Shown here: positions 1 through 64,000 of the stretch, one piece after another
How positions within the stretch are numbered: the stretch's first letter is position 1
How the letters are laid out: every line of letters begins with the position of its first letter
Assembly (NCBI GenBank): GCA_902586855.1
Contig: CACIIZ010000001.1
Span: forward strand, 54,326 to 118,325
Direction: 5' to 3'
From: an uncultured Alphaproteobacteria bacterium
Lineage (GTDB): Bacteria; Pseudomonadota; Alphaproteobacteria; Rhodobacterales; Rhodobacteraceae
Length of the DNA stretch: 64,000 bases
Program-made: the position numbers and the translations under genes
Notes under the pieces: generated by a model
Told to the model about the DNA's origin: nothing
Database searches by the model: none
Seen by the model: the letters and a program-made list of their open reading frames with translations, nothing else

Positions 1-457
1 AACCTTGATCCTTTAGATTGAACAATGTGTCTAAGGCTCCTCCGGATTCAGTAACGTCGCTAATGTTGTGGCAATGCTCTGGGTCGTGCAAATGAAGAAT
101 ATCGATCTTCTCTGTGCCCAAAGCTGTTATACTCTCATCAAAAGATCTTTTTGCTGACTCGGCATCTAATATATCAGTGGACATATCCCGATCAATCTTG
201 GTGGCTAATACGAAGTCAGCAGGCTTCCCGCCCACCTTTTTTAAAACGTTTCCAATCAATTTTTCACTTCTACCCATTCCATAATTTCTGGAGGTATCCA
301 TAAAATTGATAGAGCTATTGAGAATTGCCTGAATTGTTTCTTCTGCCTGAAAAGGATCAACTTCATAGCCATAAGTATCAGGCATGTTCCCTAAAGCAGA
401 AGTGCCAAAGCAGATTTTGGATATATTTAGATTACTCCCGATGGTTACTTTTTTCAT
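1..457 (-). CDS. aldo/keto reductase family protein, N-terminal part (gene continues beyond window start)
   Basis: Not in the ORF track because it runs off the window edge. My reverse-strand translation from the ATG at 457-455 reads MKKVTIGSNLNISKICFGTSALGNMPDTYGYEVDPFQAEETIQAILNSSINFMDTSRNYGMGRSEKLIGNVLKK...TEKIDILHLHDPE and stays open to base 1. DTSxxYG..SE..IG is the classic AKR N-terminal signature. Confidence 0.7.
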   Translation of the reverse strand, partial: MKKVTIGSNLNISKICFGTSALGNMPDTYGYEVDPFQAEETIQAILNSSINFMDTSRNYGMGRSEKLIGNVLKKVGGKPADFVLATKIDRDMSTDILDAESAKRSFDESITALGTEKIDILHLHDPEHCHNISDVTESGGALDTLFNLKDQG

Positions 458-554
458 AAAATGCCCAATCCAATAAATAGTTGCTTTTGACTGAGTGATT
501 ATTTAACTAAATATCATAATCATACAATCTATTTTATATCACCTTAATTTAGTT

Positions 555-2477
555 ATGAAAAAAAAAGAAAGATTGGAATTGATCACGATTGGTCGTAGCT
601 CAGTCGATCTGTATGGAACTCAAGTGGGTGGTCGGCTTGAAGATATGAGGAGTTTTGAAAAATATATTGGTGGTTCTCCAACTAATATAGCCGTAGGTGC
701 TTCTAGGCTTGGATTGCAGTCAGCTGTCATTACCAGAGTTGGTAAAGAACACATGGGACGATTCATTAAAGAACAACTGCAAAAAGAGGGTGTGAATACA
801 CGAGGGGTTATTACTGATTCTGAAAGACTTACCGCACTTGTTATTCTAGGAATTAGAGATCAGAATACTTTTCCGTTAATATTTTATCGTGAGAATTGTG
901 CCGATATGGCTTTATCTGAAGCTGATATTTGTGAAGAGTTTATTTCAGGTGCAAACTGTGTGTGTGTTACAGGAACTCATTTGTCGAATCCTAGGGTTGA
1001 AAAAGCCACGCTGAAAGCAATTAATATAGGTCGAAGTCTCGGTAAAAAGACGGTTTTGGATATAGATTATAGACCTAATCTTTGGGGTTTATCTGGACAT
1101 GATGATGGTGAAAACCGCTATATAAAGTCTGAAATGGTGACAAAAAATTTACAAGAAACCTTAATGCTATTTGATTTGATTGTGGGGACAGAGGAAGAAT
1201 TTCATATTGCTGGGGGTAGCACGAACACTATTGAGGCGCTCCAAAATGTTAGAGCTAAGACTTCTGCCGTCTTAGTTTGCAAAAGAGGCCCTTACGGAGC
1301 AAGTCTTTTTGAAGATGATATAAAGGGTGATCTTGATCAAGGTATTCAAGGGAGAAAATTCTCCATTGAAGTCTTCAACGTTTTAGGTGCAGGAGATGGT
1401 TTTATGGCAGGTCTACTAAGAGGATGGCTAAGGAACGAAACATGGTCAACCTGTTTAGATTATGCGAATGCGTGCGGAGCTATTGCGGTCAGTAGGCATG
1501 GATGCGCTCCTTCATATCCTAGTTGGAAAGAACTAACATTTTTTCTTGAAAATGGTGTTCGAAATCGAGCACTGCGTAAAGACAAAGAATTAGAAAATAT
1601 ACACTGGTCAACAACGCGCACAGGAAATCTTGAAAAAAACTTAATTTTTGCTTTTGATCATAGAGCTCAACTAAAAGAACTAGCAAAATCTAAAGGTAAG
1701 AGTGAGAAAAACATCGGTAGATTTAAAGAATTATGTCTTAATGCTGCAAGCAGTGTTGCTAAAAAGCGTGAAGGTTTTGGTATTATCTGTGATGATCAGT
1801 TAGGTAGGGAGGCTTTACATCAAGCATCTGATCATAACTTATGGATAGCCCGACCTGCCGAGGTGCCAAGATCTTGGCCGCTAAAATTCGAAGATGATGT
1901 GGGTGAGGATTGCAGTGGTTTTATTACATGGCCAAAAAATCATATAGTTAAGGTTTTATGCTATTATAACCCCAAAGACCCTACCGAAATTAAAGTAGAG
2001 CAGGAGAGGAAACTTTTGATACTTTTTAATGCTGCAAGACGGAATCAACTGGAATTTCTGTTGGAAATCGTTGTCTCTCTTAATCATCAACATCAAACTG
2101 AAGATATTGTTAGTATAGTAGATCGGATCTATAGTCTGGGTATAAAGCCTGATTGGTGGAAGCTTGAACCGCTTACTACTGTTGATGGTTGGCAAGAATT
2201 GGAACGACTAATCAATTCGTGGGATAGTTTGTGTAGGGGTGTTCTTCTTCTTGGTCTTGATCAACCAATTGATGTCCTAATAAAGTCTTTCGAATTGGCT
2301 GCAAAGTCACCTGTTGTAAAAGGATTTGCCGTTGGGAGAAGTATATTTGGTGACATTGCAAAGGACTGGTTCTCTGACAGATTGACTGATGCAGAAAGTG
2401 TAAGGTCAATGGCTGAAAATTTTCAGCTATTGTGTGACAAATGGAAATTTGTTTCACAGTACAGATCTCAAGCATAA
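555..2477 (+). CDS. iolC: long-form IolC: 5-dehydro-2-deoxygluconokinase with a C-terminal aldolase-type/DUF2090-like extension
   Basis: 640-aa ORF. The N-terminal half is a PfkB sugar kinase (GGSPTNIAVGASRLG; NVLGAGDGFMAGLL). The roughly 300-aa C-terminal extension is as in long proteobacterial IolC proteins. iolB follows immediately. Confidence 0.75.
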   Translation: MKKKERLELITIGRSSVDLYGTQVGGRLEDMRSFEKYIGGSPTNIAVGASRLGLQSAVITRVGKEHMGRFIKEQLQKEGVNTRGVITDSERLTALVILGIRDQNTFPLIFYRENCADMALSEADICEEFISGANCVCVTGTHLSNPRVEKATLKAINIGRSLGKKTVLDIDYRPNLWGLSGHDDGENRYIKSEMVTKNLQETLMLFDLIVGTEEEFHIAGGSTNTIEALQNVRAKTSAVLVCKRGPYGASLFEDDIKGDLDQGIQGRKFSIEVFNVLGAGDGFMAGLLRGWLRNETWSTCLDYANACGAIAVSRHGCAPSYPSWKELTFFLENGVRNRALRKDKELENIHWSTTRTGNLEKNLIFAFDHRAQLKELAKSKGKSEKNIGRFKELCLNAASSVAKKREGFGIICDDQLGREALHQASDHNLWIARPAEVPRSWPLKFEDDVGEDCSGFITWPKNHIVKVLCYYNPKDPTEIKVEQERKLLILFNAARRNQLEFLLEIVVSLNHQHQTEDIVSIVDRIYSLGIKPDWWKLEPLTTVDGWQELERLINSWDSLCRGVLLLGLDQPIDVLIKSFELAAKSPVVKGFAVGRSIFGDIAKDWFSDRLTDAESVRSMAENFQLLCDKWKFVSQYRSQA

Positions 2478-3305
2478 ATGTTAGGGATAGAAACTATGGA
2501 AAATCTATTGAGAAAACCTCTGAAAGAGGAAGGAAAAGTGTTTGACATTTCACCTGAATCAGCAGGTTGGAAATATGTGGGTTTCAAGCTTTATAAATTA
2601 AAAGAGGGTGAAACAGTTGGTGAAAATACTGCTAGTGAGGAGGCAATTTTAGTCTTTCTTGAAGGGTATGGTACAGCAAGGATCCAGGGAAAGGATATGG
2701 GTCGCTTAGGGAGTAGAACCTCTGTTTTTGAAAAAAAACCACCATCAGGAATTTATGTACCCTTTCAGTCTTTATGGGAAGTTAGAGCGGAAACAGAAAT
2801 GACTCTGGCCATTTGTACTGCACCTGGTGAAAGTGGCTTCAAGCCGAAAAGAATTGAGTCTGAAGAGGTTCAGTTATTAGAACGAGGTAAGGGGGCAAAT
2901 AAGAGATTTATTTATAATATAGCTATGGAGGATAATCCAATTGCAAGTAGCCTTTTAGTAACTGAGGTATTTACACCACAGGGTAATTGGTCGTCGTATC
3001 CGCCCCATAGACATGATGAGAATGATTATCCGAATATTACTTATCTAGAAGAAACTTACTATCATCGGTTAAACCCAAATCATGGGTTTGGTTTTCAAAG
3101 GATTTTTTCGGAAGATAATACATTAGATTCCACAATAAGCTTTTCCGACGGTGATGTTGTTCTCGTTCCTAGAGGTCACCATCCTTGTGGCGTTCCATAT
3201 GGTTACGAGTTATATTATTTAAACGTAATGGCAGGTCCAATAAGAAAATGGAGGTTTAAAAACCATCCTGACTTTGACTGGCTATACCAGAGGGATAGTA
3301 ATTGA
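2478..3305 (+). CDS. iolB: 5-deoxy-glucuronate isomerase
   Basis: 275-aa ORF whose ATG directly abuts the iolC stop (TAAATG). IolB-like length, cupin-type core (WSSYPPHRHD ... VPRGHHP), and context next to iolC. Confidence 0.7.
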   Translation: MLGIETMENLLRKPLKEEGKVFDISPESAGWKYVGFKLYKLKEGETVGENTASEEAILVFLEGYGTARIQGKDMGRLGSRTSVFEKKPPSGIYVPFQSLWEVRAETEMTLAICTAPGESGFKPKRIESEEVQLLERGKGANKRFIYNIAMEDNPIASSLLVTEVFTPQGNWSSYPPHRHDENDYPNITYLEETYYHRLNPNHGFGFQRIFSEDNTLDSTISFSDGDVVLVPRGHHPCGVPYGYELYYLNVMAGPIRKWRFKNHPDFDWLYQRDSN

Positions 3306-3500
3306 ATAATGCATACAGTAATTTATTACATAGTAAGTCATATGGGGTGCTTTACAGAATAGTTTTAGGTTGTAAATCTATTTGAGATAATAGATTGATA
3401 CTTGTCACGCAAAGTCGCCAACAGTAATAAATCAGGAGTCGAGATTGAGGAGAGAAAATTGACAGTAGTACCTATCGAAACAGAAGGTTTAACTAGTACC

Positions 3501-3881
3501 GAAGTATCGCGGTTTGCTCCGTTATCCTCAGGCGATTTTCTATACCTTGGTGTACTAGAATCAGGTCTCCAGTCAAACTGGCAAAATACTAGCAAGATAT
3601 TATAGACAGCAGATGAAATGGGATTTCGAAATATTTTGTTTCCTTCTTCTTATCAGGTTGCGCAAGATACGCTTTCCTTTGTCGCCAGTAATGCACTACT
3701 TACCAAGAACATTAATATGCTTGCATTCGTGAGATGTGGGGAGTTATTTCCAGTAATGCTAGCAAGAACTCTAGCAACCTTAGACCACCTTATGGAAGGG
3801 CGATTAACCTTCAACATTATTTCGTCTGATTTTCCAGTTGACAAAGCAGAAAGTAGTGTGAGATGCCAAACACGCCACTAG
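3501..3881 (+). pseudogene. remnant of an SsuD-like LLM-class flavin-dependent (alkanesulfonate-type) monooxygenase: N-terminal ~125 codons only, with an in-frame stop
   Basis: Track ORFs 3402..3605 and 3618..3881 share one frame and are separated by an in-frame TAG at 3603-3605. The joined translation is ...RFAPLSSGDFLYLGV...[77 protein letters not shown]. It parallels my recollection of the E. coli SsuD N-terminus (WFLPTHGDGHYLGT...[21 protein letters not shown]...LKFLVALRP...[26 protein letters not shown]). No start codon sits at the homologous position, and about 250 C-terminal codons are missing. Confidence 0.6.
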
Positions 3882-3900
3882 GGGTAGAGGAAAGCATGTG

Positions 3901-4803
3901 ATGGATCGAGTTTCATTGAATGAAAACCTTTCAATAAGTCGATTAGTATATGGCATGTGGAGGCTTTGTGATGACAACGACAAATCCTCTCAAAGAGTAA
4001 TTCAAAAGTTAGAAACTTGTCTAGAAAATGGTTTAACAACGATAGACCAAGCAGATATTTATGGTGATGGAGGTTCGGAAGAGTTATTCGGTGAGGCGTT
4101 AAGCAAGTCGTTTAATCTGAGGAAGAGGCTGGAAATAATTACTAAGTGCAATATTAAGCTTCAGGATACCGACTTTCCAGAGAGAAAGGTAAAATCTTAT
4201 GATACGAGTGCTAAATATATTATAGGAACTGTTGAAAACTCATTATTAAAAATGAAGACGGATTATATCGATTTGCTTTTGCTGCATCGACCTGATCCAC
4301 TGATGGATCATAATGAAACTGGATTCACTTTAGATAAGCTCGTTGACTCCGGGAAAGTCAGGGCAGTAGGAGCTTCTAACTTTAAACCTTGGGATTGGAA
4401 CTTACTTCAATCCGCCATGAAGCATCGATTAGCCACAAACCAGATTGAAATCAGTGTTGTGAGCCCGGACGCATTTACAAATGGAGACTTGGCCTTTCAT
4501 CAACAGCAAGGCAACCCTGTGATGGCATGGTCTCCCCTTGGAGGAGGAAGTCTTTTTAATCAAAATGACCCAAAATCTAAAAGGCTATTGATAACGATCT
4601 CTGATATAGCAGAAACCTTGGGGGTGGACATGTCTGTGGTGGCTTTGTCTTGGCTTGTTCTGCATCCAGCTAAGATAGTACCCGTAATAGGTACAAACAA
4701 TCCTGAGAGGATCATTGAGGCTTGTAAATCAGTTGATTTGGAGCTTAATCGAGAATTATGGTTTGAGATCTATACAGCTGCTACTGGTAAAGATGTGCCT
4801 TAG
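3901..4803 (+). CDS. aldo/keto reductase (YdhF-like oxidoreductase)
   Basis: 300-aa ORF with GAGGAAAG 6 nt upstream of the ATG at 3901 (the track uses the GTG at 3898). AKR motifs: DQADIYG..GSEELFGEAL, LLLHRPD, VGASNF. Confidence 0.8.
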   Translation: MDRVSLNENLSISRLVYGMWRLCDDNDKSSQRVIQKLETCLENGLTTIDQADIYGDGGSEELFGEALSKSFNLRKRLEIITKCNIKLQDTDFPERKVKSYDTSAKYIIGTVENSLLKMKTDYIDLLLLHRPDPLMDHNETGFTLDKLVDSGKVRAVGASNFKPWDWNLLQSAMKHRLATNQIEISVVSPDAFTNGDLAFHQQQGNPVMAWSPLGGGSLFNQNDPKSKRLLITISDIAETLGVDMSVVALSWLVLHPAKIVPVIGTNNPERIIEACKSVDLELNRELWFEIYTAATGKDVP

Positions 4804-4857
4804 ATTATGTCACCATTATAAAGCTTTTTAGGGAATTTTCTAATAAGGATTTGACCA

Positions 4858-5754
4858 TTATAAGACGAGCTCTTGTGGTTCAGCTAAGTTATGGGTTCTG
4901 CAGCAAGCGACAAGGGTATTAGCTAAAAGGCATGCTATTGTCATAGGCCCAACCCCACCAGGAACAGGGGTAATAGCCATAGCTGTTTCCTTAGCTGCTT
5001 CAAAGTCAACATCTCCTACCAGTTTTGATTTTTCGACCCCATTTTCCGTGATTGAAACTCTATTAATTCCAACATCAATGATGACAGCTCCTGATTTCAC
5101 CCAGTCGCCCTTAACAAATTTAGGTATACCAACAGCAGCAACAAGTATATCGCTAGATTTACATATTCCTTCGACATTTTTTGTCCTGGAATGGACTACA
5201 GTTACAGTACAGTTTTCTCTGAGAAGTAAGTTAAACATGGGTTTCCCAACTATGTTTGAACGGCCAATGACTGTGGCTTTTTTCCCACTAAGGTCTCCAA
5301 CATATGCTCGTAAAAGCATTAAACACCCTAAAGGTGTGCATGGCACCATAGATTTTTGTCCTGTATTAAGTAAGCCTACATTTGAGGTGTGAAAGCCATC
5401 AACATCTTTATTTGGATCTATTGAATTAATAACTAGGTTTTCATTAAGATGTTTTGGAAGTGGCAGTTGACACAATATTCCATGCACCGTTGGATCTTGG
5501 TTTAACTGCTCAATTAAGTCTAGTAGCACCTTTTCATTAACATCTTCTTTAAGCCTATGTTCGAATGAATTCATACCAGCATTTTTTGTTTGAATACCTT
5601 TATTCTTTACATAAACTTGGCTAGCAGGATCTTCTCCAACTAATACTACTGCTAAACCAGGGGTAATGTTAGCATTTTCCTTAATTTCAGTAACATGATC
5701 CTTGATTTTTTCCCTCAGGGTTTGAGCAAAAGCCTTGCCATCAATTATTTTCAT
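4858..5754 (-). CDS. folD: bifunctional methylene-THF dehydrogenase / methenyl-THF cyclohydrolase
   Basis: [18 protein letters not shown]..., [10 protein letters not shown] and [10 protein letters not shown] are typical FolD. I chose the ATG at 5754 (GGGAGC SD upstream) rather than the track start at 5802, which would overlap fhs. Confidence 0.9.
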
Positions 5755-5773
5755 TATTTTAGCTCCCAAAATA

Positions 5774-7450
5774 CTAGAATAAACCCTCAATCTGGGCTTC
5801 ACTATTTAAGCAAATACTTTCGGCACTTGGCACTCGCGGCAAACCTGGCATTGTCATAATGTCGCCACATATGACTACTATAAATCCAGCACCAGCAGAA
5901 AGGCGCACCTCTCTTATAGGGATGGAGTGTCCAGTTGGTGCTCCTCTTCGATTTGGATCGGTGGTGAAGCTGTATTGGGTTTTCGCCATGCAAACTGGAA
6001 GGTTACCAAACCCAGATTGTTCCCAAGCCTTTAATTGATCGCGTATTGCTTTGTTTGCCAAGACTTCATCCGCTCTATAAATTCTTTTACAGATAGTTTC
6101 AATTTTTTGAAATAAACTCATGCCATCTGGATAAAGAGGTGCAAAAGGACTTTTTTCTCCATCGGCAATTTCTACAACCCTTTTAGCTAACTCAGTTATC
6201 CCCTCGGAGCCTTTCTCCCAATGTTTACACAAAATAGCTTCTGCTCCTTGCTCAGAGGCATAGTCTTGTATCTTAGAAACCTCTTCTTCTGTGTCAGTTA
6301 TAAAGTGATTTATGGCTACCACTACTGGAATTCCAAAGCTCTTTAAGTTTTCAATATGTCTGCCAAGGTTCTTACATCCTTCAGTGACGGCAGTAGAATT
6401 CTTCTCTCCAAGATTTTCTTTGGTTACTCCACCGTTCATTTTCAATGCTCTCACAGTTGCAACTAAAACGACAATGGATGGTTCAAGACCAGCCTTACGG
6501 CATTTAATATTCAGAAATTTTTCAGCGCCTAAATCAGCACCAAATCCTGCTTCAGTGACAACATAGTCAGCAAGGCCTAAAGCTGTTTTAGTGGCTATAA
6601 TTGAGTTGCAACCGTGGGCTATATTGGCGAAAGGACCACCATGCACCAATGCAGGATTATTCTCAAGTGTTTGAACAATATTCGGTTGCATTGCTTGTTG
6701 CAACAATACCGTCATGGCACCATCAGCTTTAATATCTCTGCAGAAAACTGGGCTCTTATCCTTTCTATAGGCTACGATGATATTTCCTAATCTATTCTGT
6801 AGATCTTTTAAATCAGATGAAAGACAGAGAATGGCCATTACCTCTGATGCTACCGTAATATCAAATCCTGCCTGACGAGGAAACCCATTGGGGACGCCCC
6901 CAAGTGAAGTTACTATATCTCTCAAAGCCCGATCATTCATATCTAACACCCGTCGCCATACGACTCTCCGGATATCGATTTCCTCTTTGTTTCCCCAATA
7001 AATATGATTGTCAATCATAGCCGACAGAAGATTATGGGCACTGGTTATCGCATGGAAGTCACCAGTAAAGTGTAAGTTCATGTCTTCCATAGGCACTACC
7101 TGAGCTTTCCCGCCTCCGGCAGCACCACCTTTCATTCCGAAGCAAGGACCTAATGATGCTTCTCGGATGCAGATAGCAGCATTTTTACCAATGGCGTTTA
7201 AACCATCTCCTAAACCAACAGTAGTGGTAGTTTTCCCTTCTCCTGCAGGAGTAGGGTTAATTGCAGTGACTAATATGAGTTTGCCCTTTTTATTTTGGGG
7301 GATTTCTTTAATAAAACTTTCGGATATCTTTGCTTTATCATGTCCATATGGTACAATGTCTTTGAAAGAAATATTTAATTTTTTTGCAACCTCCGAGATA
7401 GGTAATTTGTTGGCTTCCCTTGCTATTTCTATGTCACTCTTGAAACTCAT
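5774..7450 (-). CDS. fhs: formate--tetrahydrofolate ligase
   Basis: About 558 aa with the [16 protein letters not shown]-loop and full-length FTHFS-like sequence. The ATG at 7450 is preceded by a GGAGGAAATA SD; the track start at 7468 is less likely. Confidence 0.95.
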
Positions 7451-7513
7451 TATTTCCTCCATTAACAAAACTATGGGATTATTTTTTCTTTTGAAACCCT
7501 GTTGAAAAAATTG

Positions 7514-8071
7514 TCATACTATATTTTGGGCTGAGGTTTCAACAGCGCTTAAGAAAGAATTTGCCGAAGAACTTGCAGACAATAAAAGAAAAGAGTCTTC
7601 AGCAGTCTTGATAATTAAAACATTTAAGTGCTCCATTAAGGTACGAACCGCAGTATTTACTCCAAAAGATTCTGCTGATAAATCTAATGGGCAAATTCTT
7701 TCTAAGCAGTTATGAGAACTTTTTCCAAATATTTCTATCCCAACCCAAGCATCACTTTGCTCTGTAATATAAAAATCTTTTTCCAGAGATTTTATTACTC
7801 CGGCAACTTCAGAATTCCTTTCAAAAAGTATGAAAAATTGATCCAAGGAATTTTTTATAAGTCTTATGGTTGAGTTTTTGTTTAAGCTGGATTGTCCTAT
7901 AATTGGAACATCAAATTTAAGAATTCGTTTGAATTCGCTAGTGACTTTCTTATCCATTTTCTTAGGTATAGAAATGCAGAAAATTTCTGGATTTACTTCT
8001 TTTAGAGTGACATTTCCTATAACAGAATGAAGTCCGCTTAGGGGGGTCGTTGGTGAAATTTTCTTATCCAC
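7514..8071 (-). CDS. soxG: sarcosine oxidase gamma subunit family (SoxG / MgdD-type)
   Basis: Last gene of the four-subunit set, of the right size (~185 aa), overlapping the soxA stop. The GTG at 8071 has an AAGGAG SD 8 nt upstream. The track's TTG at 8095 has no SD. Confidence 0.65.
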   Translation of the reverse strand: MDKKISPTTPLSGLHSVIGNVTLKEVNPEIFCISIPKKMDKKVTSEFKRILKFDVPIIGQSSLNKNSTIRLIKNSLDQFFILFERNSEVAGVIKSLEKDFYITEQSDAWVGIEIFGKSSHNCLERICPLDLSAESFGVNTAVRTLMEHLNVLIIKTAEDSFLLLSASSSANSFLSAVETSAQNIV

Positions 8072-10997
8072 GGAGACGATCTCCTTCGGGATCAAAAAAA
8101 TGAGGAGAAGTTATTTCTACTTCTATGACCTCCTTATTTAAGGGGTTCACTGAATCAACTTTCTCACCGTATCTTTGATCTCCTGCTTTTATAAAGCCTA
8201 GGCCAATTGATTTGTTTAACATTGGTGAGAATGCGACTGAACTCATCCAACCTTCGTCATTTTGTAACTTTGCGGGTTTTCCCTTTGGAATAAAATGTGA
8301 TCCTGCCACTAATGTTTGCATTTTGTTGGTTGGGGCAAATCCAACCAACTTTAGGATACCTTCTCCATCAATTTTTTCTCTTTCAGACATTGTATTACCG
8401 ATACAGTCATTTAGTTTCGAAACCATTTTTCCTAAACCTAGGTTATTAGCGGTGGTTTGACCGTTTAACTCGTTACCTGCTGCATGTCCCTTTTCAATTC
8501 TCATTACACCCAAAGCTTCTGTTCCATATGGAATCAGATTAAATTTCTTGCCTGTTTCAAAAATGTGCTCCATGAAAGAAGAAGCGTATCGTCTTGGTAA
8601 GGCCAACTCATAGGCTAATTCGCCAGAAAAAGATATTCTAAAAAGTCTGGCTTCAATACCATTAAATATTGATACTTTCCCGCAAGCCATGAAAGGAAAA
8701 GATGCATTAGAAATATCACTTTTAGAATCAATAATCTCTGACAAAAGGGCTCTTGAATTTGGACCTGCTATAGCAAATTGTGCCCAGTGATCAGTAGTGG
8801 AGAGCAAATGAACATCCCACGTTGGTTTCAGACATTGACGGCAAAACTCCAGGTGCCTAAATACTGTTACAGCATTGGTAGTTGTGGTCGTCATTACGAA
8901 ATGATCTTCAGCAAATCTTGCAGTTGTTCCGTCATCGAATGCAATACCATCATCTCTAAGCATAAGACCATAGCGGACTTTACCAACTGCAAGTTTACCA
9001 AAATTATTGGCATAAACAAAATTTAAGAAGGCTCCAGCATCTCTTCCTTTTATATCTATTTTCCCTAATGTAGTCACATCGCAAATACCTACGGATTCTC
9101 TTGTTTGGAGAACTTCTCTATCCACACTCTCTCTCCAAGTGAGTTCTCCTTCCAAGGGAAACCACTGCGCTCGAAGCCAATTCCCAGTTTCTACAAAAAC
9201 TGCATTTCTCTGTTCAGCCCACTGATGTGAAGGTGTGAGCCTAACCGGTTTAAAATGCTTTCCCCGGGATCGTCCAGCGAAAGCACCTATTGGAACAGGG
9301 GTGAAAGGTGGTCTATAAATTGTTGTTCCAACTTTTTCAATCGGCTCATTCTTTAAAAGGCTTAGAACGGACAATCCTAATACATTTGAGGTTTTTCCCT
9401 GATCTGTGGCCATACCTAAGGTAGTATACCTTTTCAGAAGTTCAACAGAGTGAAAACCTTCTTGTACAGCTATCTTAATGTCCTTTATGGTGACGTCATT
9501 TTGTAGATCGACCCATACCTTTCCTTTCGCAAGAGACTTTGAGAAAGGGGCCACATTATAAGGCTTTTGGGCAGCAGTTAATTTTATTTTCCCTTGATGT
9601 TTGTAACCTAAATAAGACAATATTTTCTTCATTTTGAGACTAGTCTCATCGAAAATATTATTTAGGTCGAAGGCTCCACTAGCTGCGCCGACCACTTCCA
9701 TACCTTTTGGTATTTTCCCTGGAATAAAACAGTGATTTTTCTCTTGCCACTGCGGACGACCTCTTTCATGGCAAGTCAGATGCACGTTTGGATTAAAGCC
9801 ACCTGAAACTGCTAGGCAGTCAGTTTCAACCGTAGTTCCATCATCTAATCTTAAGGAGGAGATTCTCAAACTACCTTTAGTATCCATCACTTTCTTTCCA
9901 AGCCGATAATCAACATTCTTAATTGGCACTACAATGTCTGACCTCTCATCTATGACCATGACTACATTGCATCCAGCTTCCTTTAGGTCTTTGGCTGTTA
10001 TCCAGCCATCATCATTATTCGTGTAGATGGAGATTTTTTTACCAGGAATGATGCCCCACCGGTTGCAGTATTGCCTAACTGACCGTGATAGCATGATACC
10101 AGGTCGATCATTATTCCCAAACAATAATGATCGCTCGGAAGATCCACTACACAGAACGGACTGTTTTGCATAAATTCTCCACAATACTTGTCGAGGTTTG
10201 TCAGACTTGACCCTTTCTAAATTTGTTTTTATCTCTAATGCCCCAAAGATCCCATGGTCAAAAGCACCATAAATAGTTGTTTTAGGCATCAGCCTTACAT
10301 TTTTAAAACTCATTAATTCTTCAATAGTTTTTTTAACCCAATTTACTCCAGTATCATTGTTTATTTGAGTGTGATCTCCATTGAGTGATCCGCCTAAGAG
10401 GAAATCTTCGTCTGCTACAATAACTTTGGCCCCGCTCCTGGCGGCCATTAATGCCGATTGAAGACCGGAGGGTCCTGCCCCAATTATAAGCAAATCACAA
10501 TGAAGAAATCCCTTGTCATAAGTGCTTGGATCGGGCTCTCCTGATAGCCTTCCTAGGCCTGCTGCTTTTCTAATAATTGGTTCATAAATTTTTTCCCAAA
10601 AGGACTTCGGCCACATAAAGGTCTTATAATAAAATCCTGCGCTGAGGAAAGGGGATAGAAAATCATTAACTCTCATGAAATCCCATTCGAGTGGACCAAA
10701 GTGGTTCTGACTATTTGCTACAAGATCATCAAATAGTTGGATTGTTGTTGCTCTAATATTTGGTTCCGTATTTGCCCCAAGGCCTACTTGCACAAGCGCA
10801 GAAGGTTCTTCTGACCCAGAGGAAAATATCCCTCTTGGCCTGTGGTATTTGAAGGATCTACCAACTAAGTGGTTTCCATTAGCCAACAGGGCGGATGCCA
10901 AGGTATCTCCGTCATAGCCGTATAGCTTCTTTCCGTTGAAAGAAAAATTCAAACGTTTTTCGCGATTAATTAAGCCACGGCTCTCAAGCCTAAACAT
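8064..10997 (-). CDS. soxA: sarcosine oxidase alpha subunit family (SoxA / MgdC-type)
   Basis: About 977 aa with an NAD/FAD fold ([10 protein letters not shown]) and a C-terminal GcvT-like folate-binding domain. The ATG at 10997 overlaps the soxD stop by 8 nt (ATGTTTAG). Confidence 0.9.
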   Translation of the reverse strand: MFRLESRGLINREKRLNFSFNGKKLYGYDGDTLASALLANGNHLVGRSFKYHRPRGIFSSGSEEPSALVQVGLGANTEPNIRATTIQLFDDLVANSQNHFGPLEWDFMRVNDFLSPFLSAGFYYKTFMWPKSFWEKIYEPIIRKAAGLGRLSGEPDPSTYDKGFLHCDLLIIGAGPSGLQSALMAARSGAKVIVADEDFLLGGSLNGDHTQINNDTGVNWVKKTIEELMSFKNVRLMPKTTIYGAFDHGIFGALEIKTNLERVKSDKPRQVLWRIYAKQSVLCSGSSERSLLFGNNDRPGIMLSRSVRQYCNRWGIIPGKKISIYTNNDDGWITAKDLKEAGCNVVMVIDERSDIVVPIKNVDYRLGKKVMDTKGSLRISSLRLDDGTTVETDCLAVSGGFNPNVHLTCHERGRPQWQEKNHCFIPGKIPKGMEVVGAASGAFDLNNIFDETSLKMKKILSYLGYKHQGKIKLTAAQKPYNVAPFSKSLAKGKVWVDLQNDVTIKDIKIAVQEGFHSVELLKRYTTLGMATDQGKTSNVLGLSVLSLLKNEPIEKVGTTIYRPPFTPVPIGAFAGRSRGKHFKPVRLTPSHQWAEQRNAVFVETGNWLRAQWFPLEGELTWRESVDREVLQTRESVGICDVTTLGKIDIKGRDAGAFLNFVYANNFGKLAVGKVRYGLMLRDDGIAFDDGTTARFAEDHFVMTTTTTNAVTVFRHLEFCRQCLKPTWDVHLLSTTDHWAQFAIAGPNSRALLSEIIDSKSDISNASFPFMACGKVSIFNGIEARLFRISFSGELAYELALPRRYASSFMEHIFETGKKFNLIPYGTEALGVMRIEKGHAAGNELNGQTTANNLGLGKMVSKLNDCIGNTMSEREKIDGEGILKLVGFAPTNKMQTLVAGSHFIPKGKPAKLQNDEGWMSSVAFSPMLNKSIGLGFIKAGDQRYGEKVDSVNPLNKEVIEVEITSPHFFDPEGDRLRG

Positions 10998-11286
10998 TTG
11001 ACTTCCTATTTTTTTGTTTACTAATGTAATTACTAGCAAACTCTACTTTCAAAATCTCGTGAGTTTGTGTATTGCGAGTGACCACCAACCAGGACCTATC
11101 ACCATATTCATGGTACCATAGTTCTTTATGAATCCCTGCAGGGTTTTGACGTAAGTATAAATAGTCATGAAAAGCATCATAATCCACTGGCTCCACTCTT
11201 TCTGGCCGAAAAACCAATTCAGCATCTCCTTTGTAAACGAATTCACAAGCATCTCTTGGTCCTAAATATGGGTGTGGAATAATCAT
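10990..11286 (-). CDS. soxD: sarcosine oxidase delta subunit family (SoxD / MgdB-type)
   Basis: 98 aa, MIIPHPYLGPRDACEFVYKGDA... is typical of the delta subunit. It is sandwiched between soxB and soxA. Confidence 0.85.
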   Translation of the reverse strand: MIIPHPYLGPRDACEFVYKGDAELVFRPERVEPVDYDAFHDYLYLRQNPAGIHKELWYHEYGDRSWLVVTRNTQTHEILKVEFASNYISKQKNRKSNV

Positions 11287-11298
11287 GATTTCATAATC

Positions 11299-12555
11299 TC
11301 AATGCAAATTAGGTTGAGCACCGACCCCTTTTTCATCAATTAAATTGCCCGTCCTAAATCTATCAAGCTTGTAACCTCTTGCTACAGGATGGGGCGTATC
11401 GGTGGCTAGTAGGTGGGCATAACAATAGCCACTAGCCGGTGTAGCTTTAAATCCTCCATAACACCATCCTCCATTAAAATATAATCCATCAATATGCGTT
11501 CTATCTATAAAGGGAGATCCGTCCATGGACATATCCATCACCCCTCCCCACATTCTCAATAATCTTGCGCGACCAATCATGGGTATAATAGCCATTCCGC
11601 CCTCGCACACATCTTCTACAACTGGGAGATTGCCTCTTTGGGCATAGCTATTATAACCGTCTAGATCTCCCCCAAAGACAAGACCACCCTTATCGGATTG
11701 ACTGACATAAAAATGACCTGCACCAAAAGTTATTACATTATCTAAAATAGGTTTCAAACCTTCAGATACAAAGGCTTGTAACACATGGCTTTCTATAGGA
11801 AGCCGGATACCGGCTGTGCTCATGACTTGGCTTGATGATCCCGCCACGCAAGAAGCCACCTTTTTGGCTTGTATGTCTCCCTTTGACGTCCGAACACCAG
11901 AACAGACTCCGTTTTTTATGATGAAGCCTTCCACGTTACAGTTTTGAATTATATCAACGCCTTTCATGTCTGCTCCGCGGGCATACCCCCAGGCAACGGC
12001 GTCATGTCTAACGGTTCCCCCACGTTTTTGCATCAAGGCACCTTTTACTGGAAACCTAGCATTTTCAAAATCTAAATATGGACATAGTTTTCTTAAAGCA
12101 TTTTCATCTAGTAAATCAGCATCAGCCCCAGACAGGAGCATAGCGTTTCCACGCCGTACAAATGCGTCCCTTTGAGGATCACTATGAAAAATATTAATGA
12201 CGCCTCTTTGCGATACCATGGAGTTATAATTGGTGTCTTGTTCTAAGCCTTCCCATAACTTTAATGAAAACTCATAAAAGGGCTCATTTTCAGGCAACAA
12301 ATAATTGGAACGAATAATCGTTGTATTTCTTCCAATGTTACCAGACCCCAACCAGCCTTTTTCGAGTACGGCAACATTATTAATATTATAAACATTGCTA
12401 AGATAGTAAGCAGTTGATAAACCGTGGCCACCGCCACCAATAATGATTACGTCATAATTCTTCTTTGGCTGAGGCTCACGCCAAGCTTTTCGCCAACCGC
12501 GGTTACCAAATATACCTTCGAGAAAGATTTTTGCTGCAGAATATTTCATGTTCAA
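11299..12555 (-). CDS. soxB: sarcosine oxidase beta subunit family (SoxB / MgdA-type) FAD flavoprotein
   Basis: 418 aa with dinucleotide fold VIIIGGGGHGLSTAYYLS. First gene of the B-D-A-G order. Confidence 0.9.
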   Translation of the reverse strand: MNMKYSAAKIFLEGIFGNRGWRKAWREPQPKKNYDVIIIGGGGHGLSTAYYLSNVYNINNVAVLEKGWLGSGNIGRNTTIIRSNYLLPENEPFYEFSLKLWEGLEQDTNYNSMVSQRGVINIFHSDPQRDAFVRRGNAMLLSGADADLLDENALRKLCPYLDFENARFPVKGALMQKRGGTVRHDAVAWGYARGADMKGVDIIQNCNVEGFIIKNGVCSGVRTSKGDIQAKKVASCVAGSSSQVMSTAGIRLPIESHVLQAFVSEGLKPILDNVITFGAGHFYVSQSDKGGLVFGGDLDGYNSYAQRGNLPVVEDVCEGGMAIIPMIGRARLLRMWGGVMDMSMDGSPFIDRTHIDGLYFNGGWCYGGFKATPASGYCYAHLLATDTPHPVARGYKLDRFRTGNLIDEKGVGAQPNLH

Positions 12556-12579
12556 CTTCCAACTACAATATGATATAGA

Positions 12580-12591
12580 TTTTGGTATAAT
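12580..12591 (+). promoter_or_regulatory. TTTTGGTATAAT box (extended -10-like), candidate promoter of the GlxA-type regulator
   Basis: TGGTATAAT matches the extended -10 consensus TGnTATAAT and lies 65 nt upstream of the GTG at 12656. The same motif recurs at 12631-12643, 15101-15117 (minus strand) and 33366-33380 (minus strand). Confidence 0.35.
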
Positions 12592-12630
12592 GCATCCATA
12601 TAAAAGACATTAAATTTCATGAAAAAGACA

Positions 12631-12643
12631 TTTTTGGTATAGT
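12631..12643 (+). promoter_or_regulatory. second copy of the T-tract + GGTATA box (TTTTTGGTATAGT)
   Basis: Direct repeat of the 12580 box, 51 nt downstream. A third GGTATAAT sits at 12647-12654, just before the start codon. Confidence 0.25.
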
Positions 12644-12655
12644 AAAGGTATAATT

Positions 12656-13618
12656 GTGTATAGAGTGGGGGTGCTTTTACTAGATGGATTCGCTTTGATG
12701 TCTTACGCGTCATTAGTAGAGCCTTTCAGGGCTGCAAATTTCCTGGATAACGAAAAACTCTATCAAATAGTGAATTTAACAGAAAAAAAACAAGGAGCGG
12801 TTTCTTCCTCGGGACTGAGAGTCGAGTCAGACTATACGCTCGGAGATTTCCCTGCACTAGATTTATTGATGGTTGTCGCGGGAGGTGATCCTTTGAAGTA
12901 TGAAAACAAATCATTATTCAACTGGATCAATAAATTTGCTAGATTTGGAGTAATGATAGGAGGTGTTTCAGGGGGGCCAATCATCTTAGTTAAATCGGGG
13001 TTGATGAAAGACTACCGTATGACTGTTCACTGGGAGCATGCTCCCACTTTATTGGAAATCTATGACGATCTGCTGCTGGAGAAAAGCCTCTTTGTTTTTG
13101 ATCGCGATCGCATAACATGTGCCGGAGGAACTGCACCTATTGACATGGCTTTAGCACTGATTTCTAGGAGGCAAGGGGCCTTTTTTGCCCAGCTCGTAAG
13201 TGATTGGTTCTTACATACTGAAATTAGACCTTCAGGAGGGCCTCAGAGATCCAATCTTATTAATAGAGTTGGTACTACAAATAATAAGGCACTAATAGCA
13301 ATAGAGCTAATGGAGACTCATATAGCCGACCCCTTGAGTCTGGAAAACCTTGGAAATTTAACAGGAGTATCTCGAAGACAGCTGAATCGAGTTTTTCAAA
13401 AGGCTTTTAATAAAGGGACAATGGAGTACTATCGTGAGATAAGATTGGAAAAGGCAAAAAACTTGTTAAGAAATTCAAGAATGTCTGTAGCTGAAATTTC
13501 AGAAGTGACAGGTTTTTGTACGGCATCACATTTCTCCAGGTCCTTCTTAAATTTGTTTGCGGTACCACCATCTGACTACAGAAAGGGGAGCCAATTTGCA
13601 TTTGTGGGTGACTCGTGA
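12656..13618 (+). CDS. GlxA-family transcriptional regulator (DJ-1/PfpI-like domain + AraC HTH; GbdR/CdhR type)
   Basis: 320 aa with an N-terminal amidotransferase-like domain (RVGVLLLDGFALMSYASLVEPFR) and C-terminal AraC HTH (LTGVSRRQLNRVFQKAF ... GFCTASHFSRSF). Confidence 0.85.
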   Translation: MYRVGVLLLDGFALMSYASLVEPFRAANFLDNEKLYQIVNLTEKKQGAVSSSGLRVESDYTLGDFPALDLLMVVAGGDPLKYENKSLFNWINKFARFGVMIGGVSGGPIILVKSGLMKDYRMTVHWEHAPTLLEIYDDLLLEKSLFVFDRDRITCAGGTAPIDMALALISRRQGAFFAQLVSDWFLHTEIRPSGGPQRSNLINRVGTTNNKALIAIELMETHIADPLSLENLGNLTGVSRRQLNRVFQKAFNKGTMEYYREIRLEKAKNLLRNSRMSVAEISEVTGFCTASHFSRSFLNLFAVPPSDYRKGSQFAFVGDS

Positions 13619-13665
13619 TTTACAGAAGGTACAGAAGTAACACGATATAAATAAAAAGGGTCTTG

Positions 13666-14385
13666 ATGCATATATTAATCCTCCAACATGCTAGAGTGGA
13701 GACGGCAGGTTCTTTGGGACACTTCCTCAAGGAGGATGGACATACTAGCCAGATAGTTCACCTAGATGAAGGAGAACAAATCCCAAAAGATAAAAATATG
13801 GATGGTCTTTGGGTTTTAGGTGGGCCAATGGATGTTTGGGATGAGGGGCAGTTGCCTTGGTTAAAAGATGAAAAGTTGTTTATTCGTTCACAAGTATACG
13901 ACAAGGGGGTGCCTTTTCTGGGCATTTGTTTAGGCCATCAATTATTGGCTGAAAGTCTTGGAGGTCGTGTAGCTAAATCACTTAATCCTGAAGTTGGGTT
14001 TTTGGATGTATCTCTTACCGAAAGCGGGCAAACTGGGGTATTTTTTGATGGACTCCCAGATATTTTTAAGACCCTCCAGTGGCATGGCGCTGAGGTTGTT
14101 GAATTGCCTCCGGGTGCTAAAAGCTTAGCCTGGTCGGAAAATTGTCATATTCAGGCTATGCAATGGAATACCAGAGCCTTTTCTGTACAGTTTCATGTGG
14201 AGATAGAAGAAGATACTGTAAAAAAATGGGCTAATATTCCCGAATATCGGGCGTCATTAGATAAAGCAATGGGAGAAAATGGTTTCGAAAAGATGCAAGA
14301 GGCTTGTTTTGCGAACATTCCCAGCATGAAGCAAAAAGCGGAGAGGCTATATATTAACTGGATGCAGGCGACAGCCCAAACTTAA
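13666..14385 (+). CDS. class-I (type 1) glutamine amidotransferase-like protein
   Basis: About 239 aa with catalytic-triad context GICLGHQLL and QFHVE. AAGGG SD upstream of the ATG at 13666. Confidence 0.8.
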   Translation: MHILILQHARVETAGSLGHFLKEDGHTSQIVHLDEGEQIPKDKNMDGLWVLGGPMDVWDEGQLPWLKDEKLFIRSQVYDKGVPFLGICLGHQLLAESLGGRVAKSLNPEVGFLDVSLTESGQTGVFFDGLPDIFKTLQWHGAEVVELPPGAKSLAWSENCHIQAMQWNTRAFSVQFHVEIEEDTVKKWANIPEYRASLDKAMGENGFEKMQEACFANIPSMKQKAERLYINWMQATAQT

Positions 14386-15074
14386 GTTCCAGCGGCTCGG
14401 GTCAGGGAAAGTCTGGCGATTTCCAAATGTTCTTTCATAAATGCAGCTGCTTTTTCAGGTTCCCGCGCTCTGATTGCGTTCAAGATTTGCCGGTGTTGTA
14501 TATTGTATGTCCTTATTATTGTATCATTTAATGTTTGATGTCTTGCTCTCATCCACTCATCTTGGCCTCGGACTGAATTGATTTGATTTATGATCCAAAT
14601 TAAAAGATTGTTTCCAGTGCAGTCTGATAAAATCTGATGAAATGCAGAATCAGCTGATGAGAATTGTGTGGGATCCTTGACACTTCTTTCCATGGTTTCA
14701 ACTAAGGTTTCAAGTTGCTCAAATTGATCTTTCTTTCCGTGCAAAACTGCTAATCTACAAATATGTGGCTCTAATGCAAATCGAGCATCAATTAATTCTA
14801 AAGGGTTGGCATTCTTAACTTCAGATACTGGGAGAGCAGAAGTTTCATAGATAACGAAGGCTCCACTCCCAGCCCTTATTTCTAGAAACTTTTCTGATTC
14901 TAATTTTGCCAGGGCTGATCTAATAGTACCTCTTGACACCCTAAAACGCTCAGCTAACTCTCTTTCAGCTGGAAGTTTTTCTGGTGCTAGAAGTTGCCCG
15001 TTTAGAATTTCTCTTCTTATGCCTGCTGCTATACTCTCCGAGCCATGCCTGATAGTTTCACTTGAGGCGTCCAT
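14382..15074 (-). CDS. GntR-family (FadR/FCD subfamily) transcriptional regulator
   Basis: 230 aa with an N-terminal winged HTH (LPAERELAERFRVSRGTIRSALAKLE) and an all-helical FCD-like C-terminus. AAGGAG SD. Its stop overlaps the convergent amidotransferase stop by 4 nt. Confidence 0.85.
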   Translation of the reverse strand: MDASSETIRHGSESIAAGIRREILNGQLLAPEKLPAERELAERFRVSRGTIRSALAKLESEKFLEIRAGSGAFVIYETSALPVSEVKNANPLELIDARFALEPHICRLAVLHGKKDQFEQLETLVETMERSVKDPTQFSSADSAFHQILSDCTGNNLLIWIINQINSVRGQDEWMRARHQTLNDTIIRTYNIQHRQILNAIRAREPEKAAAFMKEHLEIARLSLTRAAGT

Positions 15075-15100
15075 AAAAAAATCTCCTTTTGTATACCGAT

Positions 15101-15117
15101 ATTATACCAAAAAAGAG
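15101..15117 (-). promoter_or_regulatory. CTCTTTTTTGGTATAAT box (extended -10-like), candidate gntR promoter
   Basis: On the minus strand it reads ...TTTTTTGGTATAATATCGGTATACAAAAGGAGATTTTTTTATG. The -10-like hexamer lies about 27 nt upstream of the start at 15074 with the SD in between. 15 nt (15102-15116) are identical to 33366-33380. Confidence 0.35.
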
Positions 15118-15209
15118 ACAAATCAAGCTTATTGGTACTTTTTTTGTTTGATTTTGGTTTTTTTTTGGCTTACGATTAGCCTAGAAAAAAGTTTTAGGGG
15201 AGAAAACTG

Positions 15210-16553
15210 ATGGCTTTTCCTAATCATGCAGAGTTCGTAATAATTGGGGCAGGGATTCATGGGTTGTCAACGGCTTGGCAATTAGCAAAGAGGTTTCAAG
15301 AAGCCGGAAAGGAAATAGAAGGGCGTATAATAGTTCTTGATAAAACAGGAATAGCGTCCGGGGCCTCAGGTATAGCCTGTGGAGTTGTTCGTAATAATTA
15401 TTTCCAGCCTGCTATGCGAGAGCTAATGGCCCATTCGGTTGATCTATGGGAGAGTGACCCGGAAGGCCTTCATTATCATCCTGTAGGTTACATGCAAATT
15501 TCTTCTGAAACTATGAGATCAGATGTTTCCCAGATATATCAGCAACAGGCTGCAATAGGTTATGAGAGTCATTTTGTAGAAGGTGAAAATGCTTCGACTA
15601 AGTATATGAGAGGTTTCTTTGATGACTGGCAAGCAAAGGGAATCACTTCAGTTCTTCACGAGAAAAGAGGTGGCTACTCGAATCAAACAAAAACAATGTA
15701 TGGGCTTGCTTCCAAGGTTGAAGCTCTGGGCGTCAGGATTATTGCTGGAGCGGAAGTAAAGGGTTTTATTAACGAGAATGGGTCGGGTTCTGTCAAGGCT
15801 GTTGAAACCAATTTGGGTAGAGTAGAGTGCGATCATGTCGTGATCGGTGCAGGACCATGGGTAAGAGACTTTTGGGATATGTTGGATTTACCCAAGAAGA
15901 TAGAAGTTAAAGATTTAGTGGGAGACCTACACTCTAATGTGGATATGTGGAGATATTGGCAATTGGAGGAAGGAGTCCTAAATGTAGATCCTGGTATGTT
16001 TAAGACTAATGATGGGGAAGTCCCCCCAGTTTTACATGTGGATACTGATGCTCCGCTTATTTCAGATGTGGATGGTTCGATCATTACAGAAGAGATGTGG
16101 GGAATTTATTATAAACCAGACTGGCATTTTGGTGGGATACAAGGAGGAGCTTCACCTTATAAAGTCGAAACACCTGTAGATAAGGTGAAGGTAGATCCTT
16201 ATGGACCGTCGAGCCCTGAATTTGTTTCGAGCAAAGAGTTTGCCCATATGTGGGTTTCTGCTTTAGCGCATTGCCATAAAAGGTTTGAAGGTTCAATGCC
16301 TAAATACCATCGGGATCCATCTGGAGGAATAGGTTGTTTTACCCCGGATAGTTTCCCTGTTTTTGATCATTTTAGAGAAAATGTAGCTGTAATTGCTGAT
16401 TCTAACCATGGTTGGAAAATGATAGGTGTTGGGCACTTGATTGCTGATGAGGTTTTAGGCAATGAACAGGATTTACTAAAGCCCTTTAGGTTTAACAGGT
16501 TTAGCAAAGGCGATTTGCATCCAGTCTCTAATAGTCCGTACCCTTGGAGTTAA
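15210..16553 (+). CDS. FAD-dependent oxidoreductase, SoxB/MgdA-like (DAO family), not accompanied by alpha/gamma/delta partners
   Basis: 447 aa. N-terminus FVIIGAGIHGLSTAWQLAKRF parallels the soxB product VIIIGGGGHGLSTAYYLS. First gene of the 15.2-23.2 kb operon. Confidence 0.8.
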   Translation: MAFPNHAEFVIIGAGIHGLSTAWQLAKRFQEAGKEIEGRIIVLDKTGIASGASGIACGVVRNNYFQPAMRELMAHSVDLWESDPEGLHYHPVGYMQISSETMRSDVSQIYQQQAAIGYESHFVEGENASTKYMRGFFDDWQAKGITSVLHEKRGGYSNQTKTMYGLASKVEALGVRIIAGAEVKGFINENGSGSVKAVETNLGRVECDHVVIGAGPWVRDFWDMLDLPKKIEVKDLVGDLHSNVDMWRYWQLEEGVLNVDPGMFKTNDGEVPPVLHVDTDAPLISDVDGSIITEEMWGIYYKPDWHFGGIQGGASPYKVETPVDKVKVDPYGPSSPEFVSSKEFAHMWVSALAHCHKRFEGSMPKYHRDPSGGIGCFTPDSFPVFDHFRENVAVIADSNHGWKMIGVGHLIADEVLGNEQDLLKPFRFNRFSKGDLHPVSNSPYPWS

Positions 16554-16595
16554 GTTAAGAGAATAATTACTAAGATTTTTGGAAAGGAGAGAACA

Positions 16596-18077
16596 GTGTC
16601 AAAGAAGGATATAGAGGAGTTTGTTGAAGCTCCAGGCCGTGAAGAAAAAATTAAGGAAGTTAGAAAAAAAATTGACGAACTGGGGATTACATACTTGTAT
16701 CTCCAATTTGTTTCGGTCACTGGAAAGATTATGGGCAAAGGTATTCCTGCTGATCATTGGGAAAGCATTTCAAGGAAAGGATTTCAGTTAGTTTATGGGG
16801 CAACGGTCAATCTGTTCACCAATAGGTCAGGAGATTATTTGGGATATGGCCCTGAGGCTGCAGAATTGGTGGGTATACCGGAACCAGAAACATTTATGCA
16901 ATTACCTTGGGATAAAAGGGTAGCCAGATTTTACTGCACACTTTTTCGTAATAGAGAAGAGCGCGAAAACCCTGGTGCCTATCTAACGGCTGATTGTAGG
17001 GGTAATTTGCGGAGGCTTCATAGGGAGTTTTCAAAGAAGCATAATGGCTTGCAGTTAAGAATGGGCACAGAGCCGGAAATGATGTGGCTGAAGTTTGATG
17101 AGGATGGAAAACCGAAAGATGGCTATTCGAAGCCTTATTGTTACCATATTGACCAATTTGAGAGTTTGCGGCCTGTTTATATGAAGGTGATTGAGTACGC
17201 GAGAGCTATGGGCTTAGATATGATTCAAGGAGATCACGAAGATGCCCCTGGTCAATTAGAGCTGAATTTTACTTTTGACGATGTCTTGAGGAATGCGGAC
17301 AGATTAACAACATATAGACAAATTTGTGCCCAAGTCGCTCGTGAGTTTGGAATATTCGCCTGCTTCATGAGTAAACCTTTTATGGGGGTTTCTGCTTCTG
17401 GTTGCCATCATAATATGTCGCTATGGAGAGGTGGAGAAGATGTCTTCATTCCTATGGGTAATGATCCAAAAAACTTACCAGGCATGCGGGATAACTATAT
17501 GCATGTGAAAGGCGGCGAAAATACTTTCATGCCTGACGGAGATGATCCCCAAATGCCACAGAAGGCAGGATTAGAAGCAATTGGGGGTATCGTCCACCAT
17601 CTCAGAGCATTAACGGCAATTGGTTGCTCTACTGTAAATTCTTATCGCCGACTGTGGGATACTGGGTTTTGGGCACCTGTATTTGCGGATTGGGGGTTTC
17701 AAAACCGCACAACTGGGCTCAGGGTTTCGGCTCCAGGGCGTTTCGAATACAGGTCAGTAGACTCTATGGTAAATCCATATCTTATGGGATCCACAATTAT
17801 AGCTGCTGCTGATGACGGCATTGAGAATAAGCTAGATCCTGGACCACCCGAAGAAAGAAATATATATCAAGCCATGGAGGCTGGTAAGCAAGTTAAGAAG
17901 TTACCTATGTCATTAGGGGAATCCCTTGAAGCTTTAGCTAATGATCCTGTTGTTCAAAAAGGCATGCCAGGTGAAATGTATGGCCTTTTTCATGAATACA
18001 AGGCTGATGAGTGGGCGCGCTTTATGTCAACGGTCACGGATTGGGACAACGATACTTATATGGAATGTTTGCCATAA
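16596..18077 (+). CDS. glutamine synthetase family protein, long form (candidate gamma-glutamyl-alkylamide synthetase, GmaS-like)
   Basis: 493 aa with a GTG start and GGAGAG SD. GS catalytic-domain motifs are present (GTEPEMMW, HEDAPGQLELNF, SGCHHNMSLW, NSYRRL). It sits directly upstream of mgsABC-type genes and has extra segments compared with the 435-aa paralogue at 35221..36528. Confidence 0.8.
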   Translation: MSKKDIEEFVEAPGREEKIKEVRKKIDELGITYLYLQFVSVTGKIMGKGIPADHWESISRKGFQLVYGATVNLFTNRSGDYLGYGPEAAELVGIPEPETFMQLPWDKRVARFYCTLFRNREERENPGAYLTADCRGNLRRLHREFSKKHNGLQLRMGTEPEMMWLKFDEDGKPKDGYSKPYCYHIDQFESLRPVYMKVIEYARAMGLDMIQGDHEDAPGQLELNFTFDDVLRNADRLTTYRQICAQVAREFGIFACFMSKPFMGVSASGCHHNMSLWRGGEDVFIPMGNDPKNLPGMRDNYMHVKGGENTFMPDGDDPQMPQKAGLEAIGGIVHHLRALTAIGCSTVNSYRRLWDTGFWAPVFADWGFQNRTTGLRVSAPGRFEYRSVDSMVNPYLMGSTIIAAADDGIENKLDPGPPEERNIYQAMEAGKQVKKLPMSLGESLEALANDPVVQKGMPGEMYGLFHEYKADEWARFMSTVTDWDNDTYMECLP

Positions 18078-18135
18078 TTCGGGACTTGCGGCGTTCAAAG
18101 TTAACAATGATATAATATGATAAGGAGCACTATGA

Positions 18136-19068
18136 ATGTGTGGAATAGCAGGGTTAATCCATAGAGGAAAGAAATCGACGGTTGGTTCTGAAATGACCCA
18201 AATGCTGCAAGCATTGAAGCATCGGGGACCAGATTCAACGGGTTATGCCGTTTACGGAGAGGCTGGCGGTGGATTAGTAATGAGGTTAAAGATAGCTGAA
18301 GCGGATGATATGGATAGGGGGAGCGGAATATATGCTGAACTCGATCGTAGGATAGACGCCGTTGATGTTATCATGGAAGAACATGGAGTTAAGGTCTCAA
18401 AAAAGGAAAAAGTTACTGATTATGCATATCGTTATGAGTACAACTTCACTGGAGATTTAGGTAAACTCGCTGAGCATGTCGAAGAAGTTGAAGGAGCGGA
18501 GATTCTTTCAATTGGTAAAGGCTTAGAGTTAATAAAAGATCTTGGAGATGCTGCTGTAGTTTCTGAGGCTTATGGATTAAAAGCTTTTCAAGGAACTCAT
18601 GGAATTGGTCACACAAGAATGGCTACAGAGTCAGATGTGGACATACGTTCGGCGCATCCTTATTGGGCTTTCCCATACAATGATGTTTCGGTTGTTCACA
18701 ATGGGCAGATAACAAATTACTGGATAATGAGAAGACAAATGGAGAAAAAAGGCCATAGGTTTACCTCTAACTGTGACAGCGAGCTATTAGCAGTTTATAC
18801 TGCCCATAATCTATCACTTGGAATTAGTTTGGAAGACAGTCTTAGGCAATCAATTGAGGAAATTGATGGTGTATTCACATATTTAGTGGCAACCAAAGAT
18901 CAGCTAGGAATGGCTAAAGATACTATGGCAGCAAAACCCTTGGTTCTTTATGAAAGTGATAAATTGATAGCAATGGCTTCAGAGGAGGTAGCTATCAGAG
19001 CCATTCTCCCAGAAGAGATCGATACTTCTGACCCATATGACGAGGAGGTAAGAGTATGGCAAGCGTAA
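18136..19068 (+). CDS. mgsA: class-II glutamine amidotransferase subunit (N-methylglutamate synthase subunit A / GlxB-type)
   Basis: 310 aa starting MCGIAG, the N-terminal nucleophile Cys of Ntn amidotransferases. Gene order matches mgsA-mgsB-mgsC. Confidence 0.8.
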   Translation: MCGIAGLIHRGKKSTVGSEMTQMLQALKHRGPDSTGYAVYGEAGGGLVMRLKIAEADDMDRGSGIYAELDRRIDAVDVIMEEHGVKVSKKEKVTDYAYRYEYNFTGDLGKLAEHVEEVEGAEILSIGKGLELIKDLGDAAVVSEAYGLKAFQGTHGIGHTRMATESDVDIRSAHPYWAFPYNDVSVVHNGQITNYWIMRRQMEKKGHRFTSNCDSELLAVYTAHNLSLGISLEDSLRQSIEEIDGVFTYLVATKDQLGMAKDTMAAKPLVLYESDKLIAMASEEVAIRAILPEEIDTSDPYDEEVRVWQA

Positions 19069-19925
19069 CAGAAAATGAATTAAAATCTATGACCCAAGAA
19101 GAGCGTGTCAAAGCTCTTGGAATGACTAGTGAACAATTGACGGGCAGGTCGATGTTTATGGAATTTGATCCTGGTGAAACCGAGAGATTTGAATATCCTT
19201 GGGCACCCAAGGTCGATTTCAATAAGAGGACTGAGCTAGACTCAGAGAATATGACATCAACCGAAGTAAATAACGAGATTCGAAAACTAATGAATGAAGG
19301 ATATGGCACAATTGTCCTAAAGAATCCTAGAGGCAAGCACTCTTTAGCTGTTGGGATCTTGAGTAAACTTAATCTCATTATAGAGGGATCCACTGGTTAT
19401 TTTGGCGTCGGATTGATAGATGGTCCAAATGTGAGAATTAATGGTAGAGTAGGATGGTCCTGTGGCGAAAATATGATGTCAGGAACCGTCTTAATTGAGA
19501 AAAACGCTGGCTCCACTTTTGGAGCAGCTATTAGGGGAGGAGATCTTGTCTGTAAAGGTTCGGTAGGATCTAGGACAGGAATTGATATGAAAGGTGGCAC
19601 GATCATTGTCGGGGGTGACACAGGTGCTTTATCTGGTTTCATGATGCAACGCGGTAGGATGATAGTTTGCGGAAATGCTGGAAAAAACCTTGGTGATTCA
19701 ATGTATGATGGAACAATCTATGTTGGTGGATCAATTAAGTCGTGTGGTGTTGATGCCGTAGAAGCTGAGTTAACCCAGGTTGATAAGGATTGGCTTAAAA
19801 GAAAGTTAAACCTGTATGGGCTCTTACCAACTAAAGGAGTTGATCATTTCACAAAAGTAGTCGCTGGCAAAATGCTATGGAACTATGACAATTTAGAACC
19901 AACGGAAAAGAAACTTATTCTTTAA
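19056..19925 (+). CDS. mgsB: GXGXG-motif glutamate-synthase C-terminal-domain protein (N-methylglutamate synthase subunit B / GlxC-type)
   Basis: 289 aa with repeated G-rich beta-helix repeats (GSTGYFGVG, GWSCGENMMSG, GSVGSRTGIDMKGG, GGDTGALSGFMM). 13-nt overlap with mgsA. Confidence 0.8.
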   Translation: MASVTENELKSMTQEERVKALGMTSEQLTGRSMFMEFDPGETERFEYPWAPKVDFNKRTELDSENMTSTEVNNEIRKLMNEGYGTIVLKNPRGKHSLAVGILSKLNLIIEGSTGYFGVGLIDGPNVRINGRVGWSCGENMMSGTVLIEKNAGSTFGAAIRGGDLVCKGSVGSRTGIDMKGGTIIVGGDTGALSGFMMQRGRMIVCGNAGKNLGDSMYDGTIYVGGSIKSCGVDAVEAELTQVDKDWLKRKLNLYGLLPTKGVDHFTKVVAGKMLWNYDNLEPTEKKLIL

Positions 19926-19955
19926 GATTTTAGTAGAATTCAGAAGGAAAATATA

Positions 19956-21320
19956 ATGGCTGATGGAAATCCAATAAATAAAAAACCTCTCAATAGAGAC
20001 CCTTACAGATTAGGAAATTCCTTTGTTTTTCCACCGCGTGTTATGGATGATATTCATATCAAAGCCGAGCTGGGAAGATATAGGATGCGAGGGTTTTCCT
20101 TATTTAAGAAAATCCCTCATTGGGATGATTTAACTTTTCTACCAGGAACTCTCACACGCTTTGTTATTGAGGGTTATAGAGAAAAATGTGATACGAAAAC
20201 CATAATAGGTCCTCGTGCAAAAAGGCCATTAGAATTAGATATTCCAGTATATATCACTGGCATGAGCTTCGGTGCTCTCAGTTATGAAGCAAAAACGGCA
20301 TTAGCCAGGGGTGCTACTATGGCAGGAACAGCAACTTGTTCAGGTGAAGGTGGTATGATTCCGGATGAACGACGGTATTCTTCAAAATGGTTTTATCAAT
20401 GTATTCAGTCTAGGTATGGGTTTAATCCTCATCATCTAGTTTTAGCAGATGGTTGTGAGTTTTTCATAGGGCAAGGTTGTAAAGTTGGCTTGGGAGGACA
20501 TTTGATGGGTCAAAAAGTAACTGATCAAGTGGCTGAGATGCGTTCGTTACCAGCTGGCATAGATCAGAGATCTCCGGCAAGGCATCCTGATTGGTTAGGC
20601 CCAGATGATTTGGCTTTAAAGATTCAAGAGATTAGGGAAGCAACAGACTGGCAGATTCCCATCCAATTAAAACTGGGTGCCGCTAGAGTTTATGATGATG
20701 TTCGTATGGCTGTAAAATGCGATCCAGACTCGATCTATATAGATGGTATGGAAGGTGGTACTGGTGCGGGTCCCCATCTAGCTACTGAAGACACGGGTGT
20801 CCCAGGTATGGCTGGCATTCGCCAGGCTAGAAAGGCAATTGATGACTTGGGTAAAAGAGGAGAAATAACACTTATTTATGCTGGAGGTATAAGAAACGGC
20901 GCTGATGTTGCTAAAGCCATTGCCTTGGGAGCAGATGCCATAGCAATTGGACATTCGGCTATGATGGCTTTGAATTGTAACAAAGATATTCCTGAAGCCA
21001 ATTACCCTGAGGAAATGGGAGTAGATCCTGGAGAGTGTTATCATTGCCATACCGGTCGATGTCCTGTGGGCGTTGCCACGCAAGATCCCCTCCTTCGTTC
21101 TAGATTAGACCCTGACGAGGCAGCAGAACGGGTATACAATTTCCTGCATACACTCACAATCGAAGCACAGTTGTTTGCCAGGGCTTGCGGCAAAACAAAT
21201 CTTCACTCATTGGAGCCAGAAGATCTTGCTGCTTTAACTATGGAGGCTTCTGCGATGGCAGGAGTTCCTTTGGCGGGCACTAATCATACTGTTGGAATTG
21301 ATGACTACCATCATCTTTAG
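19956..21320 (+). CDS. mgsC: FMN-binding glutamate-synthase-family protein (N-methylglutamate synthase subunit C / GlxD-type)
   Basis: 454 aa, GltS FMN-domain-like (ITGMSFGALS, IDGMEGGTGAGP, YAGGIRNGADVAKAIALGADAIAIG). Confidence 0.85.
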   Translation: MADGNPINKKPLNRDPYRLGNSFVFPPRVMDDIHIKAELGRYRMRGFSLFKKIPHWDDLTFLPGTLTRFVIEGYREKCDTKTIIGPRAKRPLELDIPVYITGMSFGALSYEAKTALARGATMAGTATCSGEGGMIPDERRYSSKWFYQCIQSRYGFNPHHLVLADGCEFFIGQGCKVGLGGHLMGQKVTDQVAEMRSLPAGIDQRSPARHPDWLGPDDLALKIQEIREATDWQIPIQLKLGAARVYDDVRMAVKCDPDSIYIDGMEGGTGAGPHLATEDTGVPGMAGIRQARKAIDDLGKRGEITLIYAGGIRNGADVAKAIALGADAIAIGHSAMMALNCNKDIPEANYPEEMGVDPGECYHCHTGRCPVGVATQDPLLRSRLDPDEAAERVYNFLHTLTIEAQLFARACGKTNLHSLEPEDLAALTMEASAMAGVPLAGTNHTVGIDDYHHL

Positions 21321-21331
21321 GAGAATATATT

Positions 21332-21745
21332 ATGGCTGGAACACAATACAGAGGATCTGAACTTAAAAACGTGGATCAATTTCTTGATGATGCTGATGGA
21401 TTAGACAGTGAAAGAGAAAAAGAGATAGGTCAACACATCGGGTATAGATATGACGTAAACCTTGTGCCTGATTATAAAAGGTTAACTCCATTTTTAAAAA
21501 AATATATGGAAATTATGGGGTGGGATGATTTAAATTGGTTGGAAGATATTCACATGGGCTATGAAGAAGCTAAACCTGCCGTTTTTGATAGAAATATAAA
21601 TGGTTGGGTTCGAGTACCTGACAGTATTGATTTGCCAGATAATCAACAAGATAGAGATATGATTGCCCGCGAATTATTACTCAAATTTCAAATGTCGGAT
21701 AGGCATCCATTGGTTGCTTTAAGAAAGGCCTACATGAAATTTTAA
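21332..21745 (+). CDS. hypothetical protein (137 aa, acidic, no motif I recognise)
   Basis: ORF starts 11 nt after mgsC and ends 2 nt before the C-N hydrolase, so packing and coding-like composition support it. No TM segment and no recognisable domain. Confidence 0.55.
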   Translation: MAGTQYRGSELKNVDQFLDDADGLDSEREKEIGQHIGYRYDVNLVPDYKRLTPFLKKYMEIMGWDDLNWLEDIHMGYEEAKPAVFDRNINGWVRVPDSIDLPDNQQDRDMIARELLLKFQMSDRHPLVALRKAYMKF

Positions 21746-21747
21746 TT

Positions 21748-22602
21748 ATGGCTCGATTACTAACAATATCTTGTCTGCAAACAAGTCCCAGACCCACCTT
21801 TGCATCTGCACGGGAAGAAGCCATAGCTCTGGCAGAGATGGCGATGGGGAAAGGACCTTCCTTAATCTGTCTACCAGAATATTGTGGCGGTCTGAGAAGC
21901 GATGAGGGAAGGTTTATTCCTCCACATGCAAAGGAGGATGAACATCCAGTACTATTAGCTTTGAAGGATTTTGCAAAAAAAAATAAAGTTTGGATTAGTG
22001 TGGGTTCTGTTGCAATAACTGGTGAAAATGGGAGGTATTTTAACAGGAGCCTACTTTTGGATAATAACGGTGATATCAAATGTAGGTATGACAAGATACA
22101 TCTTTTTGATATCAATCTTGCTGATAATCCTCATGCGTTTAAAGAAAGTGCTACTGTTCAATTTGGAAACCAGATTTCTTTGGCTGAGACTCCTTTTGGA
22201 AAGATTGGTTTTTCCGTTTGCTATGATTTGCGGTTTGCACATATATACAGGCAAATGGCCCAAAATGGCGCGGAAATCTTGTTGGTGCCTTCTGCTTTTA
22301 CAAAAAAGACGGGGGAAGCCCATTGGCACATTTTGAATCGGGCAAGGGCAATAGAAAACGGTGCTTTTGTGATTGCTCCTTGTGCTAGTGGCCTGATTGA
22401 AGGAGGAGGAGATTCATATGGGCACTCCTTAGTTGTGGATCCTTGGGGTGAGATTTTAGCCGATGGTGGTGTTGGTTCAGGCGTCATAACCTTACAAATA
22501 GATTTGCAGAAAGTAGGAAAAACACGAATGCAGATCCCTAGTTTACAGCATGACCGAGATTATGAACTAAAGATAATCGATGTATCTGGAGAAAATACAT
22601 GA
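21748..22602 (+). CDS. carbon-nitrogen hydrolase family protein (nitrilase superfamily; omega-amidase/Nit-like)
   Basis: 284 aa. The Glu-Lys-Cys triad contexts are visible (ICLPEY; RYDKIHLF; GFSVCYDLRF), followed by HWHILNRARAIENG. Confidence 0.85.
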   Translation: MARLLTISCLQTSPRPTFASAREEAIALAEMAMGKGPSLICLPEYCGGLRSDEGRFIPPHAKEDEHPVLLALKDFAKKNKVWISVGSVAITGENGRYFNRSLLLDNNGDIKCRYDKIHLFDINLADNPHAFKESATVQFGNQISLAETPFGKIGFSVCYDLRFAHIYRQMAQNGAEILLVPSAFTKKTGEAHWHILNRARAIENGAFVIAPCASGLIEGGGDSYGHSLVVDPWGEILADGGVGSGVITLQIDLQKVGKTRMQIPSLQHDRDYELKIIDVSGENT

Positions 22603-23177
22603 TTGAAAACATTATTGATTCAACTGAAATACCAAATAAGATTCCTTCACCTCAGGAAAAATTCATGAAATTTCAGTGTAGAGCTAGGCAAATGATAATG
22701 CGTGATAATCTTGGACGACCAGATGACTCAATCACCCCGACGATTTATCTGAAGGATAATACGAATCCCATTACTAAGATAATAACTTTGATACATAAGT
22801 TACCAGAATATTCAGCGCTGTCAGAGTTAATGCATATTGCTAGGAAAACTAATGATCCATCTCAAAGGAGAGACCAAGCTGTAAAGTTACTTTCTGCTTC
22901 ATATTACCAAAAACATCGTGAATTTACTGATGTTTTGACGGCAACATTTACTCCCAACTCAAATTTAGCGGAAACGCTAATTTCTGAGGGGAGTTGTCGG
23001 CTTGTTTTTGATGCCTATTCTCATAAATTTGAGAGTACTTTTACTGTCAACAAACTTGAGAGATCAGAATTTCTTTTTCGTTCAACAATAATGCATAATC
23101 AGTTATTTAATCCAAAACTTCACCCAGAAACAATCATTTTGAGTTTCAGTCCCGTGTGGGAGGAAAACGAAGCATAA
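22599..23177 (+). CDS. hypothetical protein (192 aa, no motif I recognise)
   Basis: ATGA start/stop overlap with the C-N hydrolase. Last gene of the operon, 64 nt upstream of tmm. Confidence 0.55.
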   Translation: MIENIIDSTEIPNKIPSPQEKFMKFQCRARQMIMRDNLGRPDDSITPTIYLKDNTNPITKIITLIHKLPEYSALSELMHIARKTNDPSQRRDQAVKLLSASYYQKHREFTDVLTATFTPNSNLAETLISEGSCRLVFDAYSHKFESTFTVNKLERSEFLFRSTIMHNQLFNPKLHPETIILSFSPVWEENEA

Positions 23178-23241
23178 ATAATGGGTCAAATAATTTGACA
23201 AAGTACTGATTGTCGACCAGTATTTTGGAGGGGGAAATGTC

Positions 23242-24582
23242 ATGGGTATTAGAGTAGGAATAATCGGTGCTGGTCCGTCAGGATTATCGCAACTCAGGGC
23301 TTTTGAAAGGGCGGAAAATAAAGGCGATTCAATTCCTGAAATTGTGTGTTTTGAAAAGCAATCAGATTGGGGAGGGCTTTGGAACTATACTTGGCGAACG
23401 GGTGTAGATGAAGCTGGAGATCCATGTCATGGTTCAATGTATAGATACCTTTGGTCAAATGGGCCCAAGGAGGGCTTAGAATTTGCTGACTATACATTTA
23501 AAGAGCACTTTGGAAAAGATATCGCGTCTTACCCTCCTAGGGCTGTACTATTCGATTACATCAAAGGTAGGTTAGAAAAAACTGCTTTTAGAGATAAAAT
23601 ACGGTTCAACACTATCGTCCGAGATGTTAGGTATCATGAGGATAAAAGCGAATTTGAAGTCATATCTAGAGATAATAAGAGTGATACAGAGTCTGCTGAT
23701 TATTTTGATCACTTAATTGTCGCAACTGGTCATTTTTCTACCCCTTATGTTCCCTATTATGAGGGATTTGATAGTTTTAATGGTAGGATTTTACATGCTC
23801 ACGATTTTAGAGATGCTCGAGAATTTACCGGGAAAAATATCTTAATTCTTGGCACAAGTTATTCAGCAGAAGATATAGGATCTCAGTGCTGGAAATATGG
23901 ATGCGAGTCAATCACTGTGGCTCATAGAACTGCTCCCATGGGCTTTGATTGGCCTGACAATTGGCAAGAGGTCCCGGCTTTGGTAAAAACTGAGGGGTCT
24001 AAAGCACATTTCAAGGATGGATCTTCCAAGGAAGTTGACGCAATTATTCTTTGCACTGGGTATCAACATCATTTTCCATTTTTACCGGATGATCTTCGCT
24101 TGAAAACAGCAAATCGGCTGGCAACGGCTAATTTATATAAAGGAGTCGTTTGGGCCAATAATCCAAGATTATTTTACCTCGGAATGCAGGATCAGTGGTT
24201 TACCTTCAATATGTTTGACGCACAAGCCTGGTATGCACGTGATGTAATCATGGGGAAGATTGATTTACCTGAGGTTTCTGTAATGAAAAAGGATCCAGAG
24301 ATCCGAGAAGCAAAAGAGGATGCTTTAGAAGATGATTATGCCTGTGTTAGGTATCAGGGTGACTATGTGAGGGAGTTAATAGCTGAAACTGACTATCCTA
24401 GTTTTGATATCGATGCAGCCAATGAAGCATTCTTTTTATGGAAAAAGCATAAGAAGAAAAATATTATGACTTTCAGGGATAAAGGAGGTTTTGTTTCTCC
24501 CATGGATCAATCAATTTCTCCAGCTTATAAGAAAGCCTGGAAAGAGGAACTTGATGATAGCCTTGAAGCATACATGGAGTGA
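23242..24582 (+). CDS. tmm: trimethylamine monooxygenase (bacterial flavin-containing monooxygenase)
   Basis: 446 aa with the FAD site GAGPSG, FMO motif [11 protein letters not shown] (FxGxxxHxxxF) and NADPH site [20 protein letters not shown] 7 nt upstream. Context with a tdm-like gene and a betaine-type ABC system. Confidence 0.9.
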
Positions 24583-24670
24583 ATATAAAAACAGGTTGGA
24601 GTAAACATTAAATAGTTTTGTCATGTTAACGAGTACAGTTAGTAAAATTGAAACGAAAGGGAGAAAAAAA

Positions 24671-25630
24671 ATGAGAGAAATTGTATACAAATTGAGGGCC
24701 GCGCTAGCAATGGTTTTTCTAGCAGGAGCCACGATTTTTTCTGGTCCTGCAATTGCTGATAGCAGCGGTGTGATAAAAATTCCTACACATAATTGGTCAA
24801 GTCAGTTAGTTGGAGCAGAAGTTGTTGGAGAATTATTCAAGAAAGTAGGAGAAAAAGTTGAATACGTACCTATGGATAGCCAGACGGTTTATCAGGCTAT
24901 GGCAGATGGTGACATAGATATAGTGCATGAAGTTTGGGAAGGAGCTTTTGGTGCGTCCTTTGATAAATCTTTAGCAACTGGAAATGTAATAGATCTACTA
25001 ACCCATGATGCTGTAACTCGCGAAGATTGGTGGTATCCAGTATATATTGAGGAAGTTTGTCCTGGTTTGCCTGATTGGGAAGCCTTAGCCAAGTGCTCTG
25101 ACATGTTTGCGAGAGCAGATTCAGGCGGTAAAGGTGTCTTCATTGGAGGTCCAGTAGATTGGTTAAAGCATGATGCAGAAAAAGTTGAAGCTTTAGGCAT
25201 GAATTTTGTCGTTCGAAATGCTGGATCAGCTGGAGCAATCTGGGCAGAACTAGATGCAGCTGTTGCTCAGAAAAAGCCAGTGGTAATTTTTAATTGGTCC
25301 CCAAACTTCATTGGAGCTAAGTATCCGGGTAAGTTTGTAGAGTTTCCTACACATGATCCAAAATGCACAACTGATGCTTCATGGGGTGTAAACCCAGATG
25401 CGCTTTATGATTGTGGGAACCCTGCCAGTGGTTATTTGAAAATTGGGGTAAATAAAGATTTTGAAAAAAATCATCCAAAGGCTTTCAATATTGCGAAACA
25501 AATGAATTTTTCTGGCCCAGATATAGATAAGATGGCTAACTATGTTGATACTGATGGTATGGAAATTCCTGAGGCAGCCCAACAATGGTTAAAAGACCAT
25601 AAGTCTAAATGGGAAAAATGGGTTAAATAA
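24671..25630 (+). CDS. tmoX: glycine betaine/TMAO-type ABC transporter substrate-binding protein
   Basis: OpuAC/ProX-like SBP. The ATG at 24671 has an AAGGGAG SD and gives a signal peptide MREIVYKLRAALAMVFLAGATIFSGPAIA/DS; the track start at 24623 is unlikely. The tmoX name rests on tmm/tdm context only. Confidence 0.75.
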   Translation: MREIVYKLRAALAMVFLAGATIFSGPAIADSSGVIKIPTHNWSSQLVGAEVVGELFKKVGEKVEYVPMDSQTVYQAMADGDIDIVHEVWEGAFGASFDKSLATGNVIDLLTHDAVTREDWWYPVYIEEVCPGLPDWEALAKCSDMFARADSGGKGVFIGGPVDWLKHDAEKVEALGMNFVVRNAGSAGAIWAELDAAVAQKKPVVIFNWSPNFIGAKYPGKFVEFPTHDPKCTTDASWGVNPDALYDCGNPASGYLKIGVNKDFEKNHPKAFNIAKQMNFSGPDIDKMANYVDTDGMEIPEAAQQWLKDHKSKWEKWVK

Positions 25631-25658
25631 GTTTACGGACTTTTAATGAACCAATAAT

Positions 25659-25686
25659 CCGGTTGGCCTTTTTGTAGGCCAATCGG
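25659..25686 (+). terminator. intercistronic hairpin after the SBP gene (attenuator/partial terminator or mRNA-stabilising stem)
   Basis: CCGGTTGGCCT-tttgt-AGGCCAATCGG, an 11-bp stem with one mismatch, lying between tmoX and tmoV. No clear T-run follows. Confidence 0.4.
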
Positions 25687-25718
25687 GGCCTAAATTTTAA
25701 TAGCAAGTGACTAGTTGA

Positions 25719-26756
25719 ATGCCCAAAAAATCTGTAACTATTTCTTGTAAGAACGTTTGGAAACTTTATGGTTCTGATCCGGCAAGATTTTTGGCTAACA
25801 GAAATTATAATCCCTCTGAAAACGACCTTAAGCAATCACAATATATTGCTGCAGTATTCGATGCCTCCATTGATGTTTTCAAAGGGGAAATACTTGTTAT
25901 AATGGGACTCAGTGGGTCAGGAAAATCAAGTCTGGTCCGTTGCATGACAAGACTTATTGAACCGACTAGTGGTGAGATTCATTTTGAGGGATCAGATTTA
26001 TTAAAAGCCACTGAAAAAGAGTTGATCGAAATCCGTCGCCACAAGATGGGTATGGTATTTCAAAATTTTGCCCTGATGCCACACAGAAATGTCTTGGAAA
26101 ACATAGCATTTCCGTTGGAGGTTCAAGGAGTCAGTAGAGAAAAAAGAGAAGAAAGAGCTATTGAAATCATTGATTTAGTTGGTCTAAAGGGTAGAGAAAA
26201 ATACTATCCAAGAGAGCTTTCAGGTGGTCAGCAGCAACGTGTTGGATTAGCGAGATCCCTTGCAGTTGAACCAAACATATGGTTTCTAGATGAGCCATTT
26301 TCAGCTCTTGATCCCTTAATAAGAAAAGAGATGCAGAATGAATTTCTTAGGCTACAAAATCTCCTGAATAAGACCATAGTATTCATTACTCATGATTTTG
26401 ATGAAGCGATTAGACTAGCAGATCGAATTGCAATAATGTACGAGGGACGGATTGTTCAGGTTGGGAATGCGGAAGAGCTTATAACGAACCCTGCCAATGA
26501 ATATGTTGCGGAGTTCACTAGGGACATACCTAGGGCCAAACTTTTATCAGTTGGTTCCATCATGCAACCTGCTAAAAAATCAACCAAAAACAAAATTGTT
26601 GTGAATAAGACGGATAAGATTTCTTCCGTAGCTCCAAGTATAATTTCTTCTAATGCAGTCGCAACGGTAGTTGATGAAAGTGGCGATGTATGTGGTGAGT
26701 TAACCAAAGATCAAATTGTTGACATTTTATTTGCTGATGAGAAGAATAATGACTGA
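25719..26756 (+). CDS. tmoV: betaine/TMAO-type ABC transporter ATP-binding protein
   Basis: 345 aa with Walker A GLSGSGKSS, signature LSGGQQQRV and Walker B IWFLDEPFSALD. OpuAA/ProV-like with a C-terminal regulatory extension. Confidence 0.85.
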   Translation: MPKKSVTISCKNVWKLYGSDPARFLANRNYNPSENDLKQSQYIAAVFDASIDVFKGEILVIMGLSGSGKSSLVRCMTRLIEPTSGEIHFEGSDLLKATEKELIEIRRHKMGMVFQNFALMPHRNVLENIAFPLEVQGVSREKREERAIEIIDLVGLKGREKYYPRELSGGQQQRVGLARSLAVEPNIWFLDEPFSALDPLIRKEMQNEFLRLQNLLNKTIVFITHDFDEAIRLADRIAIMYEGRIVQVGNAEELITNPANEYVAEFTRDIPRAKLLSVGSIMQPAKKSTKNKIVVNKTDKISSVAPSIISSNAVATVVDESGDVCGELTKDQIVDILFADEKNND

Positions 26757-28758
26757 ATCACTTTGGGAAAGACTTAAACAATTTTGGTTCGTTTACCCCT
26801 TCATAGCGTTATGGCTTCTGAAGCCAATTACTCCAAATTGGGGGGTCATTCCACCAAAGAGTTGTTTAGGGGGATGTGGAAGCATAGAGGGTATGATCCC
26901 TTTTGTAGACTGGGTTAATAATCTTATAGCCGTATTAAGGAATTACGAAATTCTACCAGGGATAAGCGAAGGTAAGGTGGGTCTCTTTACTTTCAGGGAA
27001 TTTACTCGCTATTTAGCAAATTTAATTGATATCCCCTTAGATTTTACAGAAGCGTTACTTTATAAGGGTTTTGAAACTATTCCTTTAGGCCCTTTGCCAT
27101 GGGTTATGATTCTTGGACTAGTAGTGGTCTTAGGACTCTATCTAAGAGGTATTAGCTTAGCAATTTTAGGCGGTAGCTGTGTTCTATACTTGGCCATTTT
27201 TAGTTTGCGAGGGATCTGGACTTTGTCAATGAAGACCCTTTCTGCCATCGCAGTTTCAGTTCCTTTAGCCGTTCTAATAGGACTTGTCTTAGGTATTCTA
27301 GGTGCAAAGTTTAAAGTAGTGGAAAGAATTCTTAATCCAATTTTGAATGTTTTACAGTCTCTACCTCATTTTTCTTATTTAATTCTGGTAGCAATTTTTT
27401 GTGGCGTAGGAGCAAAGGCAGGAGTTATAGCAACAGTAATTTTTGCGTTTCCTCCAATGACAAGGCTGACCATTCTTGGTCTGAAAGAGCTATCGTCGGA
27501 AATTGTGGAAGCAGGCAAGATGAGTGGATGTAATTATTGGCAAATGCTTTTTAAAGTGGAGTTGCCTGGAGCTAGATCAGCTCTAATGTTAGGCATAAAT
27601 CAAGTTATCATGCAGTGCTTAGCAATGGTGGTTATTGCTTCTTTTATTGGCCAACCAGGTTTGGGACATGATTTACTAGCGCGCCTACAAAATTTGAGGT
27701 TGGGACAAGCTTTTGAAATAGGAGTAGCAGTCGTCTTTATAGCGATTACCCTAGACCGCTATAGTCAAGCTTTAGTACTGAAACAGCCAGAGAGATCCAG
27801 AGAAGGCGCATTTTGGTTGCGAAATCCGTATTTGTCTGGGGCGATTGTTATCGTAGTTTTGTCAGTTATTCTGAGTTTTATTTCATCGGCTGCGACCCAG
27901 TTGCCGAAGGAATATACAATATCAATTTCAGGATATCTAGATTTGGGAATTAAAACCTTTACGACGTCTTTGTTTGTGCCATTAGGAATATTCCGAGACT
28001 TTTTGCTAGTTTATTTTTTTATGCCGACAAAAGCTATGTTCCAATCATTGCCTTGGATATCAGTGATAGTCTTGGTAGGTTGCGCTGGATGGAAGTTAGG
28101 AAGGTTTAAATTAGCGCTAACCGTCATGTTTTTTGTTTTTCTTATTGCGGCTTCTGGTTATTGGGTTAGAGCAATGATTACCCTCTACATGGTGTCAGTT
28201 GCAATCATTATCAGCATGGGGTTTGGAATTCCTGTTGGAATTTGGGCTTCTAAAAGATTGAATAGAACAAAGCTTGTACTAAATATATGTGATACTTTTC
28301 AAACCTTTCCATCTTTTATATATTTGTTACCAGCGGTAATGTTGTTTCAAATCAGTGATGTATCAGCAATTTTTGCGATAGTTGTTTATGCTAGTATCCC
28401 AATCACAAGATATACTATCTTTGGGTTAAGGAATGTCCCATCACAGATTATTGAAGCTGCAAAGATGTCTGGATGCAGTGAGAGTCAATTATTGTGGAAA
28501 GTGAGAATGCCTTTAGCATTCCCAGAAATGCTATTGGGAGTAAACCAAACTTTAATGTTTGCACTTTTCATGGTCATGATTGCTGGATTCATTGGAACAG
28601 TAGATTTGTCTCAAGAGATCTTTAGGGCCTTATCATTTAATGATGGAGGTAAAGGCTTGGTTATTGGACTATGTGTGTCTTTAATTGGGCTCACTGCAGA
28701 TAGATTACTTGTGGAATGGTCAAATATTAAGAAGAGAAGTTATGGGTTAAAGACATAA
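26749..28758 (+). CDS. tmoW: betaine/TMAO-type ABC transporter permease, tandem-duplicated (two permease modules in one polypeptide)
   Basis: About 669 aa from the ATG at 26749, with an ATGACTGA overlap on the tmoV stop. Two repeats of the EAA-type region: EAGKMSGCNYWQMLFKVELPGA and EAAKMSGCSESQLLWKVRMPLA. Confidence 0.85.
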   Translation: MTESLWERLKQFWFVYPFIALWLLKPITPNWGVIPPKSCLGGCGSIEGMIPFVDWVNNLIAVLRNYEILPGISEGKVGLFTFREFTRYLANLIDIPLDFTEALLYKGFETIPLGPLPWVMILGLVVVLGLYLRGISLAILGGSCVLYLAIFSLRGIWTLSMKTLSAIAVSVPLAVLIGLVLGILGAKFKVVERILNPILNVLQSLPHFSYLILVAIFCGVGAKAGVIATVIFAFPPMTRLTILGLKELSSEIVEAGKMSGCNYWQMLFKVELPGARSALMLGINQVIMQCLAMVVIASFIGQPGLGHDLLARLQNLRLGQAFEIGVAVVFIAITLDRYSQALVLKQPERSREGAFWLRNPYLSGAIVIVVLSVILSFISSAATQLPKEYTISISGYLDLGIKTFTTSLFVPLGIFRDFLLVYFFMPTKAMFQSLPWISVIVLVGCAGWKLGRFKLALTVMFFVFLIAASGYWVRAMITLYMVSVAIIISMGFGIPVGIWASKRLNRTKLVLNICDTFQTFPSFIYLLPAVMLFQISDVSAIFAIVVYASIPITRYTIFGLRNVPSQIIEAAKMSGCSESQLLWKVRMPLAFPEMLLGVNQTLMFALFMVMIAGFIGTVDLSQEIFRALSFNDGGKGLVIGLCVSLIGLTADRLLVEWSNIKKRSYGLKT

Positions 28759-28885
28759 CATAGGTTTCATGCATAAATTTTTGGTCAAAATACTGAAAAA
28801 AAAATGAATTGAATAATTAAATGTTGTTAAATGAGTTTGTTGACAGAGGTTTTTTGAGAGAGGTTTATTATGGTGAAAGTTCCCA

Positions 28886-29260
28886 ATGATAACTAAACTC
28901 GACGATTTTAGAAAAGTTTCAAATATTAATAGTCTGAAATGGGAACGTCTTGAACAAACTGGGTTGCCCGACGAAGATGTTTGGTGGTTTAATTTGAGCT
29001 ATGATCCTGACATTGGTCAAGGTTCCTATCTTTATAAGATGGGTCCTGGTGCCAGGTCGAACCCTCATGAACATGAAGGACCCGAGGAATTCTTTATTTT
29101 GGAAGGAGATTTAGTGGATAATGATGGTTATACCTATGAAAAAGGGGATTTTGTGTCTCTAACAGGAGGCTCCCGTCATTGCAGTGTTTCACCTTCAGGA
29201 TGTATTATAGTCGTGACCCATCGCGGCAAAGTCATTGATTTGGATAGAGAAGACTTGTGA
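28886..29260 (+). CDS. small cupin-domain protein (ChrR-like metal-binding cupin)
   Basis: 124 aa. Cupin motif 1 NPHEHEGPEEFFILEG and motif 2 GDFVSLTGGSRH. Its stop overlaps the tdm start (GTGATG). Confidence 0.7.
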   Translation: MITKLDDFRKVSNINSLKWERLEQTGLPDEDVWWFNLSYDPDIGQGSYLYKMGPGARSNPHEHEGPEEFFILEGDLVDNDGYTYEKGDFVSLTGGSRHCSVSPSGCIIVVTHRGKVIDLDREDL

Positions 29261-31644
29261 TGGGGATAATGGGTTATATAGAAAGACCTACTTTGCTTGG
29301 TTCAAGCCATGTACCAGGTCTGCCTGTTCTGCCACATGGTGTTGAACGTCATGTAGTTCCTGGTGGAGGAAGCAGGGGAATAAGCATTAATAAAGGTGAT
29401 GAAATTGCCGTCGTAGATCGAGAAGGCTTGCAATTAGCTGAAATGGTTTTCTTTGATCTCTCGGGTCGTTCTGATGCTGGAATGCTGGGAGCTAAAGGCA
29501 GTGGGAAAGCAGAATACCTTATCAATCTATTGTCTTCAGGGGATCAATCAGGATTGAAGGTTTTAAGAGCTCTGGAAAAGACGAATTTTGATATAAGAAA
29601 AGGCAATGCCATTAGGATCTTTACCGAAGGCTCTAAGGCTAGTGACTCTGTCGAATTTATGGCCTCTTCGGATGGGCTTCTAATTATCGCAGCACCTGGG
29701 GAGCATATGTTACCCGAGGCTCAGAGTTTCCCTACTGAATTGATAGTGTACATTAAGAGAGCGGATCCCAGGATTTTTAAAGGCGGTATGTTGCCGCCAG
29801 ATCCTCTTGCTGATCCGTTGATTGATAAGAATATTCAACCTGGTGAGGCCAAGTCTTATGAAGTAAAAGCAGGTGATTACATTCAAATTTTAGACGTGCA
29901 AGGGAGGGAATGTTCAGATTTTCAAGCGTTTAGCCTCCGTGAATTAGACAAGGGTGTCGAAAGGGAAATAGATCCCACAACAACTAGAAGTTTGATGGGC
30001 TCTCTTTATCCAAGCCCTGGAATCTTTTCAAAATATTGGACTTTGGACCATGAACCACTTGTGGAAATTGTGCAAGATACCTGTGGTAGACATGATACCT
30101 TTGGATTGGCTTGTACAGCTAGGTATTATGAAGATTTGGGTTATCCAGGGCACGTAAATTGCTCAGACAACATGAACATAGACTTGGCAGCATATGGGAT
30201 AAAGCCAAGAGGTGGATGGCCAGCTATTAATTTTTTCTTCAATACTATGCTTGATGATACCAATGCCTTAGGTATGGATGATCCATGGTCTCGACCAGGT
30301 GATTTTGTCTTGCTAAAGGCTCTTACTGATCTGATTTGTATTTCTACCGCTTGTCCTTGTGATGTGGATCCAGCAAATGGTTGGAATCCCACAGACATAC
30401 AAGTAAGGACTTATTCGAAAGAAAATAACTTTAAGCGCTCCATTGGGTGGAGGAAGACAACGGAGGCAGACATGGAAGAAACCAAACAAACTGGTTTTCA
30501 CAATTCTTTTTCTAACCATACCAGAAATTTTGTTGAATATAGCGGCTATTGGCTTCCTAACTCCATGACAAATTATGGAGCGATTAATGAGTATTGGGCT
30601 TGCCGGGAGAAGGCGGCAATTATGGATTTATCTCCATTAAGAAAATATGAGGTTACTGGACCAGGTGCAAAAACACTTATGCAAAAGTGTGTTACTCGAA
30701 ATATGGATAAACTAGCAGTAGGCCAGGTAGTGTATACTGCCATGTGTTATGAGCATGGTGGTATGATCGACGACGGAACCGTATTTAGATTAGGCGATAA
30801 TAATTTCCGGTGGGTAGGCGGAAATGATTTGAGTGGAATTTGGTTAAGAGAACAGGCTGAAGAAATGGGGGTGGATGCTTGGGTGAGGAACTCAACAGAT
30901 CACCTCTGTAACATTGCTATTCAAGGACCAAGAAGCCGGGAGATACTTGAAAAAATTATTTGGACTGCGCCGGTGCAACCTAACATGACGGAACTGCAGT
31001 GGTTTCGATTTGCAGTAGCTCGATTGAAGGACTTTCATGGTCCTTCTTGTGTCGTTAGCAGGACTGGATATTCAGGTGAATTAGGATATGAAGTTTTTTG
31101 CCATCCCAGAAATGCTCAGGAAGTCTTTGATGTTATATGGGACGTGGGGCAGGAGTTTGGGTTAGTTCCTTTGGGTCTAGAAGCTCTCAATATGCTCAGA
31201 GTCGAGGCTGGTTTGATATTTGCAGGATATGAATTTACAGATCAAATAGATCCCTTTGAGGCTGGAATAGGCTTTACCGTACCATTCAAAACTCAGACAG
31301 CAGATTTTATTGGTAGAGCGGCACTGGAAAAGAGAAAAGCCAATCCACAAAGGAAACTGGTAGGATTGGATATAGAGGGAGGTCTAGTTCCATCCTCGGG
31401 TGATTGCATCAGAATGGGAAGAGCTCAAATAGGTGAAATCACTTCGGCAGTGAAATCCCCAATTCTCGATAAAACAATAGCTTTGGCCAGAATTTCAGTA
31501 GAACATTCCGAAGTTGATACAGAAATTGAAGTGGGTCAATTAGATGGTTTCCAGAAAAGAATACCTGCTAAGGTTGTTCCTTTTCCCCATTTTGATCCTA
31601 ACAAAGAAAGGGTTCGGGGAAACTATGGTGGTATAAGTAACTAG
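29260..31644 (+). CDS. tdm: trimethylamine-N-oxide demethylase-type protein (N-terminal DUF1989-like domain + C-terminal GcvT/aminomethyltransferase folate-binding domain)
   Basis: About 794 aa. The C-terminal half is GcvT-like (DLSPLRKYEVTGPGA..., GYSGELGYEV, EAGL). The long N-terminal domain and the neighbourhood (tmm, betaine-type ABC) match the Tdm architecture. Start is the ATG at 29260 or the GTG at 29257. Confidence 0.8.
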   Translation: MGIMGYIERPTLLGSSHVPGLPVLPHGVERHVVPGGGSRGISINKGDEIAVVDREGLQLAEMVFFDLSGRSDAGMLGAKGSGKAEYLINLLSSGDQSGLKVLRALEKTNFDIRKGNAIRIFTEGSKASDSVEFMASSDGLLIIAAPGEHMLPEAQSFPTELIVYIKRADPRIFKGGMLPPDPLADPLIDKNIQPGEAKSYEVKAGDYIQILDVQGRECSDFQAFSLRELDKGVEREIDPTTTRSLMGSLYPSPGIFSKYWTLDHEPLVEIVQDTCGRHDTFGLACTARYYEDLGYPGHVNCSDNMNIDLAAYGIKPRGGWPAINFFFNTMLDDTNALGMDDPWSRPGDFVLLKALTDLICISTACPCDVDPANGWNPTDIQVRTYSKENNFKRSIGWRKTTEADMEETKQTGFHNSFSNHTRNFVEYSGYWLPNSMTNYGAINEYWACREKAAIMDLSPLRKYEVTGPGAKTLMQKCVTRNMDKLAVGQVVYTAMCYEHGGMIDDGTVFRLGDNNFRWVGGNDLSGIWLREQAEEMGVDAWVRNSTDHLCNIAIQGPRSREILEKIIWTAPVQPNMTELQWFRFAVARLKDFHGPSCVVSRTGYSGELGYEVFCHPRNAQEVFDVIWDVGQEFGLVPLGLEALNMLRVEAGLIFAGYEFTDQIDPFEAGIGFTVPFKTQTADFIGRAALEKRKANPQRKLVGLDIEGGLVPSSGDCIRMGRAQIGEITSAVKSPILDKTIALARISVEHSEVDTEIEVGQLDGFQKRIPAKVVPFPHFDPNKERVRGNYGGISN

Positions 31645-31670
31645 GCCCACCGCCAAACAGTGGCGGGCCT
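31643..31670. terminator. GC-rich hairpin between the convergent tdm and small ORF/amt transcripts
   Basis: AGGCCCACCGCC-aaacag-TGGCGGGCCT forms a stem with one bulge. It overlaps the tdm stop codon and is the only GC-rich element in this AT-rich spacer. Confidence 0.5.
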
Positions 31671-31686
31671 AGACTTAGATTTTAGT

Positions 31687-31860
31687 TTATTTTTTTACCT
31701 TATCGTATTTGTCACTCTCAATCATATGTCCGTATAGCAAGAATGCTATGCATATAATGATTGCAATAAGTGTATAAAAGAAGGTGAGAGTTGAGCCTGC
31801 ACCCATAAACATTGCGCCGTTAACAACACTCCAATCTAATTTATCATAAGGAAATCCCAT
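31687..31860 (-). CDS. small hydrophobic protein (57 aa, one predicted TM helix), co-transcribed with amt
   Basis: Below the track's length cut-off. My translation is MGFPYDKLDWSVVNGAMFMGAGSTLTFFYTLIAIIICIAFLLYGHMIESDKYDKVKK*. An AGGAAAGGA SD lies upstream, and the ORF starts 22 nt after the amt stop. Confidence 0.45.
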   Translation of the reverse strand: MGFPYDKLDWSVVNGAMFMGAGSTLTFFYTLIAIIICIAFLLYGHMIESDKYDKVKK

Positions 31861-31882
31861 TTTTTATCCTTTCCTAATAAAG

Positions 31883-33271
31883 TTATTCAGCTGGTTGTGC
31901 TGAAGTTGGTATACCTTCTGGATAGGCCTGAGCCGGTACTTTGGTAGGGTCAAGTCCTGCTATTTCAGCTGCTTCAGGTGTCCTGAGCATACCCAAACCA
32001 CCAAGTCCAAGAGACAAAAGGTATCCAGGTACAAAGCCACATAGAGAGCACACAATTGCGCCTACTAATTGACCCAGAATAGATACGGTTGGTGCATTTT
32101 CGATAAATAGAGCTGGATATCCTGCTGCAAAGACACCGAAAACAACCATGCCATAAACACCTATAGTACCATGAACTGTGACTGCTCCTACAGCATCATC
32201 GATACCAAAAGCTTCGAGCATTCTCGCAGCTGGCCGTAGTAGAAGGCCTGCACCGATTGCTACTATGAATGCCAATGCAGGAAAATATACATCCAGGCCA
32301 GATGCCACTGAAATTATACCAGCAAGGGCGCCGGACATCATCCAAAATGGATCCCGATTAAGTAACCATGCTCCAATCACGCCACCACAAATACCCATCA
32401 GGATATTAAATGATAATGCCGAGAGGTTCATAGGAGTTCCATAAATGGTTGTTCCAGTATTAGCTGTCCAGCTCCAACCCTCTCCAGGTAAGATCATACA
32501 AGCCATTAGAAAGCCCCAGAAACCAACTATGATTAGCATCAGCCCGGTAGCGGTAAATGGCATGTTATGTCCTGAAAGGTCATTAGCTGTTCCATCTGCG
32601 TTAAACTTCCCAATTCTAGGTCCTAGGTTTATAAGAACACCTAGTGCAAAAAAACCGGCAACTGCATGAACTACTCCGGCAGCACCAAAATCATGCATAC
32701 CAAACTGGGTCACAAGCCATCCGTCAGCATGCCAGCCCCAAGCCGCAGCTACTACCCAAGCAAAAGCTCCAAGAACGATTGCCAGGATTACAAAGCCCAC
32801 AGTTTGGATTCTCTCAATCACTGAACCGGACATAATAGAAGCCGTAGTAGCAGCAAACAAAGCAAAGGCTCCCCAGAATACGCCTGAGGCGTTATCAGCT
32901 ATATTTGGTCCCATGTATTGGGCAGATTCTCCCCAGGCCCAGGCAAGACCACTAGCATATTCCCAGCCAGATATTCCCATTGGTCCTGCGGCAAAATTGA
33001 TCCCCGTTGGAAAGGCCCAATAGACCCACCAACCAACAAAGTAAAAAGCTGGTATTACAAATGCAAAAGCTAAGATGTTCTTAACTCCAGAGGATAAAAC
33101 ATTTTTCATCCTTGTAGCACCCATTTCATAGGCTAAAAAGCCTGCATGAATGAGAACCATTAGTGGTATTGTTAAATAATAATAAGTTTCTGCAAACATT
33201 GTATTTGTAACTTGCGAACTTGCTTCAAGTTGCGCAATTTGCGCCGTTAATTCGGCAATTTTTTCTTCCAT
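31883..33271 (-). CDS. amt: ammonium transporter (Amt family)
   Basis: 462 aa, polytopic, with Amt signatures (HAGFLAYEMG, DFGAAGVVHAVAGFFALG, VHGTIGVYGM). It has an unusual amphipathic N-terminus, MEEKIAELTAQIAQLEASSQ. Confidence 0.9.
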   Translation of the reverse strand: MEEKIAELTAQIAQLEASSQVTNTMFAETYYYLTIPLMVLIHAGFLAYEMGATRMKNVLSSGVKNILAFAFVIPAFYFVGWWVYWAFPTGINFAAGPMGISGWEYASGLAWAWGESAQYMGPNIADNASGVFWGAFALFAATTASIMSGSVIERIQTVGFVILAIVLGAFAWVVAAAWGWHADGWLVTQFGMHDFGAAGVVHAVAGFFALGVLINLGPRIGKFNADGTANDLSGHNMPFTATGLMLIIVGFWGFLMACMILPGEGWSWTANTGTTIYGTPMNLSALSFNILMGICGGVIGAWLLNRDPFWMMSGALAGIISVASGLDVYFPALAFIVAIGAGLLLRPAARMLEAFGIDDAVGAVTVHGTIGVYGMVVFGVFAAGYPALFIENAPTVSILGQLVGAIVCSLCGFVPGYLLSLGLGGLGMLRTPEAAEIAGLDPTKVPAQAYPEGIPTSAQPAE

Positions 33272-33365
33272 CTCATTCCTCCCTTAGGTTATTTGACTGT
33301 ATGAAAAATGAATGTAAGCGGATTAAAGCACTATCTCTCAAAAAAGGTATCAAAAAATGCCAAAT

Positions 33366-33380
33366 TTATACCAAAAAAGA
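33366..33380 (-). promoter_or_regulatory. TCTTTTTTGGTATAA box upstream of amt
   Basis: Exact 15-nt match to 15102-15116 in the same orientation relative to the downstream gene, about 95 nt upstream of the amt start. The companion 9-mer TATACCGAT occurs at 33457-33465 and also at 15092-15100. Confidence 0.3.
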
Positions 33381-33509
33381 ACCAAATTGGCTTTCTTTTA
33401 AAAAAAAATGAATTAGAACTAGGATTTTTCCGGCCCACGATCTTAATTATAGAGATTATACCGATTTGCAGTATCATGTTATTATAAAACAAGTTTAACA
33501 GGTGGAGTA

Positions 33510-34361
33510 ATGGTTGAGATAACCCTAGGCCTAATTGCCGCTTTAGCATGGGGTTTCCATGATTTTTTTGTCAGATTTATAGTCAAAAAAGTCAATATTT
33601 TTACGGCACTGATAGTTACTAATATAGTGGGTATAGTGGCGCTCTCATTCGTGCTGATTTTTTCAAAACAGGGTGTTGTCTTTGGGCAATCATTTTTGTT
33701 GATTTCTTTAAGCTACGGATTGTTATTCTTAGCTGCTACATATAGCCTTTATAGGGCTTTTGATAAGGGACCAGTTTTTATAGCGGCGCCCATAATAGGT
33801 TCGTACCCACTGCTATCCCTCTTATACGCCTCAATAATGGGAACAAGTCCTGAAGCTTATCAGTGGATATTGAGCGCCTTAGTGATTCTGGGTTTGGGAT
33901 TGACGATGAGTTCTCAAATTAAAAAGAATAAATTATTTAAGTTGGACCTTTTATCCACTGTTTATTGGTCCTTATTATCAGCATTACTATTTTCTATTTC
34001 ATTCCAATTGGGGCAAAATCAAATTATTAATGGTCATGAAGTTTCTTCGAACCTATTTGCCAGATTAACATCAGCGATTGTTTTGTTTGGCTTTACTTTT
34101 CAAAAAATGAAACTAATGGGTCTGGGTCTTCATAATATACTAATTTTAATATTTATGGGTATTGCTGATACGATTGCTTTAAGTATCATGGTTTATGCTG
34201 GAAACTATAGCAGGCCTGAGTTTTCTTCTGTTTCTGCATCTACTTTTGGCTTAATAACCATTCTGTTAGTCTGCCTTTTTTATAAGGAAAAATTATCAAA
34301 AGTCCAAAGCTTGGGCATTATTGTAGTCTTCTCGTCGATTGCAATGCTATCACTAAGTTAA
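33510..34361 (+). CDS. EamA/DMT-family transporter
   Basis: 283 aa with about 10 hydrophobic segments and a two-fold EamA-like organisation. GGTGGAG SD. Confidence 0.7.
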   Translation: MVEITLGLIAALAWGFHDFFVRFIVKKVNIFTALIVTNIVGIVALSFVLIFSKQGVVFGQSFLLISLSYGLLFLAATYSLYRAFDKGPVFIAAPIIGSYPLLSLLYASIMGTSPEAYQWILSALVILGLGLTMSSQIKKNKLFKLDLLSTVYWSLLSALLFSISFQLGQNQIINGHEVSSNLFARLTSAIVLFGFTFQKMKLMGLGLHNILILIFMGIADTIALSIMVYAGNYSRPEFSSVSASTFGLITILLVCLFYKEKLSKVQSLGIIVVFSSIAMLSLS

Positions 34362-34428
34362 GGAAATTTTTTCTTTTTCCTTTGTGATGGAAAGTCAGGT
34401 GTTATAATATTAAGTATGGAGACTAGTG

Positions 34429-35202
34429 ATGATTTCCCAGAATAGATGTGAAATAGAAAAAATTTTTCGCCATCCTATAAAGAGTGTAGGATCGGAATTA
34501 ATCAATTCTGTTTATTTGGTGGCTGGGAGTACAATGCCAGGAGATAGGGTCTGGGCTCTAGCGCATGAAAAGACTCGTACACCAGAGCATCGGAAACATT
34601 GGCTACCCTGTAGTTCTTTTTTGAGAGGTTCAATTGCGCCAACTTTGATGGCCATATCTGCAAAATTTGACGGTCATACTGGTATCCTTGATTTACGTCA
34701 TCCAAAAGCAAAAAACTTTAGTTTTAATCCCAACGATAGTAGAGATCTACAGAAATTTCTCAATTGGATATCACCATTGTGTCCAGTAAATGGGCCTGCC
34801 CCAGCATCACTGTATAGGGTTGAAAATAGAGGATCAACAGATACGGAATATCCTTCTATTTCTCTTCTATCATTAACTTCACTACATGATTTGTCAGAAA
34901 AGTTAGGAACTGATTTAGATCCTAGGAGATTCCGGGGTAATATTTGGTTTACCGGGGGCGAACCTTTTGAGGAATTTAATTGGATAGATCAAGAAATAGA
35001 AGTTGGCGGCGTGAGACTAAAAGTAGTGGAACGAATAGAGCGTTGCAATGCTACCAAAGCTAATCCATTAACAGGTAAAAAAGATATAGATACCCTTACT
35101 GCTCTCCAAGCCAATTATGGACACAAAGATTTTGGCATTTACTGCGAAGTATTGACAGACGGCAAAGTATCGTGTGGTGATCAACTCATATTATCGTTAT
35201 AA
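34429..35202 (+). CDS. MOSC domain-containing protein (YcbX-like: beta-barrel N-domain + MOSC)
   Basis: About 257 aa with the RFRGNIW motif and conserved Cys context VERIERCNATKANPLTG. GGAG SD 7 nt before the ATG at 34429. Confidence 0.75.
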   Translation: MISQNRCEIEKIFRHPIKSVGSELINSVYLVAGSTMPGDRVWALAHEKTRTPEHRKHWLPCSSFLRGSIAPTLMAISAKFDGHTGILDLRHPKAKNFSFNPNDSRDLQKFLNWISPLCPVNGPAPASLYRVENRGSTDTEYPSISLLSLTSLHDLSEKLGTDLDPRRFRGNIWFTGGEPFEEFNWIDQEIEVGGVRLKVVERIERCNATKANPLTGKKDIDTLTALQANYGHKDFGIYCEVLTDGKVSCGDQLILSL

Positions 35203-35220
35203 ATAGATCCGCTAGGGCTT

Positions 35221-36528
35221 TTAGACATCCAGTGTATTCAGAACCTCCCAGCGAGTGAGATGGGAAACAAACTTTTCCCATTCTTGATTTTTGAGTTTGA
35301 TGTAAGCATGTGAAAATTCGGTACCTAGCTTGCTAATAAGGATATCATCCTGGGAAAATTCCCTTAACGCATCAAGTAAATTAGCGGGTAACTTTTTAAC
35401 TTCATTATCTGAAGTGCGGTCAGAATATATATCATTATCGTGCCTTTTTCCTGGATCAGCTCTCGTATCAATCCCAATCATTCCTGTAGCTATAATTACG
35501 GCTTGCAATAGATAGGGATTGGCAGCCCCGTCCGGTAAACGCAGTTCAAAGCGGCCAGATCCTGGTATTCTCACCATGTGAGTTCGGTTGTTTCCACTCC
35601 AGGTTATAGTGTTAGGTGCCCAAGTTGCGCCTGATTGGGTGACAGGAGCATTTATTCTCTTATAGGAATTAACGGTAGGATTCGTGATGGCAACCATCGA
35701 TTTTGCATGGCTCATAATACCTCCAAGAAAGTTTAAGCCACTCTGGGCAAGACCTATCTCAGATTTTTTGTCGGCAAAAATGTTCTGTTTTCCGTTTAAA
35801 TCCCAAACTGATATATGGGCATGGCAACCATTACCAGTTAAATTTGCAAAGGGTTTAGGCATGAAGGTCGCTCTCAATCCGTGCTTTTCGGCAATAGATT
35901 TCACCATGAATTTGAAAAATGAGTGTTTATCTGCTGTTACTAGTGCATCATCATATTCAAAGTTCATTTCAAACTGTCCATTTGCGTCTTCATGATCATT
36001 TTGGTAGGGCCCCCATCCGAGTTTAAGCATAGCATCACATATTTCAGTGATGACATCGTACTTTCTCATGACAGCTTGCTGATCATAACATGGTTTCTCA
36101 GCTATGTCATGATCGTCTGATATTGCAGAGCCATCTTGCTTAATAAGAAAGTATTCAGCTTCAATTCCTGTTTTAATTCGCATCTTTTTCTTTTTAGCAT
36201 CGGCTACAAGTTTGCGTAAAACATTCCGAGGAGCTTGTGCAACCTCTACCCCGTCCATCATTAGGTCAGATGCAAGCCATGCAACTTCTGGCTGCCATGG
36301 TAACTGAATGACACTTTTAGGGTCAGGGATTGCCAACATGTCTGGAAAAGCGGGAGTCATGTCCAACCAGGTGGCAAATCCAGCAAAACCAGCACCCTCT
36401 TTTTCCATTTCTGTAATAGCTGCAGTTGGAACAAGTTTCGCTCTTTGGGCTCCAAAGATATCTGTAAATGATATCATGAAATAACGAATTTTCTTCTTTT
36501 TTGCATACTCTTCTAGGATTTTTCCCAT
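35221..36528 (-). CDS. glutamine synthetase family protein, GlnT/GmaS-size (type III-like GS; candidate gamma-glutamylmethylamide synthetase)
   Basis: 435 aa with GS catalytic motifs (GIEAEYF, HEDANGQFEMNF, NGCHAHISVW, NSYKRI). Monocistronic here and convergent with the MOSC gene. Confidence 0.8.
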   Translation of the reverse strand: MGKILEEYAKKKKIRYFMISFTDIFGAQRAKLVPTAAITEMEKEGAGFAGFATWLDMTPAFPDMLAIPDPKSVIQLPWQPEVAWLASDLMMDGVEVAQAPRNVLRKLVADAKKKKMRIKTGIEAEYFLIKQDGSAISDDHDIAEKPCYDQQAVMRKYDVITEICDAMLKLGWGPYQNDHEDANGQFEMNFEYDDALVTADKHSFFKFMVKSIAEKHGLRATFMPKPFANLTGNGCHAHISVWDLNGKQNIFADKKSEIGLAQSGLNFLGGIMSHAKSMVAITNPTVNSYKRINAPVTQSGATWAPNTITWSGNNRTHMVRIPGSGRFELRLPDGAANPYLLQAVIIATGMIGIDTRADPGKRHDNDIYSDRTSDNEVKKLPANLLDALREFSQDDILISKLGTEFSHAYIKLKNQEWEKFVSHLTRWEVLNTLDV

Positions 36529-36639
36529 TGGTTTTCCTCCGCACTATTGAACTTTTGTTGCACTTCGTTAGGTTTATTTGATCGATTAGAATCATATCAA
36601 ATTTCCATGAATTATCTATAAAAAGAAGTCAGGTGAATC

Positions 36640-38784
36640 ATGCCAGAAAAAAAGTTAGTGCTTCTAGGGGGCGGTCATTCTCACATACTATTACTAAAAA
36701 AGTTAGGTATGCGGCCGGTAAGTGGGCTAATCACTTCGTTAGTCACACCCGATGCTACTATGATTTATACGGGAATGCTTCCTGGTTATATCATGGGTAA
36801 TTATGATCAGGATAATATTCAGGTAGATTTAGTTAAACTAGCAAACTATGCAAAATCAGCAATTATTTTTGACTCGGTTAAGAGCCTTAATTTATTAGAG
36901 AAAAGCTTGGGTCTAGAAGAACGAGGTCCCTTAAGTTTTGATATTCTTTCCATAGATATTGGGATAAATTACAGCCTACCTAAGATTAAAGGTTTTGCGA
37001 AATATGGTGTTCCTGTAAAACCATTCAAAGAGTTTTTGTCATCTTGGAAGACCTATCTAAATGGCTTGGAAAGTCGGAGTCATGTAGCTACCATTGCTTT
37101 AATAGGGGGGGGAGCTGCTGGGTGTGAATTGGCTTTAGCAATGAATATCAAGTTGAGAAACATAGGTTATGAGCCAATCATTACCCTAATTGATAGGGAA
37201 ATAATAGCTTCAAATCTGCCGTTGGGTGCACGAAAAAAGCTTGTCTCTTATTTGAAATTAAATAATATAATATTTAAGGAAAATTCCCAAATTTCACATA
37301 TATCTAATAAAAAAGTGCATTTTGTTAGTGGAGAAGAAATAGGATCTGATTTTATTGTAAGTACGGCTGGTGGACGGCCACATGCGTGGTTGGCTAATAC
37401 GAAACTCCGATTAGAAAACGGTTTTATTGAAACCTCCCAGAAGCTTCAGAGCATTTCACACAATTTTGTATTTGCTTCTGGGGATTGCGCAACTATTAAA
37501 AATTACCCACGACAAAAAGCTGGTGTTTTTGCGGTTCGAGCAGCACCTACCTTGTACAAAAATTTAGGGAAATATTTGAATTCTAAAGAATTGATAAATT
37601 TTACTCCGCAAAAAAGGTTTTTACAGGCGCTAACTCTTGAAAATAGAAATGCACTAGTTTTTAGGGGTGAAAACAGTATCAAAGGTTATATCCCTTGGGT
37701 TTATAAGGATTTTGTTGACAGATCCTTTGTCAAAAAATTTTCCATTCGCGCGTCAATGAACTCAGATAATAGTAATTTACACTCTGAGGCCCAGCAGCCA
37801 CTTTGTGGGGCCTGTGGGGCAAAAGTTGGCAATAATGTTTTAGAGAGAGTTCTAAGAAAGTTGCCTACTAGTGCGCCTGGAATGATTAATAAGATTGGAG
37901 ATGATGCCGCTATACTAAAAATGGATGGATCTCTGAAGGTTCTAACCACTGACCATCTGAGAAAGTTTTGTGAAGATCCATGGAAAATGGCAAGAATAAC
38001 AGCAATTCATTCCCTAGGTGACATATGGGCAATGGGAGCTGAGCCAGAGTCAGTACTGAGTCACATCACCATTCCTGAGGGTTCAACAGTATTTCAGGAA
38101 ACTTATCTTACAGAGATTATGGATGCTGCAAACGAAGTCTTTCTAACGGAGGGAGCTAGCATTGTTGGTGGGCACACTACCAAGGGTATTGAATTGGTAA
38201 TTGGTTTTACAATTTTAGGAAGTGTCACTACTAGGCCGGTAAGTACGAACGAAGCTTTACCCTCTGACAAAGTTATTTTAACGAAACCAATTGGCGTTGG
38301 AACTATATTAGCTGGTGAGATGCAAGGTTTATCGAGAGGAGTATGGATCAAAAGGGCGCATGATTGGATGATGTTGTCTCAGGGGAAGATAGCTAAAATT
38401 ATTAGGGAAAAGGCAACAGCAATGACTGATATTACGGGATTTGGTCTCGCTGGTCATCTAATGAAAATTTGTCAAGATTCAAATCTTGCAGCGAGATTGT
38501 ATATTGATGAATTACCCATATTGGAAGGAGCAGTAGAACTAACTGAGCTAGGTGTAAGGTCAACTCTTTTTGAGGAAAATCGGGATAATAACCCAGGGGT
38601 CAAATTTTCGACTGCACAATCCAAATGGCCACTACTTTTCGACCCACAAACTTCTGGTGGTTTGTTAGCATCCATCCCAGAGAAAGATGTCAAAGCTGTT
38701 TTGAGTAAACTAAAAAATCAGGGTTTTTCCTGTGCAATTGTGGGGGAACTTATATCTGGGAAACCAGGCATCGAAGCTGTTTAA
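36640..38784 (+). CDS. selD: fusion protein: FAD/NAD(P)-dependent pyridine-nucleotide-disulfide-type oxidoreductase (N) + selenide, water dikinase SelD (C)
   Basis: 714 aa. The N-terminal ~370 aa carry two Rossmann motifs (LVLLGGGHSH; IALIGGGAAGCELA). The C-terminal ~340 aa are a PurM/AIRS-fold SelD with the active-site loop PLCGACGAKVG (Cys-Gly-Ala-Lys in place of my recollection of E. coli Cys17...Lys20) and the GDDAAIL motif. Confidence 0.85.
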   Translation: MPEKKLVLLGGGHSHILLLKKLGMRPVSGLITSLVTPDATMIYTGMLPGYIMGNYDQDNIQVDLVKLANYAKSAIIFDSVKSLNLLEKSLGLEERGPLSFDILSIDIGINYSLPKIKGFAKYGVPVKPFKEFLSSWKTYLNGLESRSHVATIALIGGGAAGCELALAMNIKLRNIGYEPIITLIDREIIASNLPLGARKKLVSYLKLNNIIFKENSQISHISNKKVHFVSGEEIGSDFIVSTAGGRPHAWLANTKLRLENGFIETSQKLQSISHNFVFASGDCATIKNYPRQKAGVFAVRAAPTLYKNLGKYLNSKELINFTPQKRFLQALTLENRNALVFRGENSIKGYIPWVYKDFVDRSFVKKFSIRASMNSDNSNLHSEAQQPLCGACGAKVGNNVLERVLRKLPTSAPGMINKIGDDAAILKMDGSLKVLTTDHLRKFCEDPWKMARITAIHSLGDIWAMGAEPESVLSHITIPEGSTVFQETYLTEIMDAANEVFLTEGASIVGGHTTKGIELVIGFTILGSVTTRPVSTNEALPSDKVILTKPIGVGTILAGEMQGLSRGVWIKRAHDWMMLSQGKIAKIIREKATAMTDITGFGLAGHLMKICQDSNLAARLYIDELPILEGAVELTELGVRSTLFEENRDNNPGVKFSTAQSKWPLLFDPQTSGGLLASIPEKDVKAVLSKLKNQGFSCAIVGELISGKPGIEAV

Positions 38785-38791
38785 TTTCTTT

Positions 38792-39838
38792 CTATAAATT
38801 ATTGTCCAAAATGTTTGATGCTACCTCACTAACGCTCTTTTTGCTGCAGGGATCAATTTTAATTTCATGAATTTCGCCTGGGGACCTCTGTGTTTTAGAG
38901 TTTTTATATCTAGGATCATAATGATTTTTCATTAGGGATTTTGCGAGCAGATGAAATTGGTTTTTCTGGACAAATTCTTTCCACGTTGTAATTTGTTTTT
39001 TGCTATGAAAATTGCTCAAAAGGGAAATTTTTTTTTGCAGTATCTTTGGATGCTCATATAAATCTGGATATTCCCGTACAAGAAATTCAGCCCGATCCCT
39101 AATTGTTGAAACTAATTCTAAACGGGGAGCTGTTGTCATTTTTTTCCACAGACTAGGTGGTATTTTTAAAATGCCAATTTTGCTCGATTCTGCCTCTAAG
39201 AAAACTGAGGTTTTTTCGGAAAAAGTTTCTAGTATTGCTGCTATTTTGCTTTCGAATTCTTTTTGCGATGGCTGGCCCAATGATCGTGACCCAAAAATTG
39301 AACCTCTATGATTGGCCAGTTCTTCAAGGTCAATAACCTGTCCTCCCAGGTCATCAATTTTTTTTAAGACAGCGGTTTTTCCAGTTCCAGTATTGCCAGA
39401 GATCACTACCATTTTATGGTTGATTCGTTTTTGGTAAAGTCTCGTCACTACCAATTTTCTGTAAGATTTGTATCCTCCTGCTAGGATATGTATTCTCCAA
39501 CCTATTTCAGATAGGACTACACCTAGAGATCGGGATCTTTGCCCGCCTCTCCAGCAATATATTAGTGCTTTCCATTGGTTCCCTTTCTCAGCCAAGATCC
39601 CACTTAGATGCTTACTAATATTATCAGCTACAAATTTTGCACCAATTTTCTTGGCTTCAAACTTGCTTTCTTGCTTGTAAATTTTTCCTACAACTTCACG
39701 TTCATGGTCTGACAAAACGGGTAGATTAACTGCGCCAGGAATATGATCTTCGGTGTACTCGCTTGGAGACCTAACATCAATAATCGTGTCGAATCTCTCA
39801 ACCGTTGTATTAGCAATGCTGAAATTTTCTATCTTCAT
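38792..39838 (-). CDS. selU: tRNA 2-selenouridine synthase (rhodanese + P-loop)
   Basis: 348 aa with the rhodanese active-site loop YCWRGGQRS and P-loop SGNTGTGKT. Convergent with selD and 7 nt away. Confidence 0.85.
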   Translation of the reverse strand: MKIENFSIANTTVERFDTIIDVRSPSEYTEDHIPGAVNLPVLSDHEREVVGKIYKQESKFEAKKIGAKFVADNISKHLSGILAEKGNQWKALIYCWRGGQRSRSLGVVLSEIGWRIHILAGGYKSYRKLVVTRLYQKRINHKMVVISGNTGTGKTAVLKKIDDLGGQVIDLEELANHRGSIFGSRSLGQPSQKEFESKIAAILETFSEKTSVFLEAESSKIGILKIPPSLWKKMTTAPRLELVSTIRDRAEFLVREYPDLYEHPKILQKKISLLSNFHSKKQITTWKEFVQKNQFHLLAKSLMKNHYDPRYKNSKTQRSPGEIHEIKIDPCSKKSVSEVASNILDNNL

Positions 39839-39908
39839 TTAAATATCGTTAAAAAAGATGTTCTAGATTATGTAATTTTAATATGAGACTTATACTAGGA
39901 TTCGGACA

Positions 39909-40679
39909 ATGATTGAAAGTAAAAGAATTATGGGATTAAAAGGTAAGGTGGTCTTTATTTCTGGTGCTAGATCGGGCATCGGTCTTGCTACGGCCAGACT
40001 TTTTGCTAGTTCTGGAGCCAGTGTGGTTCTAGGTTGTCGTCGAAAAGGAGACTGTAAAGAAGTGATCAGAGGCATCAGATCCAAGGGAGGATCTGCCAAA
40101 GAAGTCCATTGTGATATTTCAGATCTGTCAAGTTTGCCACAACTAGCTAAGAATATTATGTCTGCTTGGGGGCGTTTGGATATAATGGTAAATAATGCCG
40201 CTACCATTACTCCAATGGCTCCCATCCCTCGGATAGATGTGGGGGAATTAGACAATTCTATAAGGATTAACGTAACGGCACATCTAGCTTTGATTTCTAA
40301 ATTTTGGAAGGAACTATCTGATAATAAAGGTTATGTGATAAATATCTTATCCGGTGCCTCAAAAACTCCACGTTATGGTTGGACTGCATACTGTCTTAGT
40401 AAAGCAGCCTTACATATGGTAACCAAACAGGTTTGTTTGGAAGGCGAGGAGATCGGCATTAAGAGTTTTGGTTTTGCACCTGGCTTTGTAAAAACAAAAA
40501 TGCAAAATGAAATTCGAGGCTCAAGGATAAATGAGATCGCTTTTTTGCCTGAGTCAGATATGATTAGTCCTGAGAAACCAGCAAGATGTATTCTTCTCTT
40601 GGCATCTGGTAGATATGATAAGTTTAATGGGAAATTTCTGGATATTAGAGATGAATTATTCAAAGATAGGCATGACTGA
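39909..40679 (+). CDS. SDR-family oxidoreductase
   Basis: 256 aa with ISGARSGIG (TGxxxGxG), NNAA and YCLSKAAL (YxxxK). An alternative start lies at 39930. Confidence 0.85.
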   Translation: MIESKRIMGLKGKVVFISGARSGIGLATARLFASSGASVVLGCRRKGDCKEVIRGIRSKGGSAKEVHCDISDLSSLPQLAKNIMSAWGRLDIMVNNAATITPMAPIPRIDVGELDNSIRINVTAHLALISKFWKELSDNKGYVINILSGASKTPRYGWTAYCLSKAALHMVTKQVCLEGEEIGIKSFGFAPGFVKTKMQNEIRGSRINEIAFLPESDMISPEKPARCILLLASGRYDKFNGKFLDIRDELFKDRHD

Positions 40680-40714
40680 AATTCTTAGATGAAAATTAAT
40701 GATTGGAAAAACTA

Positions 40715-41731
40715 ATGAATATAAAGAGAGTGGTGCTTGCAGAAAGACCAAAGGGAGAACCTACGATTGACAATTTTCGTTTTGAAGAAATCGATATCCC
40801 AAGATTACAGAACGGGGAGTTATTACTAAAGGTAAGATGGTTGTCCTTGGATCCCTATATGCGAGGCAGAATGGATGGAGCTCAATCTTATGCCGCCCCG
40901 GTCTCCATTGGGGAGCCAATGCAGGGTGAGTGTGTCGCCGAAGTTATCGATTCACGAAACCAAAAATTTACTACTGGTGAACTTGTGACTGGAAGGTTTG
41001 GATGGGTATCCCACGCAATATCCAATGGTGAAGAGTTAAGAAAAATTCCCAAATCTAATGTCCCTGAGCAAACAGCATTGGGTGTTTTGGGGATGCCTGG
41101 TCATACAGCCTGGGTCGGCTTGAACAAAATAGCAAAGGCTTTGTCCGGGGAAACAATAATTGTGTCAGCTGCCTCTGGCGCCGTTGGTAGTTTGGTAGGG
41201 CAGTTAGCGAAGAAAAAAGGCCTAAGAGTTATTGGAGTTGTTGGTAGCCAACAAAAGCATACTTATGTGATCGAGGAATTAGCATATGACGGTTGTATTA
41301 ACCACAACACAGTTTCTTCTGTAGGAGATTTCAGAGAGCTAGTTGCTTCGCATTGCCCGGAAGGAGTAGATGTCTATTTCGAAAATGTTGCAGGTATCAC
41401 TCTTGAAGCAGTCTTGCCTAACATGAATGATTTTGGACGAATAGCAGTCTGTGGTATGATTTCTTGGTATTCAGGACAGGGTTTGCAGAATGCGATGGCC
41501 TTCCCAAAATTCTGGAGAATGGTCCTAGTCAAAAGACTCAGAGCTAATGGTTTCATTATTTTTGATCATAAAGAATCGTTTCCAGAGTTTTGGAAAGAGG
41601 TTAGTCCACTTATTGAGAGTGGTGAGATAAAATATAAGGAAGATATTAGAAAAGGACTGGAAAGCGCACCTGACTCTTTTCTAGAGCTTTTAAAAGGAGG
41701 TAATTTTGGGAAAATGCTAGTGGAATTATGA
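40715..41731 (+). CDS. NADP-dependent oxidoreductase, MDR superfamily (YncB/CurA / alkenal-one reductase type)
   Basis: About 338 aa from the ATG at 40715 (the track TTG at 40703 is also possible). Cofactor motif AASGAVGSLVGQLAK. Confidence 0.85.
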   Translation: MNIKRVVLAERPKGEPTIDNFRFEEIDIPRLQNGELLLKVRWLSLDPYMRGRMDGAQSYAAPVSIGEPMQGECVAEVIDSRNQKFTTGELVTGRFGWVSHAISNGEELRKIPKSNVPEQTALGVLGMPGHTAWVGLNKIAKALSGETIIVSAASGAVGSLVGQLAKKKGLRVIGVVGSQQKHTYVIEELAYDGCINHNTVSSVGDFRELVASHCPEGVDVYFENVAGITLEAVLPNMNDFGRIAVCGMISWYSGQGLQNAMAFPKFWRMVLVKRLRANGFIIFDHKESFPEFWKEVSPLIESGEIKYKEDIRKGLESAPDSFLELLKGGNFGKMLVEL

Positions 41732-41743
41732 TATCTAATTAAA

Positions 41744-42781
41744 TTAAGCAAACTCAGGCATTACTTCTTCAATAAAAAGTTTGAGAGATTTTCGTTGCTC
41801 TTCTTGACCTAAGCCCATACTAGCATAATAGATGAATTCATCCACACCTAGACTTTCATAATCCTTTAATTTTTTAATAACTTCCTCAGGACTGCCAAAA
41901 AGTAGATTTTGGGCAAGCGTTTCTGGGTTATATTGATCTCTTCCTGCAAGTTCATTAAGTGGGATTTGCTTCGTAAATCCATTTTGAACATCACCAAGGT
42001 TTTTGAAAAGGTTCTCGAATTGTCCAAGAACTAACCGTATGGCCTTTAAGGCTTTTTCTTTGTCTTCTTCATTTGTATAAACGGCTGCATGTCTCATCAT
42101 TGCGAAGATGGGTCTAAAGTTTGATTGATTCGACTCAATCGCTTCTTCTAGTTGTTTTTTATAAAGTTCTGCCTCCGAAAATGGTCTGGTCAAGGGCCAT
42201 GACATGATGTTGCACTCGTTCTTGATAGCATAATCAAAGGTGATTGGTGATCTGGCCGCTACCCAGATCGGAGGATGCGGTTTTTGTATTGGTTTCGGAC
42301 AAGATGTGGATGCTGGAAATTGCCAATACTCACCATTATGCTCCACATCCCCTGACCATAACTGCTTTAACAAAGGTAGCATTTCTTGCATATACCTCCA
42401 GCCATCTTTCTGCTTCAAGCCTGGCTTCATCCGATCAAACTCTCGTTGATAGGCACCGGAACCAATTCCAAATTCCAACCTCCCTCCGCTAATTAGGTCT
42501 GTGAATGCAGCTTCCCCTGCCAAGTTAATAGGATGCCAATAAGCAGCATTAACCACTGCCGTTCCCAATCTTATTTTTTCTGTATGATTTGCCCACCAAG
42601 TCAATATTTGGAAAGGATTGGGTGCTATTGTCATTTCGATAGCATGATGTTCTGCAGCCCAAACGATGTTGAAGTTCCCCTGGTCAGCCATTGTTACCAT
42701 ATCGAGAGTATGTCTTTTTACGCTCTCCATATCAGTAGATGTGTCCATGCGTTCTAAATTGACAGCTAATTGAAACTTCAT
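41744..42781 (-). CDS. LLM-class (luciferase-like) flavin-dependent monooxygenase
   Basis: 345 aa, MKFQLAVNLE..., with typical LLM TIM-barrel sequence (AEHH, GRLEFGIGSG). GAGGAT SD. Last gene of the minus-strand operon. Confidence 0.85.
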   Translation of the reverse strand: MKFQLAVNLERMDTSTDMESVKRHTLDMVTMADQGNFNIVWAAEHHAIEMTIAPNPFQILTWWANHTEKIRLGTAVVNAAYWHPINLAGEAAFTDLISGGRLEFGIGSGAYQREFDRMKPGLKQKDGWRYMQEMLPLLKQLWSGDVEHNGEYWQFPASTSCPKPIQKPHPPIWVAARSPITFDYAIKNECNIMSWPLTRPFSEAELYKKQLEEAIESNQSNFRPIFAMMRHAAVYTNEEDKEKALKAIRLVLGQFENLFKNLGDVQNGFTKQIPLNELAGRDQYNPETLAQNLLFGSPEEVIKKLKDYESLGVDEFIYYASMGLGQEEQRKSLKLFIEEVMPEFA

Positions 42782-42857
42782 TTGTTGTGATCCTCTAAAA
42801 TCTATACTTAATAATTTAATGGTACAGAATTCTCTCTCTTCTTAAAACTTTTTCCAC

Positions 42858-43460
42858 TTACACACCAGCTGGATTTTCCACATTTCTGCCTAGTTTTTTT
42901 AGGTCAGAATACCTGTCACCGATCCGATGATGGGGTCTACCACCTGTTGCTGCACCAAGTGCAGCAATCAATTCATCACCCGCTGGGGCATCTGGAATAG
43001 AAAATTGGACCGTCAGATAATGGGATCTCCGTCCGGTGTCGCTCTTGTCCATTAGTGGGATGTAAACTGGTGAGTTTGCTGGGCCTCGGGTATTAGTGAA
43101 GCCCAGATAAGATTTTGCTTGAACTGCCTCACGTAAAAAATTACCAAATTTCAGTGTGTGTATCAATGCCGAGGCATGCTCAATCTCAGAGTCTACGCCT
43201 GCCACGGCCGCCTTCCCATAGGCTTCTATCTCTGTGCCAGAACCTATTATCGAAATAAGCTTTTCTGTCAGAAGCTTTCCCAAAAAAGGAGAAATTCGAT
43301 TTATTTCAGGATATAGATCTTCCACAAAACCTTGCCCAATCCAAGGATTTTTTACGACTGCTGCAACACCTACTAACTTAAGTTCTTGGCTCGCTTGTTT
43401 TCCTCCTTCTACATTTATTATTTCTTCATATGCAATTATTTTTCTTATATCTGGTATCAT
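42858..43460 (-). CDS. amino-acid-synthesis (AA_synth, DUF-type) family protein of unknown biochemical function
   Basis: 200 aa with a GAGGGAG SD. The N-terminus IRKIIAYEEIINVEGGK and the overall size resemble the AA_synth family as I recall it; this needs HMM confirmation. Confidence 0.55.
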   Translation of the reverse strand: MIPDIRKIIAYEEIINVEGGKQASQELKLVGVAAVVKNPWIGQGFVEDLYPEINRISPFLGKLLTEKLISIIGSGTEIEAYGKAAVAGVDSEIEHASALIHTLKFGNFLREAVQAKSYLGFTNTRGPANSPVYIPLMDKSDTGRRSHYLTVQFSIPDAPAGDELIAALGAATGGRPHHRIGDRYSDLKKLGRNVENPAGV

Positions 43461-43486
43461 ATCGCTCCCTCTTATTTCTAGATAAG

Positions 43487-45577
43487 CTAAAAGACTTTTT
43501 TTACAGTGCCTTCCGTTTCATTTCCTTGATAAATTCCAAATCTCCCATGGTTATACTCTTCGCAATAGCGCTCAATCATTATTCTTTCTGCCAGATTTTT
43601 AATTTTGTGTAACGGTATCTTTTCTAGATTCAGGCTGACTGTTCTCTTATTACCTTTTCCTGAAAATTTCCCATGGTAGAAGATCATATGGGCATTGAGC
43701 TCTTGATCTTCATACACCGAATATAGGAAATCAAGATTAAATATTAGATTCAAGTCTTTTAGATGCTGTTTTAATCCACTTAGACTTTTGTTACTAGTTG
43801 GGGCTTTTGGCAATGACAAGGAGCCATTCTTATCCTTAATAAACAGAATGTGACGATCGCTTTCCAAGATCGCTCCGACTCCTGTATCACTTCCTTCATT
43901 AACCATTTTTACTAGAGAGTGCTCTAACCCTATAGAAAAATAATCACCACGAAAATAGCCAAGAGGATCACCAGATTGATGGAAAAACTCTTCAACATGA
44001 CCAATCATTACAGCGTGATCCCCTATTTCTTGGAAGTTAGTTTTTTGGCATACAAAGTTGGACAAGCACGAGTCCAATAGGGGTAGATTCCCTGTCCCCT
44101 TTTTCCATTTAGTTAAATCAAATTTGTCAGATCTTTGAGATGAGAATAATCCTGCTAAAGAACGCTGTTTTTTACTCAAAACATTGATTACAAAATGGTT
44201 GCTATTTCTAAAGATCTCAAAACTTTGAGCGGTCTTGGCGATGCAAACCAATAACATAGGCGGATCCAGAGAAACAGACGAAAAAGAATTTGCAGTGAAA
44301 CCTCTGGGGGTGCCATCATCTTGTGTTGTAGTCACAACTGTAACGCCCGTGGCAAAAGTTCCAAAGGCAGATCTAAGGTCATTTTTGCCTTCTTCAGTTA
44401 TTTGATTAAATTCATTTTTATAAAAGTCTTCTGCTTTTGTAAGTCCCAATTCTGGAGGATGAGAGAATTTAGGTTGAGGAAATCTACTAAAGTTAAGTGG
44501 ATTTCCCGCTATTCGCCATGGTCTAGATTCTGGATTTGCATGTTTAATTTCCTTTATCATTGATCTTTTGGCAACATGAGGGTCCTTAAATATATCTTTT
44601 GCTGAATTAAGAGTACCAAATGGTACTAATCCGCCTAAAAGAGATTTCAATTCTGATTTTGTTTTTGTCAAAGTCCAGCATCCCACTATTTCATTTAATG
44701 CTTGAGAGTTTTTTTGCCTGCTCGTAATTGAAGAGTATTTTGGATCAGAGGATAGCTCTGGTTTTTCCATTATTTCAGTTAAAATTTTCCAAAATGAATC
44801 ATCTACTATTCCTAGAGCTATAAAACCATCTCTGGCCTTGAAGATCCCAAAAGGTACTAGCAAAGGGTGTCCATTCCCTTCTGGCTTGGGGATAGAACCA
44901 TCCAGGTCGTGTTGATAAATTATTCTTTCGCAAAGACTGATTACGGCATCATACATTGCCAGATCTATGAATTGTCCCTTTCCCGATTTTTCCGACTCTC
45001 TTACTGCAGCTATGATACCAAAAGCCATCATAAGACCTGAGAATATATCTCCAACACCTGGCCCTACTTTTGTAGGAGTGCTTTGGCTGGGTCCTGTTAT
45101 ACTCATAAGTCCACCCATTGCTTGGGCGACGACATCGTAGGATGGCCAATCCATATAAGGGCTTTCCCCAGAAATTGGATTACCAAATCCACTTATGGCA
45201 GCATATACTAATTTTTTATTTACACCTTTTAGATTTTCATATCCCAATCCCATTTTTTCCATGACTCCAGGTCTGAAATTTTCAACCAAAATATCAGCTG
45301 TCTTGACAAGGTTTATGAGACTTTCTTTACCCTGAGGAGTTTTTAAGTCTAGCATTAAGCTTTTCTTGTTTCGATTGAGACTTACAAAATATCCAGACCA
45401 TTTCTTTTTCTTGTCTTCTTTTCTAAAAGGGCCGGTTCCTCTACTGGTATCACCGGAGGGGGGCTCAATTTTAATTACTTCTGCACCATGATCAGCTAAC
45501 ATCATTGTACAATAGGGACCTGAAAGCATTCGTGTTAAATCTAAAACCCGAAGGCCTGATAATAGTCCTTGAGTCAT
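43487..45577 (-). CDS. three-domain fusion: family III (CaiB/BaiF) CoA-transferase + flavin reductase (FMN-binding split barrel) + ~140-aa C-terminal domain of uncertain (Nudix-fold-like?) type
   Basis: About 696 aa from the ATG at 45577, which lies 1 nt after the upstream stop (TAGAATG). N-terminus: LRVLDLTRMLSGPYCTMMLADHGAEVIKIE. Middle: FGTFATGVTVVTT...PRGFTANSFSSVSLDPPMLLVCI. C-terminus: VGAILESDRHILFIKDKNGSLSLPK... Confidence 0.8.
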   Translation of the reverse strand: MTQGLLSGLRVLDLTRMLSGPYCTMMLADHGAEVIKIEPPSGDTSRGTGPFRKEDKKKKWSGYFVSLNRNKKSLMLDLKTPQGKESLINLVKTADILVENFRPGVMEKMGLGYENLKGVNKKLVYAAISGFGNPISGESPYMDWPSYDVVAQAMGGLMSITGPSQSTPTKVGPGVGDIFSGLMMAFGIIAAVRESEKSGKGQFIDLAMYDAVISLCERIIYQHDLDGSIPKPEGNGHPLLVPFGIFKARDGFIALGIVDDSFWKILTEIMEKPELSSDPKYSSITSRQKNSQALNEIVGCWTLTKTKSELKSLLGGLVPFGTLNSAKDIFKDPHVAKRSMIKEIKHANPESRPWRIAGNPLNFSRFPQPKFSHPPELGLTKAEDFYKNEFNQITEEGKNDLRSAFGTFATGVTVVTTTQDDGTPRGFTANSFSSVSLDPPMLLVCIAKTAQSFEIFRNSNHFVINVLSKKQRSLAGLFSSQRSDKFDLTKWKKGTGNLPLLDSCLSNFVCQKTNFQEIGDHAVMIGHVEEFFHQSGDPLGYFRGDYFSIGLEHSLVKMVNEGSDTGVGAILESDRHILFIKDKNGSLSLPKAPTSNKSLSGLKQHLKDLNLIFNLDFLYSVYEDQELNAHMIFYHGKFSGKGNKRTVSLNLEKIPLHKIKNLAERIMIERYCEEYNHGRFGIYQGNETEGTVKKVF

Positions 45578-45578
45578 T

Positions 45579-46397
45579 CTAGGTAGACCCAACTTTAATG
45601 AATTGTTGTAAAAACGGTTTGATGATAGATCCGAATTGATTTGGATCCTCCACCAATCCCATATGCTTTAAATTTCTCATAATTAAAAGCTGGCTCTGGT
45701 TGATTTCATTTGCTATCATTTTACTCATTTCCGGTCCATTGCCGTAATCTTGATCTGCTGTAACCACTAAAGTTGGACAGTTGATTGGTGGTTGAGGTTT
45801 TATAATCTCTTCTAAATCATAAGCCAAGATCTTATAGATTTTTGGGTATATATTAGGATCATTGGCAACAATCCATTTTCTAACTTTATTAATTATTCTA
45901 GGATTATCTTTTTCAAATTTTTCACTGAACCATCTAGTAATTGCATCTGACACAGTGGCTTTAGGTCCAAATCTTTGGGATAGTGTAACTCTGGCCTCTA
46001 TTGAGGATTGCTGCTCTTTGGTTCGAGAGTGGGGGGAGTTTATTATTATTAGACCTTCCACTAATTCAGGAAAATCCTGCGCAAATCGTCTGACTATCAT
46101 TCCGCCTAAGGAAAATCCTGCCAAGATTATTTGTTTGAAGTTACAGTAATCCATCAACTCCTTTATTTGCAAAGAAAACATTTTTAGGGAGGGGGTTTTT
46201 TCGGGTAAGATGCTTCCTCCATGTCCACAAAGATCGTAGGTCACTATGGTAAATTCTTCTTCTAGATTTTTGGGTAGCCATTGCCACATTTCCCTATTCA
46301 AACCTAGACCATGAACAAAAATAAGAATTTTTTGTGGAGACAATCCCCTTATTTCAAACTTGGTTCCTTTGGTAGTAATAGATGATATTTTTGTCAC
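45579..46397 (-). CDS. alpha/beta-fold hydrolase
   Basis: 272 aa with a GTG start and AGGTG SD. HGLGLN oxyanion region and nucleophile elbow GFSLGG. Confidence 0.8.
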   Translation of the reverse strand: MTKISSITTKGTKFEIRGLSPQKILIFVHGLGLNREMWQWLPKNLEEEFTIVTYDLCGHGGSILPEKTPSLKMFSLQIKELMDYCNFKQIILAGFSLGGMIVRRFAQDFPELVEGLIIINSPHSRTKEQQSSIEARVTLSQRFGPKATVSDAITRWFSEKFEKDNPRIINKVRKWIVANDPNIYPKIYKILAYDLEEIIKPQPPINCPTLVVTADQDYGNGPEMSKMIANEINQSQLLIMRNLKHMGLVEDPNQFGSIIKPFLQQFIKVGST

Positions 46398-46404
46398 TTC
46401 ACAC

Positions 46405-46797
46405 CTAGGAAAATTTTTGAGGCTTGTAGGCTATTACTTCTATTTCTACCTTCACATCTACTAACAACTCATTTACTAAGGCAGACCTAGCCGGAGGGTC
46501 ATCAGGGAAGTATTCACTATAGATTTTATTAAAACCTGGGAAATCATTTTTGTCCTTAAGCCATACCATTGATTTGACCACGTCATCCAGTGTGCAATTT
46601 GCCAAGGAAAGGGTGTTTCTAATTTCTTCAATTACAGCTCTGGTTTGTTCTTCTATTCTTCCGCTCGTCATTACCGCTCCGTTTTTCATGGGGACTTGTC
46701 CTGTGCAAAAAATGAAATCACCGGCTTGTACAGCTCGTGAAAGAGATAACTCTCTTCCATTAATTATAAAGGGCTCCCCCAAGACTTTTTTTTTCAT
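46405..46797 (-). CDS. RidA/YjgF-family enamine/imine deaminase-like protein
   Basis: About 130 aa, YjgF-like (GQVP..., ...VEIEVIA). The ATG at 46797 has an AAGGTG SD; the track GTG at 46806 is an alternative. Confidence 0.8.
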   Translation of the reverse strand: MKKKVLGEPFIINGRELSLSRAVQAGDFIFCTGQVPMKNGAVMTSGRIEEQTRAVIEEIRNTLSLANCTLDDVVKSMVWLKDKNDFPGFNKIYSEYFPDDPPARSALVNELLVDVKVEIEVIAYKPQKFS

Positions 46798-46869
46798 ATC
46801 GTTCACCTTCTAAACGGTTCTACGCTGTTAAAAGAAGTTTATTTCTAAAATCCTCAAAAAAAGCGTACA

Positions 46870-46889
46870 ATTCTCAAACATGGGAGAAT
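46870..46889. promoter_or_regulatory. perfect inverted repeat ATTCTC-N8-GAGAAT in the divergent promoter region (candidate operator)
   Basis: Lies in the 131-bp spacer between the RidA operon (minus strand) and the aldehyde dehydrogenase operon (plus strand). Each half-site is followed by the direct repeat TCAAACA (46874-46880 and 46889-46895). Confidence 0.3.
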
Positions 46890-46928
46890 CAAACACTCTC
46901 CTACCACCACTATATTGGAGGTTCAGGC

Positions 46929-48410
46929 ATGACTGAAGTCAAAAAATATCAAATGCTTATTAATGGAAGCTGGACTAGCGGAATGGATAAAAAGTTTTTT
47001 GATAGTGTGAATCCGTATACAGGTCAGGTGTGGTGTAGGGTACCTGAGGCAAGTTCCAAAGATGTAGATGCTGCAGTGAGGGCTGCACATAAGGCTTTTA
47101 CAACCGGAGCTTGGGCTAAAATGACCCCAACCCAGAGAGGAGTTTGTTTAAGAAGGCTCGCAGATTTACTTTCTGAAACGTCAGAGCCTTTAGGTAAAAT
47201 AGAAACCATTGATACTGGGAAAATGCTTAAGGAAACGCGATGGCAGGCAAAGTATATTGCAGAGTTTTTTCACTTCTACGCTGGGTGCGCCGACAAAATT
47301 AGTGGGGAAACTTTGCCAATAGATAAACCTGACCTGGTTGTCTTCACGGAAAGGGAACCATTGGGGGTGGTTGCTGCAGTTGTCCCATGGAATTCTCAAT
47401 TATTCTTAGTTGCAGTTAAATTAGGACCTGCTCTTGCAGCTGGAAATACTGTGGTGCTTAAGGCTTCGGAGCATGCATCTGCAGCAATGTTAGAGTTTGG
47501 TAAACTTATTGAAAAGGCAGGATTTCCAGCTGGAGTTGTAAATATTATTACTGGTCACGGCGACCCGTGTGGAAGGGAATTGACATCCCATCCTTTGGTT
47601 TCGCGTATTTCCTTTACTGGGGGACCAAGGTCAGCACAAAGTATTATAAGAAATTCTTCTGAGAACTTTGCAGAAGTATCACTTGAATTAGGAGGTAAAT
47701 CACCTTTCATAGTTTTTGATGATGCAAATTTAGAAAGTGCTGTGAACGGATCCATTGCTGGAATTTTTGGTGCTACAGGTCAAAGCTGTGTAGCAGGGTC
47801 AAGATTATATTTGCACGAAAAAATTGCTGATGAATTTCTGGAAAAAATGTTACGAATTGTTCAAACCATTAATTTAGGTGATCCCCTTGAGGAGAAAACT
47901 CAAATGGGACCCTTATGCACGATGGGACAAATAGAAAATATTGAAACTGAATTAAGAGAAGCCCAATCTCAAGGTGGCGAGCTTTTATGTGGGGGTGGTA
48001 GACCTGAAAATTTAGAAGGTCATTTTTTTCAACCTACTATAATTTCTTGCCCCGACCAGTCCTTAAAAATTGTGGACACTGAGCTTTTTGGCCCTGTGTT
48101 GAGCGTATTAACTTTCCGAGAGGAAGAGGAGGCAATCAATCTTGCCAACGATACGAAGCATGGGCTGGCTGCTGGTATATTTAGCGAAAATAGTGCGCGA
48201 TCTATGCGAGTTGCGAAGTCGGTTAGGGCTGGTATAGTATGGGTAAACACGTATAGGGTAGTATCGCCCATAGCGCAGTTTGGGGGCTTTAAAGGTTCCG
48301 GTTATGGACGGGAAAGTGGTTTTCAAGCCATGTATGACTATACGCGTCCAAAAACCATCTGGTTGAATACATCAAATGAGCCAATGAGTAATCCTTTTGT
48401 AATGCGCTAA
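46929..48410 (+). CDS. NAD(P)-dependent aldehyde dehydrogenase
   Basis: 493 aa with ELGGKSP and catalytic Cys context GQSCVAGSR. GGAGG SD. Confidence 0.9.
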   Translation: MTEVKKYQMLINGSWTSGMDKKFFDSVNPYTGQVWCRVPEASSKDVDAAVRAAHKAFTTGAWAKMTPTQRGVCLRRLADLLSETSEPLGKIETIDTGKMLKETRWQAKYIAEFFHFYAGCADKISGETLPIDKPDLVVFTEREPLGVVAAVVPWNSQLFLVAVKLGPALAAGNTVVLKASEHASAAMLEFGKLIEKAGFPAGVVNIITGHGDPCGRELTSHPLVSRISFTGGPRSAQSIIRNSSENFAEVSLELGGKSPFIVFDDANLESAVNGSIAGIFGATGQSCVAGSRLYLHEKIADEFLEKMLRIVQTINLGDPLEEKTQMGPLCTMGQIENIETELREAQSQGGELLCGGGRPENLEGHFFQPTIISCPDQSLKIVDTELFGPVLSVLTFREEEEAINLANDTKHGLAAGIFSENSARSMRVAKSVRAGIVWVNTYRVVSPIAQFGGFKGSGYGRESGFQAMYDYTRPKTIWLNTSNEPMSNPFVMR

Positions 48411-48448
48411 TACCCATTATCGTTCTGTCAATTATTAAGGAGAAAGTA

Positions 48449-49252
48449 GTGACCCATGGTATAGAAGTAAAAAAGTCAGGAAAAGTACTAGAAGTTTGTC
48501 TCGATAGACCAAAGGTTAATGCGATTGATGTAAAAATGAGTCAAGAATTAGGCAAAGCTTTTGCTGAACTGAGAGATAATAATGACTTGTGGGTAGGGAT
48601 CTTAACAGCTCAAGGAGACAAGATTTTTTCAGCAGGTTGGGACCTTAAAGCTCTAAACTCTGGGGAAATGTCTTTAGAAAATTGGTGGGAAACTTCAGAT
48701 TATGGAGATGGAGGTTTTGCTGGTTTAACTGAAAACTGGGATTTGAATAAGCCAGTCATTGGTGCTTTAAATGGCTTGGTAATAGGGGGTGGTTTTGAAT
48801 TGGCACTAGGCTGTGATCTTTTAATTGCAGCTGAACATGTTGAATTTGGTTTGCCTGAGATGCCTCTCGGTATAGTGCCGGATGCAGGTGCTCTTCAACG
48901 CCTGCCACGAAGAATACCCTATAACATAGCCATGGAAATGTTCTTGTTGGGGCGTAGAATGTCTGCTGCTGAGGCAAAGCACTATGGTCTTATAAATAAA
49001 ATAGTAAAATCTGAAAATCTGTTAGATGAAGCTCGCGAGTGGGCGAGTCAGATCGCCTCGTCAGCTCCTTTGGCCATGCAAAGTGTGAAAGAAGTGTTGA
49101 GAGCAATAGAATGTCATCCATTAGAGTCGGCTTTTTCCAAGATGCGAAAAGATGACCTAGAAACTTATAAAAAAATGCTGAGTTCTAAGGATGCAGAAGA
49201 AGGTATAGCGGCGTTTGTTGAGCGGCGAGCCCCCAAGTTTAAGGGTGAGTGA
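48449..49252 (+). CDS. enoyl-CoA hydratase/isomerase (crotonase) family protein, CaiD-like
   Basis: 267 aa with a GTG start and AAGGAGAAAG SD. Crotonase motifs: FSAGWDLK and GGGFELALGCDL. Confidence 0.85.
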   Translation: MTHGIEVKKSGKVLEVCLDRPKVNAIDVKMSQELGKAFAELRDNNDLWVGILTAQGDKIFSAGWDLKALNSGEMSLENWWETSDYGDGGFAGLTENWDLNKPVIGALNGLVIGGGFELALGCDLLIAAEHVEFGLPEMPLGIVPDAGALQRLPRRIPYNIAMEMFLLGRRMSAAEAKHYGLINKIVKSENLLDEAREWASQIASSAPLAMQSVKEVLRAIECHPLESAFSKMRKDDLETYKKMLSSKDAEEGIAAFVERRAPKFKGE

Positions 49253-50199
49253 TGAAGCTAATTGATCTAAGTAGCGTAGAGAGGGTTTGTAGCATTGGAG
49301 GTGGTCCAATAGGGGCTGGTTGGGCAGCCTTTTTCTTATCGAAGGGTCTTTCCGTAAAGGCTTATTTACATTCAGAAAGAGAGGAAGACAGCTTTCGGTC
49401 AATGATTGACACAGCCTGGATCTCGTTAGAGAAATTAACTGATCTAGTCAATGTCAACCTAGATTTAATACAAGTAAGCACAGACCTAGACGATGCTGTT
49501 CAAGATGCCGACTTCATTCAAGAAAGTGCCCCAGAAATTTTATCCTTAAAACAAGATCTTTATAATCATTTAGGAAAAATTGTTCGCAGTGACGTTGTGA
49601 TTTGTTCCTCCACTTCCGGTTTGACAATGTCGGAAATCCAGGCGCATTGTCAAACAGCTGAGAGAACGGTAGTTGCTCATCCATTCAACCCACCATATTT
49701 ACTACCGTTGGTAGAAATAGTGGGAGGAAAGAAGACCAATCCAGAGGCGGTTGACTGGGCGAAAAACTTTTATGAACGTATCGGTAAAGTTCCTTTAGTC
49801 ATGAACAAAGAAATTCCTGGCTTTATTGCCACAAGACTACAAGAAGCTTTGTGGAGGGAGGCATTACACATGGTAGTTAATGAAGAGGCAACTCCAGAGC
49901 AAATAGACAAAGCTCTGATTAATGGTCCTGGCCCCAGACTGGCAATTCAGGGGCAATGTCTTGCATTTCATGTTGCTTGTGGAGAAGGAGGTATGGCCAC
50001 TAACTTAGATCAATTTGGACCCGCTTTAAAACTACCTTGGACAAGATTGCATGCTCCTAAATTGACGAAGAAATTAAGAGACTCAATGGTTTTAGGCTGT
50101 AATGATATGACCAAAGACCAGGACTTTCAAAGCCTTGCCCTTGAACGGGATAGGAAGATAGTGGAGATTTTAAAAGTACAAAAAACAAATGCTTCTTAA
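49252..50199 (+). CDS. 3-hydroxyacyl-CoA-dehydrogenase-fold NAD enzyme, L-carnitine dehydrogenase-like
   Basis: About 315 aa. The N-terminus IGGGPIGAGWAAFFLSKGLSV resembles the LcdH / L-gulonate 3-dehydrogenase subgroup (GxGxIGxxWA). A BKACE gene follows directly. TGATG overlap with the upstream gene. Confidence 0.65.
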   Translation: MKLIDLSSVERVCSIGGGPIGAGWAAFFLSKGLSVKAYLHSEREEDSFRSMIDTAWISLEKLTDLVNVNLDLIQVSTDLDDAVQDADFIQESAPEILSLKQDLYNHLGKIVRSDVVICSSTSGLTMSEIQAHCQTAERTVVAHPFNPPYLLPLVEIVGGKKTNPEAVDWAKNFYERIGKVPLVMNKEIPGFIATRLQEALWREALHMVVNEEATPEQIDKALINGPGPRLAIQGQCLAFHVACGEGGMATNLDQFGPALKLPWTRLHAPKLTKKLRDSMVLGCNDMTKDQDFQSLALERDRKIVEILKVQKTNAS

Positions 50200-50232
50200 T
50201 TTGCTGAGATTAAATTGAATAGGGAGGTTGGC

Positions 50233-51120
50233 ATGAACTTTGAAGTGGTTATTACATGTGCGGTTACAGGTGCTGGAGACACGGTAGGCAAGAGTGATAA
50301 GGTTCCAATTACCCCTAAAGAAATAGCAAATGAAGCATTATCTGCTGCCGAAGCTGGAGCCACGTCAGTGCATTTACATGTTAGAGACCCTGAAACTGGG
50401 AAAGGTTCAAGAGATCCTAAGCTTTTCAAAGAAACTATCGATAGACTACGTGACAATAAACAAGACGTAATAATTAATCTTACAGCTGGGATGGGTGGTG
50501 ATTGGGTTGTTAACCCCAACAACCTAATTGAACCGGGACCTGGTACAGATATGATTAATGCTGAGGAAAGGTTGGCACATGTTAAGGAATGTTTGCCAGA
50601 GATTTGTTCTATAGATTGTGGAACTATGAATTTTGGAAACGATAACGAGATTTATATTTCAACTCCGCCATTTTTGAGGCAGATGGCACAATTAACTCAA
50701 GAGTGGGGTGTGAAACCTGAGCTAGAGGTTTTTGATCTCGGGCATATCCGTTTTGCTAAGGAAATGATTAAAGAGGGGCTGGTTGACGAGCCTCCTTTAT
50801 TTCAAATTTGTTTAGGAATTCCTTGGGGAGCTGAACAATCTGTTGATACGATGAAAATTATGAAAGATCATTTGCCGGCAAACTGTTTTTGGGCAGGATT
50901 TGGTATTTCCCGTATGCAAATGCCTATGGTAGCCGCTGCCGTGACTTTAGGAGGAAATGTTCGGGTGGGACTAGAGGACAATTTATACCTAAAAAAAGGA
51001 ATACTGGCTTCGAATGCAGATCTGGTTATTAATGCTAAAAACATTGTTGAACTTATGGGTGGTAGAGTTCTAACCCCAGAGGAAGCAAGGAAAAAGTTTC
51101 AACTGAAAAAGCAAGCCTAG
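50233..51120 (+). CDS. beta-keto acid cleavage enzyme (BKACE; 3-keto-5-aminohexanoate cleavage family, DUF849)
   Basis: About 295 aa from the ATG at 50233. ITCAVTGAGDT and SVHLHVRDPETG are typical of BKACE TIM barrels. Confidence 0.8.
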   Translation: MNFEVVITCAVTGAGDTVGKSDKVPITPKEIANEALSAAEAGATSVHLHVRDPETGKGSRDPKLFKETIDRLRDNKQDVIINLTAGMGGDWVVNPNNLIEPGPGTDMINAEERLAHVKECLPEICSIDCGTMNFGNDNEIYISTPPFLRQMAQLTQEWGVKPELEVFDLGHIRFAKEMIKEGLVDEPPLFQICLGIPWGAEQSVDTMKIMKDHLPANCFWAGFGISRMQMPMVAAAVTLGGNVRVGLEDNLYLKKGILASNADLVINAKNIVELMGGRVLTPEEARKKFQLKKQA

Positions 51121-51153
51121 TAATCAAACAAATTAAAAAGGAGGAAGAGAAGA

Positions 51154-52314
51154 TTGGATCAAGTGACCAGCTCAGAAAATTCCCTTCTGCTGATGACTGT
51201 TAGTAAGTTCTTGGAAGAAGAAATTTTACCACATGAAGATGAAGTTGATAAGACTGGTGAAGTTAGTCCAGACTTAGGAAGACAAATTGAAACACGAGCC
51301 AAAGAGGTGGGCTTGTTTGCTGCCAATCTGCCAGTTGAAGTTGGAGGAGGAGGTTTGGATTATCGTTCTATGATGGTCTTGGAGAGGGAGTACGGAAAAA
51401 CTTCCCATGCATTGCACTCCTGGATTGCCCGACCTACTGAAATTTTACTTGCTTGTAATGAAGAGCAAAGAGAAGAGTTTCTATATCCTTGTGTTAAGGG
51501 AGATAAGAGAGAATTATTTGCCCTCACTGAACCAGGAGCTGGTTCGGATGTCATGGGAATGAAATCAAATGCTGTAAAAAACGGTGATGATTGGATTTTG
51601 AATGGGTCTAAGCACTTCATATCTGGACCGTGTATGCCTCATTTTGCGATTGTTTTTGCTGTGACTGGAGAGGACAAGACAAAAAGAGGTGTCCGCAAAA
51701 GAATTACTGCTTTTTTGGTTAATCGAGGAGAAAAAGGGTTTGATATAAGGGAGGGAACTAAATGCGTCAGTTATCGTGGATACAAAACTTTTGCACTAAA
51801 CTTCAATGATGTAAGACTTTCCAAGAGAATGGTTCTCGGAAAAGAAGGGGAAGGATTAAAGCTTTCTGGTAAATGGCTGGGTATGGGACGCATATGGGTT
51901 GGTGCTTCCTGTTGTGGGAAGGCTGAACGTATGATTAAGTTGGCATCGGAGTGGGCTGCCGATAGAAAGCAATTTGGACAACCTATTGGGAAATTTCAAG
52001 GAATAGGCTTTCGTCTAGCTGACATGGCAGTAGGGCTAAAAGCAGCAGATTTAATGGTCCATGACGCTGTAGATAAAGCAGAAAATAAAATCATGAAAGA
52101 TGAGGATGCAGCTATGGTAAAGCTTTTTTGCTCAGAGATGGTTAATAAGGTTGCTGACGATACTGTTCAAATATTTGGTGGAATGGGTCTAATGGAAGAA
52201 ATGCCCATCCAAAGATTATGGAGAGATAGCCGCCTAGAGAAAATTTGGGATGGTACATCGGAAATACAGCGACATATAATTGCCAGATCGATACTGCGAC
52301 CTCTCGGGGCATGA
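51154..52314 (+). CDS. acyl-CoA dehydrogenase family protein (CaiA-like position)
   Basis: 386 aa with a TTG start and AAGGAGGAAG SD. ALTEPGAGSD, QIFGGMG and a C-terminal EIQRHIIAR. Confidence 0.9.
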   Translation: MDQVTSSENSLLLMTVSKFLEEEILPHEDEVDKTGEVSPDLGRQIETRAKEVGLFAANLPVEVGGGGLDYRSMMVLEREYGKTSHALHSWIARPTEILLACNEEQREEFLYPCVKGDKRELFALTEPGAGSDVMGMKSNAVKNGDDWILNGSKHFISGPCMPHFAIVFAVTGEDKTKRGVRKRITAFLVNRGEKGFDIREGTKCVSYRGYKTFALNFNDVRLSKRMVLGKEGEGLKLSGKWLGMGRIWVGASCCGKAERMIKLASEWAADRKQFGQPIGKFQGIGFRLADMAVGLKAADLMVHDAVDKAENKIMKDEDAAMVKLFCSEMVNKVADDTVQIFGGMGLMEEMPIQRLWRDSRLEKIWDGTSEIQRHIIARSILRPLGA

Positions 52315-54407
52315 GACTAAATCAAACTAAAAACTTAGGTCGATTATTAAGACCCTCACAAATTGCTTTCGTTGGCGGTTCTGACGCGGAGGTGGCAATT
52401 AATGAAGCAATAAGACGTGGGTTTTCGGGATCGATCTGGCCCGTAAATCCCTCTCGAGATCATATGGCTGGCTATAAATGCTTTAAATCGGTTTTAGATT
52501 TGCCATTCGGGCCAGACGCTGTTTTTCTTGCTATTCCTGCCAAAAAGGTTTTGAAAACCATAAATGAACTTCGTGAAGTCTCAGCAGGTGGAATCGTGTG
52601 CTACACGGCTGGATTTCGGGAGATAGGAGAAACGGGTTTTTTGATTGAAAAGGAACTTGTAAAAGACCTAGGCGACATGGTTATGGTTGGTCCAAATTGT
52701 TATGGGGTGATCAATTATTTGGAGGAATATGCTCTGTGGCCCTTTGCACATGGTGGATTTTGTCCAGGTTATGGGGCAGCGATAATTACGCAGAGTGGAA
52801 TGCTTTCTTCCGATATCACTATGAGTCAAAGATCTTTGCCTTTAACACACATGATATCCTTGGGTAACCAGGCTTCCTTAAAGAGTGCTGATTTCATAAA
52901 GTACTTAAGTACCTCTAGGCCAGTTAGGGCATTTGGACTTCACATCGAGAGTATAGAAGATATACAAGATTTCGAGATGGCCGCATTGAAAGCATTGAAA
53001 GCGAACAAACCCATCGTAGTTTTAAAAACAGGAACTTCCCAAATAGGGGCTAATCTCACCAAAAGTCATACGGGATCATTTGCTGGCTCAAATGAAATTT
53101 ACAACGCTTTATTTGAGCGATTAGGAATAATTACCGTTAGCACGCCATCAGAATTAATTGAAACTCTTAAGTTTATCTGTATCTCGGGTATTCCAAGAGG
53201 GAAGAAATGTGCAGCTTTTACTTGTTCTGGTGGTGGAGCGACTCTCGTAGCGGATTTTGGAGAAAAATTAGGTCTAGAATTCCCAGGTTTTTCATCATTT
53301 GATTCAGGAATTGTTTCTAAGCTTTTGCCCAGTATAGCAACAGTATCTAACCCACTAGACTATACCACACCAATTTGGGGAAAGAAAGAATTCACCAAGC
53401 CACTTTTTGCGAATGTTTTAGAAAAATTAGAGGTGGATTGTACCTTGATTGTGCAAGACTATCCTCTCAAGGGGCTTGATGATACAAAAGTACATTATTT
53501 AACAGATGGAAAAGCTTTTTCTGAAGCAGCTTCAGAAAAAAGAATTCCTGGTGCAATTGTCTCAACAATATCGGAAAATATAGATGAGCAGACACGAAAT
53601 ACGTTTCTGTCCAAGGGCATTGCTCCCTTACAAGGTTTAGCAGACTCCCTTCAAGCCATATCCAAAGCGGGTTCATGGGATCTTAATAGAAAGAAGATTT
53701 TAGGTAGAAATAACCTGCCTTTGTTTCCTAGTGCTCCCTTAAAAAACTTATCTTACGTCGATGAATGGGAGGCTAAGACTTTAATCTCTGAAGAAGGTGT
53801 GTGCATCCCAAAAGGAGTAAAGTCTGCAGTTGAAAATATAATGGAGAGCGCAAATAAAATTGGGTTTCCGCTTGCGGTGAAACTATTGAGCAAAGATCTA
53901 CTCCATAAAACTGAACTGGGGGCAGTGCATTTAAATATCAGAAACGAACTGGAGCTAAGAAGATCGGTAATGAAAATCAGGTATAATCTAGAACGCTACC
54001 AAGACAAATATGATGTAAATTCCTTCTTATTAGAAGAAATGGTTCCCAAGCCTATATGTGAATTAATTGTAGGTATTAGACGTGACCCACACTTTGGTCT
54101 TGTCCTAACACTAGGTTCTGGGGGGGTTTTTGCTGATTTAATCAACGATTACCAGTTGCTACTTTTGCCTGCCCAGCGGAAGGAAATTTTCCAAAAGATT
54201 ATGTTATTAAAGGTTGGAAAGATTATAGCTGGTTATAGGGGACTTATAGGATCTAACTCAAATATGGTGGTCGATTGCATTGACAAGTTGGTCATGTTCG
54301 TTTCAAAAAAGGGTTCTAGAATTGCAGAACTTGAAATTAATCCTCTGTATGTCTTTGAAGAAAAGGTCATAGCCATTGATACCCTGTTGGCAAGAGAACA
54401 ATCATAA
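52311..54407 (+). CDS. ADP-forming acyl-CoA synthetase family protein (CoA-binding + succinyl-CoA-synthetase-like + ATP-grasp domains)
   Basis: About 698 aa from the ATG at 52311 (ATGA overlap with the ACAD stop). N-terminus LLRPSQIAFVGGS is the CoA-binding fold, and the C-terminus is ATP-grasp (FPLAVKLLS...HKTELGAV). The track's N-terminal extension is out of context. Confidence 0.8.
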   Translation: MRLNQTKNLGRLLRPSQIAFVGGSDAEVAINEAIRRGFSGSIWPVNPSRDHMAGYKCFKSVLDLPFGPDAVFLAIPAKKVLKTINELREVSAGGIVCYTAGFREIGETGFLIEKELVKDLGDMVMVGPNCYGVINYLEEYALWPFAHGGFCPGYGAAIITQSGMLSSDITMSQRSLPLTHMISLGNQASLKSADFIKYLSTSRPVRAFGLHIESIEDIQDFEMAALKALKANKPIVVLKTGTSQIGANLTKSHTGSFAGSNEIYNALFERLGIITVSTPSELIETLKFICISGIPRGKKCAAFTCSGGGATLVADFGEKLGLEFPGFSSFDSGIVSKLLPSIATVSNPLDYTTPIWGKKEFTKPLFANVLEKLEVDCTLIVQDYPLKGLDDTKVHYLTDGKAFSEAASEKRIPGAIVSTISENIDEQTRNTFLSKGIAPLQGLADSLQAISKAGSWDLNRKKILGRNNLPLFPSAPLKNLSYVDEWEAKTLISEEGVCIPKGVKSAVENIMESANKIGFPLAVKLLSKDLLHKTELGAVHLNIRNELELRRSVMKIRYNLERYQDKYDVNSFLLEEMVPKPICELIVGIRRDPHFGLVLTLGSGGVFADLINDYQLLLLPAQRKEIFQKIMLLKVGKIIAGYRGLIGSNSNMVVDCIDKLVMFVSKKGSRIAELEINPLYVFEEKVIAIDTLLAREQS

Positions 54408-54553
54408 TTCCAGTTTTTTAACTGTATGATTGTCTTCAGAAAAGGTATTTGCATGTCCAAGTTTGTTGAAAGAATACCTCGCTTGGATTACGCTTTTCGT
54501 TAGCTTATGTAATTAATTCTTTATGGGATAGATCTTTTAGGTTAGCCTAAATT

Positions 54554-55726
54554 ATGAGAGCATTTGAGGGAATTCGTGTACTAGATCTCACCCATGTATT
54601 TGCGGGCCCTTTTTGTACCTTTCAACTGGCAGTGATGGGTGCAGATGTCATAAAGATCGAATCGCCTCATTTTCCTGACATGATGAGAGATGAAGGGAAC
54701 TCAGAAGCTTTAAACAGTTTGGGGCTAAGCAACTTTTTTGTTTGTCAAAACAGCGAAAAAAAATCACTCTCTCTTGATTTGGAATTAGGTAGTGACAGAA
54801 AAGTTTTTCTGAAATTGGTGAAAACGGCTGACGTATTAGTCCAAAATTATTCTGGTAAGGCTATGGAAAGATTAGGTTTATCTTATGAAAAACTTAAAAT
54901 AATTAATCCTAAACTCATCTATTGTTCCATGACTGGATTTGGTCAGACAGGACCAAAGGCAGAAGACCCAGCCTATGATTCAGTAATACAAGCCTATTCT
55001 GGTTTGATGGAACTAAACGGTCTTAAAAGTACTGGTCCAATGCGTGTAGGGCCTGCTATAGTTGATTACGGTACGGGCATTCATGCAGCATTTGCCATCT
55101 CATCGGCTCTCTACAGGCGGACAGTTACGGGAGAAGGATTAGAGATTGATCTTTCAATGTTGGATGCTGCTTTAATGCTTATGACCTCTACAGTATCAGA
55201 CTGTTTAGCTTCTGGGATCTCTCAGCCAAATCACGGTAACAACCACCCAGATTATGCAGGGTATGGAACTTATGCTGCAAAGGATAGAATGATTATGATA
55301 GGTGCCTTTACAAAAAGGCAGTTAAATAATTTGTTTCTAGCGTTAGGATTGAAGGAGCAGGCGGGACAAGTTTCTGGCATGAAAAAATCAGAAATCAAAG
55401 AAAATAATTCTAGATTTAGATTTCTCATAGAGAAAGTAATAGAAACCAAAACTGCAGATCATTGGGAGACTAAGCTGAATTCTTTCCATGTGCCAGCAGC
55501 CAAAGTTCGCACGTTAGTGGAAGCATTAAGGAGTGATCAAATAAGATCTAGGAGAGTGTTGCAAAATTCTTTTCTAACGGAAGCCCCTTGTCATCCGAAG
55601 GTCTTGCCTGTCGCAGCTTTTTCCTATTCGAAGGGGTCTCCAGAAATTACTAGAGCAGCTCCAAGAATTGGGAGAGATAATGTAAAAATCATTAAAAATG
55701 CAAGTGATTCTCTCAAGAAAATATAA
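54554..55726 (+). CDS. family III (CaiB/BaiF) CoA-transferase
   Basis: 390 aa with IRVLDLTHVFAGPFCTFQLAVMGADVIKIE and the later GPAIVDYGTG region. Confidence 0.85.
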   Translation: MRAFEGIRVLDLTHVFAGPFCTFQLAVMGADVIKIESPHFPDMMRDEGNSEALNSLGLSNFFVCQNSEKKSLSLDLELGSDRKVFLKLVKTADVLVQNYSGKAMERLGLSYEKLKIINPKLIYCSMTGFGQTGPKAEDPAYDSVIQAYSGLMELNGLKSTGPMRVGPAIVDYGTGIHAAFAISSALYRRTVTGEGLEIDLSMLDAALMLMTSTVSDCLASGISQPNHGNNHPDYAGYGTYAAKDRMIMIGAFTKRQLNNLFLALGLKEQAGQVSGMKKSEIKENNSRFRFLIEKVIETKTADHWETKLNSFHVPAAKVRTLVEALRSDQIRSRRVLQNSFLTEAPCHPKVLPVAAFSYSKGSPEITRAAPRIGRDNVKIIKNASDSLKKI

Positions 55727-55896
55727 AACTAAAAATATAAACCTATGATTTTAATGTGGAAATTGGTTTAATTCGAGAATTTGTAATTAACTGTTGAAAT
55801 CAGGTGCTGCACCGATTTACAATGTGCACTCATCACTAGAGCTACTGTTCATTAATTTGACAGTGGACATAAAGAACTATTTTTGGAGGAACACTA

Positions 55897-57543
55897 ATGA
55901 GTCGAACAAATAAACGCCCAAAAGTTTTGGGAGAATTTGGATTTAAAAATCTTAGCCTACATGAGCAGCAAGAAGTCGTAACTGCTATTCGAAAGGGTGC
56001 TACTAGAAGAGATATCATGACTTGGATGATGGCTGCTGGTGCTACGGCAACAACTGGCGGAGCAATTTTTTCAAGTGGCTCAGAGGTTTGGGCTAATACA
56101 CCAAAACGGGGTGGTAGACTTGTTTGTGCGGGTGACCAGCATGGGCCAGCTGATACTTTAGATCCCATTTTATGTACAGCATCTGTGGATTATTGGCGTG
56201 GAAGGATGTTCTATGGAAAATTAGTGCGTCTCAAAGATGACTTGAGTTGGGAACCCGAGCTTGCAGAAGAAGTGATCGTCAATTCTGATGCAACTAAATG
56301 GACCTTCAAAATCAGAAAAGGTGTGGAGTTTCATAATGGAAAAACATTGAATGCTGATGATGTTGTTTATACTCTGAAAAGACACCTTGGACCTGATACT
56401 AAATCTATTGGTAAATCGCAGATGGATATGGTTTCAGAAGTAAAGAAGATAAATGAATATGAAGTAGAAGTTAATCTGAAGACACCGAATGCTGATCTCG
56501 TGAACTCTTTAGGGACTTTCCACTTTAATGTTATTCAGGACGGTGTAACTGACTTTTCAACTGCAATTGGTACGGGTCCTTACCGTTGTAAGGAATTTAA
56601 GCCTGGTGTCCGAACTGTGGGTACACCATTCGAAAATTGCTGGCATGGACCAGGTTATATGGATGAAATGGAGCACTTTGGAATTGGAGATCCAGTTTCT
56701 CGACTAAATGCATTTTTGGCTGGTGACGTTGACATGATGGTAAATTTACCTGGAAAAGCTGTTAAGGAAGTAGAAGCTGCTGCAGGTAAGGAAGTATGGT
56801 CAATTGAGTCTGGACGTTATACAAGTATAGTGTGCCATCAGGGTGTATCCCCATCCAATAATCGAGATTTAGTTAGAGCTATGCAGCTTTGTATGGATCG
56901 CACTCGGATTGTGAAGGGCGAACTTAAAGGCTTAGGGAGTGTTGGAAATGATCAACCGATCAATAAAGCTTATTTTGATTATAGTCCAGATATCCCACAA
57001 CGTCCTCTTGATTTGGATAAGGCGAAGTATCACTTCGAAAAGTCTGGAATAGGGTCTACTGCTATACCGATTATAGCTGCTGAAGTATCGCAAGCTGCGA
57101 CATTCCAGTGTTTGGCTCTTCAGAGAGAAGCAAAGAAAATTGGAATGAATATCGACGTGCAGAAGGTTACTACAGATGGTTACTGGGGTGCAGTGTGGAT
57201 GCAAGGTTCTCCATTTAATGTAACCACCTGGAATATGAGACCAACAGCAAATATCATGATGACCTTGGCCTACAAAGGTGACTCCAACTGGAATGAAACT
57301 TTCTGGCAGAGTGATAAATTTGACAAAGGTCTGGTTGATGTGCGTGGAGTGACTGATGCAGCTAAGAGAAAGCAAATGTATCATGACCTTCAGATGGACA
57401 TCCATGAAAATGGTGGTTCAATAACTCCGGCACACCTTAACTACACGGATGCTGTAGCATCGAATGTAAAAGGATTGACTCATGTGCCTCTGAATAATTG
57501 GGGCGGGGCAGAAGCCCCTCCATACATTTGGAAAGACGCTTAA
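55897..57543 (+). CDS. ABC transporter substrate-binding protein, family 5 (Dpp/Opp/Nik type), Tat-exported
   Basis: 548 aa with a GGAGGA SD 6 nt upstream. Twin-arginine signal GATRRDIMTWMMAAGATATTGGAIFSSGSEVWA, preceded by a ~35-aa n-region. Confidence 0.85.
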   Translation: MSRTNKRPKVLGEFGFKNLSLHEQQEVVTAIRKGATRRDIMTWMMAAGATATTGGAIFSSGSEVWANTPKRGGRLVCAGDQHGPADTLDPILCTASVDYWRGRMFYGKLVRLKDDLSWEPELAEEVIVNSDATKWTFKIRKGVEFHNGKTLNADDVVYTLKRHLGPDTKSIGKSQMDMVSEVKKINEYEVEVNLKTPNADLVNSLGTFHFNVIQDGVTDFSTAIGTGPYRCKEFKPGVRTVGTPFENCWHGPGYMDEMEHFGIGDPVSRLNAFLAGDVDMMVNLPGKAVKEVEAAAGKEVWSIESGRYTSIVCHQGVSPSNNRDLVRAMQLCMDRTRIVKGELKGLGSVGNDQPINKAYFDYSPDIPQRPLDLDKAKYHFEKSGIGSTAIPIIAAEVSQAATFQCLALQREAKKIGMNIDVQKVTTDGYWGAVWMQGSPFNVTTWNMRPTANIMMTLAYKGDSNWNETFWQSDKFDKGLVDVRGVTDAAKRKQMYHDLQMDIHENGGSITPAHLNYTDAVASNVKGLTHVPLNNWGGAEAPPYIWKDA

Positions 57544-57563
57544 TTCTAAATAATCTTTATTGA

Positions 57564-57593
57564 GGGGGCAGATTTTTTTGCCCCCTATTTTTT
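57564..57593 (+). terminator. rho-independent terminator/attenuator after the SBP gene
   Basis: GGGGGCA-gatttttt-TGCCCCC followed by TATTTTTT. Confidence 0.75.
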
Positions 57594-57596
57594 AAT

Positions 57597-57626
57597 GAAT
57601 AAGTAAGATAATAAGAAAACTTATTC
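57597..57626 (+). terminator. second AT-rich hairpin between the SBP and permease genes
   Basis: GAATAAGT-N14-ACTTATTC, a perfect 8-bp stem. Function is unclear (RNA processing or stability, or an operator). Confidence 0.25.
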
Positions 57627-57651
57627 GCTAATATGCTTTGGAATATTTTTA

Positions 57652-58605
57652 ATGTTTCCCATACTGATAAAGAAGATTGGAGCGGGCCTCTTAACTACTT
57701 TGGGGGTATCAATTGTTATATTTATAGGGACAAATTTGTTACCAGGTGATGCTGCTCAGATCAGATTGGGTCAGGCGTCAACAGAAGACTCTTTGAAAGC
57801 TCTGAGAGAAGAGCTAGGTTTAAATTTACCTCTTTATCAACAATATTTCAGATGGTTGTTTAATTTCGTCCAAGGAGATTTTGGTACCTCCTTAGCCAGT
57901 GGAAATGTGACAATTGCTCAATTAATATCGGACCGATATGAAAATACTCTAATTGTGAGTTCTTTAACTGCAATGATAGGTGTCCCTATTTCTGTAGGCT
58001 TGGGAATAATAGCAGCCATGTTTCCAGGTACACTTTATGATCGAATTCTAACTTTAGGATCTGTAACCTTAGTAGCAGCACCGGAATTTTTTACAGCAAC
58101 ACTAATGGTTTTATTTGTAGTGTTTTTCTTAGGAATTGGGAATGCTGTTGTTGTTGGTTCGATTGAAGACAAAAATTTAGTTGAACTAATTACCCACTTT
58201 ATCTTGCCAATTACCACTCTTTGTTTGGTGATAGCTGCACAACTTATCAGAATGACCAGGGCAGCAGTATTAAATGTCATGAGTTCCCCTTACATTGAAA
58301 TGGCTATCTTAAAAGGCATTCCAAGAAGAAGGGTGGTCATGAGGCATGCCCTTTTAAATGCAATAGGCCCTATAGTAAACGTGATAGCCATTAATTTAGC
58401 TTATGTGGTTACAGGAGTAATTGTGATTGAGGTATACTTTGGCTATTCAGGTTTGGCGACACTCATTGTGCAAGGAGTGCAAACTAGAGACTATATACTT
58501 ATACAAACTTTGGGAATGATATTTTGTGCTACTTACGTGATTTTAATGCTGATAGCTGATTTGTCGTCAATACTATCAAATCCCCGTTTGAGGCATCCTA
58601 AATGA
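57652..58605 (+). CDS. ABC transporter permease (DppB/OppB type)
   Basis: 317 aa, polytopic, in the standard position after a family-5 SBP. Confidence 0.85.
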   Translation: MFPILIKKIGAGLLTTLGVSIVIFIGTNLLPGDAAQIRLGQASTEDSLKALREELGLNLPLYQQYFRWLFNFVQGDFGTSLASGNVTIAQLISDRYENTLIVSSLTAMIGVPISVGLGIIAAMFPGTLYDRILTLGSVTLVAAPEFFTATLMVLFVVFFLGIGNAVVVGSIEDKNLVELITHFILPITTLCLVIAAQLIRMTRAAVLNVMSSPYIEMAILKGIPRRRVVMRHALLNAIGPIVNVIAINLAYVVTGVIVIEVYFGYSGLATLIVQGVQTRDYILIQTLGMIFCATYVILMLIADLSSILSNPRLRHPK

Positions 58606-59531
58606 GTAAATTGAAAAAAAATGAAGATGAACACTACGTAGCTCCTTTTAGTGCGGAGGTAAGTTTTGATGAACTTCAGGATGCTCCGCCAAGTGGTAAA
58701 TTCCGGTTATCAATTACTGGGAAAATAGGTGTTGTGGTTATGGTTTTTTGGATGTTTGTTGCTCTTTTTGGCCAATTTCTGGCACCGTTTGAAGAAAATG
58801 ACTTACCATTCCCAGATGATTATTCAGAGTTCCAAAAACCGAGACCTGGCGCCTGGTTGGGAACAGATGTGGATGATCGAGATATATTATCAAGGGTAAT
58901 GTATGGTGCAGGGAGAACAATAGGTATTTCTCTTGCTGGGGTGATTATAGCTTATATTATTGGCGTTACATTGGGTATTGGGTCCTCTATAGCGGGGGCT
59001 AGAATTGATTTAGCATTGACCCAATTTTTTAATATTATGTTGGCTATTCCAACTATTATGTTTGGCCTAGTTGTTGTAGCAGCTTTGGGGTCCTCAATCC
59101 CAGTATTGATAATCACTGCAGGTGCAATTTTCTCCCCAGTGGTATTCAGGCTTTCGCGGGCCTTAGGAATGGAAATAATGGTCATGGATTTTGTTGAGGC
59201 AGCAAAAGTTAGGGGTGAAGGTTACCGATGGATCATTTTTAAGGAGATATGGCCAAACGCTGCGATGCCCTTGATTTCAGATTTTGGGTTGAGATTTATT
59301 TATGTAATATTATTTGTTTCCAGTCTTAGTTTTCTGGGACTTGGTGTGCAACCTCCAATGGCGGATTGGGGTTCAATGGTCCGTGAAAACCTTGGTGCAC
59401 TTCAGTATGGAGAATCCGTTGTTCCAATTTTAGCCCCAGCAATTGCCATAGCTTCTTTGACTGTAGGCATAAACCTGATAGTAGACGACATTTCTGCACA
59501 CGCGGGTGGAAAATTGTCAGGAAGGCTTTAG
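58602..59531 (+). CDS. ABC transporter permease (DppC/OppC type)
   Basis: 309 aa with an ATGA overlap on the preceding permease. EAA-type loop VEAAKVRGEGYRWIIFKEIWPNA. Confidence 0.85.
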   Translation: MSKLKKNEDEHYVAPFSAEVSFDELQDAPPSGKFRLSITGKIGVVVMVFWMFVALFGQFLAPFEENDLPFPDDYSEFQKPRPGAWLGTDVDDRDILSRVMYGAGRTIGISLAGVIIAYIIGVTLGIGSSIAGARIDLALTQFFNIMLAIPTIMFGLVVVAALGSSIPVLIITAGAIFSPVVFRLSRALGMEIMVMDFVEAAKVRGEGYRWIIFKEIWPNAAMPLISDFGLRFIYVILFVSSLSFLGLGVQPPMADWGSMVRENLGALQYGESVVPILAPAIAIASLTVGINLIVDDISAHAGGKLSGRL

Positions 59532-59535
59532 ATCT

Positions 59536-61212
59536 GTGGAAAAAAAAGTAGTATTTGAAGCGAGCAATCTCTGTATCAATGCTGTGCGGGATGATGGAAG
59601 CGAATTACCAATAGTAAAAGAAGTGAATTTTCAAGTCCGTGAAGGCGAAGTGGTGGCACTAATAGGTGAATCGGGCTCGGGGAAAACTACCATTGCACTT
59701 TCTGCCCTTGGGTATTGTAAACCGGGACTGAAGATTAGTGGCGGTAGTACTTTACTATTTGATCAGGATTTATCTGCAATGAATATTGAGGAATTACGAC
59801 AGATCCGGGGTGAGAAAGTTGCCTATCTAGCTCAAAGTGCTATTGCAACATTTAATCCGGCACTCAAAATAAATGAACAGGTAACAGAATCTGCCGTAAT
59901 TCATGGATCCAAAACACAACCCGAAGCAGATAGTTTTGCTAAAGGTCTTTATGGGGCACTAGATTTACCAGATCCAGATAATATAGGTACGCGATATCCC
60001 CATCAGGTATCAGGTGGGCAGCTGCAGCGGTTGATGGCTGCCATGGCGCTGTGCGGTGAACCATCATTATTAGTTTTGGATGAACCCACAACGGCTTTGG
60101 ATGTAACAACTCAGATTGAGGTTCTTAAAGCTTTCAAGAAAGTCATCAGGGAAAGAGGTGCCGCAGCTATTTATGTTACGCATGATTTGGCAGTAGTTGC
60201 CCAGATAGCAGATAGAATTGTGGTTCTCTATAATGGAGATGTTCAAGAAAAGGGCTCCGCAAAGGCCGTGATATCCGAGCCGAGACATCCCTATACGAGA
60301 CGCTTAATGCAGGCTGTTCGTCCCCTGCCAGCGGCAGGGGAAAAAGCTAAAGAAAATATACTCCCTGACAATGTAATTGAAATAAATGGGGTGTCAGCTG
60401 GTTATGGAGGAGATGTTATGTCTAATCCAAAGGAAGTAATTCTTAAGGACATTAATCTACAATTAGCTAGGGGTGAGGTATTAGGTATTATTGGAGAATC
60501 AGGTTCTGGTAAGTCTACGTTGGCAAGGGTTATTGCAGGACTTCTACCTTCCTTCGAGGGAGATATTCTGTTAGATAATCAGAAGTTGCAGCCGAGGTTA
60601 GAAGATCGGCCTAGGTCAGAATTAAGAAAGATTCAGTTTGTTTATCAAATGGCTGATACTGCAATAAATCCAAAGCAAACGATCGGAAATATTCTTGGCA
60701 GACCACTGGAATTTTATCTAGATATGTATGGATCCAAAAGAAAAGATAGAGTTTTGGAATTACTAGAAATGGTAGAATTGCCAAAAGAATTTTATACTAG
60801 ATTCCCACACGAGCTCTCAGGGGGGCAAAAGCAGAGGATCAATTTAGCAAGAGCGCTAGCTGCTGAACCCGAGGTTCTTCTGTGCGATGAAGTTACCTCG
60901 GCTCTAGATAGTATAGTAGGAGCCAATGTTATTGAGCTTCTTAGAGGATTGAGGAAAAATTTAGGAGTTTCTTTTGTCTTCATCAGTCATGACCTATCCA
61001 CTGTTTCAGCATTTGCCGATACCATTGCTGTCATGTATAAGGGTATCATTGCAGAAACTGGTACGGTTCATAAGGTTCTTTCACCTCCATCACATCCATA
61101 CACTGATTTACTGATTTCTTCGGTTCCAGAGTTAAGAGTTGGGTGGCTTGAAGAGGCGGACAAAAATATCCAAGAAGCCAAGAATAAATTGGAACAAGGG
61201 AACTTAACCTGA
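59536..61212 (+). CDS. fused double ATP-binding-cassette protein (DppD-DppF type)
   Basis: Two ABC modules: GESGSGKTT / VSGGQLQR / LLVLDEPTTALD and GESGSGKST / LSGGQKQR / VLLCDEVTSALD. The GTG at 59536 (GGAAGG upstream, 5 nt after the permease stop) is preferred over the track GTG at 59506. Confidence 0.85.
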   Translation: MEKKVVFEASNLCINAVRDDGSELPIVKEVNFQVREGEVVALIGESGSGKTTIALSALGYCKPGLKISGGSTLLFDQDLSAMNIEELRQIRGEKVAYLAQSAIATFNPALKINEQVTESAVIHGSKTQPEADSFAKGLYGALDLPDPDNIGTRYPHQVSGGQLQRLMAAMALCGEPSLLVLDEPTTALDVTTQIEVLKAFKKVIRERGAAAIYVTHDLAVVAQIADRIVVLYNGDVQEKGSAKAVISEPRHPYTRRLMQAVRPLPAAGEKAKENILPDNVIEINGVSAGYGGDVMSNPKEVILKDINLQLARGEVLGIIGESGSGKSTLARVIAGLLPSFEGDILLDNQKLQPRLEDRPRSELRKIQFVYQMADTAINPKQTIGNILGRPLEFYLDMYGSKRKDRVLELLEMVELPKEFYTRFPHELSGGQKQRINLARALAAEPEVLLCDEVTSALDSIVGANVIELLRGLRKNLGVSFVFISHDLSTVSAFADTIAVMYKGIIAETGTVHKVLSPPSHPYTDLLISSVPELRVGWLEEADKNIQEAKNKLEQGNLT

Positions 61213-61325
61213 TACAGCTTACTGGCTAGGCAATATTTCAATTAAGAGCCGGGTACAGTTTCTAATTTGAGGTTAGCATCAAAAGTCTGAAAGAAAATAT
61301 ACAATATCAGAGCATCGTCTTTTTA

Positions 61326-62222
61326 GTGATAGGGGGGTTTCTTCTTGCTTTTCAGGATTGCTTGGTCAAATTTTCTGCTGAGGGAACATCTTTCTGGCAG
61401 TTCCAGACATTGAGATCGGGTTGTAACTTTTTGTTATTAATATTGGTTCCATTATTTCTGAGTATCAAACTCACTGTCCTAAAACCTATGAATATTCCAA
61501 AGGTAGCCTTCAGGACAGTATTTTTAATATTGTGCATGTTTTGTTTTTTTTGTGCTGCACCTGCACTCACTTTTGCCCAGATGGCAGTTGGTTTATATAC
61601 CTATCCAATCTTTGTAGTAATATTTGCTGCATTCTTACTTAACGAAAAAATGAATTATCTAAAGATTAGTGCACTATTCTTGGGTGTTTTGGGAGCAGGG
61701 TTGGTCTTAAAACCCTGGGCAGTGGACTTTTCAAAGTTTCAGATGTTACCGGTTTTTGCTGGCTTTTTTTATGCATGCAATTTATTTGTTTTACGAAAGT
61801 ATTGTTCGAACGAAAGTCCGTTAGCAATGACGTTTGCTGTGGCAATTGGTTTCATGATTTCTGGATTACTTGGTGGATACGTGGTTGACAATTTTATCTT
61901 GGAGGATGCTTTAAAGGAGAATATGCCATTTATAGGGATCGGTTGGCCTGATCTTACCAGTTTTACAATAGCTATTGTAGCCGTCGCTTCGTTATTCAAC
62001 CTTTCAGGAAACCTGTGCCTCGTTAAAGCATACCAAACTTCTGAAAGTTCATTCTTAGCCCCATTAGATTTTTTATACCTCATTTTTGCCCTTTTTTGGG
62101 GCAAAATCATGTTTGATACTTTACCAGATTTAATGGGCCTTTTAGGTATCTTTTTGATTTTATCATCAGGTGTTGTGGTTGCATTTCAGGCAAATAGAAC
62201 AGGAAATAATATTGTGAGATGA
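61326..62222 (+). CDS. EamA/DMT-family transporter
   Basis: 298 aa with about 10 TM segments and a GTG start. Confidence 0.7.
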   Translation: MIGGFLLAFQDCLVKFSAEGTSFWQFQTLRSGCNFLLLILVPLFLSIKLTVLKPMNIPKVAFRTVFLILCMFCFFCAAPALTFAQMAVGLYTYPIFVVIFAAFLLNEKMNYLKISALFLGVLGAGLVLKPWAVDFSKFQMLPVFAGFFYACNLFVLRKYCSNESPLAMTFAVAIGFMISGLLGGYVVDNFILEDALKENMPFIGIGWPDLTSFTIAIVAVASLFNLSGNLCLVKAYQTSESSFLAPLDFLYLIFALFWGKIMFDTLPDLMGLLGIFLILSSGVVVAFQANRTGNNIVR

Positions 62223-62304
62223 CGTGTTTTTTATTTGAAGTAAAAACCAACATAAACAAGAAGAATATGGACTATAATATTTAAAATTATACTAAGTTTT
62301 TAGC

Positions 62305-62321
62305 ACTGTTTTGGAAACAGT
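62305..62321. terminator. short AT-rich hairpin between convergent genes
   Basis: ACTGTTT-tgg-AAACAGT, a perfect 7-bp stem between the DMT gene (plus strand) and the CoA-transferase gene (minus strand). Weak. Confidence 0.2.
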
Positions 62322-62354
62322 AATGGATATGGTAGATTAATTCAGCAATCCTAT

Positions 62355-63479
62355 TTATTTGAATTCGGATCGTATGCTTTCTCCATGATCATCAAGTTCG
62401 GGAACTTTATCAGGAGTTCCAGTCTTAGTCTTGACGGGTAAGGCTGCTAGTGAGATTGGAGTGTCTGCAAAAAAGGCCTGTTCATTTCTTAAAAATTTGT
62501 GTTTTGACAAACTATTAACATCGTTTAGTTGGGCATTTGCAATTCCAGCATCATCTAATTTCACTTTAACTGCTTTCAGGGTCATTCCACTGAATTTTTT
62601 GGTAATTATGCCATCTAGTTCGAGTCTATTTTTGTATCTCTGAGGATTATCAAAAAATTTTGGATTATGATTTAGATTTTTGTCCTCAAGTATTTTTTCA
62701 CAAAATGCCGCAAATTCCCGGTTATTCTGTACGGCTAGTAAAATCTGTGCATTATCTCCACAGTTGTAAGCACCATATGGAGCAATAAATGTATGTTTCA
62801 AGCCACTTCTTCTTGGTCCTCCCCCCATATAACGATGTGCCAAGAGAGGCATATTCATCCAATCTGCCAAGACGTCAAACATTGAAATAGAGAGACGAAG
62901 ACCTGTATTAGATTTTGATCTTTGAATTAATGCTCTTAAAATCGCAGAGAATGCTGTAAGGCCAGTTGACAGATCTGTTATGGAAATACCAACTTTTGAG
63001 GGACTTTCTTCAGTGCCTGTAACAGAACACAAACCGCTTTCAGCCTGCACGAGAAAATCATAGGCCTTTAGCGATTTTGCTTCTTTTTTTTCTCCATAAC
63101 CTGTTATTTCGCAAGATATGAGCCTGGGATTTATCAAATTTAAATGATGATGTCCTAAACCCAGTTTCTCCAGTGAACCCGGGGTAAGGTTTGACAAAAA
63201 GATGTCAGATTTTGCTAGAATTTTTTCCAGGAGCTCTTTCTCTATGGGATCTTTAAGATTCATTGCGATGGACTCTTTGCCCCGATTGAGCCAAGCAAAT
63301 ATGGTGCTTTTCCCGTTAGCTCCGGTATCATAAGATCTTGCAAAGTCGCCTTCGGGTCTTTCAATCTTTATCACTCGAGCGCCTGCAGCGGCCATTAAGA
63401 GACTACAGTATGGCGCAGCCACGGCTTGCTCAAGAGAAACTACCTGAATTTCTGAAAGTTCATTGTCTAAGTTTATCAA
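62355..63479 (-). CDS. family III (CaiB/BaiF) CoA-transferase
   Basis: 374 aa with IQVVSLEQAVAAPYCSLLMAAAGARVIKIE and GISITDLSTG. Confidence 0.85.
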   Translation of the reverse strand: MINLDNELSEIQVVSLEQAVAAPYCSLLMAAAGARVIKIERPEGDFARSYDTGANGKSTIFAWLNRGKESIAMNLKDPIEKELLEKILAKSDIFLSNLTPGSLEKLGLGHHHLNLINPRLISCEITGYGEKKEAKSLKAYDFLVQAESGLCSVTGTEESPSKVGISITDLSTGLTAFSAILRALIQRSKSNTGLRLSISMFDVLADWMNMPLLAHRYMGGGPRRSGLKHTFIAPYGAYNCGDNAQILLAVQNNREFAAFCEKILEDKNLNHNPKFFDNPQRYKNRLELDGIITKKFSGMTLKAVKVKLDDAGIANAQLNDVNSLSKHKFLRNEQAFFADTPISLAALPVKTKTGTPDKVPELDDHGESIRSEFK

Positions 63480-63913
63480 AAAGATACTCCAAAACTACAA
63501 TTTTTTTACTGCTTGAAGTCATTTGAGCTAAGTTGGAGTGATTTTACAAGTATAAAAGAGCTACTTTCTTCAATTCTCTTACCCCAGTTTAATAAAGGAA
63601 ATTAAGACCCATGTATGCTGCGGGAGATCAGTTGCAAAAAGATTCTAAAATTCGTAGATCATTCTGCTAAGTATTTCTTAGTTCCTCTAGGTTTGAACTT
63701 ATCTTTAGTTCTTGAAAGAGTGGTTTTTAGACTCTTGCATTTCCACCCCTGAAATAGCCTTTGAAAGAAATTACCATATGCAATGATTCAAAAGTTATAT
63801 TATGGGAATAGTTGTGATAAATTAAATAGCCATACTGCACGTTTTTTTTATCAAGCACTTGATTTGATGGAAATGCTCCAGAGGGGCTGTTTCAATATAT
63901 AAGGAGTATAATA

Positions 63914-64000
63914 ATGTTTTATGTGAGTACAACGTGGAAACACCAAAAAAAAATAGATCACGAAAAAATGCGTAATTTGTTGGCAAGTTTCAAAGGAACA
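63914..64000 (+). CDS. start of an unidentified ORF running off the window end
   Basis: AAGGAG SD at 63901-63906, 7 nt before the ATG. Translation MFYVSTTWKHQKKIDHEKMRNLLASFKGT... stays open to the window end. Too short to classify. Confidence 0.3.
   Translation, partial: MFYVSTTWKHQKKIDHEKMRNLLASFKGT

Follow-up and report, generated by a model that had tools for sequence, protein, structure and literature searches.

What is the function of an eight-gene operon that resembles the genes for methylamine use and stands directly in front of tmm, the gene for trimethylamine monooxygenase? A sequence-only reading of the window (the whole stretch analysed, 64 kb) had described it as a methylamine-type operon of a SoxB/MgdA-like flavoprotein, a long GS-like ligase, mgsABC, a C-N hydrolase and two proteins of 137 and 192 aa without a family. 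The eight ORFs are all on the plus strand, and their coordinates agree with that description. The computed gaps between them are 42, 58, −13, 30, 11, 2 and −4 nt, within the tight spacing (−13 to +58 nt) already noted, and tmm follows after 64 nt. Terminator-like sites were found in none of the intergenic gaps. Pfam and NCBIfam searches gave, in block order, DAO, Gln-synt_C, GATase_6/7, GXGXG, Glu_synthase, none, CN_hydrolase and none. The ORFs, spacing and domain families therefore stand, but three identifications do not: mgsABC, a long GmaS and a SoxB/MgdA-like flavoprotein. We call the eight genes the block, the ligase GS493 and the amidotransferase, GXGXG and FMN subunits the trio.

The island around the block

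Table 1. Features of the methylated-amine island, in window coordinates.
Feature	Position	Strand	Evidence
folD	4858-5802	-	NF010785, 475 bits, above cut-off
fhs	5774-7468	-	NF010030, 915 bits, above cut-off
mgdABCD (= soxBDAG)	7514-12555	-	TIGR01373 (soxB), 660 bits, cut-off 529; TIGR01372 (soxA), 1233 bits, cut-off 1164
mgd gamma subunit	7514-8095	-	
mgd alpha subunit	8064-11039	-	
mgd beta subunit	11299-12555	-	
AraC/DJ-1 (GlxA-type) regulator, TmaR-like	12656-13618	+	HTH_18, DJ-1_PfpI
Class-I glutamine amidotransferase/peptidase C26, putative gamma-glutamyl-amide hydrolase	13663-14385	+	GATase, Peptidase_C26
GntR/FCD regulator	14382-15074	-	GntR, FCD
DAO-family FAD amine oxidoreductase, 447 aa	15210-16553	+	PF01266, residues 9-226 only
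GS493, GS-like gamma-glutamyl-amine ligase, 493 aa	16596-18077	+	TIGR03105, 310 bits, cut-off 470
Ntn (class II) amidotransferase subunit, 310 aa	18136-19068	+	PF13522/PF13537
GXGXG subunit, 289 aa	19056-19925	+	PF01493
FMN glutamate-synthase-domain subunit, 454 aa	19956-21320	+	PF01645, 304 bits; four-cysteine Fe-S motif
u137, orphan, 137 aa	21332-21745	+	
Nitrilase-superfamily C-N hydrolase (Nit1/omega-amidase-like), 284 aa	21748-22602	+	PF00795, 180 bits
u192, 192 aa	22599-23177	+	no family
tmm, trimethylamine monooxygenase	23242-24582	+	NF058570, 777 bits, cut-off 675
tmoXWV-type ABC transporter	24623-28758	+	OpuAC, ABC_tran, BPD_transp_1
binding protein	24623-25630	+	
ATPase	25719-26756	+	
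permease	26716-28758	+	
cupin	28886-29260	+	Cupin_7
tdm, TMAO demethylase	29257-31644	+	NF053776, 1200 bits, cut-off 1100
Ammonium/methylammonium transporter	31883-33271	-	PF00909
MOSC-domain protein	34426-35202		
gmaS, gamma-glutamylmethylamide synthetase	35221-36528	-	TIGR03105, 647 bits, cut-off 470

The left edge of the island (Table 1) is formed by folD and fhs, for tetrahydrofolate-linked C1 oxidation. Beside them is a canonical four-subunit cluster of the N-methylglutamate dehydrogenase/sarcosine-oxidase type, with 71% identity to MgdA and 52% to MgdC of P. aminophilus. Its small delta subunit is expected between 11039 and 11299, where no ORF was called. The island also contains a canonical gmaS (599 bits to RhGmaS 7CQL; 62% identity to P. 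aminophilus GmaS). The implied replacement of GmaS and MgdABCD by the operon is thus contradicted by the window itself. No mgsABC accompanies this gmaS, and no canonical mgsABC was found in the island. A tblastn search with the Dmm proteins of P. aminophilus pAMI6 found no homologue of DmmA, DmmB or DmmC across the 64-kb window, which confirms that the tmm-tdm module has no dmmDABC beside it.

The AraC/DJ-1 regulator is divergent from mgd. TmaR of R. pomeroyi has the equivalent position beside mgd (PMC13390433), and a TmaR-like gene precedes the block in 14 of 54 loci. The class-I amidotransferase/C26 gene adjoins the block in 28 of 54 loci. In Ruegeria conchae a homologue comes after canonical gmaS, so the gene is not block-specific. 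The GntR/FCD regulator is divergent from the block, is TmoR-like by family and position, and is present in all 54 variant-B loci. TmoR of R. pomeroyi is a GntR repressor of tmm, adjoins tmm, and has dimethylamine (DMA) as its main effector (PMC13390433). The functional unit extends beyond the eight genes first proposed: the block is accompanied by the GntR/FCD gene, the C26 gene and, downstream, tmm-tmoXWV-cupin-tdm.

Properties of the block proteins

GS493 retains all catalytic, Mg and ATP residues of GmaS (residue comparison with PMC7948447 as a guide). Asp50' and the Glu-flap glutamate of true glutamine synthetase (GS) are missing, with GmaS-type substitutions in their place. This combination marks GS493 as a predicted organic-amine ligase. 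Its TIGR03105 score, below the cut-off, rules out a long GmaS and points to a separate family, with the closest relatives (52–54% identity) in a sister family from Ipu/Puu-like alkylamine clusters. RhGmaS turns over DMA with a kcat of 2.6 s−1 and a Km of 16 mM (PMC7948447, Table 1). Hydroxylamine and short alkylamines are substrates of GS-family ligases, and the Km of RhGmaS for hydroxylamine is 211 µM (PMC7948447).

The amidotransferase subunit has an N-terminal Met-Cys (it starts MCGIAG) and is 31% identical to P. aminophilus MgsA. The GXGXG subunit is 36% identical to P. aminophilus MgsB, and the FMN subunit 53% to validated MgsC. In the FMN subunit, the cysteine motif NC...CYHCHTGRCPVGVATQ matches the 3Fe-4S ligands of GltB in the alignment. 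All 67 block FMN subunits compared (66 loci and the window) have it unchanged, and none of seven canonical MgsC has it. Across the block loci the FMN subunits are 84–98% identical. These identities, together with a motif foreign to canonical MgsC, rule out the assignment as canonical mgsABC. By sequence, the trio is a paralogue of mgsABC that carries an Fe-S motif. The cysteines fit a reaction that needs external electrons, not the redox-neutral N-methylglutamate synthase reaction. The block encodes no GltD-like reductase.

Among NCBIfam families the 447-aa flavoprotein matches soxB best, but its 71 bits fall far short of the cut-off (529), which rules out a SoxB/MgdA orthologue. Matches in the PDB are weak and lie in the N-terminal half of SoxB. 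We assign the protein to a putative new DAO subfamily. The DAO gene adjoins the ligase gene in 26 of 54 block loci, and neither a DAO nor a P450 gene is near the block in 26 of 54. An oxidase is therefore not obligatory in cis.

u137 had no match in Pfam, NCBIfam or the PDB. Its close homologues number at least 7996 but fall into just 304 clusters at 50% identity, and none is an informative fusion. Its AlphaFold model is poor (pLDDT 53). The top NCBIfam match of the C-N hydrolase is deaminated glutathione amidase (202 bits, cut-off 500), and motifs placed as a Glu-Lys-Cys triad are visible in its sequence. The AlphaFold model of u192 is confident (pLDDT 89.7). Its fold matches are weak (E of at least 8e-3, TM about 0.4); they are FMN/heme-binding split-barrel proteins and include an N-hydroxylamine dehydratase. 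The sequence-only reading had made its case depend on relatives keeping these genes beside the trio, and they do: u137 follows the FMN subunit in 54 of 54 loci, u192 is present in 50 and the C-N hydrolase in 38. In three loci (L010, L075, L078) the hydrolase gene lies beyond the GntR gene, with linkage to the block kept.

Distribution of the block and of dmm

The block is common, with at least 584 stretches in species-representative genomes matching GS493 at 81–95% identity. All 54 loci combine GS493, the trio and u137, a synteny that bears out the proposal of a conserved variant module for methylated-amine metabolism. The block is usually found inside a colinear tmm-tmoXWV-tdm operon with the divergent GntR regulator in front. 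In the window it shares a strand with tmm-tmoXWV-cupin-tdm, as it does in independent metagenome contigs (L090–L092). Thirteen of the 54 loci have canonical mgdABCD upstream of the block; only 3 have canonical mgsC nearby. In Pikeienuella (L051) and Methyloceanibacter the block set and the canonical gmaS-mgs set are side by side; loci of the Methyloceanibacter type have no tmm or tdm within 10 kb. Eight further loci, variant A, have the same ligase (81–83% identity) and no trio. A P450 gene is directly downstream, a GMC oxidoreductase and an alpha/beta hydrolase are added, and tmm, tdm or tmoX is nearby in most of the eight. This oxidative enzyme set implies that the ligase product carries an oxidisable N-alkyl group.

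Block and dmm genes were each missing from the loci of the other. None of 84 block loci has DmmA, DmmB or DmmC within 10 kb, and none of 41 dmm-anchored metagenome loci (each at least 12 kb) has block genes. Among these 41 loci, 22 have canonical mgsC, 23 tmm and 21 tdm; canonical mgsABC is found in dmm islands and is mostly missing from block islands. Plasmid records carry DmmC (148 records) and tmm (139), and none carries a GS493 homologue of at least 60% identity. The exclusivity applies to 10-kb neighbourhoods and to plasmids, and differences in island type between lineages could account for it.

A possible route for dimethylamine

We tentatively favour, with slightly less than even confidence, a gamma-glutamyl route for the nitrogen of DMA and monomethylamine (MMA), in place of dmmDABC and canonical mgsABC. 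Alongside the known one, the block would perhaps be another gamma-glutamyl system for methylated amines, so far unstudied. Gene content, synteny, the conserved catalytic residues, the Fe-S motif and the reciprocal absence of block and dmm are what we observed. The island has tmm, tmoXWV, tdm, gmaS, mgdABCD, folD and fhs and lacks DmmA/B/C and mgsABC. The block occupies marine trimethylamine (TMA) islands exactly where dmm and mgs genes are missing, so it may be an alternative DMA route. The idea of a gamma-glutamyl-dimethylamide is the most attractive reading, on circumstantial support.

In such a route, TMA would be converted to DMA by Tmm and Tdm, whose genes belong to the block's transcription unit. 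GS493 would use ATP to ligate DMA, and possibly MMA, onto the gamma-carboxyl of glutamate, and the canonical GmaS would do so in parallel for MMA. The trio may cut the gamma-glutamyl amide, channel the amine to 2-oxoglutarate and reduce the adduct with electrons supplied via the Fe-S cluster, to give N-methylated glutamate and regenerated glutamate. The flavoprotein and MgdABCD could release the methyl groups as C1 units for oxidation by FolD and Fhs. Stray amide or oxo-amide side products might be salvaged by the C-N hydrolase and the C26 amidotransferase. The complex probably includes u137 as a structural subunit; u192 may help by binding a cofactor. We propose that the TmoR-like GntR regulator acts as a DMA-responsive repressor of the whole unit. 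Two observations count against a DMA route: the Methyloceanibacter-type loci, where the block adjoins a full canonical gmaS-mgs set and stands away from tmm and tdm, and the oxidase missing in cis from 26 of 54 loci. A further point against it is that no precedent is known in the enzyme family of the trio for reductive amination with a secondary amine or for amidotransferase cleavage of a tertiary amide.

The main rival, which we consider possible but rather unlikely, is that GS493 and the trio form an isofunctional second type of GmaS/N-methylglutamate synthase for MMA only, which makes N-methylglutamate from MMA via 2-oxoglutarate and a reductant, not glutamate. Block organisms would then not metabolise DMA, the 'bottleneck' of Lidbury et al. 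2017, and dmm-less bacteria with tmm and tdm are already documented (PMC5520151). The homology of the trio to mgsABC, the identical gene order, the GmaS-type residues of GS493 and the rarity of canonical mgsC near the block agree with this. The window has mgdABCD and gmaS but lacks canonical mgsABC, which leaves N-methylglutamate synthesis to some other enzyme. However, with canonical gmaS in the same island two MMA ligases would be redundant, and both full sets adjoin in Pikeienuella and Methyloceanibacter. An MMA-only block should also sometimes stand beside dmm, as canonical mgs does (22 of 41), which was not observed in either set of loci. Its genetic links are to tmm/tdm and a TmoR-like regulator, not to mgd, and in variant A the ligase is accompanied by a P450 and oxidoreductases, not by the trio. 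A different nitrogen compound from the niche as substrate, for example an N-hydroxylated by-product of Tmm (such as N-methylhydroxylamine or hydroxylamine) or another small alkylamine, seems improbable. The amine range of GS-family ligases (PMC7948447), the u192 fold matches, the MOSC-domain protein and the sister ligases of other alkylamine clusters would suit it. Those fold matches are weak, however, the known products of the constant partners tmm, tmoXWV, tdm, mgd and tmaR are DMA and MMA, and the reciprocal absence of block and dmm would be left unexplained.

It is very unlikely that GS493 is a true GS which, with the trio as a split glutamate synthase, assimilates ammonium from methylated-amine breakdown. 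The GltB-type cysteines, the split-GltB domain set of the trio and the nearby ammonium transporter are set against the GmaS-type substitutions of GS493 (PMC7948447), its closest relatives in alkylamine-catabolic clusters and the lack of a GltD-like reductase in the block. The P450, GMC oxidoreductase and hydrolase of variant A would also have no role on glutamine. We give least credence to the idea that the flavoprotein alone, as a monomeric N-methylglutamate oxidase, stands in for MgdABCD and makes the eight genes a self-contained MMA pathway. DAO-family enzymes do oxidise N-methyl amino acids, and the DAO gene is first in the operon. This replacement fails because canonical mgdABCD is present 2.7 kb upstream (and upstream in the 13 loci mentioned above); in addition, about half of the block loci have no DAO gene.

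If the gamma-glutamyl route for DMA and MMA is correct, the block may be an alternative and long-sought means of DMA use by marine bacteria. Compared with known systems, GS493 is like GmaS in its catalytic residues and different in family, and it differs from true GS at the Asp50' and Glu-flap positions. At 289 aa, the GXGXG subunit is longer than canonical MgsB (227 aa). The FMN subunit has Fe-S cysteines, which canonical MgsC lacks, and in this it is like true glutamate synthase.

The methylated-amine island

The window holds a complete methylated-amine island, the features of which are collected in the table. The sequence-only reading had proposed an eight-gene operon. All eight open reading frames of this block are present on the plus strand (15210-23177), and the domain families assigned to them were borne out by Pfam and NCBIfam (DAO, Gln-synt_C, GATase_6/7, GXGXG, Glu_synthase, and CN_hydrolase). 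The intergenic gaps are 42, 58, −13, 30, 11, 2, and −4 nt, and 64 nt separate the last gene from tmm. No terminator-like sites were found in these gaps, and promoter-like matches occur no more often than in shuffled sequence. Nothing speaks against one long transcription unit. Two antisense reading frames were taken as chance ORFs within conserved genes.

Features of the block and of the surrounding island
Feature	Coordinates	Product	Evidence or remark
iolC/iolJ fusion, iolB	555-3305	inositol catabolism	left flank of the island
folD, fhs	4858-7468 (-)		
mgd/sox cluster	7514-12555 (-)	canonical, four subunits	soxB 660 bits, soxA 1233 bits, both above cut-off
AraC/DJ-1 regulator			occupies the position of TmaR
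C26 gene	13663-14385	class-I amidotransferase/peptidase C26	upstream of the block
GntR/FCD regulator			divergent, between the C26 gene and the block
Direct repeat	15096-15113	TATACC-N6-TATACC	GntR/DAO divergent intergenic region; possible operator
DAO	15210-16553	447 aa	Pfam
GS493 (Gln-synt_C)	16596-18077	493 aa	Pfam
Trio: GATase_6/7, GXGXG, Glu_synthase	18136-21320	310, 289, 454 aa	Pfam
Antisense ORFs	18995-19393; 21681-22115		chance ORFs
u137, CN_hydrolase, u192		137, 284, 192 aa	Pfam, NCBIfam; no family for u137 and u192
Inverted repeat	23196-23222	GTACTG-N10-CAGTA	20-45 nt upstream of tmm; possible operator
tmm			directly 3' of the block; NF058570 777 bits, cut-off 675
tmoXWV-type transporter			downstream of tmm
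Cupin	28886-29260	ChrR-type	between tmoV and tdm
tdm			NF053776 1200 bits, cut-off 1100
Ammonium transporter			beyond tdm
EamA transporter	33510-34361 (+)		inside the island, beside the MOSC gene
MOSC_N + MOSC protein	34426-35202 (+)	258 aa	between the ammonium transporter and gmaS
gmaS	35221-36528 (-)	canonical	TIGR03105 647 bits, cut-off 470; 62% identity to P. aminophilus GmaS
Oxidoreductase fusion; rhodanese-domain protein on the opposite strand	36640-39838	714-aa pyridine-nucleotide-disulfide oxidoreductase/AIR-synthase-related (SelD-like); 348 aa	may serve selenium or sulfur trafficking
Luciferase-like monooxygenase, AA_synth (PF06684), family III CoA-transferase/flavin reductase fusion	41744-45592 (-)	fusion 701 aa	unusual combination
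Acyl-CoA cluster	46929-55726 (+)	aldehyde dehydrogenase, enoyl-CoA hydratase, 3-hydroxyacyl-CoA dehydrogenase, BKACE, acyl-CoA dehydrogenase, ADP-forming acyl-CoA synthetase, family III CoA-transferase	resembles the carnitine-type cluster beside the methylamine island of P. aminophilus pAMI6 (L087 1-5703)
Aldedh nearest to the block	46929-48410		

The beta subunit of the mgd cluster is 71% identical to MgdA of Paracoccus aminophilus. Neither homologues of DmmA, DmmB (PDR-type), and DmmC (DUF3445) nor a canonical mgsABC were found anywhere in the 64 kb by tblastn with the reference proteins of the P. aminophilus plasmid pAMI6, so the earlier statement that no dmmDABC-like gene lies near tmm and tdm stands for the entire window. 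The sole match to DmmD is the GcvT part of tdm.

The inverted repeat points to a separate regulatory site for tmm within the long operon. Islands of the block type and of the dmm type alike keep the ChrR-type cupin between tmoV and tdm (e.g., L089 43546-43899), and in the window the cupin gene overlaps the start of tdm by 4 nt. It may be an unrecognized accessory of the TMAO demethylase. N-hydroxylated compounds are the substrates reduced by MOSC/mARC-type enzymes, and the MOSC protein could be tied to by-products of this kind that arise when Tmm acts on secondary amines. The GC content is around 40% throughout. The proteins of the island are closest to those of uncultured marine alphaproteobacterial single-cell genomes and MAGs (AG-911-F16, SAR116, Paracoccaceae).

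The ligase, the trio, and the accessory proteins

The glutamine synthetase-like ligase, GS493, scores 309.8 bits against TIGR03105 (GmaS/type III; cut-off 469.6), and it is equally distant from the solved GmaS structures and from archaeal glutamine synthetase (GS; about 195 bits each). The residue roles used in the alignment with the GmaS of the window are those of PMC7948447. In RhGmaS numbering, GS493 keeps the Mg ligands (Glu122, Glu124, Glu179, and Glu325), Asp177, Glu186, Asn188, His235, Arg312, and Arg317, as well as Lys30' and the tryptophan found in place of the Glu-flap glutamate. An equivalent of Asp50' is missing. These residues indicate an active amine ligase whose mechanism is of the GmaS type, and not an ammonia-specific GS. 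The residues flanking the amine pocket are smaller (Y174I, N176G, F185L, and M187L), and there are three insertions of 10, 7, and 26 aa. RhGmaS itself turns over dimethylamine (DMA) with a kcat of 2.6 s−1 and a Km of 16 mM (PMC7948447), which provides a precedent for DMA turnover by this enzyme family.

A sister family with 52-54% identity to GS493 is present on one Paracoccus and one Ruegeria plasmid. Its clusters are Ipu/Puu-like and also contain another GS-like gene, a type-1 amidotransferase, and a cytochrome P450 (annotated in L086, located by tblastn in L085). Aldehyde dehydrogenases are also present in L085 and a 2Fe-2S ferredoxin in L086. Just upstream of the block GntR gene in Methyloceanibacter (L002/L003 3532-7578) there are two further GS-like paralogues (451 and 453 aa; 37-39% identity to gmaS) and an alpha/beta hydrolase. 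The four GS-like ligases in one such locus hint at a family of amine-specific gamma-glutamyl ligases.

The three genes after the ligase encode an Ntn amidotransferase, a GXGXG protein, and an FMN glutamate-synthase domain, in the order of MgsABC. They had been read as mgsABC. This label fails, as the proteins are only 31, 36, and 53% identical to the genetically assigned MgsABC of pAMI6 and the FMN subunit carries an Fe-S cysteine motif that canonical MgsC lacks. Identity to the pAMI6 set is 67-88% for the canonical MgsABC orthologues of 41 dmm loci. The motif of the block subunit, NC...(17-residue insertion)...CY[HN]CH[TS]GRCPVGVATQ, is invariant in all 67 sequences with this subunit (the window plus 66 loci), and three of its cysteines align on the 3Fe-4S ligands of GltB (structures 7MFM and 1EA0). 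In seven canonical MgsC sequences, that of pAMI6 included, the corresponding stretch is WHEG(Q/K/R)(D/C)PAG, without the cysteine set. The invariant motif makes it most likely that the block enzyme contains an Fe-S cluster and passes electrons to a partner or receives them from it. The block scores 137 bits against the GltB family (NF008730; cut-off 1047), and there is no GltD-like gene in or beside it. The canonical and the block sets lie next to each other in the Methyloceanibacter loci L002, L045, L050, and L058. In Pikeienuella (L051), canonical mgsABC-gmaS is directly followed by the C26 gene, GntR, DAO, and GS493.

An exhaustive profile search of 1.84 billion representatives returned only 304 clusters for the 137-aa protein (u137), with no informative domain fusion and no relatives outside the block context. 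Its AlphaFold model is too poor to be used (pLDDT 53). It is probably a subunit of a complex. The 192-aa protein (u192) gave a confident model with only weak split-barrel matches in Foldseek, from which no function follows. Profile searches against PDB sequences were empty for both. The C-N hydrolase scores 202 bits against NF043013 (deaminated glutathione amidase/Nit1; cut-off 500). Its sequence shows LPEY, DKIHLF, and VCYD as motifs of a Glu-Lys-Cys triad. It can be placed only as far as the amidases of the nitrilase superfamily.

The flavoprotein had been described as SoxB/MgdA-like. This does not hold: it reaches 71 bits against TIGR01373 (SoxB/MgdA beta; cut-off 529), a match confined to the N-terminal 210 residues, and the block encodes no alpha, gamma, or delta partner subunit. 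The related proposal that a single, monomeric oxidase replaces the four-subunit MgdABCD was rejected because of the mgdABCD cluster in the same window. A second DAO-family gene (438 aa) lies directly 3' of tdm in L090 (9576-10892), a metagenome contig colinear with the window, and could encode another demethylating flavoprotein of the same island. Some block loci without DAO have a P450 a few kilobases downstream (L018 17018-18178, L029 16732-17904, and L054 6732-7898), which is 44% identical to the variant-A P450 described below and may substitute for the flavoprotein.

Distribution and relation to dmm

Members of the GS493 family from Rhodobacterales, Hyphomicrobiales, SAR116, and one gammaproteobacterial MAG share 81-95% identity. 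There are at least 584 matching stretches among species-representative genomes, and block homologues in metagenomes number in the thousands. We compared 61 loci with enough flanking sequence. Of these, 54 carry the Fe-S trio (variant B), and all 54 also have u137 and the GntR gene within the flanks. The other components are u192 (50 of 54), the C-N hydrolase (38), tmoX (31), tmm and the C26 amidotransferase (28 each), the DAO flavoprotein (26), mgd (soxB; 13), and canonical mgsC (3); no Dmm protein is found in any. The oxidase is absent in cis from half of the loci. The C-N hydrolase is still linked beyond the GntR gene in L010, L075, and L078. Independent metagenome contigs are colinear, with the order tmaR, C26, GntR (minus strand), DAO, GS493, trio, u137, C-N hydrolase, u192, tmm, tmoXWV, cupin, tdm, and ammonium transporter. 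In loci of the Methyloceanibacter type, neither tmm nor tdm lies near the block. The C26 amidotransferase was dismissed as a block-specific component, since it also directly follows canonical gmaS in Ruegeria conchae.

Eight loci have a ligase 81-83% identical to GS493 and no trio, u137, or u192 (variant A). A P450, 51-54% identical to that of the sister-family clusters, lies within about 50 nt on the 3' side of the ligase, and a GMC oxidoreductase and an alpha/beta hydrolase are nearby in all eight. The flanks of most hold a C26 hydrolase and tmm, tdm, or tmoX, and some hold an ammonium transporter. The oxidative genes imply that the ligase product has an oxidizable N-alkyl group. Taken with the neighbors, they argue against ammonia and for a methylated amine as the ligase substrate.

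The block and dmm were not found together. No DmmA/B/C was detected by tblastn with the pAMI6 proteins within 10 kb of 84 block loci, and none of 41 metagenome loci anchored on dmm, each at least 12 kb long, contains a block gene. The flanks of these 41 hold canonical mgsC (22), gmaS (25), tmm (23), tdm (21), tmaR (32), and mgd (13). Plasmid records with tmm (139) and with DmmC (148) come from nearly the same genera, and none has a GS493 homologue of at least 60% identity. The plasmid search found no block context; it gave the sister family and the validated Dmm/Mgs sequences. Both island types occur within one family, as in Ruegeria pomeroyi and Ruegeria sp. HKCCD8929, and likewise in Roseovarius sp. 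217 and Roseovarius sp. SCSIO 43702. A deep split between lineages therefore does not fully account for the pattern. In R. pomeroyi, SPO1557 is fhs (cluster SPO1554-1572). The names of ligase-cluster members do not overlap with the strains in the Lidbury table of dmm-less bacteria. Most block islands have neither dmm nor canonical mgs, and the block appears to stand in for both.

A candidate route for dimethylamine

The block is best seen as a form of gamma-glutamyl/N-methylglutamate (NMG) amine catabolism, and it bears directly on the question of DMA turnover. We consider it close to, though short of, an even chance that its enzymes form a gamma-glutamyl route that includes DMA. GS493 and ATP would tag DMA, and perhaps monomethylamine (MMA), as a gamma-glutamyl amide, which for DMA would be N5,N5-dimethylglutamine. 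After cleavage of the amide by the Ntn amidotransferase, the amine would be joined to 2-oxoglutarate and the adduct reduced, both by the FMN/Fe-S subunit. The product of this glutamate synthase (GOGAT)-like enzyme would be N,N-dimethyl- or N-methylglutamate, from which the DAO flavoprotein and MgdABCD would strip methyl groups. Flavin amine oxidases of the DAO family act on amines and not on amides, so that the DAO substrate is more likely to be an N-methylated glutamate than a gamma-glutamyl amide. For variant A, a direct attack of the P450 on the amide methyl is proposed, with the GMC oxidoreductase and the hydrolase as partners. The Nit1/omega-amidase-like C-N hydrolase may clear oxo-amide side products. 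Such a route would bypass free monomethylamine and free ammonia. We propose, more tentatively, that it is the missing DMA route of dmm-less marine bacteria, from DMA through N5,N5-dimethylglutamine and N,N-dimethyl- or N-methylglutamate to demethylation, or in the P450/GMC form. To our knowledge, the proposed secondary-amine chemistry is unprecedented.

A more conservative explanation is that the block is a second type of GmaS/NMG synthase that acts on MMA only and leaves DMA unused. GmaS gamma-glutamylates MMA, and the trio keeps the MgsABC gene order. The NMG synthase reaction is redox-neutral and needs neither an Fe-S cluster nor an electron partner. We regard this explanation as still credible, and rank it below the DMA-inclusive route. 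A true GS-GOGAT pair was rejected because of the lack of ammonia-specific residues in the ligase and its P450 partner in variant A. The regulator also bears on the DMA-inclusive route: the R. pomeroyi GntR regulator TmoR, beside tmm, is relieved mainly by DMA (PMC13390433), and if the block GntR is its orthologue, the block would be induced by DMA.

In the ocean, methylated amines form a major pool of labile nitrogen and also serve as aerosol precursors. The view since 2017 has been that many abundant marine bacteria possess tmm, tdm, and gmaS without dmmDABC, which would make DMA a metabolic dead end, the "DMA bottleneck" (PMC5520151). Our searches of the literature found no description of the block or of a gamma-glutamyl route for DMA, and nothing relevant for gamma-glutamyl-dimethylamide, paralogous gmaS/mgs, or alternative DMA routes. 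The database names of the block proteins are only "glutamine synthetase (family protein)", "glutamate synthase", and "hypothetical protein". The block is a concrete and widespread candidate: it is highly conserved, shares an operon with tmm and tdm, and occurs in islands without dmm and mgsABC. If it processes DMA, the DMA bottleneck in the ocean is at least partly an annotation gap, and gene-based estimates of DMA turnover and methylamine nitrogen supply need revision. The entry of a secondary amine, as its gamma-glutamyl amide, into an Fe-S GOGAT-like enzyme would be new chemistry. Even as a second NMG synthase, the block would be missed by surveys with canonical gmaS/mgs markers. Cultured carriers exist, for example Roseovarius sp. 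SCSIO 43702, Roseovarius atlanticus R12B, Ruegeria sp. HKCCD8929, and Pseudaestuariivita atlantica.

Four known systems resemble the block in part. DmmDABC, of the heme-dependent oxidative N-demethylase type, has the same kind of island position, near tmm, tdm, tmaR, and mgd, and never occurs with the block in the neighborhoods and plasmid records examined. However, the two have no sequence or domain relationship, and any functional equivalence is suggested by context only. The Puu (putrescine, Escherichia coli) and Ipu (isopropylamine, Pseudomonas sp. KIE171) pathways match the block in their ligase, oxidase, and C26 hydrolase, where the oxidase acting on the tagged amine is either PuuB, of the DAO family, or a P450. 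At the level of gene presence, the window has each of these three types, and variant A has the P450 in place of DAO. The aldehyde dehydrogenase step is absent from the block, the nearest such gene belonging to an unrelated cluster. Neither pathway has the GOGAT-like Fe-S trio, and the context of the block is methylated amines. GltB and archaeal-type split GOGAT have an identical domain set, divided over three proteins in the block, and the cysteines that bind the 3Fe-4S cluster beside FMN in GltB are kept. In contrast to these enzymes, the block has no GltD-like or ferredoxin partner, carries the 17-residue insertion and a fourth cysteine, and couples the trio to an amine ligase and not to a true GS. 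The GmaS-MgsABC-MgdABCD pathway (Methyloversatilis, Methylocella, Ruegeria pomeroyi, and Paracoccus aminophilus) is alike in its ligase and three-gene order and shares the island type with tmm, tdm, tmaR, mgdABCD, folD, and fhs. It differs in that GS493 is only 30% identical to GmaS, the block adds the conserved u137, u192, C-N hydrolase, and DAO, the Fe-S motif is present in the block FMN subunit, and the two sets coexist in some genomes.

Follow-up and report, generated by a model that had tools for sequence, protein, structure and literature searches.

The closest described relative of the locus analysed here is the cluster for catabolism of trigonelline (N-methylnicotinate), tgnABCDEF, which was reportedly defined in Acinetobacter baylyi ADP1 by Perchat and colleagues in 2018 (PNAS 115:E4358). 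Clusters that we call tgn-type by composition, gene order and genus are present in S. meliloti (pSym), A. baumannii and Leisingera (plasmid) with the order AA_synth-hydrolase-reductase-LLM-ALDH (LLM, luciferase-like flavin-dependent oxygenase; ALDH, aldehyde dehydrogenase), followed downstream by an annotated SSADH in S. meliloti and by a second ALDH ORF in A. baumannii. TgnF is a PF06684 protein that is reported to stimulate TgnE-dependent oxidation of succinate semialdehyde. A further cluster, the pAtC58-type cluster of Agrobacterium fabrum C58, is to our knowledge uncharacterised; it has the order reductase-ALDH-LLM-hydrolase-CMD-NIPSNAP-AA_synth and lies beside ProXVW. The route from gamma-butyrobetaine and L-carnitine to glycine betaine involves CaiB/CaiD-type steps, a carnitine dehydrogenase and BKACE, and is represented by the cdh genes in Pseudomonas. 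The S. meliloti version of this pathway is said to have been described by Bazire and colleagues in 2019; carnitine-dehydrogenase-like enzymes act on the free 3-hydroxy acid. Finally, the homarine hom operon of marine Alpha- and Gammaproteobacteria serves N-methylpyridinium carboxylate catabolism, and its authors propose two paired proteins for supplying flavin and activating oxygen, together with an aldehyde dehydrogenase (Ferrer-Gonzalez et al. 2026, PMC13236597). It differs from the present locus in having HomA with FAD-binding motifs, HomB, and a peptidase, HomC, and its description names neither an LLM nor a PF06684 protein or CoA-transferase (PMC13236597). Hom-like genes share an operon with the RidA-hydrolase-AA_synth genes in loci L077-L081.

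The window (the whole stretch of 64,000 nucleotides that was analysed) has five minus-strand ORFs between 41744 and 46806, encoding a RidA-family protein (46405-46806), a PcaD-like alpha/beta hydrolase (45579-46397), a fusion protein (43487-45577), a TgnF-like AA_synth/DUF1185 protein (42858-43460) and a TgnB-related LLM (41744-42781). The earlier note on this DNA had described these as five packed genes with gaps of 7, 1, 26 and 76 nt, and both the ORF coordinates and the gaps were verified; likewise, Pfam searches recovered each of the predicted domains intact (Ribonuc_L-PSP, Abhydrolase_1, CoA_transf_3 and Flavin_Reduct in the fusion, AA_synth, and Bac_luciferase). The fusion was assigned to start at an ATG rather than at the listed TTG at 45592 because the TTG ORF would overlap the hydrolase, and for RidA the ATG at 46797 is more likely than the GTG at 46806 because the latter falls within the Shine-Dalgarno (SD) sequence. 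SD-like motifs precede the three starts read (GAAGG for RidA, AGGTG for the hydrolase, AGAGGA for the LLM), in agreement with the SDs proposed before. Between 41500 and 47100, promoter- and terminator-like sites were no more frequent than the shuffled expectation, which is consistent with, but does not prove, a single transcript for the five genes. The divergent intergenic region (46807-46928), in which no sigma-70-like match was reported, is common to the minus-strand genes and a plus-strand operon and may act as a shared control region for both. Based on NCBIfam, the plus-strand operon encodes, after an ALDH (46929-48410), a CaiD-like enoyl-CoA hydratase (ECH; 48449-49252), a carnitine-dehydrogenase-like HCDH (49249-50199), BKACE (50215-51120), an acyl-CoA dehydrogenase (ACAD; 51154-52314), an ADP-forming acyl-CoA synthetase (ACS; 52245-54407, with an uncertain start) and another CoA-transferase of family III (54554-55726). 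On the same strand there follows, again by NCBIfam, an Opp/Nik-type ABC importer (55897-61212) comprising a binding protein of the SBP_bac_5 type, two permeases and probably an ATPase (59506-61212).

Relatives of the LLM are encoded on at least 527 genome stretches. L002-L004, L007 and L008 have the same five genes in this order, and L005 and L006 have part of it. Outside the window the arrangement is seen in the closest relatives alone (LLM identity 85-91%), and it is derived. Dozens of genomes belonging to several orders carry the gene set itself in rearranged yet tightly linked form, as do two plasmids. Among 83 related loci, the LLM is most often accompanied by the hydrolase (59 loci), then by ALDH (46), ECH, HCDH and ACAD (35 each) and BKACE (33), while AA_synth (26), ACS (24, in each case beside ACAD), the fusion (18) and RidA (18) are rarer. 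A chance juxtaposition of five genes with no common function, which the restricted distribution of the exact order might suggest, is extremely improbable; synteny refutes it. In most relatives the LLM gene lies inside the ALDH-ECH-HCDH-BKACE-ACAD-ACS operon; in Roseovarius Pro17, P. marina pW43B and ~30 other loci it is flanked by ALDH and ECH. We therefore regard the two divergent operons as one conserved catabolic unit, and the previously suspected link to CoA chemistry holds. We suggest, with somewhat better than even confidence, that the five genes make up half of a catabolic unit of about twelve genes, itself a marine form (M-type) of the tgn cluster that has diverged as a paralogue.

As in the tgn cluster, the locus combines a two-component system of an LLM oxygenase and an HpaC-type reductase bearing a NUDIX-fold tail with an adjacent ALDH, a PF06684 helper, an alpha/beta hydrolase in the operon and a binding-protein importer. 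The earlier note knew of no characterised pathway composed in this way; LLM, flavin reductase, hydrolase, PF06684 protein and ALDH are, however, the composition of tgn, with clear homologues, and on sequence grounds the gene set is not an orphan but a relative of the published cluster. Similarly, the AA_synth protein had been considered to lack an established biochemical role, while its homologue TgnF has a published role with TgnE. The window protein (PF06684, 1.5e-62) is 68% and 64% identical to the cluster members of S. meliloti and A. baumannii, respectively, as expected for a TgnF-type helper, and PDB entries 2qtp and 3byq are homologues. The ALDH is 54-55% identical to the LLM-adjacent ALDHs of S. 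meliloti, A. baumannii and Leisingera, which share 69-73% identity with each other, but 31-36% identical to the SSADH type, the values for the second ALDHs of these clusters being 31-34%; its sequence is thus clearly closer to that of the ALDH in the TgnC position than to the SSADH type. In NCBIfam it is BADH-like with 476 bits (cut-off 669). No second ALDH (TgnE/SSADH) was found in the window cluster or in fusion-bearing M-type loci.

The LLM (Bac_luciferase, 2.5e-52; no NCBIfam equivalog) also differs from its tgn counterparts. Tgn-type LLMs from Hyphomicrobiales, Moraxellales and Rhodobacterales are 70-73% identical to each other and M-type LLMs from Alpha- and Gammaproteobacteria 64-87%, but identity between the two types is 38-43%; the window LLM shares 41% identity with the S. 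meliloti and A. baumannii proteins and 38% with that of Leisingera, and so does not group with these references as a TgnB orthologue. Judged from these values, it is a TgnB homologue that belongs to a separate orthologous group, and because identity is only 38-43% its reaction may differ in kind. The closest LLM outside the M-type is that of the pAtC58-type cluster (47-52%), which shares the core families and a transporter of the betaine type but lacks CoA-transferase, ECH, HCDH, BKACE and ACAD and has instead CMD-family, NIPSNAP and 2-hydroxyacid dehydrogenase genes. We also note that in gammaproteobacterial and SAR116 loci an LLM 70-75% identical to that of the window occurs without any CoA genes, next to genes for an Xsc-like TPP enzyme, a class II aldolase and Rieske oxygenases; the CoA module is therefore not obligatory for the function of the LLM.

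The separateness of the LLM groups bears directly on whether the operon is simply a trigonelline operon, with trigonelline itself as the substrate and the M-type as a marine form of equal function in which the ring-opened product leaves via CoA esters rather than succinate semialdehyde. This would agree with the presence of homologues of TgnA, TgnB, TgnC, TgnF and the tgn-cluster binding protein, with the JGI name of TgnD on one hydrolase homologue and some fusions, and with the common occurrence of trigonelline as a marine metabolite; moreover, release of methylamine or a sarcosine-type product would suit the neighbouring methylamine, sarcosine and C1 genes. Yet tgn-type LLMs remain 70-73% identical across three orders while the M-type is 38-43% identical to all of them, the hydrolase is unrelated (21-24%) and SSADH is missing. 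Furthermore, the roseobacter group itself has a tgn-type cluster of standard make-up, carried by Leisingera plasmids, and the two types are therefore paralogues. A plain trigonelline operon is thus unlikely. Other differences from tgn are the fusion of the reductase to a CoA-transferase, the addition of RidA, the linkage of M-type LLMs to ECH, HCDH, BKACE, ACAD and ACS, and a DJ-1/AraC regulator in place of GntR.

The fusion protein consists of a family III CoA-transferase domain (aa 6-378, 44444-45562; CoA_transf_3, 1e-119), a TgnA-like flavin reductase domain (aa 406-549, 43931-44362; Flavin_Reduct, 1.3e-37) and a C-terminal domain (aa 550-696, 43490-43930), all on the minus strand. The top NCBIfam match of the first domain is succinyl-CoA:mesaconate CoA-transferase with 405 bits (cut-off 700), far ahead of CaiB with 136 bits, and the domain thus resembles the mesaconate/dicarboxylate type rather than the CaiB type. 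The Asp in 'PSYDVVAQAMGG' aligns with an Asp-containing motif of formyl-CoA transferase (Frc) and YfdE, in which we take this Asp to be the catalytic residue, and the domain appears to be catalytically competent. With its free-standing counterparts in the clusters of S. meliloti, A. baumannii and pAtC58, the reductase domain shares 45-48% identity, and reductase and tail together are 37% identical to those of S. meliloti and A. baumannii; as in TgnA-type reductases, Flavin_Reduct is followed by a C-terminal domain, and PDB 3rh7 (SMa0793) matches aa 399-694 (3e-54). The earlier assignment of NUDIX to the fusion stands for the fold: an AF2 model of the last ~147 residues (pLDDT 85) retrieved in Foldseek the C-domain of 3rh7 as well as the NUDIX hydrolase 3cng (TM 0.71), and in S. 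meliloti the homologous part is the C-terminal half of the stand-alone reductase (31% identity). It does not stand for the function, as neither a Pfam NUDIX match nor, by regex, the pattern GX5EX7REUXEEXGU, which we take to be the Nudix box, was found in the tail; it is a NUDIX-fold domain by its model and probably not a hydrolase. LLM oxygenase and HpaC-type reductase domains are encoded together, as in two-component monooxygenases, and the domain within the fusion is the likely reductase partner of the LLM, as had been predicted. A physical tie of the monooxygenase to CoA chemistry had also been put forward, but the fusion does not define the cluster: only 18 of the 83 loci have the fusion, the reductase being free-standing in L061, L055 and L036 and missing from the neighbourhood in many others, and therefore this tie is a lineage feature and not a requirement. 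In Hwanghaeella (L061), the slot beside the free reductase holds an acyl-CoA-dehydrogenase-family protein, again CoA chemistry.

The hydrolase (Abhydrolase_1, 1.6e-23) has a GFSLGG nucleophile motif and scores highest in NCBIfam against 3-oxoadipate enol-lactonase (132 bits, cut-off 256). The tgn-position hydrolases of S. meliloti, A. baumannii and Leisingera share 52-55% identity among themselves and 21-24% with the window protein, which is thus not of the TgnD type; the closest hydrolase is that of pAtC58 (33%). The homologue P0283 bears the JGI name of TgnD, a name that oddly also appears on some fusions. RidA (PF01042, 2.4e-28) scores below the RutC and TIGR00004 cut-offs and carries 'PPARSA', presumably the Arg-containing motif of deaminase-competent RidA proteins. 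The Rut system (RutA-F) follows the same logic, in which ring opening by an LLM is combined with a flavin reductase, RidA and an alpha/beta hydrolase for reactive enamine products, and with all four families in one operon the genes could be read as RutA (LLM), RutF (reductase), RutC (RidA) and RutD (hydrolase) of a pyrimidine ring-opening pathway. The NCBIfam scores of 59 (RutC), 67 (RutD) and 87 bits (RutF) are, however, far below the cut-offs of 169, 238 and 255, the LLM is of a different subfamily with no RutA model match listed, no RutB- or RutE-type gene is among the annotated genes, and tgn-type proteins match much more strongly. A Rut-like pathway is highly improbable and effectively refuted by these scores.

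The plus-strand genes resemble the carnitine route in families and logical order (CoA activation, ACAD, CaiD-like hydratase, carnitine-dehydrogenase-like HCDH, BKACE) but all score below the equivalog cut-offs: CaiD 292 of 500 bits, L-carnitine dehydrogenase 289 of 414 and Kce 246 of 382. Identity between HCDH and the products of plasmid genes annotated as carnitine 3-dehydrogenase is 34-40%; accordingly, neither HCDH nor the hydratase qualifies as a bona fide carnitine dehydrogenase or CaiD, and they are relatives of carnitine enzymes that probably act on an analogue. The PGAP name of the P. marina ECH is 'carnitinyl-CoA dehydratase'. Nineteen loci have a DJ-1/AraC regulator, a type that controls carnitine and betaine genes. 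An SBP_bac_5 protein also occurs in a Roseovarius cluster (L034), while other M-type clusters have SBP_bac_8 or, in L078-type loci, OpuAC binding proteins; the SBP_bac_8 proteins of P. marina and Roseovarius share 33-35% identity with the binding protein of the S. meliloti tgn cluster (E ~1e-56). We considered a carnitine/gamma-butyrobetaine-type pathway in which LLM and hydrolase act as Baeyer-Villiger monooxygenase and esterase on a ketone, e.g. a decarboxylated 3-keto acid, and the likeness to tgn reflects shared families only. The best scores of ECH, HCDH and BKACE, the P. marina name, the regulator and the constancy of the LLM and lactonase-like hydrolase as a pair (59/83) would fit. But such a ketone route needs neither a TgnF homologue (64-68%) nor a TgnC-position ALDH (54-55%), the CoA-transferase is of the dicarboxylate rather than the CaiB type, and the carnitine-enzyme scores and the HCDH identity fall short as above. 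We regard this pathway as quite improbable. The locus further differs from the carnitine route in that an LLM and tgn-like genes sit within the operon and no hot-dog thioesterase is among the annotated genes.

On balance, and although the low LLM identity to the tgn type, the unrelated hydrolase and the loci without CoA genes count against it, we lean towards oxygenolytic opening of a trigonelline-related N-methylated betaine followed by CoA-dependent, carnitine-like processing. The comparisons show homology, intact domains, synteny and distinct orthologous groups; the substrate, every chemical step and the step order we infer from them. The TgnA-like reductase domain, with its non-catalytic NUDIX-fold tail, would reduce free flavin with NAD(P)H, and the TgnB-like LLM would open or cleave the positively charged betaine with the help of reduced flavin and O2, yielding an aldehyde or lactol. 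The TgnC-like ALDH, aided by the TgnF-like AA_synth protein, would oxidise this product to an acid, the hydrolase and RidA would take off an N-formyl or enamine/imine nitrogen function, and the mesaconate-type CoA-transferase domain would capture the carbon skeleton as a CoA thioester, a departure from the Acinetobacter route, whose end point is succinate semialdehyde. ACAD, the CaiD-like hydratase, HCDH, BKACE and the ADP-forming CoA synthetase would then lead to acetoacetate and a short acyl-CoA. As a guess, a 2-alkylidene-succinate intermediate (compare MFMS of tgn) may be CoA-activated and decarboxylated to 4-(N-substituted)-butenoyl-CoA. Because the latter is an analogue of crotonobetainyl-CoA, it would explain the carnitine-like enzymes and, only on paper, reconcile the carnitine-like ECH and HCDH with the dicarboxylate-like CoA-transferase.

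The window also encodes Tmm, Tdm, GmaS-like, Mgs-like, Sox/Mgd-like, FolD and Fhs proteins, and a BHMT-like gene adjoins the LLM gene in L012; together with the DJ-1/AraC regulators and OpuAC binding proteins, these give a betaine context that favours our reading. We speculate, tentatively and at less than even confidence, that M-type loci encode an undescribed, widespread marine pathway in which an abundant N-methylated pyridinium or betaine is opened by TgnAB-like enzymes, the ring-opened dicarboxylate is directly captured in CoA thioester form by the reductase-fused transferase, and carnitine-like enzymes and BKACE yield acetoacetate and an N-methylglycine-type acyl-CoA. If true, pyridinium ring cleavage would be tied to the sarcosine/methylamine C1 network of the same genomic island.

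The five minus-strand genes at 41744-46806 are all present in the ORF listing at the places described in the earlier note, and the gaps reported there of 7, 1, 26 and 76 nt match the listing when the fusion starts at the ATG at 45577. Pfam likewise agrees with the families assigned on first reading to all five proteins, namely RidA, an alpha/beta hydrolase, CoA_transf_3 and Flavin_Reduct in the fusion, AA_synth (PF06684), and Bac_luciferase in the LLM monooxygenase. SD-like motifs lie ahead of all three starts that were read among the five genes. Because the listed GTG of the RidA gene falls inside the SD, we prefer the ATG at 46797, which is probably the start. Promoter- and terminator-like sites within the block were not above shuffled expectation. 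In NCBIfam, no equivalog cut-off was reached by any of the five proteins or by the genes tested (ALDH to permeases) of the divergent plus-strand operon that begins at 46929. Comparison of gene neighborhoods revealed that the gene set recurs across related genomes, and on this synteny a chance juxtaposition of the five genes was rejected. We conclude that the original observation is sound and that the operon is real.

The suggestion that this composition is without precedent proved wrong. As a reference for the published trigonelline (tgn) pathway, we used the clusters of A. baumannii, S. meliloti and Leisingera as stand-ins for the tgn locus of A. baylyi ADP1. The gene order AA_synth-hydrolase-reductase (~310 aa)-LLM-ALDH is common to S. 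meliloti, A. baumannii and a Leisingera caerulea plasmid; a GntR regulator is present in the S. meliloti and Leisingera clusters, and downstream lies an annotated SSADH in S. meliloti and a second ALDH ORF in A. baumannii. The window proteins are homologous to those of these clusters, with identities to S. meliloti and A. baumannii of 64-68% for AA_synth, 54-55% for ALDH, 45-48% for the reductase domain, 41% for the LLM, and only 21-24% for the hydrolase. The view that AA_synth has no established role is similarly outdated, as stimulation of the TgnE-dependent oxidation of succinate semialdehyde is reported for TgnF, a homologue in PF06684; TgnB is a luciferase-like enzyme. In the work of Perchat et al., TgnC reportedly oxidises the lactol product, and the acid so formed is said to be split by a hydrolase (TgnD by its JGI name), with release of CO2, methylamine, formate and succinate semialdehyde. 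Based on these sequence comparisons, we regard the window system as a variant of the tgn kind. Literature searches returned no relevant published pathway joining BKACE, LLM and carnitine-type genes, and nothing relevant on tgn in roseobacters.

A tblastn search of plasmids with the window LLM returned 330 records, which fall into three classes by identity. Among tgn-type LLMs, mutual identity is 70-73% over three orders, and the marine group to which the window LLM belongs (M-type; compared here for the window, Roseovarius, P. marina, one alphaproteobacterial single-cell genome, SAR116 and two Gammaproteobacteria) shares 64-87%; identity between the two types is 38-43%, and the LLM of pAtC58 falls in between, with 47-52% identity to the M-type. 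Because a tgn-type cluster also occurs within the roseobacter group, we regard the M-type as a lineage of paralogues, more than a marine orthologue of tgn. In the same search, some rhizobial replicons (CP007068.1, NC_014918.1, NZ_CP016452.1) gave two LLM matches each, which could be two LLM paralogues.

The fusion is genuine and occurs widely: over 120 database clusters, mainly from Rhodobacteraceae, Rhodobiaceae and Kiloniellaceae, span 99-100% of its length with identities of at least 52%. By alignment, its CoA-transferase domain keeps the Asp-containing active-site motif of Frc and YfdE, the Asp being the catalytic residue. The best NCBIfam score of this domain is to succinyl-CoA:mesaconate CoA-transferase (405 bits, below the cut-off), with CaiB far lower, which suggests that the substrate is a dicarboxylate. 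PDB 3rh7, the 321-residue SMa0793 of S. meliloti, matches residues 399-694 of the fusion (3e-54). The C-terminal 147 residues are confidently modeled (pLDDT 85) with a NUDIX fold; this tail has neither a Pfam NUDIX match nor a Nudix box, and because the box is absent a catalytic NUDIX domain was rejected. The most likely role of the tail is in binding or regulation. Some fusions and one hydrolase homologue carry the JGI label (E)-2-((N-methylformamido)methylene)succinate hydrolase, the TgnD name. Three fusions so named (P0022, P0048 and P0060) have no hydrolase domain; the name was probably inherited from the neighboring gene or a reference entry and could propagate further. Protein-database names gave only weak hints to a tgn link.

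In the divergent operon, the best NCBIfam matches of ECH, HCDH and BKACE are CaiD, L-carnitine dehydrogenase and Kce, respectively, all under the cut-off. HCDH is only 34-40% identical to annotated carnitine 3-dehydrogenases, for which reason a genuine carnitine dehydrogenase was rejected, and we read the CoA module as serving an analogue of carnitine or crotonobetaine rather than carnitine itself. The Rut pathway was rejected on scores that are far too low, and identity with the hom operon because the protein families differ. In addition to the fusion, two more genes for family III CoA-transferases lie at 54554-55726 and 62355-63479, and the window holds three CaiB-type domains inside 20 kb; an EamA transporter gene lies at 61326-62222.

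We suggest the following sequence of steps. Reduced flavin would be supplied by the reductase domain, and the LLM would open or cleave the substrate in the fashion of TgnB. The ALDH, with AA_synth as helper, would yield an acid, N-formyl and enamine/imine functions would be handled by the hydrolase and RidA, the mesaconate-type CoA-transferase would activate the acid, and ACAD, ECH, HCDH, BKACE and ACS would complete the route. Provided that the acid is similar to MFMS, which is a 2-alkylidene-succinate, its activation with CoA and decarboxylation at the conjugated carboxyl would produce a 4-(N-substituted)-butenoyl-CoA, an analogue of crotonobetainyl-CoA; such an intermediate would explain both the carnitine-like enzymes and the missing SSADH.

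The genome scan yielded 80 loci with an LLM at least 70% identical, the best 80 of 527 relatives, and gene counts were obtained by clustering all ORFs of 83 loci. The hydrolase is present in 59 of the 83 and ALDH in 46, followed by ECH, HCDH and ACAD (35 each), BKACE (33), AA_synth (26), ACS (24), a DJ-1/AraC regulator (19), and the fusion and RidA (18 each). In Roseovarius sp. Pro17, hydrolase-fusion-AA_synth is divergent from an ALDH-LLM-ECH-HCDH-BKACE-ABC-ACAD operon, and this arrangement is shared by P. marina pW43B, where RidA, a GlxA-type regulator and an ADP-forming CoA ligase are also present. Cultured carriers of the cluster include Roseovarius sp. Pro17, Parasedimentitalea marina W43, Roseovarius conchicola, Aliiroseovarius sp. 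YM-037, Hwanghaeella grinnelliae Gri0909 and Aminobacter sp. SR38. In the gene maps, the LLM usually sits between ALDH and ECH; the order of the window, in which it ends the minus-strand operon, occurs only there and in the nearest relatives. A free reductase is found in some loci (L036, L055 and L061). In L061 (Hwanghaeella grinnelliae, 4036-7073) it has 319 aa and lies beside a 632-aa protein whose acyl-CoA dehydrogenase domains come after an unassigned N-terminal stretch of ~240 residues; this ACAD-family protein fills the slot held by the CoA-transferase in Rhodobacteraceae.

In gammaproteobacterial loci and some from SAR116, the partners of the LLM and hydrolase are Rieske proteins, a class II aldolase and an Xsc-like TPP enzyme, and CoA genes are absent. 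In the gammaproteobacterial loci among L009-L076 (e.g. L015, 7335-14276) the LLM is 72-75% identical, the Xsc-like enzyme scores 430 bits, under the sulfoacetaldehyde acetyltransferase cut-off, and further partners are a GbcA-like Rieske oxygenase, a 533-aa Rieske protein, DUF805 and TPR proteins. In L012 (7557-9841) and L035, the LLM adjoins genes for a homocysteine S-methyltransferase (BHMT-like), an MFS transporter and RidA, a further betaine-type context. The fusion is absent from L077-L081, from alphaproteobacterial single-cell genomes. There (e.g. L078, 1701-7078, minus strand), the genes after RidA-hydrolase-AA_synth on the same strand encode a second ALDH of 471 aa, a Peptidase_M19 protein, a protein of 564 aa that has no Pfam match, and a DUF3726 protein; by composition, these downstream genes resemble the published homarine genes homABCD.

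The type of binding protein varies by locus: the window and L034 have SBP_bac_5, L078-type loci have OpuAC, and P. marina and Roseovarius have SBP_bac_8, which shows 33-35% identity to the binding protein of the S. meliloti tgn cluster. The region 4858-31644 is a methylated-amine utilisation island, in which gene names are inferred from domain calls: FolD (4858-5802), formate-THF ligase (Fhs, 5774-7468), sarcosine-oxidase/N-methylglutamate-dehydrogenase-like (Sox/Mgd-like) alpha and beta subunits (8064-11039 and 11299-12555), a DJ-1/AraC regulator (12656-13618), a GS-like GmaS candidate (16596-18077), MgsABC-like GATase and Glu_synthase domains (18136-21320), a Tmm-like FMO (23242-24582), an OpuAC-type ABC system (24623-28758), and a Tdm-like DUF1989+GCV_T protein (29257-31644). 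The transporters and this island point to an N-methylated, positively charged substrate. The left end (555-3305) holds inositol-type genes for a PfkB+DUF2090 and a KduI/IolB protein. Between island and operon (36640-41731) lie genes for a 714-aa and a 348-aa protein and putative SDR-like and quinone-oxidoreductase-like genes, all four kept in the closest relatives only.

N-methylated osmolytes, among them glycine betaine, trigonelline, homarine and carnitine, carry large fluxes of C and N from phytoplankton to bacteria. The pathways for several of these were discovered only recently, that for homarine in 2026 (PMC13236597). The M-type LLM matches at least 527 genome stretches in one representative-per-species collection, from Rhodobacteraceae, SAR116, other Alphaproteobacteria and many marine Gammaproteobacteria; it is strongly conserved and belongs to no named family. 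Annotations as "trigonelline degradation", already in JGI names, should not be transferred to this group. Its paralogy with the trigonelline system narrows the candidate substrates and assays to a short list that is concrete and testable, and the PF06684 and NUDIX-tailed reductase families gain a second context.

Follow-up and report, generated by a model that had tools for sequence, protein, structure and literature searches.

We found that a 696-residue open reading frame in the window (the whole stretch of DNA that we analyzed, 64,000 nucleotides long) represents a genuine and common fusion of two neighboring operon genes in marine Alphaproteobacteria. In the ORF listing, the minus-strand frame 43487..45592 is uninterrupted and encodes 696 amino acids when read from the ATG at position 45577, which is separated from the stop codon of the preceding hydrolase gene by 1 nt (TAG-A-ATG). 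A Pfam scan placed CoA_transf_3 at residues 6 to 378 and Flavin_Reduct at residues 406 to 549, and gave no match for residues 550 to 696. The tri-domain layout described in the initial annotation, with a complete CoA-transferase, a complete flavin reductase, and a tail of 145 amino acids in one ORF, agrees with these data. Our best explanation, which we regard as likely, is that the gene encodes a bifunctional enzyme created by fusing two adjacent operon genes, in which the reductase and the tail would serve a luciferase-like (LLM) oxygenase and the CoA-transferase would serve CoA-dependent steps.

The features discussed below are collected in Table 1. The initial annotation had given no strand; the fusion gene is on the minus strand.

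Table 1. Positions in the window of the fusion gene, its domains and sites, and the neighboring genes
Feature	Coordinates	Strand	Basis
Whole fusion gene, 696 aa plus stop codon	43487..45577	-	ORF listing, Pfam, homologs
Family III (CaiB/BaiF) CoA-transferase domain, residues 6-378	44444..45562	-	Pfam PF02515, E 1e-119
Codon of Asp148 in motif WPSYDVVAQAMGG, predicted catalytic aspartate	45134..45136	-	alignment to YD..QA motif
Inter-domain linker, residues 379-399 (21 residues)	44381..44443	-	identity, length, pN, pLDDT
HpaC/RutF-type short-chain flavin reductase domain, residues 400-549	43931..44380	-	Pfam PF01613, E 1e-37
Degenerate Nudix-fold C-terminal domain, residues 552-696 (145 aa)	43490..43924	-	AF2, Foldseek, profile matches
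Helix at Nudix-box position, residues 599-608, SGLKQHLKDL, catalytic glutamates absent	43754..43783	-	profile alignment, AF2
LLM flavin-dependent oxygenase, presumed reductase partner	41744..42781	-	Pfam, NCBIfam, homologs
PF06684 (AA_synth/DUF1185) gene, family of TgnF	42858..43460	-	Pfam
Alpha/beta hydrolase gene, stop 1 nt before fusion ATG	45579..46397	-	Pfam, NCBIfam
RidA/L-PSP family gene, first of minus-strand operon	46405..46806	-	Pfam, NCBIfam
Aldehyde dehydrogenase (ALDH), first gene of divergent operon	46929..48410	+	Pfam, NCBIfam
CaiD-like enoyl-CoA hydratase	48449..49252	+	NCBIfam
3-Hydroxyacyl/carnitine-dehydrogenase-like dehydrogenase	49249..50199	+	NCBIfam
BKACE beta-keto-acid cleavage enzyme	50215..51120	+	NCBIfam
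Acyl-CoA dehydrogenase	51154..52314	+	NCBIfam
NDP-forming acyl-CoA synthetase, listed ORF; true start probably farther downstream	52245..54407	+	NCBIfam
Second family III CoA-transferase, standalone, 40% identity to fused domain	54554..55726	+	comparison

A continuous frame of this length could be produced by an assembly or sequencing artifact, either a frameshift or the erroneous joining of separate genes, and the initial annotation proposed that stop codons found at the domain junctions of other strains would reveal such an error. Stops do exist at junction 1 (L026, L092, and L093) and at junction 2 (L074, L076, L077, and L099), but they represent natural gene fission and fusion. The artifact is effectively refuted by the presence of the same fused ORF of about 700 aa in more than 120 protein clusters (52 to 100% identity), drawn from independent isolates, MAGs, SAGs, and closed replicons, by its presence in 42 of 69 metagenome loci, and by dN/dS-type measures that indicate coding constraint in all three domains. 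The fusion event itself is ordinary: the stop codon that separates two overlapping genes of an operon is lost. In the split form of locus L026, the order is hydrolase, CoA-transferase (396 aa), reductase (167 aa), and PF06684 protein, and the CoA-transferase and reductase genes overlap by 4 nt.

The initial annotation also knew of no description of the architecture. This impression survives for the searchable papers, since literature searches on the fusion, on structure 3rh7, and on marine trigonelline catabolism returned nothing on the fusion protein or the cluster. It does not hold for public sequence and structure data, in which the fusion is abundant and the half composed of reductase and tail is structurally solved (3rh7). 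The fusion proteins in public data are annotated only as "CoA transferase," and a single-protein query against genome contigs retrieved only two close relatives.

The CoA-transferase domain belongs to its family over the full length (PF02515, 400 bits against a cutoff of 23.3; profile positions 1 to 363 of 366). None of the named CoA-transferase equivalogs of NCBIfam reaches its cutoff with this domain: succinyl-CoA:mesaconate CoA-transferase (Mct) scores best, with 405 bits against 700, and succinate-glutarate CoA-transferase (265 against 750), Frc (261 against 504), YfdE (244 against 522), and CaiB (136 against 413) score lower. Matches in the PDB were Frc, YfdE, and SUGCT. Asp148 is invariant among 52 homologs and aligns with the Asp of the YD..QA motif in the Frc-like structure 10uh, in YfdE (4hl6), and in 4ed9; this counterpart we take to be the family III nucleophile, Asp169 in Frc, within the conserved motif YD..QA..G. 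By its sequence, the domain is a predicted dicarboxylate-type (mesaconate/itaconate) CoA-transferase with an intact catalytic motif.

Family III CoA-transferases are interlocked, obligate homodimers. Such dimers could act as a scaffold, and the domain might then be a catalytically dead scaffold or oligomerization module for the reductase. Nothing more specific favors that reading, and we consider it highly improbable given that the domain exceeds the rest of the fusion protein in conservation (mean identity of 63% across 120 homologs), retains many invariant columns that include Asp148 and the YDVVAQAMGG motif, has pN values of 0.10 to 0.13, and has standalone orthologs that fill the same operon slot. 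These true orthologs (58 to 66% identity) are located between the hydrolase and the reductase of the conserved gene set that we refer to below as the extended cluster. The closest standalone paralogs outside that cluster are 45 to 55% identical and reside in MmgE/PrpD-MaoC-acyl-CoA dehydrogenase-CoA-transferase-CoA ester lyase clusters, and the fused domain shares 44% identity with haloarchaeal Mct.

The match of the reductase domain to PF01613 also spans the full family profile (129.7 bits against a cutoff of 27; positions 2 to 152 of 153). Its NCBIfam matches, all below cutoffs, were the HPAH C1 reductase, HsaB, StyB, and RutF. Beyond the reductase domain, the alignment with 3rh7 continues colinearly into the tail (residues 399 to 694, E = 3e-54). 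Matches on Acinetobacter plasmids were rejected as stand-ins for TgnA; they are generic reductases whose similarity extends no further than the reductase domain.

The AF2 model of residues 552 to 696 (pLDDT 86.6, pTM 0.80) yielded 242 Foldseek matches in the PDB at E ≤ 1e-3, the best 50 of which are Nudix hydrolases, Nudix-fold domains, or the C-terminal domain of 3rh7. Named matches include 3cng (5e-8), 2yyh, NUDT6, NudC, and the C-terminal domain of MutY. The tail matches 3rh7 with a Foldseek TM of 0.72 and a profile E value of 6e-27, and its sequence profile retrieves the Nudix hydrolase 3cng (E = 1e-6). The Nudix-like fold anticipated for the tail is thereby supported, as is the loss of the metal-binding glutamates of the Nudix box, GX5EX7REUXEEXGU: the box RETLEEAN of 3cng aligns with the family consensus kaaLkalg (KQHLKDLN in the window), and therefore the catalytic glutamates are gone. 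No conserved acidic residue is found in this stretch, and the Pfam NUDIX model (PF00293) gave no match to the tail even at E ≤ 10.

The reductase and the tail constitute a pre-existing module. Because this module is found both standalone and fused to an alpha/beta hydrolase, the latter in compact tgn-like clusters, the tail belongs to the reductase and not to the CoA-transferase. Among the 150 best tail-bearing representatives, we found 73 with reductase and tail, 10 with hydrolase, reductase, and tail, and 4 with CoA-transferase, reductase, and tail. At a query coverage of at least 80%, the module is present in 325 plasmid records. Fusions of CoA-transferase and reductase that have no tail share the same cluster context, and a single cluster of such fusions contains 752 sequences. 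Variants that are naturally split or have no tail can serve directly as controls.

Purifying selection acts on all three domains, and the linker between the CoA-transferase and the reductase is near-neutral and flexible. Mean identity of the linker among homologs is 8.8%, its length ranges from 17 to 23 aa, its pN is about 0.40 in comparison to 0.10 to 0.13 in the flanking domains, and its pLDDT is about 53 in the full-length AF2 model. Its position corresponds to the stop/start overlap site of the three loci split at junction 1. The tail has pN values of 0.12 to 0.18, consistent with purifying selection. In the full-length AF2 model (pLDDT 76, pTM 0.47), fixed packing between domains was not seen; the model is of a monomer and leaves room for inter-domain contacts in an oligomer. 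The active-site loops of the CoA-transferase are poorly modeled because the domain is an obligate dimer, and this model was left out of the fold search.

These observations bear on the function that the initial annotation had suggested for the fusion, namely, substrate channeling or control of flavin reduction by CoA esters, with the tail as a sensor of CoA or a nucleotide. Like the tail, ligand-binding pseudo-Nudix domains typically combine a Nudix fold with a lack of catalytic residues. The Foldseek matches include NAD(H)-related Nudix enzymes such as NudC and AtNUDT7, and the selection on the tail also fits a sensor. However, the tail is found without a CoA-transferase in 83 of 87 classifiable multi-domain representatives, tail-less fusions and split pairs occur inside the same cluster, the modules separate at either junction, and the variable, neutral linker is accompanied by no confident packing of the domains. 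We therefore consider this model quite improbable. A CoA-sensing role, in particular, is unlikely because the tail goes with the reductase and tail-less fusions of CoA-transferase and reductase occupy the same cluster. We suggest that the fusion may provide only equimolar co-expression and co-localization, and that the reductase would have the tail as an optional accessory, whose ligand is probably a nucleotide (NAD(P)H or an ADP-ribose moiety) or an effector.

The extended cluster comprises about 10 to 11 genes, in which RidA, hydrolase, CoA-transferase, reductase, and PF06684 genes face those for ALDH, LLM, enoyl-CoA hydratase, hydroxyacyl dehydrogenase, and BKACE, with the acyl-CoA dehydrogenase and the synthetase present or absent. 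The cluster carries the fusion, in two gene orders, in the window and in loci L001, L003, L008, L010, L021, L023, and L025. Shimia gijangensis, Roseovarius sp. Pro17, and Parasedimentitalea marina W43 are among the cultured carriers, and Aminobacter sp. SR38 represents the unfused form. Across the 27 metagenome loci with at least 9 kb of upstream flank, ALDH was found in all 27, the hydrolase in 26, the LLM in 25, the enoyl-CoA hydratase and the hydroxyacyl dehydrogenase in 24 each, and BKACE in 20. The oxygenase (LLM) cluster is present on more than 140 contigs. Departures from this arrangement include Aminobacter, in which the block has no CoA-transferase; L020, with a four-gene operon only; and L022, an abundant lineage in which the fusion gene is away from the cluster and adjoins a formamidase/AmiR system.

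A compact tgn-like cluster (GntR, PF06684, hydrolase, reductase with tail, LLM, and ALDH) is found in Ruegeria, Mesorhizobium, and S. meliloti pSymA. Counterparts in the extended and compact clusters are only 25 to 52% identical (25% for the hydrolase, 37 to 40% for the LLM, and 39% for the fused reductase), and, therefore, the substrate of the extended cluster may differ. The hydrolase in the window is 46 to 47% identical to its orthologs in extended clusters and only 25% identical to compact tgn-like hydrolases; hydrolases of both lineages have the same PcaD-like matches in NCBIfam, which does not discriminate between them. In JGI data, some fusions are named after the hydrolase tgnD and some LLM orthologs after TgnB, and members of a cluster 74% identical to the LLM in the window are named [quoted passage not shown] The search for LLM homologs returned generic names only, the trigonelline names occurring solely inside a 90% cluster. 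In the window, reductase, LLM, ALDH, hydrolase, and PF06684 genes are found together, but with only one ALDH, with the low identities of hydrolase and LLM given above, and with the additional CoA module; this gene content may or may not correspond to the TgnA-F set.

The gene content could also be interpreted as two independent pathways in one island, one a Tgn-like ring opening and the other of the gamma-butyrobetaine/crotonobetaine/carnitine type, so that the fused CoA-transferase would be CaiB and the fusion a neutral accident. The best NCBIfam matches of the neighbors are CaiD (292 bits), L-carnitine dehydrogenase (289 bits), and BKACE, with every equivalog score below its cutoff; NCBIfam contains no Tgn models, and the families that it matches to proteins of the cluster are all generic and score below threshold. 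An acyl-CoA dehydrogenase and an NDP-forming synthetase are present, several loci contain a GlxA (CdhR-like) regulator, and MttB-family genes are located nearby in L021 and L026. We nevertheless regard two pathways as unlikely. Both divergent operons are mixed, with the CoA-transferase between hydrolase and reductase, and LLM and ALDH beside the enoyl-CoA hydratase and hydroxyacyl dehydrogenase; the gene set is kept together through rearrangement and across orders; the CoA-transferase matches Mct far better than CaiB; and the scores of the carnitine enzymes all fall short of their cutoffs.

Under the bifunctional enzyme that we favor, the C-terminal half would be an NAD(P)H:flavin reductase of the TgnA/SMa0793 type with a catalytically dead Nudix-fold domain, and the reduced flavin that it supplies would be used by the luciferase-like oxygenase, whose gene is the second one downstream. 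The CoA-transferase domain would make or exchange the CoA thioester of a pathway acid, which would in turn feed the CaiD-like hydratase, the hydroxyacid dehydrogenase, and the BKACE of the divergent operon. Trigonelline, or another pyridinium betaine related to it, is the probable substrate of the cluster and would be processed in part via CoA esters. Such an N-heterocyclic betaine would be catabolized by oxygenolytic ring opening of the Tgn/Rut type and subsequent CoA-dependent steps. Trigonelline, N-substituted nicotinates, side-chain-extended pyridinium acids, gamma-butyrobetaine-like betaines, and arecaidine-type tetrahydropyridines were considered as substrates, and sequence does not select any one of them.

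We tentatively conjecture that trigonelline, or a relative of it among the pyridinium betaines, might be degraded aerobically by the cluster through a previously undescribed "hybrid" pathway that depends on CoA thioesters. It would form a branch alongside the hydrolytic Tgn route and would be widespread among marine Rhodobacterales and their relatives. In such a pathway, the dicarboxylate-type CoA-transferase would activate the substrate or its ring-opened, methylenesuccinate-like product, the TgnA-type reductase and the LLM would open the ring, and the crotonase, dehydrogenase, and BKACE would finish the carbon skeleton.

Trigonelline and homarine are abundant phytoplankton-derived N-osmolytes. 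To our knowledge, a soil Acinetobacter is the only organism in which the breakdown of trigonelline has been elucidated. According to a passage in PMC13236597, the homarine pathway was described only in 2026. The homarine (hom) operon was rejected as a counterpart, since HomA (~230 aa, FAD binding) and HomB (~570 aa) constitute a different system. The extended cluster joins ring opening of the Tgn/Rut type with CoA-dependent steps, and identifying its substrate would add a route to the cycling of marine dissolved organic nitrogen. The fusion is a handy marker for this conserved cluster of about 11 genes, which is very common in marine metagenomes, and the degenerate Nudix domain on a flavin reductase represents a pseudoenzyme module with a solved structure (3rh7).

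Several known systems resemble parts of the fusion or its cluster. SMa0793 of S. meliloti 1021 (PDB 3rh7, a "putative oxidoreductase" from structural genomics) has the same layout of a reductase and a degenerate Nudix-fold domain, but is a standalone protein of 321 aa without a CoA-transferase and is about 26 to 37% identical to the reductase and tail of the fusion; its homolog on another S. meliloti pSymA belongs to a compact cluster, with genes for LLM and ALDH beside it. The C1 reductase of p-hydroxyphenylacetate hydroxylase from Acinetobacter baumannii (5zc2) is of the same Pfam family and likewise has an extra C-terminal domain, which regulates the enzyme. That domain is, however, unlike the Nudix-like tail, and the match is limited to the reductase part (profile positions 9 to 169 of 309). 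Mct, the best match of the CoA-transferase domain in NCBIfam (405 bits), and the CoA-transferases of itaconate/C5-dicarboxylate-type clusters resemble this domain but have a different operon context. The route from gamma-butyrobetaine, crotonobetaine, and carnitine to glycine betaine, with CaiB/CaiD and carnitine dehydrogenase/BKACE, has the same families in one locus, whereas in the window the scores are below the equivalog cutoffs (136 bits for CaiB) and the genes are intermixed with those of the oxygenase pathway.

The Rut pyrimidine pathway (RutA, an LLM; RutF, a flavin reductase; RutC, of the RidA family; and RutD, an alpha/beta hydrolase) follows the same logic, in which an LLM with a separate flavin reductase opens an N-heterocycle and the resulting enamine or imine is then handled by the RidA-family protein and the hydrolase. 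Cluster proteins have weak NCBIfam matches to RutF, RutC, and RutD, far below the Rut cutoffs. Unlike Rut, the extended cluster is without RutB and RutE and has extra CoA-dependent enzymes and the PF06684 protein. TgnA/TgnB of the tgn cluster in Acinetobacter baylyi ADP1 was reportedly described by Perchat and colleagues in 2018 as a two-component trigonelline oxygenase. The UniProt accession of TgnB is Q6F9F6. The tgn cluster likewise combines a flavin reductase and an LLM (TgnA/TgnB) with ALDH, an alpha/beta hydrolase, and a PF06684 protein of the TgnF family, a likeness based on family composition, secondary citations, and KO-style names. A passage in PMC7913881 presents TgnF as a PF06684 protein that stimulates TgnE. 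Compared to tgn, the extended cluster adds RidA, the CoA-transferase, the CaiD-like hydratase, the hydroxyacid dehydrogenase, and BKACE, with or without the acyl-CoA dehydrogenase and the synthetase.

The minus strand of the window carries a single unbroken open reading frame (ORF), which encodes 696 aa from an ATG at 45577, 1 nt past the stop codon (TAG) of the alpha/beta-hydrolase gene that precedes it. A Shine-Dalgarno-like AGAGGGAG lies 3′ of its stop, and the PF06684 gene follows 26 nt after the stop. Pfam recognizes complete CoA_transf_3 (residues 6-378, E = 1e−119) and Flavin_Reduct (residues 406-549, E = 1e−37) domains, with no Pfam match in residues 550-696. AF2 models residues 552-696 with confidence (pLDDT 86.6, pTM 0.80), and the model has 242 Foldseek matches in the PDB (E ≤ 1e−3), of which the best 50 are Nudix proteins or Nudix-fold domains (including 3cng, 2yyh, NUDT6, NudC, AtNUDT7, and the MutY C-terminal domain) and the C-terminal domain of 3rh7. 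Because the sequence profile of this tail also matches 3rh7 (6e−27) and the genuine Nudix hydrolase 3cng (1e−6), the tail is related to Nudix domains by homology and not by shape alone. Opposite the 3cng Nudix box RETLEEAN, the fusion protein reads KQHLKDLN (family consensus kaaLkalg); the tail family lacks conserved acidic residues at this position of the alignment with 3cng, and Pfam NUDIX does not match the tail even at E ≤ 10. The three-domain layout of the initial annotation, with a Nudix-like fold that has lost its catalytic glutamates, is thus borne out in every structural detail.

An assembly artefact was considered and rejected. The identical protein is present on a 125-kb NCBI contig, and the same architecture occurs in more than 120 protein clusters (692-719 aa, 52-80% identity), including the isolates Shimia gijangensis, Sulfitobacter brevis, and Roseovarius spongiae, the closed Roseovarius sp. 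Pro17 chromosome, and a Parasedimentitalea marina plasmid. Judged by the fusion protein, the closest genomes are a SAG from an uncultured alphaproteobacterium (79%) and a MAG of the Rhodobacteraceae (76%). We likewise found no description of the architecture in the literature searched, but it is common in sequence databases, and its C-terminal half exists independently as a module of solved structure.

This module is represented by PDB 3rh7 (S. meliloti SMa0793, 321 aa, "putative oxidoreductase"), which matches the reductase plus tail and is colinear with residues 399-694 of the fusion (E = 3e−54). A tail profile retrieved only 394 proteins (E ≤ 1e−3) from 1.84 billion representatives, and the tail is C-terminal in all of them. 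Among the best 150 of the 394, 73 are reductase+tail (median 313 aa), 10 hydrolase+reductase+tail, 4 CoA-transferase+reductase+tail, and 60 tail-only (median 159 aa), the last being probably mostly contig-end fragments. At 80% or more query coverage, tblastn also places the reductase+tail module on 325 plasmids, most of them from rhizobia and Burkholderiaceae. The tail therefore belongs to the reductase.

Searches with the CoA-transferase domain alone found standalone orthologues (390-410 aa, 58-66% identity) and very abundant tail-less CoA-transferase+reductase proteins (557-566 aa; one 90% cluster has 752 members). In metagenome locus L026, ordered RidA, hydrolase, CoA-transferase (396 aa), flavin reductase (167 aa, without tail), and PF06684, the CoA-transferase and reductase genes overlap by 4 nt, and the pair fills exactly the slot of the fusion. 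Among 69 metagenome loci with an orthologous CoA-transferase, the tri-domain ORF is found in 42 and a CoA-transferase+reductase ORF in 14. No tail match exists in 9 of these 14; in four independent contigs, the tail lies in another frame just past a 579-aa CoA-transferase+reductase ORF and seems to be a separate small gene. A frameshift lies within the reductase of L052. The CoA-transferase was scored apart from the reductase in three of the 69 loci: in L092 and L093 its frame differs from that of reductase+tail, and in L083 the two matches share a frame and no tail is present, so that L083 is more suggestive of a truncated, tail-less fusion than of a split form. Because split, overlapping, and tail-less forms occupy the same slot, the fusion is attributed to stop-codon loss between translationally coupled neighbors, and the tail-less forms in the same cluster indicate that the tail is optional within the pathway.

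Mean identity to the query across 120 homologues is 63% for the CoA-transferase, 57% for the reductase, and 43% for the tail, and only 9% for the linker (residues 379-399; 17-23 aa long). Against L001 and L002, with synonymous sites saturated, pN (Nei-Gojobori) is 0.10-0.13 for the CoA-transferase, 0.10-0.12 for the reductase, 0.12-0.18 for the tail, and ~0.40 for the linker. Asp148 in WPSYDVVAQAMGG is invariant among homologues and lines up with the YD..QA motif in structures of Frc-like, YfdE, and CaiB/BaiF proteins; it is the predicted catalytic aspartate of this family III enzyme. In the full-length monomer model, the domains are confident, but pLDDT is low at both junctions and the overall pTM is 0.47, so that no fixed inter-domain arrangement is predicted. 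The modules have variable partners and also occur in split and tail-less forms, the linker is neutral, and no packing is predicted; this evidence favors a simple fusion of operon genes over the substrate channelling or CoA-ester control of flavin reduction suggested by the initial annotation, whose interpretation is only partly supported.

The best curated match of the fused CoA-transferase is succinyl-CoA:mesaconate CoA-transferase (405 bits, cut-off 700), and haloarchaeal Mct is 44% identical. Standalone paralogues (45-55% identity; Tistrella, Variovorax, Pseudosulfitobacter) lie, in the three contexts inspected, in clusters of MmgE/PrpD, MaoC, ACAD, MaoC, CoA-transferase, and CoA-ester lyase, adjoined by a TRAP or ABC transporter. 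Given the Mct match and these clusters, sequence comparison points to a C4/C5-dicarboxylate-type acceptor. CaiD-, carnitine-dehydrogenase-, and BKACE-like neighbors, all of which score under their cut-offs, suggest instead that the enzyme may act like CaiB in a gamma-butyrobetaine-type route; the fused CoA-transferase itself scores 136 bits against CaiB. The ring-opened intermediate of the Acinetobacter baylyi trigonelline (Tgn) pathway is a substituted methylenesuccinate and, we infer, would fit as acceptor. On pSR3 of Aminobacter sp. SR38, a block of MmgE/PrpD, ACAD, CoA-transferase, MaoC, CoA-ester lyase, and ETF genes comes directly after the unfused extended cluster. This block resembles the clusters of the nearest standalone paralogues, although its CoA-transferase is only 30% identical to the fused one; a functional link to C5-dicarboxylate metabolism is possible.

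Features of the window and of compared genomic or metagenome loci (L numbers); LLM, luciferase-like oxygenase; ALDH, aldehyde dehydrogenase; ECH, enoyl-CoA hydratase; HADH, hydroxyacyl dehydrogenase
Locus	Feature	Coordinates	Strand
Window	Fusion ORF	43487..45592	-
Window	Operon: RidA, hydrolase, fusion, PF06684, LLM		-
Window	Divergent operon: ALDH, CaiD-like ECH, carnitine-dehydrogenase-like HADH, BKACE		+
Window	Divergent operon, further genes: acyl-CoA dehydrogenase, NDP-forming acyl-CoA synthetase, second CoA-transferase		+
Window	714-aa ORF	36640-38784	+
Window	Rhodanese-domain ORF	38792-39838	-
Window	Family III CoA-transferase	54554-55726	+
Window	Family III CoA-transferase	62355-63479	-
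L004	Unfused extended cluster and following block (pSR3)	9897-15140	
L005	595-aa hydrolase fusion (pM0123d)	7086-8873	
L010	PF06684 gene (Pro17)	12323-12649	
L017	LLM with Rieske-type oxygenase	5338-9041	
L024	LLM with Rieske-type oxygenase	10001-13004	
L021	MttB-family gene (Shimia)	13171-14724	
L026	MttB-family gene (1.2-Mb metagenome contig)	16367-17824	
L074	Separate tail ORF	1907-2272	
L076	Separate tail ORF	11695-12060	
L077	Separate tail ORF	11686-12051	
L099	Separate tail ORF	4173-4538	

The extended gene set accompanies the fusion, in two gene orders, in L001, L003, L008, L010, L021, L023, and L025. In 27 metagenome loci with at least 9 kb of upstream flank, the neighbors include ALDH (27/27), hydrolase (26/27), LLM (25/27), ECH and HADH (24/27 each), and BKACE (20/27). 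Extended-cluster proteins of marine Rhodobacterales share 46-78% identity with those of Aminobacter from soil. Because Tgn-like and CoA genes are mixed in both divergent operons and the set is kept through rearrangement, the data argue for a single integrated pathway rather than two adjacent ones. The value for follow-up lies in the cluster that the fusion marks, which is widespread in marine bacteria and probably encodes a ring-opening pathway of Tgn/Rut type that includes its own CoA module.

Several variants of this context were observed. In the closed Roseovarius sp. Pro17 genome, RidA is missing and the PF06684 gene beside the fusion is called at 108 aa, possibly truncated; this cluster may be decaying. 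In an abundant lineage (L022, P0093; indexed in 77 assembly-collection blocks), the fusion gene occurs by itself outside the cluster; it adjoins genes for a 395-aa periplasmic-binding-family protein (AmiC-like), an AmiR/ANTAR regulator, an FmdA/AmdA formamidase, and a peptide-type ABC transporter, which may hint at formamide or N-methylformamide metabolism. L017 and L024, in which the orthologous LLM adjoins a Rieske-type oxygenase (Ring_hydroxyl_A), have no ECH, HADH, BKACE, or CoA-transferase; L024 additionally encodes a TPP enzyme and a member of the CMD family. Methyltransferase genes of the MttB family (PF06253) occur no more than a few kb from the cluster in L021 and L026; non-pyrrolysine MttB relatives demethylate quaternary amines. 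The two standalone family III CoA-transferases of the window bring the number to three in 20 kb, and the plus-strand one, downstream of the NDP-forming acyl-CoA synthetase, is 40% identical to the fused domain. The 714-aa ORF is another fusion protein, of pyridine-nucleotide-disulphide oxidoreductase and AIR-synthase-related (SelD-like) domains. Since the L023 gene syntenic to the adjoining rhodanese ORF encodes Rhodanese + AAA_SelU, the two ORFs may be a selenium-utilization pair.

The reductase+tail module also occurs in compact clusters of Ruegeria sp. B32, Mesorhizobium amorphae, and S. meliloti pSymA, ordered GntR, PF06684, alpha/beta hydrolase, reductase+tail, LLM, and ALDH; the full set was observed in Ruegeria and Mesorhizobium, and the S. 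meliloti record lists the reductase, LLM, and ALDH only. In M. amorphae pM0123d, the hydrolase is itself fused to the flavin reductase and Nudix-like tail. Several fusion proteins carry the JGI label "(E)-2-((N-methylformamido)methylene)succinate hydrolase," the tgnD product name, which we suspect is traceable to such hydrolase::reductase fusions among reference sequences. JGI also applies the label [quoted passage not shown] to proteins in an LLM cluster that shares 74% identity with the LLM encoded in the window. The family composition of the compact cluster is that reported for the Tgn system, in which TgnB is a luciferase-like monooxygenase (PMC11354265) and the PF06684 protein TgnF stimulates the succinate-semialdehyde dehydrogenase TgnE (PMC7913881). 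These observations indirectly link the reductase module and its cluster to trigonelline catabolism. Between extended and compact clusters, identity is 25% for the hydrolase, 37-40% for LLM, 39% for reductase+tail, and 52% for ALDH, but still 61-64% for PF06684; the window cluster is a distinct, larger relative of the compact tgn-like cluster.
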